Shown piece after piece: positions 1 through 64,000 of a stretch of 64,000 nucleotides of DNA; positions within the stretch are counted from its first letter, which is position 1; each line of letters starts with the position of its first letter. The translations under genes were made by a program, and so were the position numbers. Below the pieces are notes generated by a model. The model worked only from the letters and a program-made list of their open reading frames with translations, did not search any database and was not told the DNA's origin. Origin of the DNA: Dehalococcoidia bacterium (GTDB lineage: Bacteria > Chloroflexota > Dehalococcoidia > Lucifugimonadales > UBA3495); the NCBI GenBank assembly GCA_030740155.1, contig JASLXV010000008.1:42474-106473 (forward strand), given 5' to 3'.

Positions 1-193
1 GATTGAGCACCTCTTCCTGGGCCGCCAGAAGGAGCTTTCGCTTTTCCTCCTCGCCCTGGGAAACAATGCCTTTGGCCGTTTCATTGGCCTCCAGCGCCTG
101 GGTACCGTCTGCTTTGGCTCTACCGAATAGCCGGGTTACTACCTCTTTCCCTGCGGCCGCCAGTGCGGACAGGAAAACGATGATAATTCTCAC
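1..193 (-). CDS. rny: Ribonuclease Y, N-terminal part (runs off window)
   Basis: Manual translation from GTG at 193: MRIIIVFLSALAAAGKEVVTRLFG...ANETAKGIVSQGEEEKRKLLLAAQEEVLN. Hydrophobic anchor then an RNase Y-like coiled coil; purine-rich RBS upstream. Not in ORF track. Confidence 0.6.
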   Translation of the reverse strand, partial: MRIIIVFLSALAAAGKEVVTRLFGRAKADGTQALEANETAKGIVSQGEEEKRKLLLAAQEEVLN

Positions 194-253
194 GGTATCA
201 CCCGTTCCTTCCCGCTAGTTGGCCTAGTCAGGAGTCCTCAAATTTGTGCTAAT

Positions 254-282
254 ATCGTAGCGATAAGCGTTAACCCTGTCAA
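254..282 (-). promoter_or_regulatory. Sigma70-type promoter for rny
   Basis: TTGACA-N17-TACGAT on minus strand. Confidence 0.55.
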
Positions 283-456
283 GGAGAGCTGGCTTCCAGA
301 CCCCGTTACATCGGGTATTCAGTACCTTCACAGCTGATCGCTTTATGCCCTGCTGGAGTCATCTATCGGCCCGCGTGGGGCTGGACCGGCACCGTTTCAA
401 CCGCCCCGGATTTCTCATTTCGTCGAGATCACGGGGAGATAGTGACTGTTCTTCTC

Positions 457-491
457 TTGAGCCTCCCATTCCGCTGCACTATAATGGGAGG
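457..491 (+). promoter_or_regulatory. Sigma70-type promoter for dnaJ overlapped by a 9-bp inverted repeat
   Basis: TTGAGC(457-462)-N17-TATAAT(480-485); CCTCCCATT(462-470)-N12-AATGGGAGG(483-491). Confidence 0.6.
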
Positions 492-548
492 GATACTATC
501 GACTGGTGCGGCGCACTTCGCTTCACCAACCGCCGCAGGTGATATTAC

Positions 549-1715
549 ATGGCCAACCTGGACTATTACGAAGTCCTGGGAGTACCTAAAAGCGGTTCCG
601 AGGAGGATATCCGTAAGGCCTTTCGCAAAAAGGCGATGGAGTTTCACCCGGACCGTAACAAGAGTCCCGACGCCGAAGACAAGTTCAAAGAGATCAACGA
701 GGCCTACCAGGTCCTGTCCAACGGGAACAAACGGGCTCAATACGACCGCTTCGGCCACGCCGGAGCGGGCTCGAACGGTGGCTTCGACCGCCCGTTCGAA
801 GGGTTCGACGTATTCGGCGGATTCGGGGATATTTTCGATTCCTTTTTCGGGGATATCTCAGGTCGCCGGAACCGCGAGGCCCAGCGGGGCGGCGACCTGC
901 AGCACCGCGTAGTCCTCTCCTTCGAGGAGGCGGTCTTCGGCGCCGAACACCAAGTTGAGGTCAACCGCCTGGAACGGTGCCAGCGCTGCTCGGGCGCCGG
1001 GAACGAGCCGGGCACCCCTCTCAACAATTGCCAGACCTGCCGGGGCGCCGGCCAGGTGCGCCGGGCCCAGCGAAGCATCTTTGGCCAGTTCACCCAGGTC
1101 AGCGTGTGCCCCACCTGCCAGGGCCGGGGCCAGGTTGTTCAAACCATGTGCAACGACTGCCAGGGCGGCGGCCTGGAACGGCGTAAGCGCAAGATAGCCG
1201 TTAGAATACCTGCCGGCGTTGAGCTCGGAATGCAGGTGCGCTTGAGCGGCGAGGGGGATGTCGGGGACGAAGGCGGGACGGCTGGAAACCTGTATGTTCA
1301 CGTGGACGTGCGGGAACACGAGTTCTTCCACCGGGATGGTAATGACCTGGTGTACCGCCTGATCATAAATGTGAGCGAAGCCGCTTTGGGAGTGGAGAAA
1401 CTGATACCGGTCCTTGAGAAAGACGGCGGCGGACAGGCTATCAGGATACCCCACGGAACCCAGCCCGGAGCCGAATTCAGGCTTCGCGGGAAGGGCGTTC
1501 CCCATATCAACAGCTCCCGGCGCGGCGACCTGAAGGTGTTGGTTGACATACAGGTCCCCCGAACCCTCACTTCACGCCAGCGCAAGCTCCTCGAGGCGTT
1601 GGCTAGCTCGATGGACTCCGATGGGGAGCCAGACGAGGCATTAGACGTGGAATTGGAAATGGACGGGGACAAAGACAAGGGGCTGATAAACCGGATCAAA
1701 GAGGCTTTGGGCTAA
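549..1715 (+). CDS. dnaJ: Chaperone DnaJ
   Basis: J domain with HPD, G/F-rich region, four CxxCxGxG repeats, C-terminal domain. Confidence 0.97.
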
Positions 1716-1818
1716 GCACCGCCGGGGCCTCGTCGCATCTTCGGGCGGCGAGACGTGGCGGAGTGGGCGAGCCCAAGCTGCGTGGCTTCAACTTGGTCCG
1801 CGGCCTGCGGTTTTCAAC

Positions 1819-1848
1819 GCCCGGGTAGTTTTGGCTCCCGGGCTTTTT
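1819..1848 (+). terminator. Intrinsic terminator-like hairpin between dnaJ and prmA
   Basis: GCCCGGG...CCCGGGC followed by TTTTT. Confidence 0.5.
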
Positions 1849-1887
1849 GCGTTAGCCGGTTAATTGCGCTCTTGACTAGGAGGAGAA

Positions 1888-2760
1888 GTGGCTTGGCGGG
1901 AGCTTAGCATCGGCGTACCCCATGAGTACGTGGAGCCCATTTCGTACCTGTTTAGCCGGTATGGCCGCGGCCTGAGTATGGAGGCGGACGGACCCGACCG
2001 CATCTTGCTGCGTACCTTCGTGCCGGCCACCTCCAAGCAGCGCCTGGCCCGCATCGAGGTTGGCGTCAAACTGGTCTCAATCTTGGAACCCCTGGGAGAA
2101 CTGAGAATCCGAGAACTGGACGACAAGGAAGACTGGCAAGAGTCCTGGAAATCCCACTTCGATTTGCTGAGAGTGGGCAGGCGCCTGGTGATAAAGCCGA
2201 CCTGGATCGAGCACGCACCTCAAGCCGGCGACATCGTCATCGAGATCAACCCGGGTATGGCCTTCGGAACTGGGTACCACCCGACGACGTACACTTGTTT
2301 GGAGGCGATGGATCACTTCGTGCAGCCCGGAATGTCGGTCTTGGACGTGGGAACCGGCTCCGGAATACTGGCGATAACCGCCGTCAAACTGGGGGCGAAC
2401 CGCGTCGTCGCCATGGACATAGACCCGGAGGCGATACGGGCCGCCCGGCAGAATTTCCGCCGCACCCGCACCGCGAAAAAGGTGGGCTTGGCCCAGGGCA
2501 CCGTGCCCCATCCGTTGGCCGGCCCGGAGCAGTTCGACCTGGCGGTGGCCAACATCTCGGCCCGGGCCGTCTGCGACCGCGGGCCATCCATCCTGTCTAC
2601 CTTGCGGCCCGAGGGAATCCTGATCGCCTCAGGCTTGTTGAAGACCCAACGGCATGAAGTGCTGAGGGTCCTGGAACCGCTGGGCTGCACTCTCATCCGG
2701 CAGTGGTCTCAAGAGGACTGGGCATCTCTGGCGTTCCGGCGCGGTTCCGGCCAGCCGTAG
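1888..2760 (+). CDS. prmA: Ribosomal protein L11 methyltransferase
   Basis: EDWQESWK, INPGMAFGTGYHPTT, VLDVGTGSGILAI, VANI; AGGAGG RBS; usual position after dnaJ. Confidence 0.95.
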   Translation: MAWRELSIGVPHEYVEPISYLFSRYGRGLSMEADGPDRILLRTFVPATSKQRLARIEVGVKLVSILEPLGELRIRELDDKEDWQESWKSHFDLLRVGRRLVIKPTWIEHAPQAGDIVIEINPGMAFGTGYHPTTYTCLEAMDHFVQPGMSVLDVGTGSGILAITAVKLGANRVVAMDIDPEAIRAARQNFRRTRTAKKVGLAQGTVPHPLAGPEQFDLAVANISARAVCDRGPSILSTLRPEGILIASGLLKTQRHEVLRVLEPLGCTLIRQWSQEDWASLAFRRGSGQP

Positions 2761-2828
2761 ATTGCCCACTCCCATGCTCTGGCTTCCCGGCTGAGCCGCG
2801 CCGGGTGTTATACTGGCGGCGTGCCTGG

Positions 2829-2880
2829 CCCGTAGGTTTGACCCGCAGGTTCAACCCGTGGATTAGACCCGATGGTTTTG
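2829..2880 (+). repeat. Four imperfect tandem 13-bp repeats in the kinase leader
   Basis: CCCGTAGGTTTGA / CCCGCAGGTTCAA / CCCGTGGATTAGA / CCCGATGGTTTTG, just downstream of extended -10 TGTTATACT (2806-2814). Confidence 0.6.
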
Positions 2881-2945
2881 GCGAAGTCCTGGATCCGTTC
2901 GAACGCCTGGACGGCCCAAGGCCACGGTGAGCGTGACTGTTGCTT

Positions 2946-3980
2946 ATGGAGCAGGTGGACCTGAACCGCTACGAACTGGGCGGAGCTTTGGGCTCCGGGG
3001 CCGACTACGAGGTGCGGGCGGCCGTCGACCGGAAAACCGGGCGGCAGGTGGTGCTGAAACGGCCCCAGCCTCAAATGGTCCGACGCCAGCTTCACGCCGG
3101 CATCGAAAAGCGCACCGAACGCTCTCTACGGGCCCACCGTGAAGTGGGCCATTCGATTCCCCTGGTGGTCCCGGTTCTCGGTTACACTGAGCGCACCCTC
3201 CACGACGAGTATTTTGGCGAATCCCTGGGGCAGGAATACCGGGTAACCGTGGAGGAACGAGCCCTGGGCATTCCCCTGGTTGGTGACCCCATGGCCCGCA
3301 TCACCGGGGTGCCTGTTGGGGTAGGGCAAAACCTCTTTGCCCTGTTCCCTCTGGCCGCGCTGGACCGCCAACCTTCCTTCCCGATTCAACGGCAGCTGCT
3401 GGACGTGGAAGAGGGGTTCTACCAGGCCGGATACATCCTGCTGGACCTCCGCCCCCAGAACATCTTTTACCAGCCGGAATCAAGGCGCATCACCGTCGTG
3501 GATTGCGGCGCCCTGATCGAGATTGGCGAAGAGCCCGCATCCCACGGGAACGTGCCTGGGAGTCTAGCCGCGGACATCCATGATTTCTACCTGGAAATGC
3601 TAAAGTTTTACACTACTTCGCAGCCTCCTCCCGCTGAAGCCAAGGGATACCGGGAGCCCCATGGGCTTCGTCCCGTGGTACGCTTTGAGGAGGAGTTGGA
3701 CCAGATGTCTCGTGATTTCGGCGCCACGCCCGGTCCGCTCCGTGACGCGGCCCTCCCGATGATCGAGAAGGTCCGCGGCCGGTCTTACGCGGATTTCGCC
3801 GGCTTCCGCCGCGACCTGACCACCTACTTGGAGATCCTCGAGGAGCGGTACCGCGGGCTCCCGAACCTGGAGCAAGCTCGCCAAGTTTGGGCCGAGGCCC
3901 TGGGCTGGCTCCGGGGCGAGTATTGGCGGCGCTACTTATTTCAACCGGAAACCGAGCTTTCGGCCTTCACCGTTACTTAG
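2946..3980 (+). CDS. Atypical Ser/Thr protein kinase-like protein
   Basis: YELGGALGSGADYEV glycine loop, VVLKR lysine, LLDLRPQNIF catalytic loop, DCG in place of DFG. Confidence 0.75.
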   Translation: MEQVDLNRYELGGALGSGADYEVRAAVDRKTGRQVVLKRPQPQMVRRQLHAGIEKRTERSLRAHREVGHSIPLVVPVLGYTERTLHDEYFGESLGQEYRVTVEERALGIPLVGDPMARITGVPVGVGQNLFALFPLAALDRQPSFPIQRQLLDVEEGFYQAGYILLDLRPQNIFYQPESRRITVVDCGALIEIGEEPASHGNVPGSLAADIHDFYLEMLKFYTTSQPPPAEAKGYREPHGLRPVVRFEEELDQMSRDFGATPGPLRDAALPMIEKVRGRSYADFAGFRRDLTTYLEILEERYRGLPNLEQARQVWAEALGWLRGEYWRRYLFQPETELSAFTVT

Positions 3981-4075
3981 GAAACCCGCGACCAGACTCC
4001 GGGGCGCCGGACCCGGCAACCTGCTGAATTTAGGGGGCGGCCCGAGATCCCCTGGACTCCCGAGGGACGAGGTAT

Positions 4076-4771
4076 ATGCTAGCCAGTGAGGTGGCAACCC
4101 TCCAGGACAACTCGATCCATGGAGATGACAGCTTCTTGACCCGGGACCTGGGCGGAAGGGCCTTCCTGGACGTGGTCATGGACGGGGTTACCGGCTGCGG
4201 CGGGGAGGAGGCCAGCCGCTCGGTAAGGGATGCATTGGCCGGGGTATCCGTCAACTCCCCGGATGACATCTTGGAGGTGCTGGAACGCGTCAACGAGGAG
4301 TTCTTCCAGGTGGGGGGAGGGCGTTATCTGTTGACCACCATCTCCGCCGCTCTGTACCGGAATGGCCGGCTAGACGTCATCAGCGCCGGCGACAGCCCGG
4401 TCTTTCTCTTTAATCCCGGCTCTATTCAGCAGCTCAGCGGGCGCGTTGGCGGTCTTCTCCGGGCTAGCGCCGCCAAGCCCATTGGGTCCGGCCCGCACCT
4501 GGCGAGCCTAGCCAGGGTGGAGGCTCAGGTGGAGCCCGGCGCCCGCTTGGTACTGGCGACCGACGGGCTGAGCGACAATATCCAGCGCGAGGAACTGGGG
4601 GACCTGGTCCGGCGGGCAACGTCTCCTCTGGAAGCCGCCGGGAACATTGAACAGACGATCGCAGCCCTCCTCCGGGAGGGCCGGGTGCCGGCCCAGTTGG
4701 GCGGGCGGTTTCGCCACGACGACCGGACGGCGATCATCCGGTTCTTTGGCGCAGGCGGGCCGGTGATCTAA
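4076..4771 (+). CDS. PP2C-family protein phosphatase
   Basis: MDGVTG, AGDS, LATDGLSD and HDDRT motifs. Confidence 0.85.
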   Translation: MLASEVATLQDNSIHGDDSFLTRDLGGRAFLDVVMDGVTGCGGEEASRSVRDALAGVSVNSPDDILEVLERVNEEFFQVGGGRYLLTTISAALYRNGRLDVISAGDSPVFLFNPGSIQQLSGRVGGLLRASAAKPIGSGPHLASLARVEAQVEPGARLVLATDGLSDNIQREELGDLVRRATSPLEAAGNIEQTIAALLREGRVPAQLGGRFRHDDRTAIIRFFGAGGPVI

Positions 4772-4922
4772 GACATCCCTCCGATTCTCGACATCTCTAG
4801 GGCCGGACCGGAGGACGGCTCAGGGTCAAACCAGCCTCCGGGGGAGAGGCCCCACCGAATCGAAGCTGCCATTAATGTGCCGTCTCCGTCGGTGCATTGA
4901 CTGCAATTCGAAGCGCCGCCCC

Positions 4923-4951
4923 TTGTGACATATTTCGAAACTTGCTACAAT
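4923..4951 (+). promoter_or_regulatory. Promoter for the inositol-lipid operon
   Basis: TTGTGA-N17-TACAAT with extended -10 TG. Confidence 0.5.
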
Positions 4952-5011
4952 TCAGCCGTCTGGCCCTCGCGAGCCAGTGGCTGGCGGAACACCCGAAAAG
5001 GAGCAATTTCT

Positions 5012-6085
5012 GTGAGGAAAATAAAAGTCGCAATTATCGGAGTCGGTAATTGCGCGTCCTCATTGGTCCAAGGCATTCACAAGTACGTCGAATTACCGGA
5101 GGAAGGCGAAGTTTCCGGGGTGATGCACCCGAGAATCGGCGACTACCGGATTGAGGACATCGAGGTGGTGGCCGCTTTCGATGTCGACGAGACCAAAGTG
5201 GGTAAGGATCTGTCGGAGGCCATATTCGCCGGCCCCAACAACACCCTGAAGTTCGCGGAGGTCCCCCACATGGGGGTAACCGTCGAACGGGGCATGACTC
5301 ATGATAGCATCGGCAAGTACGTGAAGCACCTGGTGAAGAAGTCTTCGCATCCCACGGCCAACATCGTAAGCATTCTCGAAGACCGGGAAGTTGACGTGGT
5401 GATCAACTACCTGCCAGTTGGCAGCGAGGACGCTACCAAGTGGTACGTGGAGCAGATACTCAACGCCAGATGCGGCATGGTCAACTGCGTCCCGGTCTTC
5501 ATCGCCAGAGAAGATTACTGGCAGGGCCGCTTTCAGGAGCGAGGGTTGCCGATCATCGGTGATGACATCAAGTCCCAGGTGGGCGCGACCATCCTTCACC
5601 GGGTCCTCACGCGCCTGTTCGAAGACCGTGGGGCGGAGATCGAGAACACCTACCAGTTGAACTTCGGCGGTAACACCGATTTCCTGAATATGCTGGAACG
5701 GGAACGGCTGATCTCCAAGAAGATCTCCAAGACCGGAGCGGTCACCTCCCAGATGGACGACGAAATCGACCCGGACAACATTCATATCGGTCCCAGCGAC
5801 CACGTACCCTGGCTCAAGGATCGCAAGTGGTGTTACGTTCGCCTGGAGGGCAAGGTGTTTGGCGGCGCCCCGATCAGCTTAGAAGCTAAACTAGAGGTGT
5901 GGGACAGCCCGAACTCCGCGGGGGTGGTGGTGGATGCTATTCGGTGCGCCAAGCTGGCGTTGGACCGGGGCCTGGGAGGGGCGGTGGCGGGCCCCAGCGC
6001 GTATTTCATGAAGTCCCCACCGACACAATATACCGATGACGTTGCCAGGGATATGGTAGAGGCCTTTATTGCCGGTGAGGGCTAG
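5012..6085 (+). CDS. ino1: myo-inositol-1-phosphate synthase
   Basis: [49 protein letters not shown] start after AAAGGAG. Confidence 0.95.
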
Positions 6086-6132
6086 CCCGGCCAAAGGAAA
6101 CTGTTTCCGGCGCTCGGGCTCGGAGAGACTGC

Positions 6133-7275
6133 TTGAAGATCGCAATGGTGTCGCCCTACGACTTCACCTGGCCCGGGGGCGTGGCTGCTCATGTGGCCCA
6201 GCTGGCTCGTGAGCTTGGCCGGTCCGGGCACGAGGTACAGGTGCTGGCGCCCCATTCGCCCAGCCGGCAGCAACTCGATGCCGACCAGTTCGTCCCCTTG
6301 GGCCGGTCGGTCCCGCTGCCCAGCGGCGGCTCCATCGCCCGGGTCTCCCTCTCCTGGTGGTTGTATCCAAAGGTGCGGGCCCTGCTCCAACAGGAAGACT
6401 TCGACATTATCCACCTGCACGAGCCCATGGCCCCGATCCTTCCCCTTTGCGTGCTGGAGTTTTCCAACGCCGTGAACGTGGGCACTTTCCACGCATCGTA
6501 CAGCCATCAACACCTCTACCGGCTGACCCACCCGATCATCAAGCGGTGGTACCAACGTCTCGATGGGGGTATCGCGGTATCACCGGCAGCCTGCCGCTAC
6601 GTGAACAACTCCTTCCCCGCCGACTACCGGATAATACCCAACGGCATCGACGTGGACCACTTTACCCGCAACTCAACTCCCTGGCCGGAATACCAGGACG
6701 GGAAGACGAATATCCTGTTCGTGGGCCGGCTGGAGAAGCGGAAGGGACTCAAGTATCTCCTGGAAGCCTACAGCCGGTTGAAATGGGATCTCCCCAACAT
6801 CCGCCTCCTGGTGGTTGGGCCGGGCAACCCGGACCGGGACTCCTACCGAATCATCGGCGCCCGCGGGCTGCAGGACGTGGTGTTCGCCGGCCGGGTGTCC
6901 TCTGAAGACCTGGCCCGCTACTACGCCACCGCCCACATTTACTGCTCTCCGGCCACCGGCGCGGAAAGCTTCGGCATCGTCTTGCTTGAAGCCATGGCGG
7001 CAGGCAAACCGGTGGTGGCCTCCGATATCGAAGGCTACCGCGACATCGTGACCCACGGACAACAAGGCCTCCTGTTCGCGCCCAAAGATTCCGAAGACTT
7101 GGCCAGTGCCCTCGCCTTGCTGGTGGCAAACCCGGAGTTGGCGCAGCGCATGGGAGCCAGGGGCCATCGGATGGTGCAAAAATACCGGTGGGACGTGGTG
7201 GCCTCTCAAGTTGAGGACTACTACGATTACTGTCTGAAAGCAGCCAATGGCCGTGCCCGGAAGAGAGCAGTTTAG
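6133..7275 (+). CDS. GT4 glycosyltransferase, phosphatidyl-myo-inositol mannosyltransferase (PimA)-like
   Basis: MKIAMVSPYDF..PGGV, HLHEP, RKG, ESFGIVLLEAMAAG; lies between ino1 and a CDP-alcohol phosphotransferase. Confidence 0.85.
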   Translation: MKIAMVSPYDFTWPGGVAAHVAQLARELGRSGHEVQVLAPHSPSRQQLDADQFVPLGRSVPLPSGGSIARVSLSWWLYPKVRALLQQEDFDIIHLHEPMAPILPLCVLEFSNAVNVGTFHASYSHQHLYRLTHPIIKRWYQRLDGGIAVSPAACRYVNNSFPADYRIIPNGIDVDHFTRNSTPWPEYQDGKTNILFVGRLEKRKGLKYLLEAYSRLKWDLPNIRLLVVGPGNPDRDSYRIIGARGLQDVVFAGRVSSEDLARYYATAHIYCSPATGAESFGIVLLEAMAAGKPVVASDIEGYRDIVTHGQQGLLFAPKDSEDLASALALLVANPELAQRMGARGHRMVQKYRWDVVASQVEDYYDYCLKAANGRARKRAV

Positions 7276-7858
7276 GGCGGCGGTCGCTCGCTACTTCGAG
7301 TTGCCGGGCGCCCGGTTCTTTCGTGCGTTACGGCTTACCCCCAATGCGGTCAGCCTTCTAGGGTTTGGCTTGGCTGTGGCGGCCGCCGGCCTGGTTGGCT
7401 TTGGCTGGCTCTTCGCCGGAGGCATCGTGTTCTTGTCGGGCGGATTGCTGGACGCTCTGGACGGCGCTCTGGCCCGATTAACCGGAAAGGCCAGTCCTTT
7501 CGGGGCCCTCCTGGACTCGGTGCTTGACCGGCTGAGTGAGGCGGCCCTCTTCGTGGGACTGGCAGTCTACGCCCTTGACGCCGATTTCAGCGACGATCGC
7601 CGGTTGTTCTTCATCGTCGTCCTTCTGCTGGCATTGATATTCTCTCAGGCGGTCAGCTACCTGCGGGCCCGAGGCGAAGGACTGGGGGTTTTCATCCGTT
7701 CCGGCCTGATGACCCGCGCCGAGCGGGTGGTGCTTCTGGGAGTTGGCCTGCTCGTCGGCCAGATAGTGTGGGTCTTGCTGTTCATCGCCGTGGCCTCCGG
7801 TTTCACCCTGCTACAGCGGCTGTTCACCCTGCGCGGCAAGCTTGACGATAGTGGATAA
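7247..7858 (+). CDS. CDP-alcohol phosphatidyltransferase (phosphatidylinositol-phosphate synthase-like)
   Basis: TPNAVS, DALDGALAR..G...DSVLDRLSE signature, SYLRARGEGLG, RAER. Confidence 0.9.
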   Translation: MAVPGREQFRAAVARYFELPGARFFRALRLTPNAVSLLGFGLAVAAAGLVGFGWLFAGGIVFLSGGLLDALDGALARLTGKASPFGALLDSVLDRLSEAALFVGLAVYALDADFSDDRRLFFIVVLLLALIFSQAVSYLRARGEGLGVFIRSGLMTRAERVVLLGVGLLVGQIVWVLLFIAVASGFTLLQRLFTLRGKLDDSG

Positions 7859-8064
7859 CCGGGGAGTTCCCGTGTAAACTGTTAGTCCGGCTGGGGCCGG
7901 GTTCGTCGCCGGTTATCGTGGACCGGGCAAGATGTCGAATTCCTCAGGAGCCCGCTTCATGACGGCGCAACCTCTAATTGGAAACCGGGACAGATCAGAG
8001 GGGAAACGGTCCTGGCGCCAAGACTCGAAGGGCCACGTCAACCTTTGGATCAGGAGTAGCTAGC

Positions 8065-8538
8065 TTGCCCAATGAATTGAAAGGAAACTTGAACGGTGAA
8101 GGACTTCGGGTGGCAGTGGTTGCGGCCAGATTCAACGAGGTGGTGACTCGCCTGTTGCTGACCGGGACGATAGAAACCTTGGCCCGGCATGGCGTTCGCG
8201 ACGGAGACATCAGTGTTGCTTGGGTGCCAGGGTCCTTCGAGCTGGCGATGGTAGCCAAGACGTTCGCCCAGACGGGGCGGTACGACGCGGTCATCTGCCT
8301 GGGAGCGGTCATCCGCGGCGAGACCGGTCACTATGACATGGTGGCTGGGCAGGCCTCCGGTGGCACTGGGGCCGTGGGGCTGGAAACCGGGGTCCCGACC
8401 ATCTTCGGGGTGCTGACCACCGAAAACATGGAGCAGGCGCTGAACCGGGCCGGAGGGAAATCGGGCAATACAGGCAGCACCGCTGCCGTGTCGGCCATCG
8501 AGACCGCCCGGCTGGTCCAGGCCATCAAAACCGGGTAG
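8065..8538 (+). CDS. ribH: 6,7-dimethyl-8-ribityllumazine synthase
   Basis: ARFN, WVPGSFEL, CLGAVIRGETGHYD, FGVLTT; TTG start after CAGGAG. Confidence 0.95.
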   Translation: MPNELKGNLNGEGLRVAVVAARFNEVVTRLLLTGTIETLARHGVRDGDISVAWVPGSFELAMVAKTFAQTGRYDAVICLGAVIRGETGHYDMVAGQASGGTGAVGLETGVPTIFGVLTTENMEQALNRAGGKSGNTGSTAAVSAIETARLVQAIKTG

Positions 8539-8540
8539 AG

Positions 8541-8600
8541 CAGTCAGCAATCAGGTCAACCGCCGATACCTCATGGACGACGGCTGACGCCTGATAGCCA
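8541..8600. repeat. Inverted short-repeat element (TCAG arms / CTGA arms)
   Basis: CAGTCAGCAATCAGG ... GGCTGACGCCTGATAGC just after the ribH stop. Confidence 0.4.
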
Positions 8601-8616
8601 ACCTCCGGAGGCCGCC

Positions 8617-9519
8617 ATGAAATTCGGTGTGAGCGTTCCGAACAACTGGGGGGTCGAAGATCCTCATCAGGTGCTGGCCCTGGGCCCCATGGTCGAGGGG
8701 TTGGGATTCGATTCCCTGTGGGTGATGGATCACCTGTTCAATAACGGGTATATCGGGCGCCGCCTGGCGGACAAACCCTACTACCATCCACTCTGCACCC
8801 TCTCCTACCTGGCGGCAACCACCAAGAAGGTACTCCTGGGCACATCGGTCCTGGTGCTGCCCTACCATAATCCGATCGAGTTGGCCAAGTACGCGGCCAC
8901 TTTGGACCAGATCTCCGGCGGCAGGGTAACCTTGGGTGTCGGCGTAGGCGCCATGGTCGAGGAGTTTGAAGCCTTGGGCATCCCGCTGCGCCAGAGGGGC
9001 TCGCTCACCGACGAAAGCATCGCTATAATGAAGGAGCTGTGGACCAGCCCCCGCCCCAGCTATCACAGCCGCCGCTGGAACTTCTCCGACCTGTACTTCT
9101 CCCCGAAACCCGTTCAAAAACCCCACATACCCCTGTGGATCGGGGGCTCCAGCCCGGGGGCCCTCCGCCGGGCGGCAAGCGCGGGCGATGGCTGGCACCC
9201 CAGCGGAATCACCCCGGAGGCATTCAGCTTGGGCCGGCGTGAGGTCCTGGATCTGGCGGCGGCGGCCGGGCGGGACCCGGGCTCGATAACCATGTCCGTC
9301 CGGTTTGAGGTGGAGGTCCACGACGGGCCTTCCAGCGAGCGGGCCGTGGACCGCGCCCGGGTTTCGGGGGGCGATCCCGGCGCGATAATCGGCGCGATCG
9401 AGGCCTACCAGGCCGCCGGCGTGGAGCACGTGATCCTGGCCCACAACTCGGGCGACATTCCGGCGATAACCACCCTGGTGGAACGTATCGCCCGTCACGT
9501 GATCCCCCACTTTCGGTAA
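8617..9519 (+). CDS. LLM-class, probably F420-dependent, oxidoreductase
   Basis: GFDSLWVMDH, LGTSVLVLP.HNP, LDQISGGR, PKPVQKPHIPLWIGG, GDGWHP. Confidence 0.9.
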   Translation: MKFGVSVPNNWGVEDPHQVLALGPMVEGLGFDSLWVMDHLFNNGYIGRRLADKPYYHPLCTLSYLAATTKKVLLGTSVLVLPYHNPIELAKYAATLDQISGGRVTLGVGVGAMVEEFEALGIPLRQRGSLTDESIAIMKELWTSPRPSYHSRRWNFSDLYFSPKPVQKPHIPLWIGGSSPGALRRAASAGDGWHPSGITPEAFSLGRREVLDLAAAAGRDPGSITMSVRFEVEVHDGPSSERAVDRARVSGGDPGAIIGAIEAYQAAGVEHVILAHNSGDIPAITTLVERIARHVIPHFR

Positions 9520-9623
9520 GGCGGCTGCCTTGGATCTCGCCATCCCTGCCGGAGCCGGAGAGGACTTCAGCGGCCTTCAAGAGCACTGGTGAAATAACGC
9601 CGGCCAGAACCACGGGCCTATCC

Positions 9624-11027
9624 CTACCCCTCTCGCTCCCGCTCCTCCAGAAACTCGTTGAGCGCCGACCAGTCCTGCCCCAGGCGGACAAGTTCGCGGT
9701 CGTTCGCCGCCACCTGGCCGTAGTGGGAAATCTGAAACGCATCCACAATCCGGCCCACCGGCTCTCTGGGAAGCAATCCCACCAGGGTGTGTTGGTGCTC
9801 TTTCGGGGTTTGCCACTCCAGCCGGGGGTTGCCCATCTTGGCGGTCAGCGCCAGCAGTCCATGGTAGAACTCCCGGGGGTTGCTGGGGTCGGCAATGCCC
9901 TTCGACCGCTTGGCGCCCACCACCGGCAGGCTGCTCCACCATTCGGCCAGCAACGCCGAAAGGTCCCGGTTGGCCCTGCTCCAGCTGAACGTGGATTCAC
10001 GCGTCTCCAAGCCGTCTCCCCCCTGGCTCCGCAACCTCTGGAACCGGAAGATGCGGTACACCAGCCAGCCCGTGAAGGTGGCGGCGGCCGCGAAAGAGGC
10101 CCCTTTTAGGAATATCACCAGCAGGGCGGGCGGCCCTTTATCACCAGCTTCCTCACGCATTTGGGCGTGGAATTCCCGCATCTCCGCCTCTATGCTTTCC
10201 AGTTCGGTCAGGTCGCCGCCGCCGAACCATCCGGAGACCAGGTTGGCCAAGCCCACAAGGAGCCCAGCCAGGTACCCGACGCCCAATATGACTGGACTGA
10301 GCAATAGGAAGCCCACGTTGCCGGCCGTCTTCAGAGCTGTCCTGGTGATGTCGTCCAGACCACCGATCCCCGCCGCGCTGATCAGCAGGGCCAGGACGAT
10401 CACCCCCCCGACGCTGGCTCCGATAGGGATCCACCATGCCGCCGGCATCCCCTGTGAATCCTTGGCCTCCCAGGTAAAGCGGGCCATGGACAGGCCGGCG
10501 AGGCCCACGCCGATAAACCCCACCGCCAAGTAACCGCTTACTACGATGGTCGAGTACAGGCTGCCCAGCATTACCGCGATCAACAGCACGATCAAACCCC
10601 ACTGGAAGGAGGCGCGCACCGTGTCCAGGTTTACTTCATCTTGGGCCATGGTGACCCCCCGCCACCACAGCAGCACCAGGAAGACAAGGCCCATGAACAG
10701 GGCAACGGCAGTGTCTACGTCTCCACCCACGACGTTGCCCCACGACGTGGGCCCCAGACCGGAGTTCAACTGAGATAGAACCAGCAGGGACAGTACGCTG
10801 GCGGTCAGGCCGGCCGCCCCACGCAGGCCGCGCGAGAAGGGAAGGGACTGCACGTAGCCGGACAGCAGGAAAGCCGACAGCAGGGCGGTAAAGACAAGCC
10901 AGAAGGACAGGGCGGCGTCCGTCTCCCCGAGGAGGGCGCTGACGATGGCTATGACCAAATAGAAGGCGCAGGCCTCCAGAAAGATACCTACTCCGGTGAC
11001 AGCGCTAGTCCGCCAGAAGCCGCTCAT
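9624..11027 (-). CDS. Multi-pass membrane protein with C-terminal DUF4129-like domain
   Basis: Many hydrophobic helices; C-terminal REFY..LL...G.PR..WQTPKEH..F...HYG; downstream of MoxR-DUF58. Confidence 0.7.
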   Translation of the reverse strand: MSGFWRTSAVTGVGIFLEACAFYLVIAIVSALLGETDAALSFWLVFTALLSAFLLSGYVQSLPFSRGLRGAAGLTASVLSLLVLSQLNSGLGPTSWGNVVGGDVDTAVALFMGLVFLVLLWWRGVTMAQDEVNLDTVRASFQWGLIVLLIAVMLGSLYSTIVVSGYLAVGFIGVGLAGLSMARFTWEAKDSQGMPAAWWIPIGASVGGVIVLALLISAAGIGGLDDITRTALKTAGNVGFLLLSPVILGVGYLAGLLVGLANLVSGWFGGGDLTELESIEAEMREFHAQMREEAGDKGPPALLVIFLKGASFAAAATFTGWLVYRIFRFQRLRSQGGDGLETRESTFSWSRANRDLSALLAEWWSSLPVVGAKRSKGIADPSNPREFYHGLLALTAKMGNPRLEWQTPKEHQHTLVGLLPREPVGRIVDAFQISHYGQVAANDRELVRLGQDWSALNEFLEEREREG

Positions 11028-12228
11028 TTTCCTCCAACGGATCGAGGACCGGTCCCGCCAGGTAGACAGGGGTATCCGGTAAATTCAACTCGGGCCCACC
11101 GTCGCCGGCGTAGAGCACCAGCACGTGGTAACCTCGCTCCTTCATCGCCGCCACATCTCGAGCCACGGCGCTGGTGATAATGGCGGTTACCAGGACCATC
11201 GTGGCGCCCGGCGGCATCGAGTTCCGTTCGGAGCGGAGCACCCGGGTCAGAGATGTCACCGCGTACGGACCGGCTATCGCCAGCGCCTCCAGCACCATGG
11301 GGAGCTGGGACGCCGACGCCCCCACGGGGACGCTGAGCCATTTACCTGAATAGGTGGCGACGGCGTTACTGATCACCCCGAAACTGAAGCCTTGGCGGGA
11401 GGTATTCTCCGCCGCCGAAGCGGCGACAGTTACCGCCCGCTCGAACAGGCGCCGGTTGGTGCCCTCCCAAGGGTGTTCGCTGGTCGTGGCGTTCAACGCC
11501 ACCATGACGTTGAGGGAAACTATGGGCTCGAACACCTTGGTTTGCAGCCGTGATGTTCGGGCGGTGGCCTTCCAGTCGATGTGCTTCATCGGGTCGGTGG
11601 GTTGGTACTCGCGTTGACCCATGAATCGCGTGGTGTCCCGGTGCAGCGGGCGCCGCCCGGGGCCGGCGCCCAGCGGGTGCTGAGCGGGGAGCGGCAGTTG
11701 TCCCAGGTCCACGAGGCGCGGGTATACCAGCAGGTGCTCCATTTCGGTGAGCTTGGTCTCCGCGGCGTTGAACCCAAAAATGTCACCGCTGCGCAGGCGC
11801 ACCGGGCCGATGCGGTGATACCCCCGGGCCGTGCATTGCAGGGAGTAGGTCCAGGTGACCCGTTGAAAAGGGAGCAGCGAAGTGGTGATGCCGTGCTGCC
11901 GGGTCCCCTCCATGTTGCTGGCGCGAAGATTGGCTCCCGGCAGTTCGAGACCCTCGGGAAAGTTGTCCTGGATATCCACCCAAATGAGCGGTAGCAATTT
12001 GTCGTTGGAGAGGGTGACGGAGTACTCCAGGGTGTCGCCGATGAAGGCCCGGCGCCGGGATAGGGAACGGGTGTGACTCACCCTCCGGAACGCATAGCGC
12101 CCCCATACCCGGGTCGCCAGCCAGATGATGATGACCAGGGAACCGACCACCAGCAACAGGCCCTGGCTGGCAACCAGGCCGAAGAATATCAGAAGGGCGC
12201 TGATCAACAGCCATAGATCGTTTTGCAT
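11005..12228 (-). CDS. DUF58 domain protein
   Basis: RGYHRIGP, DIFG, LVYP, REYQPTDPMKHIDWKATAR. Confidence 0.9.
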   Translation of the reverse strand: MQNDLWLLISALLIFFGLVASQGLLLVVGSLVIIIWLATRVWGRYAFRRVSHTRSLSRRRAFIGDTLEYSVTLSNDKLLPLIWVDIQDNFPEGLELPGANLRASNMEGTRQHGITTSLLPFQRVTWTYSLQCTARGYHRIGPVRLRSGDIFGFNAAETKLTEMEHLLVYPRLVDLGQLPLPAQHPLGAGPGRRPLHRDTTRFMGQREYQPTDPMKHIDWKATARTSRLQTKVFEPIVSLNVMVALNATTSEHPWEGTNRRLFERAVTVAASAAENTSRQGFSFGVISNAVATYSGKWLSVPVGASASQLPMVLEALAIAGPYAVTSLTRVLRSERNSMPPGATMVLVTAIITSAVARDVAAMKERGYHVLVLYAGDGGPELNLPDTPVYLAGPVLDPLEENERLLAD

Positions 12229-12247
12229 CGGGAAACCGCCGGCCTAA

Positions 12248-12469
12248 TTATTCCGCCGAATTCGGGCTGTCATCCGGCCGCCACGGAGAATCAACGCTGG
12301 AACGATTTGGGGCCGCACTCCCGCCGGCCGCCGAACCCCCACCGGCGCCAGCCGCCGCACCGGCCGCCAGACTCATCCATGGCTTCGTTCGAAGGTGATA
12401 GAGGTCCACCGTTGTCCATTCCGGAAAAGGTGGACTGATGGCGATTCGGTCGTTGGAAGAGATTGCCAA
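12248..12469 (-). CDS. Putative 73-aa small protein
   Basis: AGGAGG RBS just upstream of a TTG start; fills the MoxR-DUF58 gap on the same strand; no recognisable family. Confidence 0.35.
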   Translation of the reverse strand: MAISSNDRIAISPPFPEWTTVDLYHLRTKPWMSLAAGAAAGAGGGSAAGGSAAPNRSSVDSPWRPDDSPNSAE

Positions 12470-12590
12470 TGTGCCTCCTGAGAAAGAGTGCATGTCTCGG
12501 TAGCTGGAAGTTCCCTCAGGAATTGCCGGGCTGGTTTCCAGCGCTGGTTTTCGGGTGACGGCCCTCGTCGTCTCCGTCGTGCAGATGTCC

Positions 12591-13529
12591 TCAGACGGGC
12601 ACCGCAAGCCGTTCAAGAAGCTCGTGGATGACGCTCTCCCGGGTGCGTTCCCGCAGGCGGGCCTGGGACTTGAGAATCATGCGGTGGGACAGCGCGTGGG
12701 GGGCCAGGCGCTTCACGTCGTCGGGGGATACATAGGCTCGCCCCTGGATCGCCGCCAGCGCCTGGCTGCACCGGTAAAGGCCCAAGCTGGCCCGGGGGCT
12801 GGCCCCCAGCTCCACGTCCGGATGCTGCCGCGTCGCTTGGACCAACTGGACCAGATAGTTTCGCAGTACCGGATCGAAGTGCACCTCCCTAACCTCGGAC
12901 TGGAAGCTGAGGATCTGGTCGGCGAGCGCCACCGGTTGGAGGCCGGCCAGCGGGTCCGCCGATTGGAAGCGCGACAGCATCTCCTCTTCTTCTGACTCCT
13001 CCGGGTAGCCCAGCTGTAACCGGAGCAGGAACCGGTCGAGTTGGGCTTCCGGCAGCGGAAAGGTGCCCTCCAGCTCGATGGGGTTCTGGGTGGCGATGAC
13101 CAGAAACGGGGCTGGGAGCGGAATGGTGGCGGTGTCGACGGTCAACTGGCGCTCCGCCATGGCTTCCAGGAGGGCCGACTGGGTCCGGGGAGTGGCCCGG
13201 TTGATCTCGTCGGCCAGCACAACCTGGGCGACGACCGGGCCAGGCCGGAACTCGAACTCGCCGGTCTTCTGGTTAAAGTAGTGGATACCGGTTATATCCG
13301 AAGGCATCAAATCCGGGGTGAATTGGATCCGTTTGAAACTACAGTTTATCGAGTCGGCCAGGGAACGGGCCAGGGTCGTCTTGCCGATGCCGGGAACATC
13401 TTCGATGAGAATGTGGCCGTTGCTGAGGATGGCCGCCAGGCACAGGTCGATGACCTCCCCTTTGCCCACCAACACCTTCTCGACGTTGGCTCGAATCCTG
13501 CCGGCAATTTCCGCGACTGTCTCGGTCAT
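12591..13529 (-). CDS. MoxR-family AAA+ ATPase
   Basis: HILIEDVPGIGKT, RIQFTPDLMPSD, LADEINRATPRTQSALLEAM, ATQNPIE, LPEAQLDRF. Confidence 0.95.
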   Translation of the reverse strand: MTETVAEIAGRIRANVEKVLVGKGEVIDLCLAAILSNGHILIEDVPGIGKTTLARSLADSINCSFKRIQFTPDLMPSDITGIHYFNQKTGEFEFRPGPVVAQVVLADEINRATPRTQSALLEAMAERQLTVDTATIPLPAPFLVIATQNPIELEGTFPLPEAQLDRFLLRLQLGYPEESEEEEMLSRFQSADPLAGLQPVALADQILSFQSEVREVHFDPVLRNYLVQLVQATRQHPDVELGASPRASLGLYRCSQALAAIQGRAYVSPDDVKRLAPHALSHRMILKSQARLRERTRESVIHELLERLAVPV

Positions 13530-13581
13530 CTATTCACATCAACCCCTGTGGAGGTTCCTTCGGGCTGCCGCTGTCCGGTTG

Positions 13582-14301
13582 TCATGAGGTCGCCCCGGCA
13601 TCCCGGACGGCCAGGTACTCTTCGGCGTCTCGAAGGTCTTTGAAGGAATCTACACTTCGCCAAAAGAATTGGGTCTTAAGCGCCGCGATCTGGCCGGCGC
13701 TGGCCAGTCTGGGGAAGGTTCCGGTCTCGTGATCTCCCGTTTCGGGTAACTCGCTGGCGATTTCACGGTCCAAAATGTAGATGCCGGCGTTGATCCAGTA
13801 GGGCATCTCCACCTTCTCCCGGAACCCTACCACGCCGTCCTGGCCGCCCAGGTCCACCAAGCCGTAGGGGCTGACCATGGGGACCACCATGATGGTCGCG
13901 AGGTGAGATGGATTGGCCGCCTTCTTCTCCAGATGCCGGTCCAACAGAGCCTCGAGGCGCTCCTCGGTGATGATGTCACCGTTGAGCACCGCCACCGTGC
14001 TTTCCGCCTCGGGCACCAGCGGTAACCCCTTGCGGATGGCCCCGCCGCGGCCCAACGGGGTCTCTTCGACGCTGTAGTGGGCGCGGATTCCGAACCGCTG
14101 CCCATCGCCGAAGTGGTCCCAGATGGACTCCCAGCGGTAGCCCGCCAGGAAAACCACGTCGGTCACGCCGGCCTCCTTGAGCCACTCCACCTGGTGGGCC
14201 AGGATAGGCTTGCCGCGGAGGGGCGCCATCGGCTTGGGAAGGGTATCGGTCAACGGCCGGAGCCTTTCTCCCTTGCCGCCGGCCAGGATCAACGCGTACA
14301 T
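13582..14301 (-). CDS. Sugar-phosphate nucleotidyltransferase (NTP_transferase family)
   Basis: ALILAGGKGERLRPLT..LPKPM, EETPLGRGG, LNGD, INAGIY. Confidence 0.9.
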   Translation of the reverse strand: MYALILAGGKGERLRPLTDTLPKPMAPLRGKPILAHQVEWLKEAGVTDVVFLAGYRWESIWDHFGDGQRFGIRAHYSVEETPLGRGGAIRKGLPLVPEAESTVAVLNGDIITEERLEALLDRHLEKKAANPSHLATIMVVPMVSPYGLVDLGGQDGVVGFREKVEMPYWINAGIYILDREIASELPETGDHETGTFPRLASAGQIAALKTQFFWRSVDSFKDLRDAEEYLAVRDAGATS

Positions 14302-14694
14302 ATGGGACGGCCTCGCACCTAAACTTGGCAGCTTCCTGCCCATTCCCGGATGCAGAATAATATAACCGCCGCCGGGAGGGTTGGTCAACGGAACCCGGCG
14401 TTCGGCCGGCCGGGGGACGGGTGGGGCGGAGCTTCAGGAACCATCGAGTACGCATTGCATCAAACCCCACGACATGGCGGACGAAGGATTGGCGGGCTGG
14501 GATAACCCGTGGCGGAAGTCATGCTCCCGTTCCAGCTCTCCCTTCGCCCGCAGACCGGTCTATACTTGTGACTAGATGGCGCTGGACTCTGTCCGCTTCC
14601 CTCACCGGCCGAGAGCCCCATCGCAGCGCTATAATTACCCGTCATTTTCCCTCGCGAGTTTTGCCAAACGCTGACCCGCACTAAGGAGGAACTC

Positions 14695-15537
14695 ATGAAG
14701 TTTGGCGCATACATGTTCTCAACTGATTACTCCATCCGGCCCGATGACCTGGCGCGCCTTCTGGAAGAGAGAGGGTTCGAGTCCATGTGGGTGCCGGAGC
14801 ACACTCACATCCCGGCGGCCCGGCAAACGCCCTTTCCCGGTGGCGGCGATCTGCCGGAGATGTACTGGCACACCTACGATCCCTTTGTGGCGCTGACCGC
14901 CGCGGCTGCCGCCACCACCAGCTTGAAGCTGGGAACGGGCATCTGCTTGATGATCCAGCGGGACCCAATCGTTACCGCCAAGGAAGTCGCCAGCCTTGAC
15001 CGGCTCTCGGGAGGGCGCTTCATCTTCGGTATCGGCGGCGGCTGGAACGCCGAGGAGATGGGCCACCATGGCACAAGATTCAGGAGCCGCTGGCGGCTGC
15101 TGCGGGAACGGATTCTGGCCATGAAAGAGATATGGACCAAGGACGAGCCGGAGTTTCATGGGGAGTTCGTCAACTTCGACAAGATCTGGTCCTACCCCAA
15201 GCCGGTGCAGCAACCTCATCCTCCCATCATCATGGGAGGTGACGGCGCCACCACCTTCGACCGGGTCGTGGAGTTCGGCGACGGCTGGATGCCCCTCGGA
15301 GGCAGGGGTTCGCAAGGCCCCAGTCTGGCCGAGAAGATTTCCAAGCTCAAGCGGCAGGCCGAGGAGGCGGGCCGCGACCCGGCGTCCATCTCAATAAGCA
15401 CCTTCGGTACCCGGCCGGACCCGGACGTGATCCAAGGGATGGAAGCGGCCGGCGTGGACCGGGTGATTTTTTCTCTGCCGTCGCGAGAGCGCGAGGCCGT
15501 GCTCTCCATCATCGACCGGTGCGCCAAGTTCATATGA
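14695..15537 (+). CDS. LLM-class F420-dependent oxidoreductase (Rv2161c-like)
   Basis: GFESMWVPEHTHIP, DPFVAL, AKEVASLDRLSGGR, PKPVQQPHPP. Confidence 0.9.
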   Translation: MKFGAYMFSTDYSIRPDDLARLLEERGFESMWVPEHTHIPAARQTPFPGGGDLPEMYWHTYDPFVALTAAAAATTSLKLGTGICLMIQRDPIVTAKEVASLDRLSGGRFIFGIGGGWNAEEMGHHGTRFRSRWRLLRERILAMKEIWTKDEPEFHGEFVNFDKIWSYPKPVQQPHPPIIMGGDGATTFDRVVEFGDGWMPLGGRGSQGPSLAEKISKLKRQAEEAGRDPASISISTFGTRPDPDVIQGMEAAGVDRVIFSLPSREREAVLSIIDRCAKFI

Positions 15538-15765
15538 CCTGAGGCCCCGCCATTTCCAGCATCCGGAGGAACCCGCCGTGTGATCGGTGTTCACATGGTC
15601 TTCTCGAATATTCCGCGCTGTCCTCGGCCGCGGAAAGGCCACTGGTTGCAGGCGTGCTGGCTCTTCGACCCATCGCAGGTTGACACCGGTGAACGCCTGC
15701 CGTTCTCGATCAATGGCTCGATCAGAGGGGAAGCAGGTCTACTGGGCACCAGCGTATCGGGGTAA

Positions 15766-15804
15766 AACAGGAGGCCCAGCCTGACATACCCGCCAGGCTG
15801 GGCC
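15766..15804 (-). terminator. Terminator hairpin downstream of the ThDP enzyme
   Basis: Perfect 11-bp stem GGCCCAGCCTG/CAGGCTGGGCC, followed by TCCTGTTTT on minus strand. Confidence 0.6.
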
Positions 15805-15847
15805 CGCTGCTTTGTTTAGAACCAAACGGACTTCTTCGAAGCCCTCG

Positions 15848-17512
15848 TCAGTAGGTGCGCTGCTGCCTCGACCGGCCGGCCATGTTCCCGTAGGAAACCT
15901 CGGGGTCGATCACCACGTCAATCAGCGCGGCCTTGCCGGAGGCGAAGGCGCGTTTGATGGCGGGACCGATTTCGGCCGGGTCCGTGACCCTCTCGGCGAA
16001 ACCTCCCAGGCCCTCCATGACCTTGGCGTAGTCGGTGTCCTGGGACAGATAGGTGCCGATGGCGCGCCCGCCGCGGCGGAGGACTCCCTGAGTCACCTGG
16101 TTCCAGGCCCCGTTGTTGCCCAGGATCGAGACGACGGGCAGGTTGAACCGGACGAACGTCTCGATGTCGAACCCGGTTAGCCCAAAGGCCCCGTCGCCGT
16201 AGATGATGACGACCTGCTTGCCGGGCCGGGCCAGTTGGGCCGCCATGGCGAAGCCGCTACCGGCCCCCAAGCAGCCGAAGGCGCCCGGGTCCAGCCAGTG
16301 GCCGGCCTGGTTGATCCCCAGCGCCCGGGCGGCGAAGGTTACGAAGTCCCCGCCGTCTCCGATGACCGTGGCGTCGGGCTCCAGAACGTCCCCCAGTTCC
16401 TTCATCACCCGCATGGGGTGGATGGGGCTCTGGTCGCTGTTCAGCAACGGCTCGTCGGCCGCCTTCAGCGCGTGGTCTTCGGTCATGACTTCTTCGACCC
16501 AGGCATTACCCGGCGACTTGTAGCCGGATTTCTTGAGTTCGTCCATTATCTGGCCCAAAATGGCCTTAGAGTCGCCTACCAGGCCGACATCCACGTCCCG
16601 GTTCATTCCTATCTTGCCGGGGTCCATCATGATCTCGATCAGCTTGGGGTTCTGAGGGAACATGTTATCGGACCCGTACCCCAACCTGAAGTCGATGGGA
16701 GTGCCGATGAGGATAACCGTGTCCGACTTGACCAGGCCGTAGCGGCGTCCCAGGCCGCCCAGATTGGGGTGGTCGGAGGGGATGCTGCCGCGACCCATCG
16801 CATTCAGGAACACGGGCGAGCCAATCATCTCAACGAACTCGCGCAGTTCCTCCGAGGCTTCGGACCACCAGATGTCGGAGCCGGCCAGCACCATGGGCCG
16901 CTCCGTCGTCTTGAGGATGTCCACCACCTTCGCGACGTAATCGGGGTCGCCGTAAGCCATCGCCTCGGTCCGGTACCTCTGAGGATACCTGACGCCCGAC
17001 TCCTCAACCTTGCCAATTACGATGTCTCTTGGAATCTCTAGGTAGGAAGGGCCTGGGATACCCGTGGTGGCCATGCGAAAGGCTTCAGCGAGGTACTCCG
17101 GTATCCGCTCGGTCCTCTTCACCTGCTCGGCAAACTTGGTTATCGGCTTCAAGAAAGTGACGCTGTCGAAGTCCTGGAGGCCGCCCTTCAGGTGCTCCTT
17201 GATGTCCGCGTTGCCTCCGATGACAATCATGGGGCTGGGAGCTTGGAAGGCATTGGCGATTCCCGTGACGGCGTCGGTGACGCCGGGGCCCGCGGTGACG
17301 ATGCATACGCCGGGCTTGCCGGTAACCTTGGCCCAGCCTTCCGCGGCGTGGGCTGCCACCTGCTCGTGGCGAACGTCGATGACCTGGATGCCTTCATCGA
17401 CGCAACCTTCGTACAGGTCATAGATGTGCCCGCCGTTCAGAGTGAATACGTACTCGATCCCTTCATGTTTCAGGGCTTTGGCGAAGAGATGTCCGCCGTC
17501 TATTTCTGCCAT
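15848..17512 (-). CDS. ThDP-dependent enzyme (acetolactate synthase-like / 2-hydroxyacyl-CoA lyase-like)
   Basis: DVRHEQ, TAGPGVT, WLDPG.FGCLG, GDGAFG..GNN ThDP motif. Confidence 0.88.
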   Translation of the reverse strand: MAEIDGGHLFAKALKHEGIEYVFTLNGGHIYDLYEGCVDEGIQVIDVRHEQVAAHAAEGWAKVTGKPGVCIVTAGPGVTDAVTGIANAFQAPSPMIVIGGNADIKEHLKGGLQDFDSVTFLKPITKFAEQVKRTERIPEYLAEAFRMATTGIPGPSYLEIPRDIVIGKVEESGVRYPQRYRTEAMAYGDPDYVAKVVDILKTTERPMVLAGSDIWWSEASEELREFVEMIGSPVFLNAMGRGSIPSDHPNLGGLGRRYGLVKSDTVILIGTPIDFRLGYGSDNMFPQNPKLIEIMMDPGKIGMNRDVDVGLVGDSKAILGQIMDELKKSGYKSPGNAWVEEVMTEDHALKAADEPLLNSDQSPIHPMRVMKELGDVLEPDATVIGDGGDFVTFAARALGINQAGHWLDPGAFGCLGAGSGFAMAAQLARPGKQVVIIYGDGAFGLTGFDIETFVRFNLPVVSILGNNGAWNQVTQGVLRRGGRAIGTYLSQDTDYAKVMEGLGGFAERVTDPAEIGPAIKRAFASGKAALIDVVIDPEVSYGNMAGRSRQQRTY

Positions 17513-17790
17513 GACGCCTCCCGATGTAAATTTGCGAAACGTGGTACCCCGCGGTTGAAAGGTGGCCTTCGCCGGCGGCGACGCGCCTCCAGCCGGTTGC
17601 CCGGCTACAGCCCGGTGTCGCTACCAGTATTGCCGTCCGAAACTTCCCAGGTGGGGCAGCGAGCCACCGGCGGCCGCTGGCTTCCGGAAAGAGGCACGGT
17701 GCCGCGGGATGCTGGGCCGGGCTCAGGAGCCTCGGCCGGGATTTCCCATATGAGATTCATTGCCCGCGAAGCTATGGTGCGCCGGGGAAA

Positions 17791-17819
17791 ACGTTATCAC
17801 CTACCCCCGATGCTGTCAA
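17791..17819 (-). promoter_or_regulatory. Putative promoter about 280 nt upstream of the ThDP gene
   Basis: TTGACA-N17-TAACGT on minus strand. Confidence 0.4.
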
Positions 17820-17890
17820 ACGCTGGAGGGGCCATCGTCCTATCTGTGTTCTTGACTAGAATTGGGCTCAGGTACGTGTTCTGAACATCC

Positions 17891-18422
17891 CTACGGCGGC
17901 CCAGATTCGGTGGGGTCCCGGACCACGACCATCACCGTGATGTCGTCCGACTGGGAGGCGTGGTCCACGAAAGCGTCGACCTGAGCGATCAAGTCATCCT
18001 GGATTTCCTGAGCCGGGCGTCCCAGGCCGGCGCGAACAATCTCCCGCAGCCGCTCTTCGTCGAAGAACTCCTCGTCGGCGTTTTGCGCCTCGGTGATGCC
18101 GTCAGTGTATAGCAGCAGCACGTCGCCGGGGTCCATCTGAACAACCCGCTGCTCCCAGGCCATGCCGTCGACGATGCCCAGCGGCACGCCGGTGCTATCC
18201 AATTCCCGCACCGTGGTCCCATCTTGGGCACTCAACAGATACGGAGGGTTGTGCCCGGCATTGGAGTAGGTCAACTCTCCCGACGATGGGTCGAGGACCC
18301 CGTAGAACACTGTAACGAACAGGCCGGCGCTCGTGTCTGCCAGGATCCGGTGATTGGCGGCGCCGAGGGCAAGTTCGGGCTGCGTTTCGTATTCCACGGC
18401 GTAGGTGCGGATGAGCGTGCGG
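17891..18422 (-). pseudogene. C-terminal fragment of a SpoIIE/RsbU-type PP2C phosphatase
   Basis: RTLIRTYA, FVTVFYGVLD, YSNAGHNPP, LLYTDGITEA, QSDDIT present; N-terminal motifs and start are missing. Confidence 0.75.
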
Positions 18423-18606
18423 CGAGGGCACGCAGGCCCGCACTGCTGATGTACTCCACCCCGGACATGTCGACGACCAGCTTGTGCTGGCCCGCCGACA
18501 CCGCCGCCTGCAAGGCCTGGTCCAGGTCGGCTGCGGCTTGGGTGTCGACCCGCGCCTCCGGCAAGAACACGATGACATCGCCTTCGACTCGTTGCGTAAT
18601 CTCCAT
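18423..18606 (-). pseudogene. N-terminal fragment of a STAS anti-anti-sigma factor
   Basis: AGGAGG RBS, MEITQRVEGDVIV...LVVDMSGVEYISSAGLRAL, then homology breaks and SpoIIE sequence follows in another frame. Confidence 0.75.
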
Positions 18607-18688
18607 CTGTCCTGCCTCCTGACATTAGGCGGCCAGCCCCCGGTGCCCGGCGCGTGATTGGCAATGGCCACTGGTAGCCGGGAGCGTT

Positions 18689-18930
18689 CTAGAGTTCGGT
18701 CACCAGCCGGGAATCAACCTCCCCGGCGCCGACGACACGCCCGTCGCGCACCTCTTCCACCCGTGGAATCCGGCCGGCAAGTTCACGGTCATGGGTGGCC
18801 ATGACAGTGGTTTTGCCCTGCTGCACCAACGTCTCGAAAAACTCGAAAACCAGGCCCGCCGAGATCGTGTCCAGGCTACCGGTCAGTTCATCGCCGACGA
18901 TCAGGTCCGGGTTGTTGATTAGCGCCCGAA
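18689..18930 (-). pseudogene. C-terminal fragment of an ABC transporter ATPase (LolD/MacB type)
   Basis: RALINNPDLIVGDELTGSLD, MATHD, DGRVV; Walker A and signature motif absent. Confidence 0.75.
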
Positions 18931-19141
18931 GATGGCCACCCGGGTCGGTTGAATAGTGCATCATTCAAGGTCTTCAATCAATAACCCGATGACGGGGCTG
19001 CCAAACGCCTCGGTTCCCCCTTGGCTTGCCCTCGGCGAGGGTTTATGATGACGCCACCCAGCTATAGGCAAACGGATGTCGTGGAGCATGGGGGACAATG
19101 GGGCGCGTTCGGGGCTAGAAGGCCCCCAAAGGAGAACGACG

Positions 19142-20332
19142 ATGAAGATCAAGAATATCCGGGCGGTCAACGTCAACATCCCGCGGATCCAGCCCAAAAC
19201 GAAAGCCCGGCGGCCCGGCTGGAACGCCAAAGCACCGAGGGCGCTCCCGCTCAACAAGTACCCGGAGTTTTCAACTGCCCACGGCTGGATGCCGGGCCGA
19301 GGCGCCCAGCGAGAGGTCTGGGTGCAGGCGACCGCCGAGGACAGTACCTGGGGCCTGGGATTGTGTAGCTTTGGGGAACCCGTGGCCTCGATGGTCGACT
19401 ACCACTACGCGCCGCTCCTCGAGGGCCGGGACTGCATGGCCCTGGAATACCTGAATGACGTGATGTGGCGCTCGACTCAGCGTTTCGGCTCGGGAGGTGT
19501 GGGGACGGTGGCTCAGTCCGGCATCGATCTCGCGCTCTGGGACCTGAAGGGCAAGCTGCTGGGACAGCCGGTGTACAGCCTCTTGGGCGGACCCGTGCGG
19601 GAGAAGATCCGGCCGTATTGCACCTGCGACGACCTGGATTGGTCGTTGGAGTTGGGGTTCACCGCGTTCAAGATCAGCAACCCGGTGCACTACGAGATGG
19701 GCATAGAGGGCCTGAACATCCTCGAAGAGAAGATAGCGAAGGCCCGCGATGAGGTTGGGCCGAACCGGGAACTCATGTTCAACCCGGTGATGTCTTTCAA
19801 CGTGGAGTTCACCATGCGGCTCGCGGAACGGCTCAGGCCCTACGGACTGCGATGGTTGGAGGAGCCGTTGATTCCCGCCAACCTGGAGGGGCACATCCAG
19901 TTGAAACAGGCAATTACCTGGATTCCGCTGGCGACGGGCGAGCATCATCAAGGCCGCCACGCGTTCCGGCAACTGGTAGAGAACCAAGCCGTTGACGTGG
20001 TGCAGCCCGACATCCGGTGGTGTGGCGGGTTGTCGGAGGCGGTCAAGATTCATACCATCGCCGAGGCGGCGGGGATCGTCACCATTCCGCACCTGGGAGC
20101 CGGGTTACCCTTCGGCCAGCATTTCGCCTTCGCGATGCCGGAGTCGCCGCTGGCGGAATTCTGGTTGGGCTCCGACCCCGGTATCCCGCTGGAAGAGGTG
20201 ACCGGAATACCGGGTATGGCTCTGCCCAAAGACGGTTACATAATTCCCTCGAACGCTCCGGGCTTCGGAATGGAGATTCCCGAAGGCTGGATAGAGCCAT
20301 GGAACCACGCATCAGCGATGAAGCTACGCTAG
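19142..20332 (+). CDS. Mandelate racemase/enolase-superfamily protein (L-rhamnonate dehydratase-like)
   Basis: SGIDLALWDLKGK, PVYSLLGG, WLEEPL, ATGEH, QPDIRWCGG; AAGGAG RBS. Confidence 0.88.
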   Translation: MKIKNIRAVNVNIPRIQPKTKARRPGWNAKAPRALPLNKYPEFSTAHGWMPGRGAQREVWVQATAEDSTWGLGLCSFGEPVASMVDYHYAPLLEGRDCMALEYLNDVMWRSTQRFGSGGVGTVAQSGIDLALWDLKGKLLGQPVYSLLGGPVREKIRPYCTCDDLDWSLELGFTAFKISNPVHYEMGIEGLNILEEKIAKARDEVGPNRELMFNPVMSFNVEFTMRLAERLRPYGLRWLEEPLIPANLEGHIQLKQAITWIPLATGEHHQGRHAFRQLVENQAVDVVQPDIRWCGGLSEAVKIHTIAEAAGIVTIPHLGAGLPFGQHFAFAMPESPLAEFWLGSDPGIPLEEVTGIPGMALPKDGYIIPSNAPGFGMEIPEGWIEPWNHASAMKLR

Positions 20333-20693
20333 AAGTTGCGTTAGGTAAGGATACGTAGCCCGGTGGGGCAGCCCGCCCCGGCCGGCACCCCTGCCCGTGG
20401 GGGAAGTTTAACCGGACCCGAATTGGTTGACGCAGTGATTAAGGAGACCTCGGTAGGAGAGTTTGTTGCCCGTCGCTCGGGCCCGTTTCAAAGCGGCAGA
20501 CCCGGATGATGCGAGGTCCGGCGGACCTAGAGAAGGAACCCGCCCGTTCGCATTTACACTCCAACCGGCGGAACCTCACCCTCGCCTAACATGCTCCCAT
20601 TCCTGTATAAGTAATTGGGGCCGCCTCTCTCTTCACTTTTCCAGGCGTCCTGGGTGCGCCGAAAGATCGGCCCATTAGAAGAAAGGACTCAAT

Positions 20694-21950
20694 ATCACTA
20701 CGTCACCGAAGGATGACCCTCGGGCCGGTCGCCGAATTTTCTACGGGTGGATCATTGTTGGCGCGGCGGCCCTCGCGGCATTTGGCAGCGGCCCCGGCCA
20801 GTCGTACGTCTTCTCCGTTTTCCTGGATTCGATAATCTCCGACACCGGGTTGTCCAGGTCGGGCATATCCGCTCTATACCTGGTGAGCACCGCCGTAAGC
20901 GCCCTGATGGTCAGCGTCGTCAGTCGCATGGCCGACCGGTTTGGGCCGCGAAGAATGTTGGTCGTAGTTGGGCTGGCCTTCCCGGCGGCCTGCTTCGGGA
21001 TGGCGACCATGACCAACCTGACGCTATTCTACGTGGCCTTCATCAGCCTTCGCGCTCTCGGCCAGGGGTCGTTGCCAATCAACGCCACTCTGTTGGTGAA
21101 CCAATGGTTCATATCCCGTCGCGGTATGGCGATCGCGATCATGGGACTCGGGATGGTGCTTTCGACCGCGATCCTACCCCCGCTGGCCAGATTGCTGATC
21201 GACAATATTGGCTGGCGCGAGGCCTACGCCTTCCTCGGGATGATGTCGATGGTTCTCGTTGTGGCCCCAGCGGTGCTGTTCGTTCGCAACAGGCCCGAAG
21301 AGATCGGGCTGTTTCCCGATGGCAAGCCCCATCCGCCATCGGTGGAAGCCCGGCAATCCAGGCTCGGCCCTGGCCGGGAAAGGCGGGTCTTGAGCACGCC
21401 GGCTTTCTGGCTCTTGGCAATACCTCTGGCAACGCCGAGCCTGGTATCGACGGCGTTGATGTTCCACCAGACATCCATATTCGTCGAGAATGGGCTGAGT
21501 GCAAACCTGGCGGCGGGAGTCTTCGTCATTTACGCGGCCGCCTCCGCGGTAACCTCAATGATCGCCGGTGCTGTTGTTGACCGAACCGGGCCGAAAGCCC
21601 TTTACGCGTTCATTATGGTCTTGTTTCTCGTGTCGCTCGGATTGGCGGTGGCCATCGACTCCATCTTCCTCGCGGTGCTCTATATCGTTGTCCTGGGTAT
21701 CGCCGGCGGTTTCCACTCCATCGTCTCGGGGGTCATTTGGGCGCATTACTACGGCCGTCACCGGCTTGGCCGAATTCAGGGGACGGCCACGACAATAGGG
21801 ATTTGTGGCTCCGCCGCCGGACCTCTGCTGCTGGCACTGTTTCACGATATGACCGGCACCTACACGGCGGGGATGGTGGCGATGCTGGTGCTGCCGGCAT
21901 TGTCTCTGGTGAGCATCGGGTTGGCCCGCCCGAAGGGCCTCGCCGGTTAA
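20694..21950 (+). CDS. MFS transporter (start probably non-canonical ATC at 20694)
   Basis: Frame is open from 20679 and encodes FYGWIIV...GPGQSYVFSVF before the first TTG; ADRFGPRR motif A; many TM segments. Confidence 0.85.
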   Translation: MTTSPKDDPRAGRRIFYGWIIVGAAALAAFGSGPGQSYVFSVFLDSIISDTGLSRSGISALYLVSTAVSALMVSVVSRMADRFGPRRMLVVVGLAFPAACFGMATMTNLTLFYVAFISLRALGQGSLPINATLLVNQWFISRRGMAIAIMGLGMVLSTAILPPLARLLIDNIGWREAYAFLGMMSMVLVVAPAVLFVRNRPEEIGLFPDGKPHPPSVEARQSRLGPGRERRVLSTPAFWLLAIPLATPSLVSTALMFHQTSIFVENGLSANLAAGVFVIYAAASAVTSMIAGAVVDRTGPKALYAFIMVLFLVSLGLAVAIDSIFLAVLYIVVLGIAGGFHSIVSGVIWAHYYGRHRLGRIQGTATTIGICGSAAGPLLLALFHDMTGTYTAGMVAMLVLPALSLVSIGLARPKGLAG

Positions 21951-22099
21951 GTGAAATACGCGCCGGCCGGTTCAGAGGCCTGGCCGTGATATTCTTTTCG
22001 ACAGCCGAGGCTCCCACGCCCATGGGCGGAATATGGGGAAATGTGGTGAGGACAGGCCCAATTACTAGCCGCCTCTTGGCGCCTGTTTGACGTTACTAT

Positions 22100-22173
22100 T
22101 GGCTGCCCCGCCTGGGTTCGAACCAGGGATTTCAGCTCCAAAGGCTGACGTGCTACCACTACACCACGGGGCA
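22100..22173 (-). tRNA. tRNA-Gln(UUG)
   Basis: Full cloverleaf TGCCCCG...TCAGC CT TTG GA GCTGA...GGTTCGAACCC...CGGGGCA G CCA. Confidence 0.95.
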
Positions 22174-22382
22174 TCGCGCCGGGCCGCCCCGCTTTTGACG
22201 GCGGATGGCGCCCTTTGCACTTATATTCTGAAGGGGCCGCCGGAAGGCGTCAAGGGGCGCGTTCATTGACGAACGAGGTGATTGCGTCTCCGGACGGGTG
22301 TCGCGCGCCATCGACGGTGAATCGCCACCGGGGCCGCGCGCCGGATGGAACCTGGGCGCCGACGGAAGGTATAATTGGGAGA

Positions 22383-23183
22383 ATGAGTATGCTGCGGGTT
22401 TCCTTTTTGCACCTGGCGCCGGTTACTGGCGACATCCAGCGCAACCGCCGACTGCTGGAGTCGGCCGTAAAGGTGGCTGCCAAAGAGGGAGCCGGCTGGG
22501 CGATTACCCCGGAGCTGTGGGTCTCCGGCTACCTGTTCGTGAAGCAGATCGGCACCGATTGGATTCTCTCCCAGCCCGACGATTGGATGCGAGGCTTCTG
22601 CCGGTTGGTCGGAGAGCTGGGCCTGACCGTCTTTCTCTCCCACCCGGAGCGGGACCCGGAATCAGACCGGCTCTACAACACCGTTTTTGTGATCGACCCC
22701 CATGGCAAGATCGTGGGCAAGCACCGCAAGATCAAGCCCCTCCGGGGAACCGAGGCCTGGTCCAGCCCCGGCAGGGAGATAAACCCGGTGGGTGTCGACC
22801 GGCTAAAGGTCGGGATTTTGGTCTGCGCCGATAGCTACCTGAACGACGTTGCCCAGGAGTTAAAAGAGAAGGGCGCTCAGGTCTTGGTGTCACCCGTCTC
22901 CTGGGGGCCCGGCCCCTGCGCGCCTGACGGCGAGTGGGAGCAGCGCACCATCGACACCGGGCTGCCGATCATGGTCTGCAACCGGTCCGGGATCGAGGAC
23001 GAGAGCCTGGACTTCCGGCAGGCCGAGAGCATCGTGGCCCAGCACGGCCGGCGCCTATTGAGCGGGACCTGTGACCGTTCGGTGGTCCTGTCCTTCGACT
23101 GGGACACGGACGCCATGGCTCTTCTCTCCACGGACTTCCGGAGGGCCTACTTGGAAGAAAAGCCCGGCGTCTTGCTCCGGTGA
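22383..23183 (+). CDS. Carbon-nitrogen hydrolase (nitrilase superfamily)
   Basis: Catalytic triad motifs TPEL, HRK and LVCAD. Confidence 0.88.
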   Translation: MSMLRVSFLHLAPVTGDIQRNRRLLESAVKVAAKEGAGWAITPELWVSGYLFVKQIGTDWILSQPDDWMRGFCRLVGELGLTVFLSHPERDPESDRLYNTVFVIDPHGKIVGKHRKIKPLRGTEAWSSPGREINPVGVDRLKVGILVCADSYLNDVAQELKEKGAQVLVSPVSWGPGPCAPDGEWEQRTIDTGLPIMVCNRSGIEDESLDFRQAESIVAQHGRRLLSGTCDRSVVLSFDWDTDAMALLSTDFRRAYLEEKPGVLLR

Positions 23184-23377
23184 TTTGCCGGGACGGGCCC
23201 GGCCCGCCCCGACCGTCCGGACTGAAGGCCGCGCTGAAACCCCAGCACCCAGTCTTGGGTTAGCTGCCGGGGGAAGAGTCGGCGTCGCTATACCGATTGC
23301 AATGACCGGGGCCCGGCATCCGGGGGCAAGGTCTCACCGCGAGGTCTTTCCGGGTGCTGGAGCGGGGGTGAACCGGC

Positions 23378-24253
23378 CTACATTGGGCCGGAGACCGGTT
23401 TCTCGGCCACGAAGAGCCAGTATCCCAGCCGGCCGTCGGCCACCAGGCGGCCCAGCGTGGCGATCAACTCGGGAGCTTGCCGCACCAGGCCGGAGTCCGG
23501 GACGGGCTGGCCGGTGATGCCCTGCCAGGCCAGGAACGCGCCGAGCTTGGTCTCCAGGGAGTCCAATAGCTTGATGATCTCGGTGGAAGCGTCGACCTTC
23601 TGGATATCCCGCAGTCCGGCGCCCTCCAACAGTTGCGCGTAGCCTTCCACATCCAGGGCGTCCGACAGGCAGAGTATCCGGCCCACGGCGCCGTCCAACT
23701 CCTTAGGCAGGCTGCCCGGCGCCACGGTCACGTCGCTCAGGCCGAATTTACCGCCGGGGCTCAACAGCCTCACGGCATCCGCTATCGCCTTGGGCTTATC
23801 CAGGAACAGGCTCATGGAACACTCGCTGAACAGGGCGTCGAAAAACCCGAGGCGCAGCGGCGGCCGCTCTGCATCTCCCTGGATGAAGTAGCTTCCCTTC
23901 GCCTTCGATGCCGCCGTGGTCTCGAGGGCCGGTTCCTGGAGCATCGACGGCTGCGCCTCAGCCTTGGCCTGAGCTTCGGCTACCGCGGCGCGCCCGAACT
24001 CCACCCCCACGACTTTGCAGCGGAAGACCCGGGAGACCGCCATGGCGCTCGCTCCGCGGCCACTGGCCAGGTCCACCACCCAATCTCCCGGCTGAACGCC
24101 CATCAGCCGAGCCAGCCGGTTGGTCAGGGCCAAACCTCCGGGATGCAATGTTTCGCCCAGGATAATGCGCGCCAGTTCCGACTGGTAGAGGTCGGCGCAA
24201 CAGGCTTTGGCCTGGGCTTGCTCCAGCACCTCCGGGCTTCTTCCTGGCGTCAT
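23378..24253 (-). CDS. Class I SAM-dependent methyltransferase with ArsM-like cysteines
   Basis: KACCADLY, LHPGGLALT, VVDLASGRG (motif I), GDAE, SECS, LSPGG, SDV, ILCLSDAL. Confidence 0.85.
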   Translation of the reverse strand: MTPGRSPEVLEQAQAKACCADLYQSELARIILGETLHPGGLALTNRLARLMGVQPGDWVVDLASGRGASAMAVSRVFRCKVVGVEFGRAAVAEAQAKAEAQPSMLQEPALETTAASKAKGSYFIQGDAERPPLRLGFFDALFSECSMSLFLDKPKAIADAVRLLSPGGKFGLSDVTVAPGSLPKELDGAVGRILCLSDALDVEGYAQLLEGAGLRDIQKVDASTEIIKLLDSLETKLGAFLAWQGITGQPVPDSGLVRQAPELIATLGRLVADGRLGYWLFVAEKPVSGPM

Positions 24254-24307
24254 CCGGCCCTCATCTGGCGCCTACCTACGAGCGGGTAGCAGTCGATTAT
24301 CACCAGT

Positions 24308-25843
24308 CTATCGCTCCTTGGACGGCCGAGTATTTCCCGCCAGGGGCCGGATCTTGGTCTGCTCCCGAACCAGTTGTTCGCGGATGCGCTCCCGGTAGCC
24401 GACCGAGTTGTAGGTGCAGAAGGGGATAACGCGCCCATCGGGGACCAGGATACCGACGCAGCACTTCATGGCTTGCTTCACATTGAAGGTGTACGGGTCC
24501 ATGAAGTCCTTGATGGCGATCTGGAAGATGTGCTGGTTCAAGTGGGCGAGATCGTAGCCCAGGTCCATACCGGGGCCGCAGGCACACTGAAACTGGCTGG
24601 CGGTCATTTCCGTGCCGGCCACCGCTGATGCCGACCAGAGGCCCTCCAGGGCTTTTCGCACTTCGTCGAATTTGGGGAGCTTGGGCAAGGACCGGTTGGT
24701 AATATAATCCAAATATTCGTCAATGTTGAGGAGCCTGGGGAGGGGCATGATCTTCTCCCCGTCGACCAGGACGTAAGAGTTCACCTGGCAGGTCGGGAAG
24801 CAACAGGGGACCGGCACGAAGTCTTCTAGGACGAACCGGCCCTTGGTCTGGTCGACGATACCATGGATCACGTCGGGAATCGTCACCCGCTGCATTGGAT
24901 CGAAAGGCATGTGCCGCCCTACGTGGGTCACCGGTTGGAGGACCACCCCGCGGACCGCCGGGTGCCGCAGGCCGAACTCCACGATCGCGCCCACCTCGTC
25001 CACGTTGACCCCATACTCGATGGCCGCGACCAGCACCGTGTTCAGGCCAGCCTGATGCAGGCGGTCCAGGGCCAGCAGCTTCAGGTCCAACAGGTCCTCG
25101 CCCCGGATGGTCCTGTAGGTTTCCGGCCGGAGCCCGTCGAATTGGAAGTAGACCACCGGTTCCAGCTTGGCCAACTCTTCCAGGAACCGGTCATCCTTGG
25201 CGATGCGTATCCCGTTGGTGTTGACCATCACCTGGCGGATGCCCCGGTCTTTGGCCGCCTGGATCATCTCCAGGAGTTGGGGGTGAATCGTGGGCTCTCC
25301 CCCGCTGAACTGGATGACCTCCGGGTCGCCCTCGATCTCGACGAACCGGTCGAGCATGCCTTCCACCTGCTCCAGGGTGAGGCTGTAGCCGGCGCCGGCG
25401 TTGGCGAAGCAGACCGGACAGTTGAGGTTGCAGGCGGTGTTGACCTCGATGAGGGCCAGGCAGATGTGTTGCTTGTGTTCCGGGCACAGGCCGCAGTCCA
25501 GGGGGCAACCATCCTTAACCTCGGTGCTGAACTCCAGGGGCAAGGTCCCCGGCTTGTTGAACTTGACCGAGTCGACATACATCTGGCTGTCGGAGCTGAT
25601 GATGCCCTCGAAGCACCCGTGGCTGGGACACCGCTTGCGCATGAAGACCTTGCCGTCCCGGATGATTATCTGGGCATCGATAACCGCCTGGCACTCCGGG
25701 CAGATGCTCCTGGTCAGCTCGTGGAATATGTAATCGGCGTCCTGCTTGACGCGGAGACCGGCGCCGTTGGTCCGCTGACCTCCCGGAACGCCGTTGCTCG
25801 TCCCGTTACTATTCGGTGCTCCGCCGGGTGGGTGGGTGCTCAT
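24308..25843 (-). CDS. Radical SAM protein of the Tes/GDGT-MAS (MJ0619)-like family
   Basis: N-terminal CPEC...CPSHG, GCPLDCGLCPEH, CNLNCPVC radical SAM motif, FSGGEPT, TNG, YFQFDG, C-terminal FMDPYTFN...CC...DGRVIPFCTYN. Confidence 0.88.
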   Translation of the reverse strand: MSTHPPGGAPNSNGTSNGVPGGQRTNGAGLRVKQDADYIFHELTRSICPECQAVIDAQIIIRDGKVFMRKRCPSHGCFEGIISSDSQMYVDSVKFNKPGTLPLEFSTEVKDGCPLDCGLCPEHKQHICLALIEVNTACNLNCPVCFANAGAGYSLTLEQVEGMLDRFVEIEGDPEVIQFSGGEPTIHPQLLEMIQAAKDRGIRQVMVNTNGIRIAKDDRFLEELAKLEPVVYFQFDGLRPETYRTIRGEDLLDLKLLALDRLHQAGLNTVLVAAIEYGVNVDEVGAIVEFGLRHPAVRGVVLQPVTHVGRHMPFDPMQRVTIPDVIHGIVDQTKGRFVLEDFVPVPCCFPTCQVNSYVLVDGEKIMPLPRLLNIDEYLDYITNRSLPKLPKFDEVRKALEGLWSASAVAGTEMTASQFQCACGPGMDLGYDLAHLNQHIFQIAIKDFMDPYTFNVKQAMKCCVGILVPDGRVIPFCTYNSVGYRERIREQLVREQTKIRPLAGNTRPSKER

Positions 25844-26000
25844 CTTCTCTCCCTGAGGGCGTTTTGTTCCGGCGCGGGTTTGAGTATACTTCATACTTCA
25901 GATGCGTCTGGTTTCAATCGGATGCACGCGGATGCCCGTGGCTACCGGGCTCGGAACACCGGACCCGGCGGCGAACCTCAACTGGATGGCGGTGAGAAGC

Positions 26001-27212
26001 ATGACATCAAATTCCGGCGCCATGTCTCTCTCGGGAGTAGTGGTGCTCGATCTATCCCAGATCCTGGCTGGGCCCATGTGCACCATGCTCTTGGGGGACA
26101 TGGGGGCCGACATTATCAAGATTGAGAAACTCGACGGTGGCGACGACTTCCGGCGCATGGGCCCACCCTTCATCAAAGGCTGGTCGGCGGCGTTTCTCGC
26201 GATGAACCGCAACAAGCGAAGCCTGGCCCTGGACCTGCGGAACGAAAGGGGCCGGGCGGTATTCAACCGGCTGGTGGCTCGGGCCGACGTGCTGGTCGAG
26301 AACTTCCGCCCGGGGGTGATGAAGCGGCTGGGTTTGGGTTACCCGGAGCTGGCCAAGCTGAAGCCCAGCCTGGTCTACTGCTCCATCTCCGGCTTCGGCA
26401 GTAATGGCCCCTACCGGGACCGGGGCGGCTTCGACCTGGTGGCGCAAGGGATGAGCGGCTTGATGAGCTTCACCGGGCACCCGAAAAACCCACCGGCGAA
26501 GGTAGGCGTGCCCATCGCCGACGCCTCAGCCGGGTTGCTGGCCGCCAACGGTGTCCTATGCGCCTACGTTCACGCGCTTCGGACCGGCCTGGGCCAGTTC
26601 GTGGACACCTCCCTGATGGAGGCCGGCATCAGCTACACGATTTTGGAGTCTGCCGTCTACTTTGCCGACGGCGAGATACCCGGCCCGCTGGGGTCGGCCC
26701 ACCGGTTGACGGCGCCGTACCAGGCCTTTGGCACCAGGGACGGCTATATCAACATCGGTGCGGCGACTCAGCCCATTTGGGAGCGGTTTTGCCGGGCCAT
26801 CGGGCGCGAGGAGCTGATTGCCGACCCCCGGTTCAAGGCTACCGGCGACCGGAAGGCGAGGGAGGCGGAGCTTGCTGACCTTTTATCGGAAACATTGTGC
26901 CAAGAGACCACCGGCCATTGGCTGGACCTGCTGGAGAAGGCCGGGGTGGTGGCGGGGCCGATCTACAACATGGAGCAGGTGTACCAGGACCCCCAGGTGA
27001 AAGCCCGGGAGATGCAGGTCGACTTAGAAGACCCGGAGCTGGGCACGCTACACAACATCGGCATCCCGGTGAAGCTGTCGGCGTCGCCGGGGCGCATCCG
27101 CCGCCGGGCCCCGGCCCTTGGGGAGCACAGCGTCGAAATCCTCGAAGAGGCCGGACTTTCTGGGGAAGAGGTGGAGGAGTTGCTGCGGGCGGGAGTAGTG
27201 GCGGTGGGATAG
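26001..27212 (+). CDS. Family III CoA-transferase (CaiB/BaiF)
   Basis: VLDLSQILAGP, GADIIKIE, NRNKRS, ENFRPG, GFDLVAQGMSG, APALGEH. Confidence 0.93.
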   Translation: MTSNSGAMSLSGVVVLDLSQILAGPMCTMLLGDMGADIIKIEKLDGGDDFRRMGPPFIKGWSAAFLAMNRNKRSLALDLRNERGRAVFNRLVARADVLVENFRPGVMKRLGLGYPELAKLKPSLVYCSISGFGSNGPYRDRGGFDLVAQGMSGLMSFTGHPKNPPAKVGVPIADASAGLLAANGVLCAYVHALRTGLGQFVDTSLMEAGISYTILESAVYFADGEIPGPLGSAHRLTAPYQAFGTRDGYINIGAATQPIWERFCRAIGREELIADPRFKATGDRKAREAELADLLSETLCQETTGHWLDLLEKAGVVAGPIYNMEQVYQDPQVKAREMQVDLEDPELGTLHNIGIPVKLSASPGRIRRRAPALGEHSVEILEEAGLSGEEVEELLRAGVVAVG

Positions 27213-27382
27213 GGGGGTTCCGGCTAGGGAGAAGTGCCACTAGTGAGAGCCGAGATGGCGGCCGGGTGAAGAACGTCGTTGAATAAGGCAGCCTAATGCC
27301 GCGTGAACTCGAGTCCAATGCTCCCAGGCAAATGTCCCTGAACGTCAGCTTCCCCTCGGCATCAGGTGATCCAGAGCGCAGC

Positions 27383-28210
27383 CTACAAGTCCCGCCAGGG
27401 ATGTCCATCCGTCGCCTGAAGGAAGCGGTCTACCAGGAAAGAACTGGAGGCGATGACGCTGGGCGTCCGCAGGCTGGCGGAACGGCCCTGTTTGTCCATC
27501 ACCACGCCTCCTGCCTCTCGCACCAGCACCAGGCCGGCGGCGATGTCCCAGGGCGACAGGGAGTGGTGGAAGTACAGGTCAACCCGGCCGGCGGCGGCGT
27601 AGGCCACCCCCAGGGCGGCCGAACCCAGCAAACGCAGGCCAAGCAATCCCGGCCATAGGGAGCGGATCATGTCGAGGGCCACTCCGGCTTTCTCGTCGAC
27701 GTAGCCCAGGTCGCAGCAAAGCAGGGCCATGCCAAGGTCCCGGCCTTCGGAGACCGACAGACGCACGCCGTTGACGAAGGCGCCCTGCCCCTCCTGCGCG
27801 GTGAACATCTCCTCGCGGACCGGGTCGTAGGTTACCCCCAGCACCGGCTCGTCGCCACGGGCCAGGGCCACTACCGTGCAGAAGTGGGGAATGCCGTTGG
27901 CATAGTTGCGGGTGCCGTCCAGGGGGTCGACCACCCAGGTGTAGGGGGAGTCAGACTCGACGGGCGGTGATTCCTCGGCGAGGATACCGAAGCTGGGATA
28001 CTCTTTCCGGAGCAGCTCCAGCACCGCCCGCTCCGCCGCCAGGTCCACGTCGGTGACTATGTCCGTCGGGCCCTTGAAGCTGACCTGCATGGATGTCCGG
28101 AAGCGTTCTTGAAGGATGCGGCCCGATATACGCGCCGCGTCCACGGCCACGTCCATCGCGGACTTGCCGGAGCGGGAATTCGGGAGTTGGCCTTGAGACA
28201 GTTGGGTCAT
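27383..28210 (-). CDS. Inositol monophosphatase family protein
   Basis: DIVTDVD, AEE, WVVDPLDGTRNY, GSAAL, PWDIAAG. Confidence 0.92.
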   Translation of the reverse strand: MTQLSQGQLPNSRSGKSAMDVAVDAARISGRILQERFRTSMQVSFKGPTDIVTDVDLAAERAVLELLRKEYPSFGILAEESPPVESDSPYTWVVDPLDGTRNYANGIPHFCTVVALARGDEPVLGVTYDPVREEMFTAQEGQGAFVNGVRLSVSEGRDLGMALLCCDLGYVDEKAGVALDMIRSLWPGLLGLRLLGSAALGVAYAAAGRVDLYFHHSLSPWDIAAGLVLVREAGGVVMDKQGRSASLRTPSVIASSSFLVDRFLQATDGHPWRDL

Positions 28211-28225
28211 GCTAGGCAATTCCTG

Positions 28226-28287
28226 CAGCAATCAGCGGCAACTTCACAGTCGTTAGCTGACGGCTGAGCGCTGAATGCTGGCAGCTA
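28226..28287. repeat. 7-bp tandem GCTGANN repeats with an inverted TCAGC arm
   Basis: GCTGACG GCTGAGC GCTGAAT GCTGGCA at 28256-28283, preceded by CAGCAATCAGC. Confidence 0.5.
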
Positions 28288-29310
28288 GGCCAGCCCCATC
28301 TTCCGGTAGACTTCTTCGATGGTCTGACGGGCGATGACCCTGGCCTTTTCCGCCCCATGCCGCAGCACCTCGCGGACGAAGCCGGGGCGCGCCTGGTACT
28401 CGCGCCGCCGCTCTCGGAACGGCTCCAGGTAGCTGTTGATGCTGGCGGCCAGGTGGCGTTTGCAATCCACACAGCCCCGCTTAGCGGTGGTGCATTCAGC
28501 GTAAATAGCGGGCACTTCTTCGGCTGGACTGAAGATCTGATGCAGCGAGTAGATGTTGCAAATCTCGGGGCGGCCCGGGATATCCCGGCGCGTCCGCTGC
28601 GGGTCGGTGAAGGCGGTCATCAAACGCTTCGCCGTTTCCTCGGGGGATGCGGCCAGGTCCAGGTGATTGTCCAGGGACTTGCTCATCTTCTGCTGGCCGT
28701 CCAATCCGACGATGAGCGGGACTTCGGTGAGCTTGGATTGGGGCTCGGGGAAGGTCTCGCCGAACATGTTGTTGAAGCGCCGGACGATCTCCCGGGCCAG
28801 CTCCACGTGGGGGACCTGGTCCCGGCCGACGGGTACGGTATCGGCTCGGTAGAGGATGATATCCGCGGTCTGGAGCACCGGGTAGCCCACCAGGCCGTAG
28901 TTCACGCTCTCCTCCGTCTCCCGCATCTGCCTGACCTTGTCCTTGAAGGTGGGAACCCGCATCAGCCAGCCCAGAGGGGTCACCATGCTGAGGAGAGTGT
29001 GAAGGGTCATAACCTCCGGGATGTGGGACTGGACGAAGACGATGTGGTGTTCCGGGTCGATCCCCGCGGCCAGCCAATCCAGCACCATCTCCTCGATGTT
29101 GGGCTGTATCGCGGCGGTCTCACCGGGATCTTCTATGGTGGTCAGCGCGTGGATGTCGACGGCGCAGTAGATGCAGTTGTACTCCTGCTGTAGCCGCACC
29201 CAGTTTTGCAGCGCTCCCAGGTAGTTGCCCAAGTGGAGCATCCCGGTGGGACGCATGCCGGAAAAAATAACACCCTTGGGTGCTTGGTGCGATTCGTTGT
29301 CTAAAACCAT
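28285..29310 (-). CDS. trpS: Tryptophan--tRNA ligase
   Basis: FSGMRPTG.LHLGNYLGAL, YPVLQTADI, VPVGRDQ, KMSKS. Confidence 0.97.
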   Translation of the reverse strand: MVLDNESHQAPKGVIFSGMRPTGMLHLGNYLGALQNWVRLQQEYNCIYCAVDIHALTTIEDPGETAAIQPNIEEMVLDWLAAGIDPEHHIVFVQSHIPEVMTLHTLLSMVTPLGWLMRVPTFKDKVRQMRETEESVNYGLVGYPVLQTADIILYRADTVPVGRDQVPHVELAREIVRRFNNMFGETFPEPQSKLTEVPLIVGLDGQQKMSKSLDNHLDLAASPEETAKRLMTAFTDPQRTRRDIPGRPEICNIYSLHQIFSPAEEVPAIYAECTTAKRGCVDCKRHLAASINSYLEPFRERRREYQARPGFVREVLRHGAEKARVIARQTIEEVYRKMGLA

Positions 29311-29492
29311 GGTAGATGTCCAAATGCCGCCAGATAGGCGGCGGATTCCCGTAACGTCACGGAGTCTAGCATACCAGGTAGGGAGCGGCAAGGAAAACCA
29401 GCCGCCTTCTGGCCCCGGCGCCGGCATTCAGGCCGTGCCGCGCAACCGCGAAACACCTCTTCCGGACCGGCGGACCCGGTGTGGAGCGAGGG

Positions 29493-30206
29493 TCAGCCAT
29501 CCATCCACTTGAAGTGCTTGGAGATCAGCCGGTGAAACCCCCAACCGAAGTTGCTGACGTGGGGCAATCCCGTGGTCCGCCACCGTTCAAGCTCCGCCCG
29601 AGCTTCCGGATGCTGCTGGTCACCGCGCCGGAGGGAGGGAAGGGCCTCCTCGCTTTCACACTCGTACAGGGCCAGGTATTTGGGCCCGGTGTTGAACCGG
29701 GATAGGGCCGGATGGTCCAGGGCCCGGAACCGGCCCGCCATGACGTACCCCTGCACCTTTAGCAAGTTGGGCACGTGGGACTCGGTGTACCAGCGGTCCC
29801 ACTCGGCTTCACGGGCCGGGTCCACGTCGGCGGTAACGATGCTCAACGGCCGGTCGGAGAGAAGGAGAGGTCCCCGGAGGGGGGTCCCGCTGATCTGCTC
29901 GTACACGTTGCTGATCCGGCGCGACACTCCCTGGAGGTCTTGCCAGGCGGCGAACTCTTTCGCGGCGATGGGATCCTGGCGCGGGCCATCCCACCCAACC
30001 AGCGCCGCCAGGTCTTCCTGGCGGCGCACCCCGTAGAGCGCGGTGAACCGGTTTTCTTCATCCAACCCCAGGTACCGCTGAGCCCATAGGTAGCCGGGGA
30101 TGCGCAGCAGGTTGGGAAGGTGGCTGTTGTACCACAGGTTGAAGGCCTCCAGGTGCTCTGGGGTGCAAGTCACCTGCACCATCATGAGCAACGGTCTATT
30201 CTGCAT
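29493..30206 (-). CDS. Tandem dimeric alpha-beta barrel protein (DUF4286/EthD-like)
   Basis: Two internal repeats: FNLWYNSHLPNLLRIPGYLWAQRY and WDRWYTESHVPNLLKVQGYVMAGRF. Confidence 0.7.
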   Translation of the reverse strand: MQNRPLLMMVQVTCTPEHLEAFNLWYNSHLPNLLRIPGYLWAQRYLGLDEENRFTALYGVRRQEDLAALVGWDGPRQDPIAAKEFAAWQDLQGVSRRISNVYEQISGTPLRGPLLLSDRPLSIVTADVDPAREAEWDRWYTESHVPNLLKVQGYVMAGRFRALDHPALSRFNTGPKYLALYECESEEALPSLRRGDQQHPEARAELERWRTTGLPHVSNFGWGFHRLISKHFKWMDG

Positions 30207-30765
30207 CTTCCGCCGCCGCTTCCAGCATGCCTCCGGAGTATGCTGGGTTCTCGTTCCCCCGCTGCAGGCCCCGGAGGTAGGCTATCTGCCCGCCGTGCTG
30301 GTTGAACTCCCAGATAAGCTGCTGGAACATGGTCTCCAGGGTGATCCGGCCGCCCCTGGGGTTGGGAACCGTCACATTTTCCAGTGAATAGTCATCCAGA
30401 CCATCCAGTAACTCCATTGCTTTGTTCCGGGCTATCTCGGCATAGGCGATGAGAAGCGACGCCGGAGGTGTCTCGAACCCCTCCATTTGTTCGTCCGTGA
30501 AAGCGAAGCCCGTGTCGTTGGGGTCCGCGGGAAGCCGGTCGAATCGGCTGGCCCAGCCTTGCCCCCACAATTGGAGGGCCTCCAGAGCCCTGGTGTGGAC
30601 CCAACGGTCCAACACCCGGGCGTAATGCCAAACCAGAAACCCGATGGACATTGACTGGGGACTCGGGCGCCACTCGAGTTCTTCCTGAGTGAGGCCGTCC
30701 ACCGATCGGATCATGGACTCGTAGTTCTGGTCCAGGCACCGCTGTACGAACTTCTTCAGGTCCAT
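30196..30765 (-). CDS. DinB-family protein
   Basis: LEWRP...SIGFLVWH, NQHGGQIAYLRG. Confidence 0.88.
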   Translation of the reverse strand: MDLKKFVQRCLDQNYESMIRSVDGLTQEELEWRPSPQSMSIGFLVWHYARVLDRWVHTRALEALQLWGQGWASRFDRLPADPNDTGFAFTDEQMEGFETPPASLLIAYAEIARNKAMELLDGLDDYSLENVTVPNPRGGRITLETMFQQLIWEFNQHGGQIAYLRGLQRGNENPAYSGGMLEAAAEDAE

Positions 30766-30999
30766 ATCCTACTCCCGCTGGATTGCTCGCCGGTATCTCT
30801 TTGCAGGACGCACCGGCGCCAACTTGGTCAAGGTAGCTACGCGCGGGGTGATCCGAGGCGATCTCCCGCGCCGCCATCTCCGAAAAACCTCGAAAAAGTA
30901 AGCTCTGGAGAACAGGCCGCGGGGCGCAATGCTAGGTAGGTGGCGAGCCCGAGGGTGAACCGCTGCCCAGGACCGGCGGGCAGCCCAAAGGAAGCGAGG

Positions 31000-31908
31000 C
31001 TACTGCTCGTCGCCGGACTCGAATCCGTCTCCCAGTTCGCTGAGGAACCTTTCGATTTCAGGAGAAAGCTTCGCTGTGGGTTCCGGCTGTTCGGAGCCCG
31101 ACTCCTCGGAGTCCATCTGAGCGTCGTAATACGCTTCCATCTGCTGGATCAGCTCTTTGAGTTCCGAATTTCGCTCCACGGTGGCGCTCAACTCCCGGTA
31201 CTGGCGCTGCCCGCGCCGCATCGGGGCCAGGTCCTGCGGTATGGTCTCGTATACCGAGGACAGGACCTCGATCATCCGCGAGGTGCCGGCGTAGTCTTCC
31301 TCGAGTTGGACGTACTGGGGAAGGTGCACCATGAAGTTGATGGATTCGATTTCGGACCGCTCGATCCCTTCCGAGAGCAGGTTCATGATCGTCGTCGGCC
31401 CCCGGTAAGTGCTGCCGCGTGCCTTGAAGTGAGGCACCTGCCTGTTTTGCTGGACGGACCCCAGCGAGCCGGTAACCAGCAGGGGCCGGGTGTGCGGCAC
31501 CGCGTCGTACATGGCTCCCAGCCGGCAGTACCGCTTGACCTGGAAATGCCTTACGAGTTCCAGAAGCGAGTCGGTATAGTCTTCGCCATTGGAATGGGGT
31601 TCCAGCAAATGGAAGAACAGGTAATCAGGCCCGTTTTCCGTTTGAGCATAGCGGATGATGCTGTTGGGAATCTTGACTTCCCGCCGTCCTTCCGTCATGT
31701 GGATGGTGGGACGGTAGCGGGTGAAATCGAAGAAAACGCCCGGCCGCGCAAGTTTGCCGAGTTCCTTGGAACCCAGAAAACGCTCCAACCGGTTCAGTGT
31801 CAATGTGCCGACACTCCCCACGTCTACCCACGGGCGCACCATGGCGAAAACGTGAGGCTCGCGCAACTCAGGGACCGGTTCGTGAATGTCGAAGGCCCCA
31901 ATCCTCAT
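31000..31908 (-). CDS. PAC2 (proteasome assembly chaperone-like) family protein
   Basis: WVDVG, FFDFTRYRP, EPH, VPHTRP, YRGPT, LPQY; acidic tail EIERFL. Confidence 0.85.
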   Translation of the reverse strand: MRIGAFDIHEPVPELREPHVFAMVRPWVDVGSVGTLTLNRLERFLGSKELGKLARPGVFFDFTRYRPTIHMTEGRREVKIPNSIIRYAQTENGPDYLFFHLLEPHSNGEDYTDSLLELVRHFQVKRYCRLGAMYDAVPHTRPLLVTGSLGSVQQNRQVPHFKARGSTYRGPTTIMNLLSEGIERSEIESINFMVHLPQYVQLEEDYAGTSRMIEVLSSVYETIPQDLAPMRRGQRQYRELSATVERNSELKELIQQMEAYYDAQMDSEESGSEQPEPTAKLSPEIERFLSELGDGFESGDEQ

Positions 31909-32043
31909 AAAAACATACTGCCAGAAAAGCGCTGTTTTATCAACCCCGGCGTAGCTGAAACCACCCGCCGGGGCCATCCTCCACGCACGCGCCGGGAAGG
32001 CTGGGGCGGCAGGGCTGGGTCGATGGCCGGCGGCCTGCCGGCA

Positions 32044-32802
32044 TCATCCCATTCCCAACAAACTGTCCGCGGAAGCCATTCCCTCCAGCGCCAGCCCGTA
32101 TCCCAAAATGTCCTGCATCTGGCGTTTGATGTTCTGGGTCATCATCACCCGGGTGTAACGCCGCACCAGATCAGTCTGCTGAGCCAGCTGCTCCGCCAGG
32201 GCCCAGGCCCGGGGCAGTAGCTCTTGCCGGGGCAGCACTTCACTGACCAGCCCAAGCTCCAGGGCTTGGGAAGCGCCGATGGTCTGACCGGTCAGAAGGA
32301 AGTACCGGCCCCGGTTTAGGCCCATCAGCAGCGGGTACACCACGTGCATCCCGTCTCCGGGTACCAGTCCGTTGATGAAATGCGCGGAGTCTTGGAAGGT
32401 AACGTCCTCCGATGCGAGGACGATATCGCAAAGCAAGGGCAGTTCGGAGTGGCGCAGGGCCGGACCGTTGATGGCGCTGATCATCGGGACGTCGATGTCC
32501 AGAAGGTTCATCAACAAGTGCTGGCCGTCCCGGTAGATTTCGTCCCAGTCCCCCGGCAGCCTCCTCGGGGTGTCCTCCAGGGTCGCGACGGGGCCGGAGA
32601 AAGCGTCACCAGCTCCGGTCATGATGACCACCCGGTTTTCCGGGTCGCTGGCGATGTCGTGGAAGGCCTCGGGCATCTCATGATGCGGCACCATGCTCCA
32701 CTGCAATGTGCCGCCGCCGGTGTGGAGCGTAATCTGGAGGATCCCGTCACGCCGCTCCATCCGCACGGTTTGGTATTCTTGGGAACACTCTTCTAATTTC
32801 AT
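32044..32802 (-). CDS. Crotonase-superfamily protein, 6-oxocamphor hydrolase-like beta-diketone hydrolase
   Basis: LHT...W....H, FHDIA.D.ENRVVI, DWDEI, AINGPALRHSE, FQDSAHF..GLVPGDG.HVV, NRGRYFLLTGQ. Confidence 0.85.
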   Translation of the reverse strand: MKLEECSQEYQTVRMERRDGILQITLHTGGGTLQWSMVPHHEMPEAFHDIASDPENRVVIMTGAGDAFSGPVATLEDTPRRLPGDWDEIYRDGQHLLMNLLDIDVPMISAINGPALRHSELPLLCDIVLASEDVTFQDSAHFINGLVPGDGMHVVYPLLMGLNRGRYFLLTGQTIGASQALELGLVSEVLPRQELLPRAWALAEQLAQQTDLVRRYTRVMMTQNIKRQMQDILGYGLALEGMASADSLLGMG

Positions 32803-32884
32803 GGCGGCGCACCTCTTTCGGAGTGTTGGAAGAGTGTTGGCGGCCAGGCGGGCAGCGCCGGTTCCAGGGCTGCACCCCGAGGCA

Positions 32885-33895
32885 CTACCCCAGGTGGGGA
32901 ATGACTTCCCGGCCAAAAAGACGGATGGCTTTCATTATCGCCTCGTGGGGCGGCCCCCCCGAGTGGGCGTGGCGGAGTCGAAGGAGGCAATAGTCGGCGC
33001 CGGTGGCCTCGCTCCATCGGTGAAACTCTTTGACGCATTCCTCCGGATTGCCGAGGATCAGGCGGTCACGGGCCACCTTCTCCAGGGTCAACTCTGCTTC
33101 CGACTTTATTCGGGTGAATTCGGGAAGCCCGTTGCGCCAGTAGTATTTATATGCGGTCATGACCTCAGGCCCGTAGACCCGCTCGGCTTCGGCCCGAGAG
33201 GAGGCAACCCAGGCGTCCCGCATCAGCACTACCCGGGGTTCGCGGCCGGCGGCGACCGCCGCGGCCCGGTAGACTTCGACTACCTCCACGGTGCTCTTCA
33301 GGTCCGTGCTGGGCGTGGTCACGTAGGCGTCGGCAAGCCGGCCCGCCCGGCGTGCTCCCGGACGGGTGCCGGCCCCGATCCATAAGGGAGGCGCCGGATC
33401 CTGAAAAGGTGCGGGTTGCACCCGGAGCCCGTCGAAGTCGTAATACTTGCCGTGGAATGAGAATGGCTCGTTGCTCCAGCACTTGCGAATGATCTCAATT
33501 CCCTCTTCAAAGCGGCCAACCCGCTGCTCAATCGGAACGCCGAAGGCCTGGAAGTCGGCCGATTGATAGCCGAGGCCGACGCCCAGATTAACCCGGCCCT
33601 TGGATACGATGTCCAGAGTGATCACATCCTCAGCCACCCGCACTGGATGATGGAGGGGCAGCAGGACGACCGACGTGCCCACTCGAAGCCGCCTGGTCTG
33701 GGAAGCCACGGCGGCCGCCACGATCAAGGGTGATGGGAGGAAGCCGTCTTTATCCTGGTGATGTTCCCCGAAGAAGCAGGCGTCGAAACCGGATTCCTCG
33801 GCGAGCTGGGCCTCCGCAACAACCTCATCCACGCAGCGGGCGAGGTTTTCACCTCTAGGAGGACTGGCTATGGAGCTGTAGATACCAAGTTTCAT
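32885..33895 (-). CDS. LLM-class flavin-dependent monooxygenase
   Basis: LAEESGFD..FGEHH, LPSP, LLPLHHPVRVAED, PPLWIGA. Confidence 0.9.
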   Translation of the reverse strand: MKLGIYSSIASPPRGENLARCVDEVVAEAQLAEESGFDACFFGEHHQDKDGFLPSPLIVAAAVASQTRRLRVGTSVVLLPLHHPVRVAEDVITLDIVSKGRVNLGVGLGYQSADFQAFGVPIEQRVGRFEEGIEIIRKCWSNEPFSFHGKYYDFDGLRVQPAPFQDPAPPLWIGAGTRPGARRAGRLADAYVTTPSTDLKSTVEVVEVYRAAAVAAGREPRVVLMRDAWVASSRAEAERVYGPEVMTAYKYYWRNGLPEFTRIKSEAELTLEKVARDRLILGNPEECVKEFHRWSEATGADYCLLRLRHAHSGGPPHEAIMKAIRLFGREVIPHLG

Positions 33896-33933
33896 GGTCA
33901 CTCTTTTCGCACCGCGGGTGGGGCTGGTCTAGG

Positions 33934-34079
33934 GTCTCACAAACGGTTTGATACCCTGTGCGTCATCCCGGCGAAGGCCGGGATCCAGCAAAGGCTTCTC
34001 TGGATTCCGGCCTTCGCCGGAAAGACGCCGGTGGTGGGTATGCCGGATGATTTCGCTGGTGTAAAGCTATTTACGAGAC
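33934..34079. mobile_element. MITE-like element carrying a REP-like palindrome
   Basis: Imperfect TIRs GTCTCACAAA / TTTACGAGAC; inner hairpin CGTCATCCCGGCGAAGGCCGGGATCCAG...CTGGATTCCGGCCTTCGCCGGAAAGACG (33961-34027). Confidence 0.6.
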
Positions 34080-34468
34080 TGACCACAGGATTCGTGGCCG
34101 GGTCCGGCTCGACCAATTCCACTCCCGGATGTTGCCCAACGAACATCGCAAAGCCCGGAGCCGGCCCAACGCCTATCGAAGTGATCCCCGAAGGATGGAA
34201 TCCCGTTGCCAGGACAAGCCCTTTGGTGAAGGCAATCCGGGCATAGCCGACGGTCTCGGGACCAGCTTGTGAAATCACGTGACGGGGCGCTTCTTGGTGG
34301 CGGAAAGTGCCGGTGTACGCCGTTTACACTGGGCGAGTTGAGTCTATACTCGGGTTAGATGACAGTCAACCGGCGTTTGGGGATGAGGTGTGCCGTTGGC
34401 GGCAGGGGTTTCTAACCGGGTTGCGGGAGTGGGCCGCATCTTGGCCGCGGGAAGTAACAATGGGGCGG

Positions 34469-34509
34469 AAAAGGAAACCTGGCGCCGCCCAACGGAAGGC
34501 GACGCCAGG
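34469..34509 (-). terminator. Terminator hairpin
   Basis: CCTGGCGCCGCC...GGCGACGCCAGG with TTTCCTTTT on minus strand. Confidence 0.55.
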
Positions 34510-34547
34510 GAGTGATTCACTGCTGGACGATAGCGTGAAAGTTGGCG

Positions 34548-35219
34548 CTACTCTTGGTTGGCGGTTTCCGCCTCCGGGGCGGGGGTAGGCGCCGGGGCCT
34601 GTGCTTGTGACGGTGCCGGCGCAGGTGCAGGTGCAGGTGCAGGTGCTGTCGCGAGTGCCGGTGTATTCACGGCCCGGGTCATAGCGAAGTCGGCCACTTC
34701 GCGGTACAGGGGGTCGTCCAAGTTGCATCCCGACAGAGGGCTGAAGCCGGGGGCCAGTTCTTCGAGCAAGAGCTTGACGCGACTGTCGCCATGGCGGCCT
34801 GCCAGAGCATAGGCCAAACCCCTGGGGTCGCGGTCCAACGAGAGTTCGTGCTCCTCTCCCTCTTCAACCTCGATCTCGTAGTCCACCCGATCCGCGACCG
34901 CCAGCGCCTTCATTGCCGCCTGGCGGTGAGAGTCGATGTCTCGCAGGGCGCTGAAGAGTTCGCTTACGGCCCGGGCCGCGGTCCCTAGAAGAAGGGGTAC
35001 CTTGGTCTGGTCCCTGGATGCCGCCGCCGTCGCCTGACCGGCCTGCTCCATGGCGGTTCCTCTGGTGCGGGCCCGCTGGGCCTGCCGCTGGGAACGTGCT
35101 CGTTCGGCCCGAAGCGAAGGGGCTTCAGCGGCCAGTGGCTGGAGCCTCGTCACCTCCTGCTCCGCCTGCTCGGCCATTTTCAGTCTCTCTTCGAGGGATG
35201 GGTCGAATCCGTTTAACAT
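34548..35219 (-). CDS. Hypothetical coiled-coil protein with Pro/Ala-rich tail
   Basis: AGGAG RBS, helical composition, APAPAP tail, downstream terminator. Confidence 0.7.
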   Translation of the reverse strand: MLNGFDPSLEERLKMAEQAEQEVTRLQPLAAEAPSLRAERARSQRQAQRARTRGTAMEQAGQATAAASRDQTKVPLLLGTAARAVSELFSALRDIDSHRQAAMKALAVADRVDYEIEVEEGEEHELSLDRDPRGLAYALAGRHGDSRVKLLLEELAPGFSPLSGCNLDDPLYREVADFAMTRAVNTPALATAPAPAPAPAPAPSQAQAPAPTPAPEAETANQE

Positions 35220-35385
35220 CGTCGATCTCCTGTTTCCTGGCGAGTCCGTGGCCCGCCTTGGTGTCTAGTCAGGTGCTGTCTGGCTCCGGTAATCCCCGTG
35301 ATGCCCGGCGCCGCCCCTACCGGTCATGCAGCTTCTGTATCGCCGGTGGCCTGGTTGGGCTCATCTCGAGGTTGTCCGTTGCCGG

Positions 35386-35856
35386 CTACTCGTCCAGTAT
35401 CGAGTCTACCGTTGGTGTCTGCGAGTTCGAGGCCCTGTTCCGGCCGGGCGGTGAAGGAGCGTCTATGGCCTGCTGCAAGAGTAGGCGCAAACGGTCGATC
35501 TTGCGGTCCTCGGACGCTAGCGACCGGTCTTTGGCGTCGGTTTCATGCCTGAGCGCGTCCATCAACTCCCGAAGGGCACGGACCCCACCGGCGGGTAGGC
35601 TGACACCGGAGGGGGTGCTCGTCAGTGTAAAAGCCGGACCCGCGGCGGCGTCGGCCAAGGTGGATCGGGGGCCGCCGGCGCCCGCCCCCAAGGTCATGCA
35701 GGGGCCGAACTGCTCGGGTATCTCGACCCACCAGATGATCCCTTCGGGCGTTGGCTGATAGTGGCCCAGTAGCTCGCCTCTGCGGAGGCAGCCTCTCACG
35801 GTGTCTACCGAGATACCCAAGCAGTGGGCGGCTTCACCCATGGTCACCAATTCCAT
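35386..35856 (-). CDS. Excisionase-like HTH protein with C-terminal coiled coil
   Basis: MELVTMGEAAHCLGISVDTVRGCLRRGEL; LRHETDAKDRSL...IDRLRLLLQQ. Confidence 0.65.
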   Translation of the reverse strand: MELVTMGEAAHCLGISVDTVRGCLRRGELLGHYQPTPEGIIWWVEIPEQFGPCMTLGAGAGGPRSTLADAAAGPAFTLTSTPSGVSLPAGGVRALRELMDALRHETDAKDRSLASEDRKIDRLRLLLQQAIDAPSPPGRNRASNSQTPTVDSILDE

Positions 35857-36186
35857 ACAGTTTCCATACCCGGGTCCGATCACGATTTTGTGCTTACTTC
35901 GAAATATACTCGAACGCCCCAGCGAGCGCCTACGTGTTGAACAGGCGAGTTTCGAGGATTTTTGCCCTATCCGAAGCCGCCACGTCCGGCGGGCGGGCAC
36001 TTCACCCCGCCACCAGCGCCGGGGATGGGGCAACGAATTGATCCCACCGGGCGAACGCCGGCGAACCTTGACCGTGGGAGTGAATTTCAATAGACTTCAA
36101 GGATTCCAACCGTTACACAAGTGTGGCCTCGCTTGTGGCTACCACGGCTCGACCGCAACGGTGCAACCCGGTGAGGTGCTTGTTTC

Positions 36187-36669
36187 ATGACGGCAGGTCC
36201 TCGTTTCGTGGTTGACATGAACGTCGGAAAGCTGGCCAAGTGGCTCCGGGTGATGGGCTACGACACCCTGTTCCCCCGGACGGGCGACGACAATGACCTG
36301 GTGCGCATCGCCCTTCGGGAAGACCGGATCCTGGTAACCCGGGATGCCGGCTTCGGCCTGCGGCGCGCCGTCCGGAACGGTCAGATGCTGGTGGTACAGG
36401 TGGAGGCGGACGACCTGCGGAGCCAGCTATGCCAGTTGGTCCGGGACTTGAAACTGAACCCGGGCGCGCGATTCTCTCGCTGCGTCCTCTGCAACGAACC
36501 GCTGCACCCGCTGAACAAGCAGGATGCGGCCGGCCGGGTACCCTCCTATGTCTTCCGAAACCACTGTAAGTTCATGGAGTGCCCCGGCTGCCGCCGCCTC
36601 TTCTGGCGGGGTACTCATTGGTCAAACATGATATCGGAGCTGGACCAGTTGTACCGGGAGGCTCGCTGA
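36187..36669 (+). CDS. Mut7-C RNase (PIN-like) domain protein
   Basis: FVVDMNVGKLAKWLRVMGYD, ILVTRD, SRCVLCN, CPGCRRLFWRGTHW. Confidence 0.9.
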   Translation: MTAGPRFVVDMNVGKLAKWLRVMGYDTLFPRTGDDNDLVRIALREDRILVTRDAGFGLRRAVRNGQMLVVQVEADDLRSQLCQLVRDLKLNPGARFSRCVLCNEPLHPLNKQDAAGRVPSYVFRNHCKFMECPGCRRLFWRGTHWSNMISELDQLYREAR

Positions 36670-37796
36670 TGCGTCGCGCCGCTTTCGTCTACGAGGATGC
36701 CTTGTCGCGTCACGAGTTGCGCCAGGACCACCCCATGAAGCCGGAGCGCCTTCGGTACACCTACGAGCTGCTTCGAGCTTATGGCGCCTTCGATGGAGGC
36801 AGCTCCCGGCTGGTCCCGCCCCGTCCGGCCACGGAGGAGGAGTTGCGGCGGCTGCACAGCTCCGAGTACGTCTCGGCAGTGCGGGGTCTGAGCCTGGGCC
36901 TCGCCGACTGCGACCCGAGCCGGTTCAATTTCCACCACGGCGGGGACAACCCGATCTATCCGGGGATGTATGATGCTGCGGCCTTGAGCACTGGGGCCTC
37001 CCTCTTGGCGGCGGAAATGGTGGCCAGCCGGGAAGTGGACGTGGCCTTCAACATCTCCGGAGGCCTGCATCACGCCGCATTGGGCCATGCCTCAGGATTC
37101 TGCGTCTTCAACGACCCGGCCCTGGCCATCAAGTACCTACGGGAACGCGGGTTGCGGGTGGCCTACGTTGACATCGACGCCCATCACGGGGACGGGGTGC
37201 AGCATGCTTTTTTCGACGACGCCCAGGTGCTGACGATCTCAATTCATGAGTCCGGGCAATTCCTCTTTCCGGGCACCGGGTTTGTCCTGGAATCGGGTGC
37301 GGGCTCCGGTAAGGGCTATTCGGTCAACCTACCTCTGTATCCTTACACCGATGACGAGATCTACGTCGAAAGCTTCCTGGAAGTGGTCCCTCCGCTGTTG
37401 CGAGCCTTCGCGCCGGACGTGCTAGTCACCCAATTGGGCATCGACAGCTACCACCTCGACCCTCTGACTCACCTTCAGGTGACGACCCGGGGGTACCTGG
37501 ACGCAGTGAAAGAGCTTTCCCGCTTGGGAGTGCCGTGGCTGGCGCTTGGGGGTGGCGGCTACGACCTGGGCGCCGTGGCTCGATCCTGGACCCTGGCCTA
37601 TGGGGTAATGCTGGATGTGGAGTGGCCCGACCGGGTACCCGAGGCCTTCGCCCGGGAGCACGGGATCAGTCAACTCCGCGACGGGGCGGCCCCGGACATC
37701 CCGAAACAGGTCCGCCTGGATGCCCGCCGGTTCGCCGAGGAAAGCGTCGCCGCCGTCAAGGAAGAAGTCTTCCCGCACCACGGTCTGACGGGCTAG
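36669..37796 (+). CDS. Histone deacetylase family protein (AcuC-like)
   Basis: HPMKPERL, GGLHHA, GFCVFND, DIDAHHGDGVQ, FPGTG, GGGGY; TGATG coupling to Mut7-C. Confidence 0.93.
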   Translation: MRRAAFVYEDALSRHELRQDHPMKPERLRYTYELLRAYGAFDGGSSRLVPPRPATEEELRRLHSSEYVSAVRGLSLGLADCDPSRFNFHHGGDNPIYPGMYDAAALSTGASLLAAEMVASREVDVAFNISGGLHHAALGHASGFCVFNDPALAIKYLRERGLRVAYVDIDAHHGDGVQHAFFDDAQVLTISIHESGQFLFPGTGFVLESGAGSGKGYSVNLPLYPYTDDEIYVESFLEVVPPLLRAFAPDVLVTQLGIDSYHLDPLTHLQVTTRGYLDAVKELSRLGVPWLALGGGGYDLGAVARSWTLAYGVMLDVEWPDRVPEAFAREHGISQLRDGAAPDIPKQVRLDARRFAEESVAAVKEEVFPHHGLTG

Positions 37797-37941
37797 ATCG
37801 TCGCGGATGCCAATCGGGAACGCAACTGCGCCCGCTCATGCGAGGCTGCCGGAGCCACGAGCGGGCGCAAATTTGAAACCAGCCGCCGTATTGACCCAGA
37901 GGGGCACGGCGTATGGGAACGGCCGCGGGGGCCGGGCTACG

Positions 37942-38226
37942 CTAGTTTACCTGGTGCTCCCGGCGCAGCAACTCTTTGGCTGCATCGCCGATGTTGGATT
38001 CGATGCAATCACGCAGCGTGGAGTAGATCGCTTTGTTGATGGCCGCCATCAGAGAAGCCTCAAAGTTTGCATCTATCTGATAGCTGTTCTTCACGGCTAT
38101 CAATCGCTGGAGCAGACTGAGGTAGTGATACTGGAGAGGGGTCAGCAACTGGTCGATTCCTTCAACCATCGATTCGTCCTTCTTCCCCACCAGCCCTTGG
38201 TCTGCCTGTTCTTGCGGTAAGCTCAT
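37942..38226 (-). CDS. Hypothetical helical protein, 94 aa
   Basis: GGAGAGG RBS, natural-looking amphipathic sequence, downstream of dnaK. Confidence 0.65.
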   Translation of the reverse strand: MSLPQEQADQGLVGKKDESMVEGIDQLLTPLQYHYLSLLQRLIAVKNSYQIDANFEASLMAAINKAIYSTLRDCIESNIGDAAKELLRREHQVN

Positions 38227-38346
38227 TTCCTCTCCAACAGCTTAGCCCCCGGTGTATCGAAAGTTCACTTTCAACGAAGATGCTGGCTACGTTGGCCCAT
38301 TATAGCAGACGAACCGCGAGGACCGAAACTGGAACAGTCCCCGTGT

Positions 38347-40245
38347 TCAGACCTCGCGAAACTCACCCTCCACGGTGTCAGCACCCGGCTCATCATCACC
38401 CGGCGGGGTCTCTTCGGTGGTCTCGGCCGGTTCGCTGGCCTCGCTGTAAACAGCCTGGCCCACCTTCTGCAGTGAGTCGTTGAGTTCTTTTATCGCCGCC
38501 TGCATCTCCGCGACGTTGTTTTCGGCCACGGCGGTCTTTAGGATGGCGATCTTGCCCTCGACCTCTTCCTTCAGTTCCTGGGGCACCTTCTCTTTGTTTT
38601 CTTCGATCATCTTTTCGGCGCCATAGACCAGGGAGTCGGCCTGGTTGCGCGTCTCCACCTCAGCCCGCCTCACCTGGTCCTGTTCCGCGTGGGCCATGGA
38701 CTCGTTGACCATCCGCTCGATCTCCTCCTTGGCCAGGCCCGAGCCGGATTGGATCACGATCTTCTGTTCTTTGCCGGTGCCCTTGTCGTGGGCGGACACG
38801 CTGAGTATGCCGTTGGCGTCGATATCGAAGGTAACCTCAATTTGGGGCGTTCCCCGGGGTGACGGTAGAACGCCGTCGAGCATGAAACGGCCGATGGACT
38901 TGTTATCGGTGGCCATGGGCCGCTCGCCCTGAAGCACATGGATGTCGACGCTGGTCTGGCCATCGGCGGCGGTGGTAAACACCTCATTCTTCTTGGTTGG
39001 GATCGTGGTGTTGCGAGGAATCAGGGTCGTCAGAACTCCTCCCAGGGTCTCCAAGCCCAGGGTTAGCGGCGTGACGTCCAGGAGCACGATATCGCCAACC
39101 TCTCCCGCCAGAACCCCGGCCTGAATGGCGGCCCCCAGGGCCACCGCCTCGTCGGGGTTGACGTTCCGGTTGGGCTCGCGGCCAAACATCTCTTTGACTT
39201 TTTGCTGCACCGCCGGCATGCGGGTCATTCCGCCCACCAGGATTACTTCTTCGATGTCCCCGGCGGCCATCCCGGCATCGGCCAAAGCCTGGAGGCACGG
39301 TCCTTGGGTCCGGTCGACCAGGCCGCTGACCATCTGATCCAACTTGGCCCGGCTCAAAGGTTTCACCAGGTGCTGGGGGCCGCTGGCATCGGCGGTGATG
39401 AACGGGAGATTGATCTCCGTTTCCAGAACACTGGACAGCTCCACCTTGGCCCGCTCGGCGGCATCCCGCAGCCGTTGCAGAGCCATCCGGTCCTTGCTCA
39501 GGTCGATACCGGTCTCCTGCCTGAATTCCTGGATCAGCCACTCCAGGATCGCCTGGTCGAAGTCGTCGCCGCCCAGGAACGTGTCCCCGTTGGTGGACTT
39601 GACCTCGAATACACCCTCTCCCATCTGGAGGATGGTGATGTCGAAAGTGCCTCCACCCAGGTCGAAGACCGCTATGGTGGCATCGGTCTTGCTCTTGTCC
39701 AGGCCGTAAGCCAGGGAGCAGGCCGTTGGCTCGTTGATGATGCGGAGCACGTCCATCCCGGCAATGGTGCCGGCGTCCTTGGTGGCTTGCCGCTGGGAAT
39801 CGTTGAAGTAGGCCGGAACGGTAATGACCGCCTGGGTGATCTTCTCTCCCAGCTTGGCTTCCGCGTCCTGCTTGATTTTCTGAAGGACGAATGAGGAGAT
39901 CTGGGGCGGGCCATAAGCCTGGCCGGCCATCTCCACCTGGGCATCTCCATCGGCGCCTTTCACTATCTTGTAGGGCAGTTTTTGAGTGGCGCCCTGGACC
40001 TCGGCGTCATCGAACCTCCGGCCCATCAACCGCTTGACGGAGAATAGGGTGTTCTCCGGATTGGTGACGGCCTGGCGCTTGGCGACCTGGCCCACGTACC
40101 TCTCCCCCGATCGGGCGTTTACCGCGACCACCGACGGGGTTAGCCGGGAACCCTCGGCGTTTTCCACCACCACTGGTTCTCCGGCCTCGATAACCGCCGC
40201 CACGGAGTTCGTTGTTCCCAGATCGATGCCCAGGACTTTAGCCAT
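38347..40245 (-). CDS. dnaK: Chaperone DnaK
   Basis: [41 protein letters not shown]. Confidence 0.99.
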
Positions 40246-40855
40246 TCTCGGTCTCCTTTGGGTCTGTGGTTTGTTCTGCTTGATCGTTGGTTTGAGGTTC
40301 GCGGGCCACCATGACCTGGGCCGGTTGAATCACCCGGTCGTGCAGCCTGTATCCGGGACGGATGGCCTGGGCGACGTAACCATCGGGGTATTCGGTGGTC
40401 TCCACCGTACCCAAGGCTTCGTGCTCCAGTGGATTGAACAGGGCTCCCAGGGAGTCCACCGCCGTGACCCCTTCGGACGCCAGCATGTTACGTAGCTTTC
40501 GCTGGATCAGCATGACGCCCTCCAGCCAGGAAGCGTTAGGCCCCCCCTTGCCGGCGTGGGTTACCGCCAGGTCCAACTCTTCAACGATCGGGAGCAGCCT
40601 GGTGAGGAGCCGGCCGTTGGAGTACCTTGCCTGGGATACCCGCTCTTCCTCGGTCCTCCGGCGAAAGTTCGCAAGCTCCGCCTGAGCCCGTTGGGCTGTG
40701 TCCAAGTTCTGGCTTGCCTCTTGCCGGGCTTCCCCCAGGTATTCACGGAGGGCTGCGAACTGGTCGTCCACTGAAAGGTGGCTCCATTCATCCTCGCCTT
40801 TTTCAGGTGAGGGCTCGGCTCCGTTCTCCTGGGAGTCGTTGGGTTCATTCGTCAT
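40238..40855 (-). CDS. grpE: Nucleotide exchange factor GrpE
   Basis: [35 protein letters not shown]. Confidence 0.96.
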
Positions 40856-40895
40856 TGGTCATCCTTGGGTTAGAGTTCAACGTCGCAGCAGGGGT

Positions 40896-41396
40896 TCAGT
40901 CATCCACCGGCAGGTTCAGGCTGCGAAAAACGCTGGTTATTTCTTGCTCTATAACCGAACTAAGAGGGTTGCCTTCCGAAAAAGCCAGAAGGCGTTGCTC
41001 CAAATGGAGCAGGTTCTCTATCAGCGCCAGAGCGAACTCTACCCCGGCGAGATTGAGGCCCATGTTCCCCAGGTGGCGGATCAGTCTCACCCTGCGGATG
41101 TCCTCCCGGGAATACAGCCGCAGCATGCCGATGGTCCGGCCCGGGTTGATCAACCCCATCCGCTCGTATTTGCGGAGCGTCTGAGGATGCACGTCCAAGA
41201 TGCGAGCGGCTACGCTGATGATGTAGACGCCTTCCATCCGCAACACCGTGTCTTCGGCATCGGTGGCGCCGGGCGCTGGCCGGGGGGGCTGGCTGGATTC
41301 CGGCCTGGCTAGAGACGCCTGCTCAGGCCGCATCGGTAGCGGTTGAGGTGAAATCTTCATCTTGTCGACCACCCTTGGCCTGGACCTCTGGTGCAT
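40896..41396 (-). CDS. hspR: MerR-family heat-shock repressor HspR
   Basis: YIISVAARILDVHPQTLRKYER.GLI.PGRT.G..RLYS..D, GLNLAGV; directly upstream of grpE-dnaK; start codon uncertain. Confidence 0.85.
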   Translation of the reverse strand: MHQRSRPRVVDKMKISPQPLPMRPEQASLARPESSQPPRPAPGATDAEDTVLRMEGVYIISVAARILDVHPQTLRKYERMGLINPGRTIGMLRLYSREDIRRVRLIRHLGNMGLNLAGVEFALALIENLLHLEQRLLAFSEGNPLSSVIEQEITSVFRSLNLPVDD

Positions 41397-41457
41397 CCGG
41401 TATCCCTCTATATTGCGTCAAACCCGTAGCTGCCCGCGTTGACCTTGCCATGTTTAT

Positions 41458-41486
41458 ATGATACGGTCTGATACGAGTTGTGTCAA
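41458..41486 (-). promoter_or_regulatory. Sigma70 promoter of hspR-grpE-dnaK
   Basis: TTGACA-N17-TATCAT on minus strand; TGATACG direct repeat at 41459 and 41469. Confidence 0.7.
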
Positions 41487-41547
41487 CGTCCTTGTTGCGA
41501 AGGAGATAAATCGGGTGGGGAATCTATGAGGGGAAAGGGAGGAGGAG

Positions 41548-41724
41548 ATGATCGAGTTTAAAGTTTGTCCACGATGCCGGGGAGACCTTTACCGCGCTGA
41601 AGATATGTATGGCAAATACCTCAGTTGTTTTCAATGCGGGTACTTGCGAGACCTGCCGGTTGAGAAACTGATGGCGATGCAGGAGCCCGCAACTCAGGTT
41701 GGGAAGAAGCAAGAGGTAGCCTAG
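41548..41724 (+). CDS. 58-aa zinc-ribbon protein
   Basis: GGAGGAG RBS; MIEFKVCPRCRGDLYRAEDMYGKYLSCFQCGYLRDL...; below the ORF-track length cutoff. Confidence 0.85.
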   Translation: MIEFKVCPRCRGDLYRAEDMYGKYLSCFQCGYLRDLPVEKLMAMQEPATQVGKKQEVA

Positions 41725-41772
41725 TCCGAACCCCGCGCCGCGCGGGTTAAGGTCTCGGCCTCACCGGTCCAA

Positions 41773-42372
41773 TCAATGCTGGAAACGCTCCTCTTTCCAG
41801 GGGTCGGCGTTGTTTGAGTAACCTCGTTGCTCCCAGAATCCGGGAGCATCTTCGGCCAGCAGTTCGACGCCGCTGACCTATTTGGCGCTTTTCCAGGCGT
41901 AGCGGCTCGGAACGATCAAGCGTAGCGGCCAGCCATGGCTTTAGCCCAAAGGCTGGCCGTCTTGCTTGTGGGCGAAAAACCCCTCTCTCATGGCCAGTTC
42001 CAGGGGAATATTCGTGCTGTAGCCGCCGTGGCAGTGGACCACCACGAACCGGGCGCCGGGCAGCGGGCGGGCCAGGGACACCACGTCGGCAAAAGGTACC
42101 CCTTCCCAGCTGTTGTCCAGGTGGCTCCATTGGGTGACACAATGGAAATCGGCGTTGATCACCCGCCATTGGAGTTGGGAGAACTGATCCCAGTCCAGTT
42201 CGACTTCCTCGCCGGCCAGGCCGAACACCCGGAGCTTCCAATCGGTGATGGCGACCTGAGGAACGGGTCCATAGGTCAAAACCGGGAACTTTTTGCTCAG
42301 GTATTGCCCCGGCGGGACCCGGCTGCCGGCACCCTGATCCAGGACGGTTTTGATCTGGTCGGGCCGTTTCAT
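41773..42372 (-). pseudogene. Sulfite-oxidase-like molybdopterin oxidoreductase with two nonsense codons
   Basis: PPGQY, DFHCVTQWS, WEGV, YSTN; in-frame TAA (41941-43) and TAG (41878-80), then the frame continues [32 protein letters not shown]. Confidence 0.88.
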
Positions 42373-42545
42373 ACAACTCCTAGTTTTCCGGCGGATACAC
42401 GGCTCTGTTTCGAATTAGTGTAGTCTATATCCCCGGATCCTGTGTAACCTATGTGCCCGGTCTCACACCCCCCGCCCACCGGTTTCACCTTGAGATGGTT
42501 CGAGGGCCTAATGCGGTTCCGCCTGATATCGCCGGCGCTTAAACG

Positions 42546-42646
42546 CTAGTACTGGTGTCATAAATCCGCGTTACAGCGGTTCGTATCCGTTAGGATAGCT
42601 TCCAAGCTTGGCTAATGTGACTCAGTTTGCCGACATCTAGCACTAG
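42546..42646. mobile_element. MITE-like element with CTAG-flanked TIRs (IS630-like ends)
   Basis: CTAGTACTGGTGTCATAAA ... TTTGCCGACATCTAGCACTAG; the right CTAG includes the cupredoxin stop codon. Confidence 0.5.
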
Positions 42647-43509
42647 TAGTCGCCGCCGCCGCTGTCATCGCCGCCGCCGTCCATGCTTTCCTCGACAACG
42701 GCCCCTTGAGGCGCCGCGGAGATTGGGGTTCCGGAGGGCCCAACACTAATCGTCGCCTGCATGGAGGATGGGTGAATCCGGCAGTAATAGGCGAAAGTGC
42801 CCTCTTCGGTGAATTTGAAGCTGAACGAGGAATTCCCCGGCAGCATCGGACTGTCCCAGACACCGCTGGGACCAGGGGCGATACCGGACGTGGTGGTGTG
42901 AAAAACGGCGTCCTGGTTGGTCCAGGTGACCGTGGTCCCAACCGGCAGCGTCAAGTCCTCCAGTTTGAAATTCACGATGTTGGAGGCCAGGTCCACGGGC
43001 GCCGGGGTAGGTGTGGGAGGTGCGGTCGGCGTCGGCGGCGCCGGTGTCGGTTCCTGGGTGGCCACCACGAGGGCAGGCGTGCTGGCCGGTTCAGGTGTGG
43101 CCGAGGGAAGGGGCGTTGGCGCCATCGTGGGCGCGATGGTAAGTGCTACCGTAGGTGCGCTCAAAGGCGTGGGGCTTGGCGCGGAGGTTGGGCTGGAGGT
43201 CGCCACCGGGCTGGGTGCAACGGTAGGAAGTGGTGTGGGCGCCACCGTGGGCGTGATGGCCACCGTGGGGCTCGTGGTTGCGGCCGGCGTCGCCGTCGCT
43301 GCGCTGGGCGTTATTGGGATTGAAGCCGGTTGCAGAGCCACGGTCACGGCGAGAGTAGGAGTGGGTGCCGTTGCGGTGGGAGTGGCCGGCTGGGCTGTGG
43401 CCGAGCCACCGCAAGCCGCTACCAACAGCCAGATGGCCAGAAGAGGCGCCACTCGCTTGCCGCCGGGCTTAAATCTCACGGGGACTCCGACTGACTCGTG
43501 ACCATTCAT
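42643..43509 (-). CDS. Lipoprotein with long P/T-rich stalk and C-terminal cupredoxin domain
   Basis: Lipobox LVAAC; GTTVTWTNQD..FHT and YYCRIHPSSM type-1 copper ligands. Confidence 0.85.
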   Translation of the reverse strand: MNGHESVGVPVRFKPGGKRVAPLLAIWLLVAACGGSATAQPATPTATAPTPTLAVTVALQPASIPITPSAATATPAATTSPTVAITPTVAPTPLPTVAPSPVATSSPTSAPSPTPLSAPTVALTIAPTMAPTPLPSATPEPASTPALVVATQEPTPAPPTPTAPPTPTPAPVDLASNIVNFKLEDLTLPVGTTVTWTNQDAVFHTTTSGIAPGPSGVWDSPMLPGNSSFSFKFTEEGTFAYYCRIHPSSMQATISVGPSGTPISAAPQGAVVEESMDGGGDDSGGGDY

Positions 43510-43695
43510 TGCAATATACGCCGGGTTTGATGAATGGGATTCCTGCCCGGCCAGCTAAATCCCGGCCCCCCGCTCAACTCCGCCACCGATTCGGCCCCGG
43601 CGCTGCTTGACATAACCGATCTCGCCAAACCCGATCCGATATGAGTTCGGCCTGAGGCGGACGGGCTTTCGCCCGTGGGAGGAGCGTATTTTCAC

Positions 43696-46524
43696 CTACA
43701 GCCTCCGTATGCCGGTCAGGACCCTGGCCGGGGTGGCCGGCAGGTCGTAGATACGGACTCCCACCGCGTCATAGATTCCATTAGTGATCGCGGGCGTCAG
43801 CGGCACGGTGGCCACCTCCGATATCCCCTTGGCGCCGAACGGCCCGATGGGGTCGGGCTTTTCCACGATCAACGTGCGGACCACCGGCGCCTCCAGGATC
43901 GTGGGCACCTTGAGGTCGTGGTAGGTCCGGGCCTTGGGCCAGCCCCGCTCCACCGGGAAGTCTTCGCTCAGGGCGTATCCCTGGGCCATGAGGCAGCTCC
44001 CCTCGATCTGGCCCTCGATCTTCTGAGGGTTGATGGCCCGGCCCACGTCATGGGCCGCAAAAACCCGGAGCACCTTGACCTTCCCGGTTTTGGGGTCTAC
44101 CTCCAGCGCGCACGCCTGGGTGGTGTAGGCATAGGCGGGAAAGTTGCGGTACTCTTCACGGGGGACGCTCTTGCGTCCCGCCACGTCGGCCAGGGCGAAG
44201 GTCCTGGGCCCGACGAATACGTAGCTGCTTTGCACCCGCTCCTCTCGGCGGCTCATCTCCTGCTCCACCTCAGCCAGGGTGAGCCCGTCGCCCGATGCCG
44301 GGCCGGAAACTGCGTCGGCGGTGAGCGCCAGTTCTTCGGCCGGTAGCTCCAGGATGGAGGAGGCTGCGGCCAGCAACGCGTCCCTGAACAGCTTCGCCGC
44401 CTCCTGGACGGCCCGGCCATTGATCAGCGTCTGCCGCTCCGCCACCGCTCCGGCGTGTCGGTGGGTCAACGCCGTGTCACCGGAGATCACTTCCAGGCTG
44501 TGGTCGCCCAGGGGTACGACCTCCCGGGTGATCTGGGCCATCGTGGTACGGATCCCTTGTCCGTAATCCACGGCCGAGACCCTCAGCTCCACCTTTCCTC
44601 CGGGGAGAAGGGTGAAGGTAGCCCCCGCGTCATCCACCTTGCCCTTGCCCGCTCCCACGTTCTTGAAGGCGCTGGCCACGCCGATGCCCAACTTGCAGCC
44701 GGGAGTGACCATCTTCCTGATCCCGGGCAGCTCCTCTTCCAGCGCGGCCCGGGCGGCGGCCACGGTTTCCTGCAACGCCACGCTCTCCCTCAAGATCTGG
44801 CCGGTGGCCGTCTCACTCCCTGCCTTCAATCCGTTCTTGTGGCGCAGATCGAAGGGGTCAATGCCCAGCTTCCGTGCCGCCTCGTCCAGCAAGGACTCGA
44901 GGGAAAAGGCGGCCTGGTTGATGCCAAATCCCCGGAAGGCCCCGCCCTTGACATTGTTGGTGTAGACGGCCCAACCCTCCACCCGCAGGTGAGGCACTTC
45001 GTAGGGGCCGCAAGCAAAGATGCAGGCTTGGTCGATTGTCCGGGGACTCAGGTCCGTGTAGGCGCCGGCGTCGGAAAGCAGCTTGGCGTCCACGGTCAGG
45101 ATTTTGCCTTCGCTGGTCAGCCCAACCCGGTATTCCATCGAGTAGGCATGCCGCTTGGTGCTCCGTATCAGCGACTCCCCTCGGGTCAGGGTCATCTTGA
45201 CGGCCCTCCCGGTGCAGTAAGCCGCGAGCGCCAGCAGGGGCTCAACAGTTGAGTCGAGCTTGCCGCCGAATGCGCCCCCTATGGGTGCGATGATGATGCG
45301 CACCTTCTCCTCCGGGAGCGCCATGGCGCTGGCCATTTGGGTCCGCAGTTCGAAGGGGCTCTGGGCTGGGACCCGCAGGGTCAGCACGTCGCCCTCCCAA
45401 TAGGCCACCCCAGCCTCCGGCTCCGTATAGGCGTGCTCGATGAAAGGCGTTTCGAAATGGCCTTCCACCACCAGGTCCGCTTCGGCCAGTCCCCGCTCGA
45501 CGTCGCCCACGGCGTGGACCAGATGGGTGCAGACGTTCCCGTCAGGAAAAAGCAGGGGAGCATCTTCTCGCAGGCTGTCCGCGGGGGAAAAGAGACCCGG
45601 CAATGGCTCATAATCCACCCGAATCAAGTCCCGAGCCTTCTCCGCGATATCCTCACTCTCGGCCACCACCACGGCTACCGCGTCGCCGATAAACCGGACC
45701 CTATCCAGACACAGTACGGGTTGGTCCGGCTTGATCGAGCCGAATCCGTTGTGTCCCGGAACATCGGACGCCGTCAGGACCCGGAGGACGCCTGGGACCT
45801 CTTCTGCCGCCCCGGTGTCTATGCCTTTTATGATGGCGTGGGGGTGGGCGCTCCAGACCGCCTTGAGATAAAACATGTCCTCCAACAAGACGTCGTCTCC
45901 GTAGACCTGGGTCCCCTGGGCTTTCGCTACGCCGTCGATATCCATCACGGAGTGGTTGAGACCGCCACTGGCCAGCACCGCCATCTCCTCGGGGTTCTTC
46001 AGCCAGCGGGCGCTCAGTTTCACTCCGTCGATGATCTGTCCGTAGGCAGCGCACCGGCAGACGACATCACTCAAGGCCCGCCGGATTTCAGCATCGCCGG
46101 GGTCGGGGTTGGAGTCCAGCAGGGCCTTCGTGGCCATGATCATCCCCGGAATGCAGAATCCGCACTGTATGCCCCCAGCGGCCAGAAACGCCGCCTGTAT
46201 TGGGTGTAGGGCCCCCGTTTCGGATAACCCCTCGATGGTCACGATATCGGCGTTCTCCAGGGTACGCACCTGCAACAGGCATGACTTCTCCGGCTTCCCG
46301 TTGACTAGGACCATACAGCTGCCGCAATGGTTCGTCCCGCAACCGTTCTTGGTGCCCGTCAGACGCAGGTCCTCCCGCAGGAACCGCATTAGGCTAAGCC
46401 TGTTGGTCACGGTGGAGGTCACCTTCTTCTGCCCGAGGAACCGGAGCAGGCTGGCCCTCGTGGGCACGTTAGAGGTGACCGCTTTCCCGTTGACCGTCAG
46501 GTTTACGCTGATGGTGTCGTCCAT
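43696..46524 (-). CDS. Xanthine dehydrogenase/aldehyde oxidoreductase family protein, fused 2x[2Fe-2S] and Mo-binding subunit
   Basis: GTKNGCG..HCGSC, IQCGFCIPG, CRC, GGAFGGK, AFRGFG, YGQG, GAKGISE. Confidence 0.93.
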   Translation of the reverse strand: MDDTISVNLTVNGKAVTSNVPTRASLLRFLGQKKVTSTVTNRLSLMRFLREDLRLTGTKNGCGTNHCGSCMVLVNGKPEKSCLLQVRTLENADIVTIEGLSETGALHPIQAAFLAAGGIQCGFCIPGMIMATKALLDSNPDPGDAEIRRALSDVVCRCAAYGQIIDGVKLSARWLKNPEEMAVLASGGLNHSVMDIDGVAKAQGTQVYGDDVLLEDMFYLKAVWSAHPHAIIKGIDTGAAEEVPGVLRVLTASDVPGHNGFGSIKPDQPVLCLDRVRFIGDAVAVVVAESEDIAEKARDLIRVDYEPLPGLFSPADSLREDAPLLFPDGNVCTHLVHAVGDVERGLAEADLVVEGHFETPFIEHAYTEPEAGVAYWEGDVLTLRVPAQSPFELRTQMASAMALPEEKVRIIIAPIGGAFGGKLDSTVEPLLALAAYCTGRAVKMTLTRGESLIRSTKRHAYSMEYRVGLTSEGKILTVDAKLLSDAGAYTDLSPRTIDQACIFACGPYEVPHLRVEGWAVYTNNVKGGAFRGFGINQAAFSLESLLDEAARKLGIDPFDLRHKNGLKAGSETATGQILRESVALQETVAAARAALEEELPGIRKMVTPGCKLGIGVASAFKNVGAGKGKVDDAGATFTLLPGGKVELRVSAVDYGQGIRTTMAQITREVVPLGDHSLEVISGDTALTHRHAGAVAERQTLINGRAVQEAAKLFRDALLAAASSILELPAEELALTADAVSGPASGDGLTLAEVEQEMSRREERVQSSYVFVGPRTFALADVAGRKSVPREEYRNFPAYAYTTQACALEVDPKTGKVKVLRVFAAHDVGRAINPQKIEGQIEGSCLMAQGYALSEDFPVERGWPKARTYHDLKVPTILEAPVVRTLIVEKPDPIGPFGAKGISEVATVPLTPAITNGIYDAVGVRIYDLPATPARVLTGIRRL

Positions 46525-47177
46525 GCTGAGAAGCCTCCGCGCCGTTTAGATAGCGGTGATGGACCGGCCGGAATTTGACCCGCTCGCCGCCCGTCATCGG
46601 ATGTTATCTCACCAGCACAGCGTCGCACAACCCAAGCACAATCAAGCGAAAGCCAGTTCGGCCGGTGGGGCTGGGTTGGCGTTGCCGGCCCGGAGCCGGT
46701 TTGGGCCGATGAACTTGGGCTACCGGTCTTGCGGGAAACGCATCTCCGAGGCGCCTCCTGGAGGATTCCATCTTCGCCAAGAGGTCAACAGCGGAAACAG
46801 GTTTCAAACAACTTATATTTTGCGTGTGACCCAAAACCCCCTTAATAAGGGAAACTGACGGGGATCACCCCGTTACAGGGGTTGCCCATGGGATGTTCGC
46901 CAAAGCATGCTTGGTCAGTATTCCAATTCGGGAATCAAGCAATGTACTGCCCTTCGCGCTGCTGGAGCGCACGGGAATTTAAGTACGCTCTCGGGTACAA
47001 TTGGGGATGCGAGTGGGGCCGAAAGTATCGGTGACTGTAGATCCTGCCGGTCACCTTGGCCCGCACTTGGCAAGAATGAATTCCCTTTCAGATCGCCCAC
47101 GGCGCGCCTTCACCGATACGTTCCGGTCGGAGGGCCACGGTATCTGGGGACGAATCAAACAACAGGAGGTGCCCCAC

Positions 47178-48300
47178 ATGCCGATGGGAAGAGCGGCGGC
47201 CTTCGTTGGACCACACCATTTCGAGATGGTCGAACTGCCGACGCCGGCCGTTGAGCCGGGCGGAATTCTCATCCGGGTTACCGCCGCGGGCATCTGTGGC
47301 TCCGACCTCCATTACTGGCGTGGGCAGATGAAGCCCGAATTCAAGGGATGTCCCGGGCCGGCGATCATCGGCCACGAGATGACCGGCGTGGTGCACACGT
47401 TGGGACGGGACATCACCACGGACTCGCTAGGCCGGCCTTTGCGAGAAGGGGATAGGGTTGCCTACACCTATTTCTTCCCTTGCCGGCGCTGCTATGTGTG
47501 CCTGAGGGGCGAGTTGAACCACTGCCCGGACCGTTTCCGTTTTCGGGCTTCCATCGAGGAGTACCCGTATTGCAGTGGAGGCTTTGCCGAGTACTTCTAC
47601 CTCCACCCGGGACACTTCGTGTTCAAGGTCCCCGATAACCTTTCTGATGAAGCGGTAACGTCGGCCAACTGTGCGGTGCCCCAAGTGATATATGGACTCA
47701 ACCAGGCCGGCGTTCGCATGGGCGACACCGTGGTTATTCAGGGTGCGGGCGGCTTGGGTATCTATGGCGGGCGCCGCGGCCGCCATAGACATGGGCGCCT
47801 CCCACGTCATCGCCATAGACGGCATCTCCAACCGTCTGGAGTTGGCCGTGCAATGCGGCGCGGATAGCACGGTGGATATCAACGAACACACTACTCCGGA
47901 ATCACGTGTCCAGCGGGTCAAAGAGTTGACGAATGGGCGAGGCGCCGACGTGGTTCTGGAGGTGGTGGGATTCCCTCACCTGGTTCCGGAAGGCCTGGAT
48001 ATGCTGAGACCGGGCGGCACCTTCGTGGAGACCGGCAACATCTCGACCGGCAGTAACGTTACCCTGGATATATCCAAGATATTGTGGGGCTCCACCAGAA
48101 TCATACCCACGGCCCACTACGATCCCTACATCCTTCCCGTGGCGCTGGACTTCCTCAACCGCACCAAAGACAAGTATCCGCTCACAAAAGTGATGTCCCA
48201 CATGTTCCCGCTGGAGCAGATACACCAGGCCTTCGAGCAAGCGGAGTGGGCCGGCAAGGGGGAGGAGACCGCCATCACCCGGGCCTTCTTGATGCCCTGA
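47178..48300 (+). pseudogene. Zn-dependent alcohol dehydrogenase, frameshifted
   Basis: GICGSD, GHE, CRRCYVC...C, QGAGGLG; GGCG duplicated at 47766-47773; removing one copy restores YGAAAAIDMGA and the C-terminal half. Confidence 0.88.
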
Positions 48301-48303
48301 GCG

Positions 48304-49146
48304 CTAGCTCTCAAACCTCAAGAGCTTGGGTGACGTTTCGTAGAGAATCTTGTTCTTGGTCTCAGGTTTCAGGGGAACCTCGCCGAACTCCTCGATATTT
48401 TGCTTCGGAGTGCTGAAGGGGTGGCCAAGCCCGTATACCGTGCGATCTGGGAACATGGAGTCGATGTACCGGATCCACTCCGGGTGAATGTACTTGTGCC
48501 GGAAGCTGGAGATCTCCATATACATGTTGGGGTGACGCATCATCACGGCAGCGATCTCCCAGATCCAAGGGAAAAGGGCGTGACGCAGGACGATCTTTAA
48601 GTCGGGAAAATCGACGGCCACCTGGTCCACCCGGTAGGGGCTCTGCACGTCCAAAGGGACGCGGTTGTTATAGTGGACGGAACAGGCAACGAAGACGGGA
48701 ATGTCCAGGTCGCAGGCCCTGGTGTAAAGGGGATAGTGCCTCCGGTCATCGATGGGCACGCCGGATTCCATGGGTTGAAGGTACAGGGCCCGGAAATCGT
48801 ACTCCTTAACGTCCCGTTCCAAGTCCTTGACCGCGTCATACCCTTTGTTCGGGTCAGCCCCTGAAAACCCGATGAACACGTCTGGGTACTCCGCTACCAG
48901 GTCGCGGACCCAGGAGGCGGGGGTGGACGTCCCGTAAAGAACGTCGTTGTCCAGGGCCGGGACCGCGACCAGCATGTTGGCTTCGCGCAGCTCCCGGACT
49001 GTGTCCTCCAGGGGGCGCGGCTTGAAATCGACTTTGAATATTTTCTGGTAGCTCAACCCCACTGGATTGAGCTTGGGGTACCCGTAGAATCCGTTGAGGG
49101 TCTCTGGGGTAAAGATCTGCATCATCCAGCAAATAATCTTCGGCAT
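48304..49146 (-). CDS. Amidohydrolase_2-family protein with atypical active site
   Basis: YPDVFIGFSGADP, YPLY..ACDLDIPV, DQVAVDFPDLKIVLRHALFPW, HPNMYMEIS. Confidence 0.85.
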   Translation of the reverse strand: MPKIICWMMQIFTPETLNGFYGYPKLNPVGLSYQKIFKVDFKPRPLEDTVRELREANMLVAVPALDNDVLYGTSTPASWVRDLVAEYPDVFIGFSGADPNKGYDAVKDLERDVKEYDFRALYLQPMESGVPIDDRRHYPLYTRACDLDIPVFVACSVHYNNRVPLDVQSPYRVDQVAVDFPDLKIVLRHALFPWIWEIAAVMMRHPNMYMEISSFRHKYIHPEWIRYIDSMFPDRTVYGLGHPFSTPKQNIEEFGEVPLKPETKNKILYETSPKLLRFES

Positions 49147-49336
49147 AGCCCCTCATGGCCTCCCTCTAAAGCTGAATCGCGCCAGCATTCTACCACGGGC
49201 CGCTATCGGGGGAGCCTCTTATCGCCGGTAGAGCGCCTTCCCGGATCGGCGCTGGGAACCCGGGAAACCGAAGATGAACCCGGCGGCCGCCCGCAGCAGA
49301 GGCGATGGCCCCGGAAGCAGGACCCGCAGGCGACAA

Positions 49337-49527
49337 GTGCTCAGCCAACTTAATGATAATAACTATCATTCTGGCTGAGACTCGTCATTCAGAGGAGCGG
49401 TGCGACGAAGAATCTCAGCGTAACGCCGAGATTCTTCGCTTCAGTCTAGAATGACAACGGTCTTGCCTCGTCTCCAGGGGTCAATATACAAGAATGACAT
49501 CTTGCAAGAACCAAGCTTACTGAGCAC
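49337..49527. mobile_element. MITE-like element with two internal hairpins
   Basis: Perfect 8-bp TIR GTGCTCAG / CTGAGCAC; inner GTCATTC...CGAAGAATCTC-loop-GAGATTCTTCG...GAATGAC REP-like hairpin. Confidence 0.5.
49352..49370. promoter_or_regulatory. Fur-box-like palindrome
   Basis: AATGATAAT-A-ACTATCATT, a 9-1-9 inverted repeat with one mismatch. Confidence 0.4.
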
Positions 49528-49537
49528 CAGGGCTTCT

Positions 49538-49664
49538 TTTCGGTAATTGGCGTTGCCCGCACCGAATGTGGTGGGCTTGTCGAACCACCATTCCTAAGCC
49601 GTTCGACAAGCTCAGCTCAAGACAAACGGATGACCCTAGATGACCCTAAAGGTTATTTCCGAAA
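49538..49664. mobile_element. Second MITE-like element with REP-like hairpin
   Basis: TTTCGGTAAT / ATTTCCGAAA ends; inner GGCTTGTCGAAC...GTTCGACAAGCT hairpin. Confidence 0.45.
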
Positions 49665-49671
49665 CCAGGCG

Positions 49672-50529
49672 CTAGGTGCCGTCCGGTGTGGCGTTTACCA
49701 TTCCGTCAAGCCTCTCGTGCAATAACTTGGCGGTAGTCTGCCGGGCGTTCTTTTTCCGCTTCATGCTCCAGCCGTGGGGGCAGACGTGGACGCAGATGCC
49801 GCACACGCTCGCGCCATGGGTCTTCTCCCGCCTCCGCAGATACTGCTGGCACTTCCGCGTGTCGAAGCGGACCTCCACCGGGTCTTCGGGGTTGAACTTG
49901 ATGCCGGTGAACGCTTGCACCGGGCAGAGGTCGACGCATAGGTTGCAATTCTTGCAGCGGTCCACGATGGCCGGCGCGCCACCGGCGTATTTAAGCGGGG
50001 CATCAGTGAGTATGGTGACCCACCGGACCCGCGGCCCATGGGCTTTCGTGATGAGCAGGCAGTTCTTACCGATCCATCCGTGCCCCGCAAAATTGGCGAC
50101 CAATTTGTGGGAAATGAGGCCTCTTCTCCGCACGTCATCGTAATATCCGCTTGAAGGTACCGGAATAGCCCGGTAGCCACTCCCCTCAAGAGTGAAAGCC
50201 AACCCTTCGGCCATCCGGTCCAGGTGCCCGCCTACCGCGGAGTAAATGTGGTGCTGGTAGGTGCGAGCGACGATATTGTTATGGTGTTGGTATAGCTGGT
50301 CCACCACGCCGTCAACCAGCGCTACTCCCAGGGAGATCGCCACGGGGTATTCGGAGAGGAAGTCGCCTCCCTGGTCGGTTACGAACGTCTTTGCCGGGGT
50401 CAGGTCGGCGACGCCGAAGTAGCTCGCCCCCAACGAGATTGCCTTCTCCCGCAGTTGGGCCACCAGAGTTTCGTCCGGAGCGGTTATTCTTGCAGCAGTC
50501 ACATTGCCCTCCGACTCAAGGAAGATCAT
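49672..50529 (-). CDS. QueG/reductive dehalogenase-superfamily 2x[4Fe-4S] protein
   Basis: GASYFGVA, ISHKLVA..AG.GWIGKN.LLIT..HGPRVRW.TILTD, CKNCNLCVDLCP, C...CGICVHVCP. Confidence 0.85.
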   Translation of the reverse strand: MIFLESEGNVTAARITAPDETLVAQLREKAISLGASYFGVADLTPAKTFVTDQGGDFLSEYPVAISLGVALVDGVVDQLYQHHNNIVARTYQHHIYSAVGGHLDRMAEGLAFTLEGSGYRAIPVPSSGYYDDVRRRGLISHKLVANFAGHGWIGKNCLLITKAHGPRVRWVTILTDAPLKYAGGAPAIVDRCKNCNLCVDLCPVQAFTGIKFNPEDPVEVRFDTRKCQQYLRRREKTHGASVCGICVHVCPHGWSMKRKKNARQTTAKLLHERLDGMVNATPDGT

Positions 50530-50775
50530 CCCGAGGTCACGGCAAGATCGTACCACAGTTCCGCTGCCGGGAGCGGGGTTGACTTCCGTTTGCTGTGTCT
50601 GGATATAATAATTGTGTTGACCGTAGGCGATCACCCTGCGCCGGCGCCCTCGAATATTCTCAGGCGCGGCAAGGGAAACGGTTATTGGAGCCAAGCTTCC
50701 CCGCGAACTTGATCTGGCTATACGAGCTGTACGAGAGGCTAATTCTTGACGCTGCCCCACGGTTTGGAGCGGACC

Positions 50776-51888
50776 ATGTTGGATCCCCGGCGGGTGAACA
50801 TCGACCGGGACCCGGTAGTCGTTTTTTGGGAAATGACCCTGGCCTGCGCCTTGGCGTGCCGCCATTGCCGGGCCCTGGCGCAACCCAAGCGCAGCCCACT
50901 GGAACTGTCCGCATCGGAGTGTATCCGGGTACTGGAGGATCTGACCTCATTCGACCATGCGCCGATCGTGGTCCTTTCGGGTGGCGACCCGTTCATGAGA
51001 AGGGACCTTTTTGACCTGGTGGAACACGGTATCGGCCTGGGACTCACCATGTCCGTCGCCCCCGCCGCGACCGCTTTGGCCACTCGCCAGCGGTTCCAAC
51101 GGCTGAAGGACCTGGGCGTGTCCCGCCTCTCGTTGAGCCTGGACGGCTCGGCCGCCGCCGCCCACGACAGCTTTCGAGGCGTGGAGGGCTCTTTTAATCT
51201 GACCCGGAAGGCGATGTCGAACGCGCGGGCCGCGGGAATGGCCTTCCAGGTCAACACCACCGTGACCCGTCAGACCGTGGAAGACCTTCCGGCCATCGCG
51301 GAGTTGGTGGCGTCGTCGGGAGCGATGCTATGGGACCTGTTCTTTCTCGTACCCACGGGGCGTGCCGCCGCCGAGGACACCATCTCACCGGAAGAACACG
51401 AACGTGTCTTCGGCTGGCTCTGCGGTCTCGCGGAACAGGTGCCGTTCTCGCTCAAGACGACCCTGGGGCAGCACTTTAGGCGAGTACAGGTGCTAAAGCG
51501 CCTGGCGAGCGAGGGTCGAGGCTTGGACGGACTATCTCCGGACCAGGTGCGCGAGTTGTACCGGGGCGTGCCCAGCAACGACGGTAAAGGTATCCTGTTC
51601 ATCTCTCACCGGGGCGAGGTATGCCCCAGCGGCTTTCTGCCCATCTCGGCCGGCAACGTGCGGCGCGATTCGGTGGTGAGCCGATACCGCGACTCCCCAC
51701 TCTTCCGTTCCCTGAGAGACCCTTCCGCGCTGCAAGGCAAGTGTGGCCGCTGCCCTTTCAACGTGATCTGCGGCGGGTGCCGGGCGCGGGCCTACGCCAC
51801 GACCGGCGATCCCCTGGCGGCCGAGCCTTACTGCGTCTTCCAGCCCGGCGAAGCGGAATCCCACGCCGCCCAAACAACGGAGCGCTGA
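50776..51888 (+). CDS. Radical SAM/SPASM protein, TIGR04053/AhbD-NirJ-like
   Basis: VFWEMTLACALACRHCRA, LSGGDP, FFLVPTGR, NDGKG..FISH.GEVCPSGFLP, GKCGRC..CGGCRARAYA. Confidence 0.88.
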   Translation: MLDPRRVNIDRDPVVVFWEMTLACALACRHCRALAQPKRSPLELSASECIRVLEDLTSFDHAPIVVLSGGDPFMRRDLFDLVEHGIGLGLTMSVAPAATALATRQRFQRLKDLGVSRLSLSLDGSAAAAHDSFRGVEGSFNLTRKAMSNARAAGMAFQVNTTVTRQTVEDLPAIAELVASSGAMLWDLFFLVPTGRAAAEDTISPEEHERVFGWLCGLAEQVPFSLKTTLGQHFRRVQVLKRLASEGRGLDGLSPDQVRELYRGVPSNDGKGILFISHRGEVCPSGFLPISAGNVRRDSVVSRYRDSPLFRSLRDPSALQGKCGRCPFNVICGGCRARAYATTGDPLAAEPYCVFQPGEAESHAAQTTER

Positions 51889-51909
51889 GCCGAAGTCCTC
51901 GGTTTTTTT
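51889..51909 (+). terminator. Short hairpin plus T7 tract
   Basis: GCCGA-AGTCC-TCGG TTTTTTT immediately after the stop codon. Confidence 0.45.
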
Positions 51910-51934
51910 ACCCCCGGCGTACGACTACCCAGCC

Positions 51935-52056
51935 GAACTCATTGCTAGGAGTTGGCATTGCGAACGGAGCGAGGAACCTGAGCGTAACAATGAGATTCCT
52001 CGTAGCTCCACCCCGCGACTTGACCTCCTGTAGGAATCAAGTCAACTGAGTTCTAG
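51935..52056. mobile_element. MITE-like element related to the 49.4 kb hairpin
   Basis: GAACTCA / TGAGTTC ends, right end runs into the CTAG of the fdh stop; inner GGAGCGAGGAA..AGCGTAAC..ATTCCTCG hairpin. Confidence 0.45.
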
Positions 52057-53108
52057 GCCGCATAGATGTAGCTGTAGCTGGGGCTTGTAACCTTGCCGCC
52101 ATCCACGATGAGGCAGTCCCGGTCGATCGGTTGCCCATCGAAGAAGTTTTTCAGGCAGTCGTAGATTCCATCCGCATAGCGCTTTTGCGCCTCCAATGAG
52201 GTTCCGGAAACATGGGGCGTCATAGCGTGATTTCGCATCTTCCGCCACGGATGGTCGGCCGGCGCCGGCTGGGGATACCATACGTCACCCGCATATCCGG
52301 CCAAATGGTCTTTCTCCATCACTTCTACGAGTGCATCCGTGTCGACAATCCGGCCCCGAGCCGTGTTGACCAAGTGGGCTCCCTTCTTCATGCCATAAAG
52401 CCGGTCACGGTCGAACAGCCCTTGAGTCGCCGGGGTGAGCGGGATATTGATACTTACCACGTCGCACGAACGGACGAGGGTATCAAACTGGGAGTAGCGG
52501 GCGCCAAGAACTTGCTCCTCGGCGGTGCTCAATCGTCGAGAATCGAAGTAGTAGGTGTGAACATCGAAGGGTTTCAGCCGGGCGGCCACTCGCTGCCCAA
52601 TCCGTCCCGTGCCGACAATGCCGACGGTCTTGTCTTCTAGGTCGTGGGATTTCCCGGCGATCTTGCCGATGTCCCAGCCACCTTCGATCACTTCGTGATA
52701 GGCGGGGACGTAGTCGCGAACCAGGATCAACATCTGCATCACGACGTGCTCGGCTACACTGACGACGTTGCTGCCGGTAACCTCGGCAACGGTGATGTTC
52801 CGCTCCGCGGCCGCCGCCAGGTCGAAGTGGTCGGACCCGACTCCCGCCGTTAGAAGGAGCCGGATGTTTGGCGCTCGTTCAATCCTTTCGCTGGTGATGT
52901 AGGCAGGCCAGAATGGAGTGGCGATCAGGATATCCACATCATGTAGATGCTGCTCCAACTCAGATTCCGGGTCAGTTAGCGCGACAAGCTCGTGTCCGCG
53001 AGCCTCCACCATCTCGCGAAGTCCAAGCGCGTTTTCCGCGCAGCCGAGCAGTTCATGGTTTTCCTTCGCCGCGGAACCGCCTGGGTAAAGAACGGCAACG
53101 ATTTTCAT
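52053..53108 (-). CDS. fdh: NAD-dependent formate dehydrogenase
   Basis: MKIVAVLY, LLGCAENALGLR, TPFWPAY, TAGVGSDH, EVTGSNVVSVAEH, GYAGDVWYPQPAP.DHPWR, AMTPH. Confidence 0.95.
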   Translation of the reverse strand: MKIVAVLYPGGSAAKENHELLGCAENALGLREMVEARGHELVALTDPESELEQHLHDVDILIATPFWPAYITSERIERAPNIRLLLTAGVGSDHFDLAAAAERNITVAEVTGSNVVSVAEHVVMQMLILVRDYVPAYHEVIEGGWDIGKIAGKSHDLEDKTVGIVGTGRIGQRVAARLKPFDVHTYYFDSRRLSTAEEQVLGARYSQFDTLVRSCDVVSINIPLTPATQGLFDRDRLYGMKKGAHLVNTARGRIVDTDALVEVMEKDHLAGYAGDVWYPQPAPADHPWRKMRNHAMTPHVSGTSLEAQKRYADGIYDCLKNFFDGQPIDRDCLIVDGGKVTSPSYSYIYAA

Positions 53109-53806
53109 GGTCTACTCCTCCTTACAGGTTCAAATCTCGCTTCGGGTTTGTATCGTCCGGTCGTCCCGGTTTTGAATGAAGGGTTTAAGGTGCCTGCGTT
53201 GAATCCGGCTGGGCCTTGGCGTCGTCGGCTTCCCTCCGGGGAATTTAGCTCTTGCGCCAAGGCCTGCAAAGGTTAGATGCACGCGGGGGACAAAGGGTGG
53301 CATGAATATGATTCGAATCTGTAAGCTAGAGGCTTGATCGCGATGGAGTGATGGGTACGTGAGCGTACGGGTACTGAGAGTGGGACCGCGAAAAGCCGCT
53401 GCCCAAGTTTTGGCCGCTGCCAACTGGGTTTCCCATTCGAGACCGATCGCCACCAGAGCCCGCGACCGGCAGTGACTCCGGCCCAAAGTGCCAGGCGCAT
53501 CAGGCCCCGATCATGCGAAGTTGCCGGGGTGAGAAGGTTTGGTTCAGCCGCAAGAGGGCCGATTGGAAGTGGTATGAAGAGCAGTGGGCGGTCAGAACCG
53601 GGCCAATAATGATCACCATTGGGAATGACTGGGGGCTTTTTATCGTGGTCAGAGTAGTATAATTGGAGCCTCAGGAACACGGTAGTCGCTTAGCTATTTC
53701 TACCAATCATGCGGGCGCGCCCGGTGCCTTCAATTGGTCTCGATGCGCCCCGCACTGGGGGATGGGGTGGGAGTTGCGAGCCTGGTTTGGCGGAGGCAAT
53801 TGACCA

Positions 53807-55273
53807 ATGAAATACCCTGCTCTACTTGCGAGCTTGGCTACTCTCCTGATCATGGCCGCATGTTCGAGCGGAGGCGCGACCTCCACCCCTGTAATTCAGG
53901 CCACATTCGCGCCGGCCGAGCCTACCGCGACTCCAAGATCGACGCCAAATATCGATGCGACAGTCGAAGCGCGCCTGCAAACTGCTATCGTCAGCCGTCC
54001 CACCGCGACTCCACTTCCGGCTCCGACAATTGCCGCGACCTCAACCCCGAAGCCGACTTCGATTCCGACTCCGATTCCGGCCTCGACCACCCTTCCCCCA
54101 ATCCCGACTCCACCACCACCTCCCACGTCAACCCTGGCTCCGGCTCCCACGGCCACCCCTCTACCGCCTCCCACGCCGGTTCCTACCGCTACGCCCGCGC
54201 CAACCCCCACCTCCGAACTCTCCGTCACCCTGTCGCTGGAGACCAGCGGAAGGGCCAGCAAGGTGGCGATCACGGGCCGAGGCTTCACCCCCACCGGAAT
54301 CGCGACAATCAAATACGCCGGCAGCATTGTCACGGCCAGCAAGACCGACGTCAACGGCGTCCTCGCCGCCATTTTCACCGTACCGCTTTCTGCGGCGTTT
54401 AACTCCCCCCACGTGGTGGAAGCCATCGATGATGCCACGGGCCGCACGGTGTCGGTTGACCATTTCGTTCCTCCTCCAAGCCTTTCGCTGGAGCCACTGC
54501 AAGGATTTCCCGGTACGCCTTTCGATATGATAGGCCAGGGCTATCCACCGCTCGCCACGGTGAGACCGATACTCTTCTTTGGGGCTGACGTTTCAGCTTA
54601 TCCTTACACTGCCGTCGACAGCACCGGGGCATTCGTGATCGAACTGATTGCTCCAAGCCTATCCAGCCGTGACTATACAGTCTCCGCCACGGCGGAGGAC
54701 GGCGTGGCGGAGGCTTCATTCAAGATTCTCCCAGCAAAGCTTGGGTTGGAACCGTCGGCTGGCCCTCCGAACACCACTGTGATCGTCAACGGGTGGGGCT
54801 TCCCCGCTTCGTCAGAACTGGCGTCGCTGGACATGGGTGGCGTGGACATTCTGGCAGGCGCCGAGAGTCAGAGGGCCAACCTTGGTCTCACGACTACCGT
54901 GTGGGGAGAGTTTGAGGTGGAGGTAACAGTCCCGGAAATATCTTCCGGGGCCGCTGAGGTTGTCGCTGAAGTAGCCGGCGTCAGCGCTAACTCGATGCTA
55001 ACTGTCCCACTGGTCGTCATCGATCTGACGCCGGCCGAAAGCCCCATGTTCGGCCCCGTGACCATCAGAGGCAGTGGATTTCCTGCGTTTACTCTGGTGA
55101 CATCGATCAATATCAGGGATGTTCCGCTTCTGGGCAGCCATCGCCTGGAGACGGATGCAGACGGTGCGTTTTCGCTGGGTGCGGTGGTACCTGCGTTCTC
55201 CCCCGGGCCGGTACAGGTGTCTACGACGGTGGGTAACATTTCATTCACCACCGATTTCGTGGTCACGCCCTGA
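53807..55273 (+). CDS. Lipoprotein with P/T-rich stalk and about three Ig-like (IPT/TIG-type) repeats
   Basis: Lipobox MAAC; PNIDATVEA; recurring ITGRGF / VNGWGFP / IRGSGFP...G.F motifs. Confidence 0.8.
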   Translation: MKYPALLASLATLLIMAACSSGGATSTPVIQATFAPAEPTATPRSTPNIDATVEARLQTAIVSRPTATPLPAPTIAATSTPKPTSIPTPIPASTTLPPIPTPPPPPTSTLAPAPTATPLPPPTPVPTATPAPTPTSELSVTLSLETSGRASKVAITGRGFTPTGIATIKYAGSIVTASKTDVNGVLAAIFTVPLSAAFNSPHVVEAIDDATGRTVSVDHFVPPPSLSLEPLQGFPGTPFDMIGQGYPPLATVRPILFFGADVSAYPYTAVDSTGAFVIELIAPSLSSRDYTVSATAEDGVAEASFKILPAKLGLEPSAGPPNTTVIVNGWGFPASSELASLDMGGVDILAGAESQRANLGLTTTVWGEFEVEVTVPEISSGAAEVVAEVAGVSANSMLTVPLVVIDLTPAESPMFGPVTIRGSGFPAFTLVTSINIRDVPLLGSHRLETDADGAFSLGAVVPAFSPGPVQVSTTVGNISFTTDFVVTP

Positions 55274-55405
55274 CCTTGTTTGTCTGACCCTCCGGCTGGT
55301 CTTCAACGGCGCGGGGACCGTCCATCCGGTCGTGCCATCTGTCGTCCACCATCGACAAGCTCACCTCGCGGGCCATGGAGCCTTGCCAGATCTGGGGAGA
55401 CAAGA

Positions 55406-56587
55406 TTGCACTCAGCGGTTGACCGGGAGATCAGAGATCTCATTGGCAAGAGCGGGCGGACGGACGGGCGCATTACGTTCGCCCAGTTCATGCGGGCCTG
55501 CCTGTACTCGCCCAGTGGAGGGTTTTACTCTTCCCGGGGCAACGGGATCAACGCGCACTTCGGGACCTCGCCCACGAGTCACCCAGTATTCGGCGCCCTG
55601 ATCGCCCGGCAACTCGAGGAGATGTGGCACCTCCTCGGAGACCCTTCCGTCTTCCACGTGATTGAAGTTGGCTCCGGCGACGGCGCCCTGGCTCGGTCCA
55701 TCGTCGACGCTTGCCGGCGCATGGCCCCCGGCCTGGCCCAGACGCTTTGCTACGTCGCCGCGGACTACGAGCCGTTTTGGGTCCAATCCACGGACCACAC
55801 CTCGGGTTGGGACAGCGGGACTGGAAGTATGCCGGGCCCCGGCGGGCAAGACACGATTTCGGGGGCCCAAAGGGTCAAATCCCAAGGACTGGAGGCGTTC
55901 CGAAATGTTGTTGGCTGTATCCTTTGTAACGAGTTGCTCGACAACTTCCCCGTCCACCGGTTCGCCATCCAGGGTGGAAAAGTTAAGGAAATTTTCGTCA
56001 CTTTGGCTCGAGGGAAGCTCACAGAAATCCTGGACGAGCCGTCCTCCCCTCGTATCGAAGAGAGGCTGGACAGCCTGGACCTGTCACTGCCTGAAGGGTA
56101 TCGGGGCGAAGTCAATCTGGCCATGGAGGACTGGATCAGTCAGATCAACACGACCCTGGATCGCGGGTTTGTTCTCACCATCGACTACGGCCAACTGGCC
56201 GCCGATCTCTATTCGCCTCAGAACTCCAACGGTACGCTGGTCTGCTTCAACCGGCACGTCGTCGGCAACGACCCATATCAGCACATCGGCCGGCAGGACA
56301 TCACCACCCAGGTGGACTTCACGTCTCTCATGCAGCTCGGCCGGCGGTGCGGTCTGGCCACCGTGGGTTACGCCCTCCAGCGCCAATTCCTGGCGAACCT
56401 TGGCTTCGCCTTGTTCCTCGACGCGCTCCAGACGCAAGGCCTGTCCGACGCCCGAATGGAATTGAGCCGTATGGCCATGATGACTCTGGTGGATCCGGAT
56501 GAGTACGGCGACTTCAAAGTGCTTGCCCAGGCCAAAGGGATGGGGCCGGGCATTGAGCTGCTCGGATTTGAGGGCCAGGGATCTTAG
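55406..56587 (+). CDS. MidA/NDUFAF7-family SAM-dependent methyltransferase
   Basis: ITFAQFM..CLY.P..GFY, TSP, IEVGSGDG.LA, NELLDNFPVH, TIDYG, QDITTQVDF. Confidence 0.9.
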   Translation: MHSAVDREIRDLIGKSGRTDGRITFAQFMRACLYSPSGGFYSSRGNGINAHFGTSPTSHPVFGALIARQLEEMWHLLGDPSVFHVIEVGSGDGALARSIVDACRRMAPGLAQTLCYVAADYEPFWVQSTDHTSGWDSGTGSMPGPGGQDTISGAQRVKSQGLEAFRNVVGCILCNELLDNFPVHRFAIQGGKVKEIFVTLARGKLTEILDEPSSPRIEERLDSLDLSLPEGYRGEVNLAMEDWISQINTTLDRGFVLTIDYGQLAADLYSPQNSNGTLVCFNRHVVGNDPYQHIGRQDITTQVDFTSLMQLGRRCGLATVGYALQRQFLANLGFALFLDALQTQGLSDARMELSRMAMMTLVDPDEYGDFKVLAQAKGMGPGIELLGFEGQGS

Positions 56588-56633
56588 CGGGTCCACCGTT
56601 CAGCCTGGTTTCACCCGCGGCGCCTACGGCGTC

Positions 56634-56740
56634 TCTCGCAAATGCTATTTGATTGGCTTAACTGGGCGAAATTCCCTCACGACCCCCATCTTTCTGGCCC
56701 TCGGCGGGATGACGGATCAGGAACGACGCCGTTTGCGAGA
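56634..56740. mobile_element. MITE-like element, same TIR family as 33934-34079
   Basis: Perfect 9-bp TIR TCTCGCAAA / TTTGCGAGA; inner remnant TCGGCGGGATGAC. Confidence 0.5.
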
Positions 56741-56849
56741 CTCAAGACCAGAAGTACGAGAAAAGAGGCACGAAGAACGCCCGGTGGCTTGTCGTCTCCT
56801 TTCATGGCGACAGGCCTCCGGGCGCCTAATCGGCCCGCTACGTTGGATT

Positions 56850-58145
56850 CTAGCTAGGGTGTTTGCTTAGCATGATGAAGCCGTTGCTGTCGGGCGTGTT
56901 GCAACCCGCGAGGGCAGTGTCAGCCCGCACCGTCACCTGCCGGGCCCCCGCCGTTCCCCGAAGCTGCTCAATGCTATCGGCGTAGAGGACGGCCCGGTTG
57001 CGCCCGGTCCCGTTGTTTCCTCCGCTGGAAAGGAAGGGGTGCGGGCCTTCGACCCTGATGTCATCGGCATAGAAATCGTGGGCTTCTCCCAGCTTGACAC
57101 CGTGCCACTGGAAGGCCTCCAAGAACTGCTGAGTGAAGGTGAGGTAGCCGTCGTAGGGATTGAAGATGTCAACGTCCGCGGGGCCGAGCCCGGAGCCCTC
57201 CCACATTCTTCGTGCTAGGCTGGCTGTCGCCTCTTGGTGCTCCTCCAGGGTTGCCATAGTGCTCCGGCCCCGCTGAGTGGTCTGCGCGTGGTTCAGGACG
57301 TAGACCGGCTTCTGCCTCAGGTCCTTGGCACGTTCGGCGGTGGTGAAGATGAAGGCCGCGCAAGTATTGACCGGCCGGTCACAATCATAAACAACCAACG
57401 GTTCCTCGATCAGGCGCCCGTTCAAATAATCCTCGGTGGTGAGCTGGTACGGCTCGTACAGGGCGTAGTACCCCCAGGGGGTCATCAATCCGTTTCTCCG
57501 CAAGTTCAAACAGAGAGGGGCCAGCCCGTCATGGGACTTACCGTACTTCTTGCAATACTGCAGGAAGGTCACGAGATTGTTGAACATTGCGCCGCTCTGA
57601 TAACCCCACGGAAGGGTATAGGCGTTGGGCCCGGCAGCCTCCTGTCTGACGTTCACGGGACTGTTGTGCCCGTACCGGCCGGAGAGGTTGACCATCGGGT
57701 ACCACACCAGGGCGGTCTCGCACAAACCGTCACCGACGGCCTGGGCAGCCTGGCCCATCATAGGGCCGATGTAGGGCGCGTCGGATTCGAGATACTTCAC
57801 GTTCTTGAGTCCCAACTCCCGCTGTATCCACTCCGCTGAAGCCTTGATCAGGCCATCTTCGGTGTCGTAGGGCGGGTCGAAATAGGGCCGAGGCGCCCAG
57901 GTCTGCTCCGAGCGGGTCTCCGCGCTGGTAATGAGCCCATCAATGTCGCCCAACGACAGGCCCGCGTCCGCGATCGCCTTCAGGCAGGCCTCCTTGGACA
58001 AGCCGCCGCAGCTCCGGTCCATGGTCACGCCGTCCCAGCGCCGATCCATGTGGGATTGGCCCCAACCTACGATGGCGACCTTGCCCCGGTGCTCCCAGAC
58101 TCCCGGCCCTTCACGATCTCTTCTCCAACTCGTACCACTAACCAT
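56850..58145 (-). CDS. Thiolase-superfamily protein (SCP2-thiolase/Ltp2-like)
   Basis: KVAIVGWGQS, AIADAGL..DIDGL, YDCDRPV, SGLGPADVD..YDG, QLRG.AGARQV; adjacent DUF35 gene. Confidence 0.85.
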   Translation of the reverse strand: MVSGTSWRRDREGPGVWEHRGKVAIVGWGQSHMDRRWDGVTMDRSCGGLSKEACLKAIADAGLSLGDIDGLITSAETRSEQTWAPRPYFDPPYDTEDGLIKASAEWIQRELGLKNVKYLESDAPYIGPMMGQAAQAVGDGLCETALVWYPMVNLSGRYGHNSPVNVRQEAAGPNAYTLPWGYQSGAMFNNLVTFLQYCKKYGKSHDGLAPLCLNLRRNGLMTPWGYYALYEPYQLTTEDYLNGRLIEEPLVVYDCDRPVNTCAAFIFTTAERAKDLRQKPVYVLNHAQTTQRGRSTMATLEEHQEATASLARRMWEGSGLGPADVDIFNPYDGYLTFTQQFLEAFQWHGVKLGEAHDFYADDIRVEGPHPFLSSGGNNGTGRNRAVLYADSIEQLRGTAGARQVTVRADTALAGCNTPDSNGFIMLSKHPS

Positions 58146-58199
58146 TTCCGCTCCCTCATTACCTCTGAGTCTGTTCGCCGTTTCCGTCAGATCCGTGGG

Positions 58200-58628
58200 T
58201 CAGGCGACCACCTGCCACTCATGGACCATCTGGCCGTTACTCGTCTCTTCAAAAATCATCTTCACCGGGGCCCCAACGGGGACTTCGCCCGCCGGAGTTC
58301 CGGGAAGGTTCGACAAAAAGTTGATTCCAGGGTCCTCGTCCAGGGTTATCACCGCGAAGTTGATCGGCTGCGCCCCCCGGAACCCCCGGATACGGGAGTC
58401 GCGGATTACGAAGAACACGTCTATGTGTCCCTTTCCAGGCACCTCTTTCCAAGCCATATGGTCGGCTGAGCCACACTTCTTGCACTTCTCGATGGGCGGA
58501 TAATGCAGCCTCTCGCAACCAGTGCAGTTCTGCAAGACCAGCCGCCCCTCATTACAGGCGTCCCAAAAGGGCTTGGTCAGCTCATTGGGAACCGGGGCGG
58601 GTCTCTCCAGGCCTGGGATCGTTGACAT
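58200..58628 (-). CDS. DUF35 Zn-ribbon/OB-fold protein
   Basis: TKPFWDAC.EGRLVLQNCTGC...PP...CKKCGS, VGAPV..IFE; GGAGGAGG RBS. Confidence 0.9.
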   Translation of the reverse strand: MSTIPGLERPAPVPNELTKPFWDACNEGRLVLQNCTGCERLHYPPIEKCKKCGSADHMAWKEVPGKGHIDVFFVIRDSRIRGFRGAQPINFAVITLDEDPGINFLSNLPGTPAGEVPVGAPVKMIFEETSNGQMVHEWQVVA

Positions 58629-58892
58629 GGTCCTCCTCCCTTGTGGGGTCTTGCGCACGGCGCGTCACCGTTGACGGCCCAATCCGGCGCGAATTATAGG
58701 CAAAGTACGGTTGCTGGTCAAGGATGCGGGTCAACTCCAGGTCATTTTTTAGTCCGTCCCGGCGAGGGTCACGAAGCAAGATCGAGGGCAGCTTATTTCA
58801 GATACAAAAAAGTGTTGGCCGGCTTGATATGTCCTCGCGAGGATTGGAGGAAAAGCAATCTCTGGGGACGAGAGAGACTTCTGAAGGTGCCT

Positions 58893-59252
58893 CTAATCCT
58901 GCGTCGTTCTCCCGTTAATCCATGGCTCGGTAACGCCGGCATCCATCCAGACGAAATGGAACCCTGCTTCCAGGGCAAACTGGCGATCCAACTCCGTATC
59001 GCCTATATGGTAGTACTCCTCAGCCGGGAAGCGAGACTTAATGTCTGGGAGACTCTGTTTATGCGATACAAAACTCACCTGGATGCTGTATTTGTCCCAA
59101 ATGGCCTGCTGTACTGGAAGCGGACGGTCTGAGGCGCTACCGATAATGCACCCGTGAGCCTCAGCCTTCCTCACCATGCCCATTGAAATAGGCCCCGGTG
59201 GATCTCCTGCTTCTAGCGTTCCATCTATATCGAAACTGACCAGTATTGCCAA
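58893..59252 (-). CDS. Minimal HAD-superfamily hydrolase
   Basis: SFDIDGTL, SASDR, K, HIGDT..D. Confidence 0.85.
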   Translation of the reverse strand: MAILVSFDIDGTLEAGDPPGPISMGMVRKAEAHGCIIGSASDRPLPVQQAIWDKYSIQVSFVSHKQSLPDIKSRFPAEEYYHIGDTELDRQFALEAGFHFVWMDAGVTEPWINGRTTQD

Positions 59253-60540
59253 ATATGCCCTCTCTTCCCGGTTATGGCTCGGACACGATCGCCCAGGTAA
59301 ACCTTTAAAGGCCCAAGAGACGAACCCAAAACTCCATGCTTGTAACTGGACCGTTTGGAACGTCGCATTGAAACCCTTTTACGGCCTGCCAAAGGATTCC
59401 CGCATGAGCTACCCCCAGCCCTGCAAGAGCCGAGGAGGATAATGTTGAGTCTAACACCGATGTCCAAACCATTGTCAATTTCGTCTCCGCCGTGAGTCAC
59501 AGGTAAGGCGACAAACGAGTTCAAGACAATCGAGGAGCTAGGACAGGAGTCCGTGGCAATTGGTGGCTTCAAGTAGAGGGAAGGCGAACCTCGCCAGCGA
59601 CAAGAAACACCCCGCAGGGGGATCTGCAGGGATACGCCTTGAGGAGATCACACCGGGAAGGGGAAGGTCAACAAGTGCGAACCCGGGATGCACTGGGATA
59701 TTACGTCCGGTAGAGCGCCCAGCAAGTGCCGACCGCCTTCTTGGAGGAGGAGGTAGGCGCGCGCCCGGGCCGCCGCCTTCACCAGTGAAATGGACCTCAC
59801 CAACCGGGCAGGCTTGAGGTAGCCTTTCGCAACGGCCGCCCAGGGCTCCTATAACAGCCGCCGGCAAATCGTCGACACTATTTGCAGGTGCTGACGGTCA
59901 AACGTGGCGGCCTTGCAACCTCACTGCAGACCTGGCTCCGCCCGCCAGTGCCTCGGTTGAGGGACTCCTGCGGAGGTGTTCCTGGAGTTATTTTCGACCG
60001 TTCCCGTGGCCCTCACGGAACCTGATCACTCCGCTTTTCACAAATAATATATATTGCTAATTGAGATTAAGGAACTTTCGCATGTTTGTCAATGTTTTGC
60101 CATTTGTCACAGGTATACCGTTGTCACTCGGCCACTGTAATGAGCTTCACAATGTATGTTTCGCAATAATAGTAAGTGATTCGTATTATTGCTTACCGAT
60201 GGGTCTACTTCCTTCGTCCTCGTGACCCGTCCCGATCCTCTTTATTGTTGATCCGGCCTCAGGAGCGGGACGCATATTTAGCCACCCGTCCGAATTTCCG
60301 GTCCACCTCGCTAGAAAGGAGATCGCCTTGCGCCGTAGCCACGGAAGGCGCATAATCCGGCGAGTCAGATGGCCTTGTTTTCGGGTCGACGTTGAAGTGT
60401 CCCAGGCTCGCTCGGGCGCATCACTGACCAACTGCTGAAGCCAGCATTGACCCGCCTCATCAAAGATGCGTGAGGGCCCTATTCCGCCGATCATCGGAAC
60501 GGGCCGCCCTCGGTGAAAAGCGTTGCCCAAGGAGGCTCCC

Positions 60541-61320
60541 ATGGAGCTTGCCGGCCAAGTTGCTGTTATAACGGGAGCCGGACGAGGGATCGGCCGCGCG
60601 ATCGCCCTGGCTTTTGCCAAGGAGGGCGCCGACTTGGTGCTGGCTTCCCGGGCCGAGCAGGCGCTGCACGAAACCCGTAGATCAATCGAGGAACTCGGGC
60701 GGGAAGGGCTTGTCGTGCCCACGGACATCAGCCGGCCCGCCAGTGTACAGAACCTTGCAGAGCAGACGCTGGAGCATTTCGGCCGCGTGGATGTCCTGGT
60801 GAACAATAGTGGGGTCACCGGTCCGTCGTCTCCTTTGTGGGAGATTGATCCTGAAGATTGGGAGCAGACCTTTGCGGTCAACGTGACCGGCACCTATCTT
60901 TGCTGCCGGGCGTTCCTTCCCTCTATGATCGAGCGGCGGTCCGGATCGGTGATTATTATCGGTTCCATGACAGGGAAACGTCTTTTGCGGGGACGGACTC
61001 CGTACTCGGCGAGCAAGATGGCTCTCGTCGGCCTAGCGAGGACACTGGCCCTGGAGACCGGCCCCTATGGCGTCCGGGTGAATGTGATTTCTCCGGGAGC
61101 CGTGGAAGGCGAGCGCATCGAATGGGTGATCCGCAAGCAGGCGGAAGGCCGGGGAATCAGTCGTGATGAGGCGAGGCAGGAGTTCGCAAGGGAGTCCCCA
61201 CTGGAGCGGCTGGTCCCGCCCGACGACGTTGCCGCGGCCGCTGTTTTCCTGGCCTCAAGCCGGGCCGGTTCGATAACCGGTGAGGACATGAATGTATCGG
61301 CTGGACTCGTGACCTACTGA
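60541..61320 (+). CDS. SDR family oxidoreductase
   Basis: TGAGRGIG, NNSG, YSASK, VNVISPG. Confidence 0.93.
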   Translation: MELAGQVAVITGAGRGIGRAIALAFAKEGADLVLASRAEQALHETRRSIEELGREGLVVPTDISRPASVQNLAEQTLEHFGRVDVLVNNSGVTGPSSPLWEIDPEDWEQTFAVNVTGTYLCCRAFLPSMIERRSGSVIIIGSMTGKRLLRGRTPYSASKMALVGLARTLALETGPYGVRVNVISPGAVEGERIEWVIRKQAEGRGISRDEARQEFARESPLERLVPPDDVAAAAVFLASSRAGSITGEDMNVSAGLVTY

Positions 61321-61374
61321 GCACAATAGAAGAATGACGGAGGGACCGGCCAAAATCCGGTTGGGCTGCCCCGG

Positions 61375-62640
61375 TTATGTCTCGGTTCGAGCCGGTGTCG
61401 GCTGGATCAACGGGCGGGTGATCAGAGAGGTGAAGACCAGTGCCGGCACAGTTAACAGCAGGCCCGCAATGGCGTTGGCGGATATTGCTCCCCGAATGGA
61501 GAATACCGCGGCCAATGCGCCTATTTCCAGCGCGCCCAGTGGCGTGCCGACGCCGATGCAGAAACTGAGCAATCCCATCATACGTCCCCGCATCCCCTGG
61601 GGAGCCGCCAGCATGGTGATGGTGCTTTGCATGGTGCTGAACCCAGACTGACCTATCCCTCCGATTGCCCGGATAACGAAAGCCAGGGTATACCACGGCG
61701 ACCAGACGAAGATCAAAGTCAGCGCCAGGACGGCCACCGACCCGGCCACGAAAACCCGTCCGTGGAAACGAACCCTACGGGTAATAGACATCAGGCCGGC
61801 GCCGCCGAGCTGGCCAAAGCCCTCGGCCGCTACCAACAGCCCCACCAGGGTTGCCCCCACCCCCAGATGGTCCCGGCCGATAGCCGGTATGAACTGCTGG
61901 ACCGGAAATGCCAGGGCATTCATCAAGATGGTAACGTAAAGCAACCCCACGAGCATCGGGCTCCGGACCGCATAGCCTATAGCTTCGCCCAAGCTGCGCA
62001 AAACAGACACATCCAGGCGGCTGGTTTGCTGGAGTGGAATCCGAAGCCGCGCTACCATGCCCAGGTTGAGCGTGTGCACCGCCAGAACGACGACGTAGGC
62101 CCCCGAGAAATCCACCGTGTCCAGCAACACGCCTCCCAACAGAGGGCCGGCAATCTTGCCGGCGGTATTGCTGATCACGTCCAGAGAAAGGGCATTAACC
62201 AGTCTCCTTTCGCCGACTATATCCATGATGGCGGTGCGGCGAGAAGGGTCCTCTATGGTTTTGGCGGCGCCTTGCACGGTAATAGCCAGGAATACGTGCC
62301 ATGGTCTGAGCAGATCAAAGTCGAATGCAATCACGTAGAGGATGAGGGCCACCGTCAAGGTTTTGACCAACTGGGCTGCAAACAGAATTCGGTGGCGGTT
62401 GACCCGGTCTGCCAGGAGGCCGGAAAATAAGGAAATCAGAGGCCTGGGAAGGTTATTGAAGACCAGGACGAGGCCCAATTGGAGATAAGAGTCGGTAACC
62501 TGCAGGATTAGCCAACTCAGGACCAGCAGCTCCATGCGGCGGGCAAATTCATGAAGTGTGCCCACCCACCAGATCAGCCGGAAATCGGCATTTCGCAGGA
62601 CGGCAGAGACCGGAGAGCCCCCGCGACGTTGTGGCTCCAA
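61375..62640 (-). CDS. MFS transporter
   Basis: LRNADFRLIW, GLLADRVNR, MRGRMMG; many TM segments. Confidence 0.9.
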   Translation of the reverse strand: MEPQRRGGSPVSAVLRNADFRLIWWVGTLHEFARRMELLVLSWLILQVTDSYLQLGLVLVFNNLPRPLISLFSGLLADRVNRHRILFAAQLVKTLTVALILYVIAFDFDLLRPWHVFLAITVQGAAKTIEDPSRRTAIMDIVGERRLVNALSLDVISNTAGKIAGPLLGGVLLDTVDFSGAYVVVLAVHTLNLGMVARLRIPLQQTSRLDVSVLRSLGEAIGYAVRSPMLVGLLYVTILMNALAFPVQQFIPAIGRDHLGVGATLVGLLVAAEGFGQLGGAGLMSITRRVRFHGRVFVAGSVAVLALTLIFVWSPWYTLAFVIRAIGGIGQSGFSTMQSTITMLAAPQGMRGRMMGLLSFCIGVGTPLGALEIGALAAVFSIRGAISANAIAGLLLTVPALVFTSLITRPLIQPTPARTET

Positions 62641-63044
62641 AGGAGCGGACCTCCGTTTTCAGGCGACCCGGCCACCGACTTTACATTGATGGGCCGCTAA
62701 TATGCATCAGTCTCGCTAGAAACTCGCGGTGGGTACACTCGGTCCATCGGTTGTCATTGCCCTCTTCCGCTGTCCCGCATCGGCCAAAGAAGATATTCAG
62801 GCTCCCGTATCGGATGGCGATGGTAGCGGGTTTGTTAGCCTTCCGGCGAAGTTAGAAAAGCCAGTGGCGGACGTGGTTTCGGTCCAGACCGGCCGAGCTG
62901 GGTGGGCCGAAATTTCAGGCGAAGCCGGGAAGGCCGCGGCCGGAAGAAGGCCCATGAACAACCCGCTTGAGCGCATCGGAGACCATGGCAACTCTCCCGG
63001 AAAAAGCTGCCTGCCGCTTTGCAAACATGCAGCAATTTGTCAAT

Positions 63045-63090
63045 TGGTGGCAACGAAGGGATTCGAACCCATGACCTAGCGCTTATGAAG
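63045..63090 (-). mobile_element. 3' fragment of tRNA-Met(CAU), probable att site of an integrated element
   Basis: CTTCATAAGCGCTAGGTCATGGGTTCGAATCCCTTCGTTGCCACCA covers anticodon loop through CCA only; 5' half absent. Confidence 0.75.
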
Positions 63091-63937
63091 TATTCACGTA
63101 AATGCGAACTAGACAGTGGTAAGTATCCGTATAGATCGCTGCCTACAGCAGTTGCGAATTAGACCAATTAGCCACACATTCAAAACCCAGCCTGCCCTGC
63201 TCAACACTGCCATTCTACACTACTAGTGGCCCCGGCGGCTTCGTTTCGAGAAATCCAGCCTTCCCGGCTCGATTCTAACAGGTTGTCGGCAGTTCTTCAT
63301 GGCTGGTACGATTCAGACACCTTGCAACTGATACGGCCTCATTGCCCATCGCTGGCCGCTTAGATCCAGTCCCTTTTTGGACTACTACCACCGGCTGAAG
63401 CGGGGTGACCCGGTGATCACCGTCTCTGGGGATTGCAAAGGGCACCAGGGCATCATCCATAGCGGTGTGTTCCAGTGGACCAACCCGAGATGATCGTCAC
63501 GCGGTCCCCGCGCCGGGATCGACGGTAGTGCCCATCCGAAAACGCTATCGAAGGCTCCCGCTACCCGGCGAGCGGCGGATCAGAGGTATCGTCGCCGACC
63601 TGGAGCACCAACTGGGCAGCGGGCCCAGAGGCCTCAGGCCAGCCAGCAGATGCTCAGGACGGAACTCAGAAGCCCGGAGACAAGCCCAGGGAGTATGGGG
63701 CATATGGAGGGTAGGCGAGGGTCCCGCGGGTGTTTACGGCAGTTTAGGACGTGCTTTAGAGAGATCGTCTGTGTGGTCCCGCCCGGCAGGACGTGGGCCA
63801 GCACATGCCGCATCACCCGGGTCGAGATTCGGACGACCCTCTTACCTCGGGCGGCGACGACTCCTCCTCCGCTGTCTGGGTCCCGGTTTCGCTGACGTCC
63901 TACCCCTGCCCGTGACGGGCAAGAGGGTCGCGCAAAA

Positions 63938-63990
63938 TGTCGCCGTCAAGGGAAAATGTCAGGGTTTTCGGTCAAGGGATTATGTCAGTT
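63938..63990. mobile_element. Possible IS terminus with internal direct repeats
   Basis: Begins TGT; GTCAAGGGAAAATGTCAG (63945-62) and GTCAAGGGATTATGTCAG (63971-88), 26-bp period. Confidence 0.45.
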
Positions 63991-64000
63991 GCGTTTACTC

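Follow-up and report, generated by a model that had tools for sequence, protein, structure and literature searches.

The locus analysed here raises a question of function. A radical SAM protein that resembles the archaeal tetraether synthase Tes (GDGT-MAS) is encoded beside a methyltransferase (MT), and it may join lipid tails, as Tes does, or carry out different chemistry. We examined a window, meaning the whole stretch of 64,000 nucleotides, from a SAR202-type Dehalococcoidia genome that is 94% complete.

A conserved two-gene cassette and its insertion site

The radical SAM gene (24308..25843, minus strand) encodes a 511-aa member of the Tes/GDGT-MAS superfamily that falls in an unnamed, methyltransferase-paired clade. 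Its start was assigned to the ATG at 25843, which has GGGAG just 5' of it; an in-frame ATG upstream at 25894 would give an alternative protein of 528 aa. The MT gene (23378..24253, minus strand) encodes a class I SAM methyltransferase of 291 aa that is DVU_1556/ArsM-like, with conserved C18C19, HPGG, C145 and C195. Both open reading frames are intact and are separated by a 54-bp spacer (24254-24307). The original prediction had described two co-oriented genes with this spacing and a series of motifs, all of which are present. A divergent CoA-transferase family III gene (PF02515; 25902..27212, plus strand) lies on one side of the pair and a nitrilase gene (22215-23183, plus strand) on the other. 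No island was seen in GC content along the DNA, a repeat search gave matches at chance level only, and a promoter and terminator scan returned two weak promoter-like sites, both within the radical SAM gene. One RNA-library run (0.12 of words present) contained a single 208-base piece, which lay in the MT gene; the body of the radical SAM gene was not represented. A protein atlas look-up gave automatic names only.

The radical SAM and MT genes were present in the same 21 of 61 relatives. They were adjacent in 78 of 80 SAR202 loci (one of the other two had no MT within 6 kb, and one lay at a contig edge), in 23 of 23 Chloroflexota loci examined at 55% identity or more, and in 53 of 80 metagenome loci. 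Because the genes adjoin in 78 SAR202 loci and share one presence pattern across the 61 genomes, the pairing is more than chance. The pair also occurs in soil metagenomes and on a plasmid of Mycolicibacterium, the cultured strain being M. vanbaalenii JOB5, and it is missing from 19 of 37 genomes of the family. We conclude that the radical SAM and MT genes make up a single conserved cassette, gained and lost as a unit, in line with the conserved pair of the original prediction. Our literature search, which covered few subscription journals, returned no paper describing the pair. A possible fusion at metagenome locus L248 was rejected: the 829-aa frame lacks the C-terminal motifs of the radical SAM protein and looks frameshifted, so it was kept among the 53 paired loci but not counted as a fusion.

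Distance matrices of 77 radical SAM and MT pairs correlated with r 0.70, a value to which shared ancestry contributes. Structure prediction of the two proteins together scored 0.39 compared with 0.00 for the best control; the runs shared at least 35% of contacts and the partner pLDDT was at least 74. Of 157 solved complexes, 116 came up to the mark used, as did 2 of 215 mismatches, and scores of 0.60 or less at the mark came from only 18 of the 157 solved complexes and from both mismatches. The prediction thus lends weak support to a direct radical SAM-MT complex.

We considered three neighbours as further members of the cassette. PlsY comes after the pair in 70 of 80 SAR202 loci, which would suit a role in lipid synthesis. 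However, it is present in 35 of 37 family genomes whether or not they carry the pair, stands directly beside the CoA-transferase in 7 of 12 pair-less loci examined, and lies 31 kb from the pair in the present genome. We conclude that PlsY merely resides at the insertion site. The CoA-transferase was also rejected, as a resident border gene that adjoins PlsY in pair-less loci, and so was the nitrilase, which was not among the conserved neighbour clusters.

Relation of the radical SAM protein to Tes and TrsS

The radical SAM protein carries Pfam domains PF04055 and PF23545 and matched GDGT-MAS (MJ0619; 7TOL) with an E-value of 4.4e-83. Its structure model (pLDDT 92) found GDGT-MAS (7TOM) in Foldseek at E 3.4e-47, TM 0.78 and 32% identity, with the next match at TM 0.35. 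The predicted metal sites, all encoded on the minus strand, follow the same plan. A rubredoxin-type site, C48xxC51..C72xxH75 (25619..25702), was present in 25 of 25 clade rows and 11-12 of 12 Tes rows and corresponds to C9/C12/C33/H36 of GDGT-MAS; an N-terminal auxiliary [4Fe-4S] motif, C113xxxC117xxC120xxH123 (25475..25507), was present in 25 of 25 clade rows and has C73/C77/C80/His as its counterpart (PMC9433317). The radical SAM core C138xxxC142xxC145 (25409..25432) is invariant in 146 rows, and the C-terminal cluster region (24416..24511) includes K445, C461C462, I465 and C476, ending in C461C462..PFC476. All aligned cysteine and histidine ligands of the four predicted sites (rubredoxin, two auxiliary and radical SAM) are present.

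The differences from Tes lie elsewhere. In the alignment to GDGT-MAS, K445 replaces Met439 and I465 replaces Tyr459, residues reported to be completely conserved in 1000 archaeal homologues (PMC9433317). The commonest residues of the 25 clade rows include no Met and no Tyr at these positions; the clade has K/Q/T for Met439, I/V/F for Tyr459, and Asp for the His that follows the Met. The substitutions given in the original prediction, ISCMHFMD to IAIKDFMD and CCIHY to CCVGI, read the same in the 7TOL alignment, and the shorter mid-protein insert that it described was also found: the segment between alignment positions 345 and 447 has 98-102 residues in 25 clade members compared with 118-132 in 12 Tes proteins, a 23-column insert being missing. 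The clade instead has five extra conserved cysteines. In C347C348xxxC352 (24788..24805, minus strand), C352 aligns with a Tes-conserved cysteine, and C347 and C348 are extra and stand where Tes carries the insert. C420xC422 (24578..24586, minus strand) is absent from Tes and is a CxxC in most other clade members. Unlike Tes, the clade is paired with an MT, and it is dispensable within the family.

The protein scored below the NCBIfam cut-offs for both Tes (NF045702; 347.2 bits, cut-off 450) and TrsS (NF045646; 353.4 bits, cut-off 490). A phylogeny with Tes and TrsS had been proposed as a check. Our FastTree of 135 rows (SH-like support, midpoint-rooted for drawing, without 14 near-identical SAR202 rows and with three plasmid proteins added) put Tes on one side of a branch (SH 99) and the radical SAM protein in a separate set of 30 rows (SH 99); TrsS rows formed one side of a further branch (SH 100) that did not include it. 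Its nearest relatives on the tree are unnamed, Lgt-associated Tes-like proteins, two of whose loci nest within the cassette clade; these loci differ in having a prolipoprotein diacylglyceryl transferase-family gene upstream and no such MT in the flanks examined. Judged by sequence, the radical SAM protein is neither Tes nor TrsS, because it falls below both cut-offs, has a clade of its own, lacks Met439, Tyr459 and the 23-column insert, and has gained five cysteines. The predicted Tes-like architecture with a probably different substrate holds.

TrsS shares the radical SAM superfamily with the cassette enzyme, and its DVU_1556 partner (NF045667) has the same cysteine pair as the cassette MT. 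However, TrsS retains the Met in 18 of 18 cases, the cassette gene has no in-frame TGA, unlike that of the TrsS (seleno)protein, and no N-terminal CC is present in the DVU_1556 MT examined. The TrsS locus encodes a CoA ligase and a C-GCAxxG-C-C protein, neither of which is among the conserved neighbours of the cassette, and the DVU_1553/1555/1556-type context seen at loci L154 and L158 is likewise absent from the conserved neighbours of the clade. Pairs of a radical SAM enzyme and a DVU_1556-type MT are spread over three branches or more: TrsS (L154), haloarchaeal plasmids (L171 and L295) and the cassette clade.

Methyltransferase cysteines and arsenic genes

Two MT cysteines, C145 in SEC (23819..23821, minus strand) and C195 in LCLSDA (23669..23671, minus strand), were conserved in 150 of 150 homologues. 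They line up with the cysteines of SNC and GECLAGA in an arsenite methyltransferase of known structure (5EVJ, E 8.9e-8), and their spacing of 50 residues is that of C174/C224 in CmArsM (PMC6138428). These two ArsM-like cysteines claimed for the MT do align with ArsM. In CmArsM the pair binds organoarsenicals and is enough for methylation of MAs(III) (PMC6138428). The MT also has an N-terminal CC that may correspond to that of ArsM/AS3MT. This C18C19 (24197..24202, minus strand), of which C18 is kept in 145 homologues and C19 in 146 out of 150, lies in the same N-terminal region as cysteines of the genome's own ArsM, where the alignment is gapped, and is a candidate counterpart of the first conserved ArsM cysteine (C44 of CmArsM). 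In contrast, the second ArsM cysteine (C72 of CmArsM, in the GCG motif) is missing, with HPGG at that place.

The best family match of the MT was DVU_1556, at 114.3 bits and yet below the cut-off of 155 (the Mycolicibacterium partner reached 136.3 bits); the match to ArsM (NF008823), at 70.7 bits, was below the cut-off of 263, which another gene in the genome passes. The MT model (pLDDT 89) matched phosphoethanolamine methyltransferase (Z 26.2, rmsd 3.4, 262 aligned) and cyclopropane synthases (Z 25.5, rmsd 2.7, 249 aligned). No ArsM stood among the matches listed, whose top rows were other class I methyltransferases, a result compatible with kinship to ArsM. The C-terminal helical part of the MT is longer than that of ArsM and resembles those of lipid and phosphobase methyltransferases.

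We found no linkage of the cassette to ars operons. The neighbour families scanned, which came from a subset of the neighbours, included no ars resistance family, and no acr3, ArsS or LMW ArsC was seen in the 94%-complete genome. The acr3 gene was found in 4 of 42 cassette genomes and 3 of 19 without the cassette, never on the cassette contig. Elsewhere the present genome has a canonical ArsM, a TGA-containing ArsM-like gene and SelD. Within the family, 34 of 36 genomes have ArsM, irrespective of the cassette. On one plasmid, a relative at 40% identity lies next to TIGR04282/TIGR04283 'arsenosugar' glycosyltransferases; another plasmid example carries no gene named for arsenic.

Thiol-redox and selenoprotein-type genes are found beside the pair, namely disulfide reductase, DsbD/CcdA, DsbA, VKOR, thioredoxin reductase, DUF3179 and GrdB-like genes, as do MerA, ArsR, heavy-metal and DUF692 genes. 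Lipid-linked neighbours include SRPBCC and CDP-alcohol phosphatidyltransferase genes, each in 6 of 76 non-SAR202 paired loci. A flavoprotein (MerA-like) disulfide reductase adjoins 25 of those 76 loci and is unlinked to the pair in the present genome. It was found in 18 of 21 cassette genomes compared with 28 of 279 cassette-less genomes of the phylum (canonical ArsM: 18 of 21 compared with 148 of 279). Within the family the reductase was found in 12 of 18 compared with 2 of 19 genomes, and it was not found in the three order-level cassette genomes. All of these co-occurrence counts are confounded by kinship and genome size. The original prediction included neither this reductase nor sulfur insertion followed by S-methylation.

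Candidate reactions of the cassette

Taken together, these comparisons suggest that the cassette probably furnishes a hydrocarbon chain with a methylated arsenic or sulfur group instead of synthesizing membrane-spanning lipids. Metalloid methylation with radical coupling, the second of three readings offered originally, is our best single guess. The invariant ArsM cysteine pair speaks for it, and the MT fold, nearer to phosphobase and cyclopropane methyltransferases, and the missing ars linkage speak against it. We tentatively propose that the cassette may equip an unactivated carbon, probably the terminus of a lipid or another alkyl chain, with a methylated organoarsenic group. A 5'-deoxyadenosyl radical would take a hydrogen from a single bound alkyl chain, by analogy with Tes. 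Given an altered second lipid site, the resulting carbon radical would combine with As(III) bound to the extra cysteines, in a manner comparable to ArsS and ArsL radicals. The alkyl-As(III) would then be clamped by C145 and C195 of the MT and methylated, much as ArsM treats organoarsenicals; the co-occurring flavoprotein disulfide reductase or a thioredoxin could re-reduce the cysteines, and oxidation of the product would yield dimethylarsinoyl lipids. Radical SAM enzymes form C-As bonds in the arsenosugar and arsinothricin pathways (PMC12159101). In ArsS/ArsM and ArsL/ArsM such an enzyme likewise stands beside an ArsM-type methyltransferase. Their radical SAM family is another one, and neither ArsS nor ArsL was among the top 25 NCBIfam matches of the cassette enzyme; they hand over part of the SAM molecule, whereas an enzyme of the Tes type would presumably activate a separate substrate.

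Methylthiolation split over two proteins, in the manner of MiaB/RimO or LipA, is a somewhat unlikely alternative. The radical SAM enzyme would go no further than the C-S intermediate known for Tes, leaving an unactivated carbon with a thiol or selenol; the MT would S-methylate this group to a methylthioether, and the disulfide reductase would hold the thiol in its reduced form. GDGT-MAS is described as making a thiolated lipid (S-AG) via its C-terminal cluster (PMC9433317), and the aligned cysteines of that cluster are retained here, with the Tes insert and labile Met lost and extra cysteines gained. The thiol-redox and selenoprotein-type neighbours, SelD and the missing ars linkage also fit. 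On the other hand, no sulfur-donor gene is among the conserved neighbours, and the exact ArsM cysteine pair is left unexplained; we know of no thiol methyltransferase that requires such a pair.

A TrsS/DVU_1556-type non-lipid pathway, in which a small molecule, cofactor or protein would be modified in metal or oxidative stress and the cysteines would bind a metal ion instead of a substrate, strikes us as somewhat unlikely. The TrsS cluster is linked to a molybdopterin aldehyde oxidoreductase. The recurrence of such pairs on at least three branches, the CoA ligase and C-GCAxxG-C-C protein of the TrsS locus, and the MerA, ArsR, heavy-metal and DUF692 neighbours favour this pathway; retention of the whole GDGT-MAS fold, whose site is hydrophobic (PMC9433317), the recurring lipid-linked neighbours, the cyclopropane synthases among the nearest MT folds, and the lack of any conserved precursor peptide or cofactor gene near the pair do not. 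The third original reading, a minimal TrsS/DVU_1556 cluster, survives in the nearest family of the MT, but not in the radical SAM protein, which lies outside the TrsS clade, nor in the other cluster genes, none of which appeared among the conserved neighbours of the clade.

The first original reading, synthesis of membrane-spanning lipids, is disfavoured because the radical SAM protein has its own clade, the Tes signature residues and insert are missing, and PlsY lies outside the unit. Tail-to-tail coupling as in Tes, with the MT introducing methyl branches or methylating head groups (brGDGT-type lipids), is quite improbable: the fold and predicted metal sites, the lipid-methyltransferase-like MT fold and the role proposed for bacterial Tes homologues (PMC8941075) are in its favour, and loss of Met439 and Tyr459 does not exclude coupling because the M439A and Y459F/L variants of GDGT-MAS remain active (PMC9433317), but the sub-threshold Tes score, the absence of the cassette from 19 of 37 family genomes and the invariant MT cysteines argue against it.

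Tes homologues in bacteria are taken to be possible sources of branched tetraether lipids, compounds that serve as palaeoclimate proxies. A Black Sea study lists Tes homologues in 111 Chloroflexota MAGs, their activity being unconfirmed (PMC11868695). If many such matches belong to the MT-paired clade, their presence would be an unsafe sign of membrane-spanning lipids. With only two genes, the cassette further offers a compact construct on which new radical chemistry can be tested. Should sulfur be inserted, it would be a new split methylthiolation system; should C-As bonds be made on lipid tails, it would bear on the origin of arsenic hydrocarbons, for which one paper speaks of yet unknown pathways (PMC11009773). 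The narrower proposal that bacteria use the cassette to make omega-dimethylarsinoyl lipids (arsenic hydrocarbons and fatty acids), forming a C-As bond at the terminal carbon of a lipid tail and then methylating the arsenic, is unlikely as it stands. If true, SAR202 and soil Chloroflexota, Actinomycetota and Acidobacteriota would be unrecognised producers of arsenolipids.

The radical SAM protein and its relation to tetraether synthase

The pair consists of two intact genes on the minus strand, one encoding a 511-residue radical SAM protein (24308-25843) and the other a 291-residue class I methyltransferase, MT (23378-24253). They are separated by 54 bp, are present in one copy each in the host genome, and contain all of the motifs cited for them in the original prediction. 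Close relatives are labelled Dehalococcoidia, Chloroflexota or SAR202. The best NCBIfam matches of the radical SAM protein were TrsS (353 bits) and Tes, the archaeal tetraether lipid synthase GDGT-MAS (347 bits), and it fell under both family cut-offs (490 and 450 bits, respectively). A listing in PMC13188914 gives TrsS as a predicted selenoprotein family. GDGT-MAS is the sole strong solved relative (E 4.4e-83), and the model (pLDDT 92) matched 7TOM with a TM of 0.78, the next best match reaching 0.35. The original prediction had called for a phylogeny including Tes and TrsS, and a FastTree tree of 135 proteins placed the window protein apart from both. Tes (12 rows, SH 99) and TrsS (18 rows, SH 100) each formed one side of a branch, and the window protein belonged to a separate 30-row set (SH 99) of 21 MT-paired, two Lgt-associated and seven unlabelled rows.

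Compared with GDGT-MAS, the ligands of all four metal sites are retained, whereas Met439 and Tyr459 of Tes are replaced by K445 and I465. Both Tes residues are reported to be completely conserved in 1000 archaeal homologues and not to be needed for activity in vitro (PMC9433317), so we regard the replacements as a sign of divergence and not of lost function. Also absent relative to Tes is a 23-column insert ahead of C352, a loss that, judging from the alignment, may alter the second lipid pocket. C347, C348 and C462 are present in 25/25 clade rows, with an additional CxC/CxxC near 420; among 49 full-length metagenome proteins from paired loci, 45 had all three features (insert loss, these cysteines and the additional motif). 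One 572-residue homologue (P0122) shares 86% identity over just 54% of the query, possibly reflecting an insertion or frameshift.

Conservation of the pair and its insertion site

Across 61 genomes (the host and 60 relatives), a full-length radical SAM protein and a strong MT match occurred in the same 21 genomes; one genome had fragments only and 39 had neither. The MT gene followed the radical SAM gene in 78/80 SAR202 loci and in all 23 Chloroflexota loci examined with an identity of at least 55%; an SRPBCC-like gene lies between the two in four of these. The neighbourhood survey proposed in the original prediction found the pair to be conserved. Of 80 metagenome loci 53 were paired, often with abutting or overlapping gene ends, and the unpaired ones were mostly at a contig edge or outside the clade. 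In five loci (38-53% identity), an upstream gene was of the Lgt family and the flank examined contained no MT of this kind. Tes-like radical SAM genes also form another large group (L146-L149, L155-L161, L167, L170), whose members are preceded by a prolipoprotein diacylglyceryl transferase-family gene and lack the MT.

The pair is also present on a Mycolicibacterium vanbaalenii plasmid (L169:2438-6312), where it adjoins an Rv1678-Rv1681-type cluster, a deiodinase-like gene, glutaredoxin, CcdA and a disulfide oxidoreductase. Haloarchaeal plasmids (L171, L295) carry a more distant radical SAM gene with a related MT, plus DUF547 and redoxin. Because this radical SAM protein is near TrsS in the tree and no N-terminal CC is present in the MT examined, these may represent a separate pairing.

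Radical SAM and MT distances correlated (r 0.70, 77 pairs), partly from shared ancestry. Complex prediction gave 0.39 for the two proteins versus 0.00 for the best control; the mark used was reached by 116/157 solved complexes and 2/215 mismatches, and of those that reached it, 18 solved complexes and both mismatches were at 0.60 or under. Runs had at least 35% of contacts in common and a partner pLDDT of at least 74, and the modelling weakly suggests a physical complex.

PlsY follows the pair in 70/80 SAR202 loci. We rejected PlsY as a pair member, as it is present in 35/37 family genomes with or without the pair. It is also directly beside the divergent family III CoA-transferase gene, which borders the pair in the window (25902-27212, plus strand), in seven of the 12 loci examined that lack the pair. 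From its presence regardless of the pair and this abutment, we conclude that the pair is a cassette that has been acquired or lost at one fixed position. A PlsY-RecA block follows the pair in most relatives. In the window genome PlsY is 31 kb away, separated by at least some 20 kb of genes for catabolism and transport (about 11400-23200), including MFS and nitrilase genes found by scan and F420-type oxidoreductase, thiamine-diphosphate enzyme and enolase-like genes found by inspection, which suggests a local rearrangement. Short overlapping frames at 17891-18964, like a PP2C phosphatase, an anti-sigma antagonist and an ABC ATPase end on inspection, resemble gene remnants. Myo-inositol-1-phosphate synthase-, glycosyltransferase- and CDP-alcohol phosphatidyltransferase-like genes (4925-7858, by inspection) and an inositol monophosphatase-like gene (27383-28231) are probable phosphatidylinositol lipid genes.

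The methyltransferase and genes that accompany the pair

The best families of the MT were DVU_1556 (114 bits, cut-off 155) and then ArsM (70.7 bits, cut-off 263). Its C145 and C195 align with ArsM cysteines and are invariant (150/150) in homologues from pair loci, bearing out the ArsM-like cysteines of the original prediction; C18 and C19 are kept in 145 and 146 of 150. The matching C174 and C224 of CmArsM are described as an organoarsenical-binding pair sufficient for MAs(III) methylation (PMC6138428). In contrast to ArsM, the MT has HPGG in place of the GCG cysteine. The closest folds to its model (pLDDT 89) were phosphoethanolamine methyltransferases (Z 26.2, rmsd 3.4, 262 aligned), with AtmM and mycolic acid cyclopropane synthases (Z 25.5, rmsd 2.7, 249 aligned) also close; ArsM was not among the fold matches listed. 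Given the sub-cut-off score, the HPGG and these folds, the MT is not an ArsM by membership, and has an ArsM-like cysteine pair within a larger scaffold. The MT of the window carries a 14-residue low-confidence insertion (residues about 100-120, 23988-23911 region) that the other rows displayed in the alignment do not have.

In lineages other than SAR202, the gene most often found beside the pair encodes a flavoprotein disulfide reductase (25/76 paired loci, many of them short); 11 of 14 inspected lack the MerA C-terminal CC and three have it. The MerA-like host orthologue is on another contig (G000:C65:25467-26885; L288, L307). In SAR202 the neighbours of the reductase gene are an amidase gene and a cyclase-like gene, and its distribution over genomes follows that of the cassette: it occurred in 12/18 family genomes that have the pair (in one as a broken copy) versus 2/19 without, and in 18/21 cassette genomes (two known by a radical SAM gene at a contig edge alone) versus 28/279 others in the phylum, contrasts that are inflated by kinship and genome size. 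Three order-level genomes with the cassette yielded no reductase. On one plasmid a reductase relative lies beside TIGR04282/TIGR04283 'arsenosugar' glycosyltransferases; on a second it accompanies a CDP-alcohol phosphatidyltransferase and an ABC transporter, with no arsenic-named genes. Elsewhere (L163, L164), TIGR04283 'arsenosugar' glycosyltransferases scoring above cut-off come immediately after a distantly related (27%) Tes-like radical SAM gene. Further recurring pair neighbours were DUF3179, SRPBCC (6 loci), CDP-alcohol phosphatidyltransferase (6), VKOR (5), phosphate transporter (3), DsbD/CcdA, and Crp and ArsR regulators.

Candidate chemistry of the pair

The original prediction had proposed a survey of links to ars/sel genes, and no linkage to ars genes emerged: acr3 was found in 4/42 cassette genomes versus 3/19 without the cassette, and never on a cassette contig in those 42. 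ArsM is present in 34/36 SAR202 family genomes irrespective of the pair, where acr3 is rare (4/36). It matched in 167/301 Chloroflexota genomes sampled, and the phylum comparison gave 18/21 genomes with the cassette versus 148/279 others. We found no acr3, ArsS or LMW ArsC in the host genome, which encodes a canonical ArsM (G000:C23:82546-83250, L173), SelD, and a gene similar to ArsM that has a single in-frame TGA close to its N-terminus (G000:C81:6068-6901, L174) that probably encodes a selenoprotein; several relatives have similar copies. The arsenic case therefore rests not on gene context but on the cysteine pair and on the precedent of ArsS and ArsL, for which formation of C-As bonds by radical chemistry is described (PMC12159101).

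The reading we prefer, still a tentative one, is that the radical SAM protein would form a C-As bond on an alkyl chain by radical chemistry and the MT would then methylate the arsenic. We favor it because pairing a radical SAM enzyme with ArsM is a scheme already established and, to our knowledge, the invariant ArsM-type cysteine pair has no other demonstrated role. Sulfur insertion followed by S-methylation ranks close behind as a somewhat less probable reading, in keeping with the thiol-redox genes among the pair neighbours and the thiolated lipid intermediate described for GDGT-MAS (PMC9433317). A non-lipid, TrsS-like role is about as plausible as sulfur insertion, and Tes-like coupling of tails seems improbable.

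Tes homologues have been reported from bacteria, and it has been proposed, so far without experimental proof, that they make branched tetraethers (PMC8941075, PMC11868695, PMC13459092, bioRxiv 10.64898/2026.06.23.733905). We found no publication on this radical SAM and MT pair in the literature searched. We conclude that the pair is a real, widespread and uncharacterised two-gene system inside a known enzyme superfamily.
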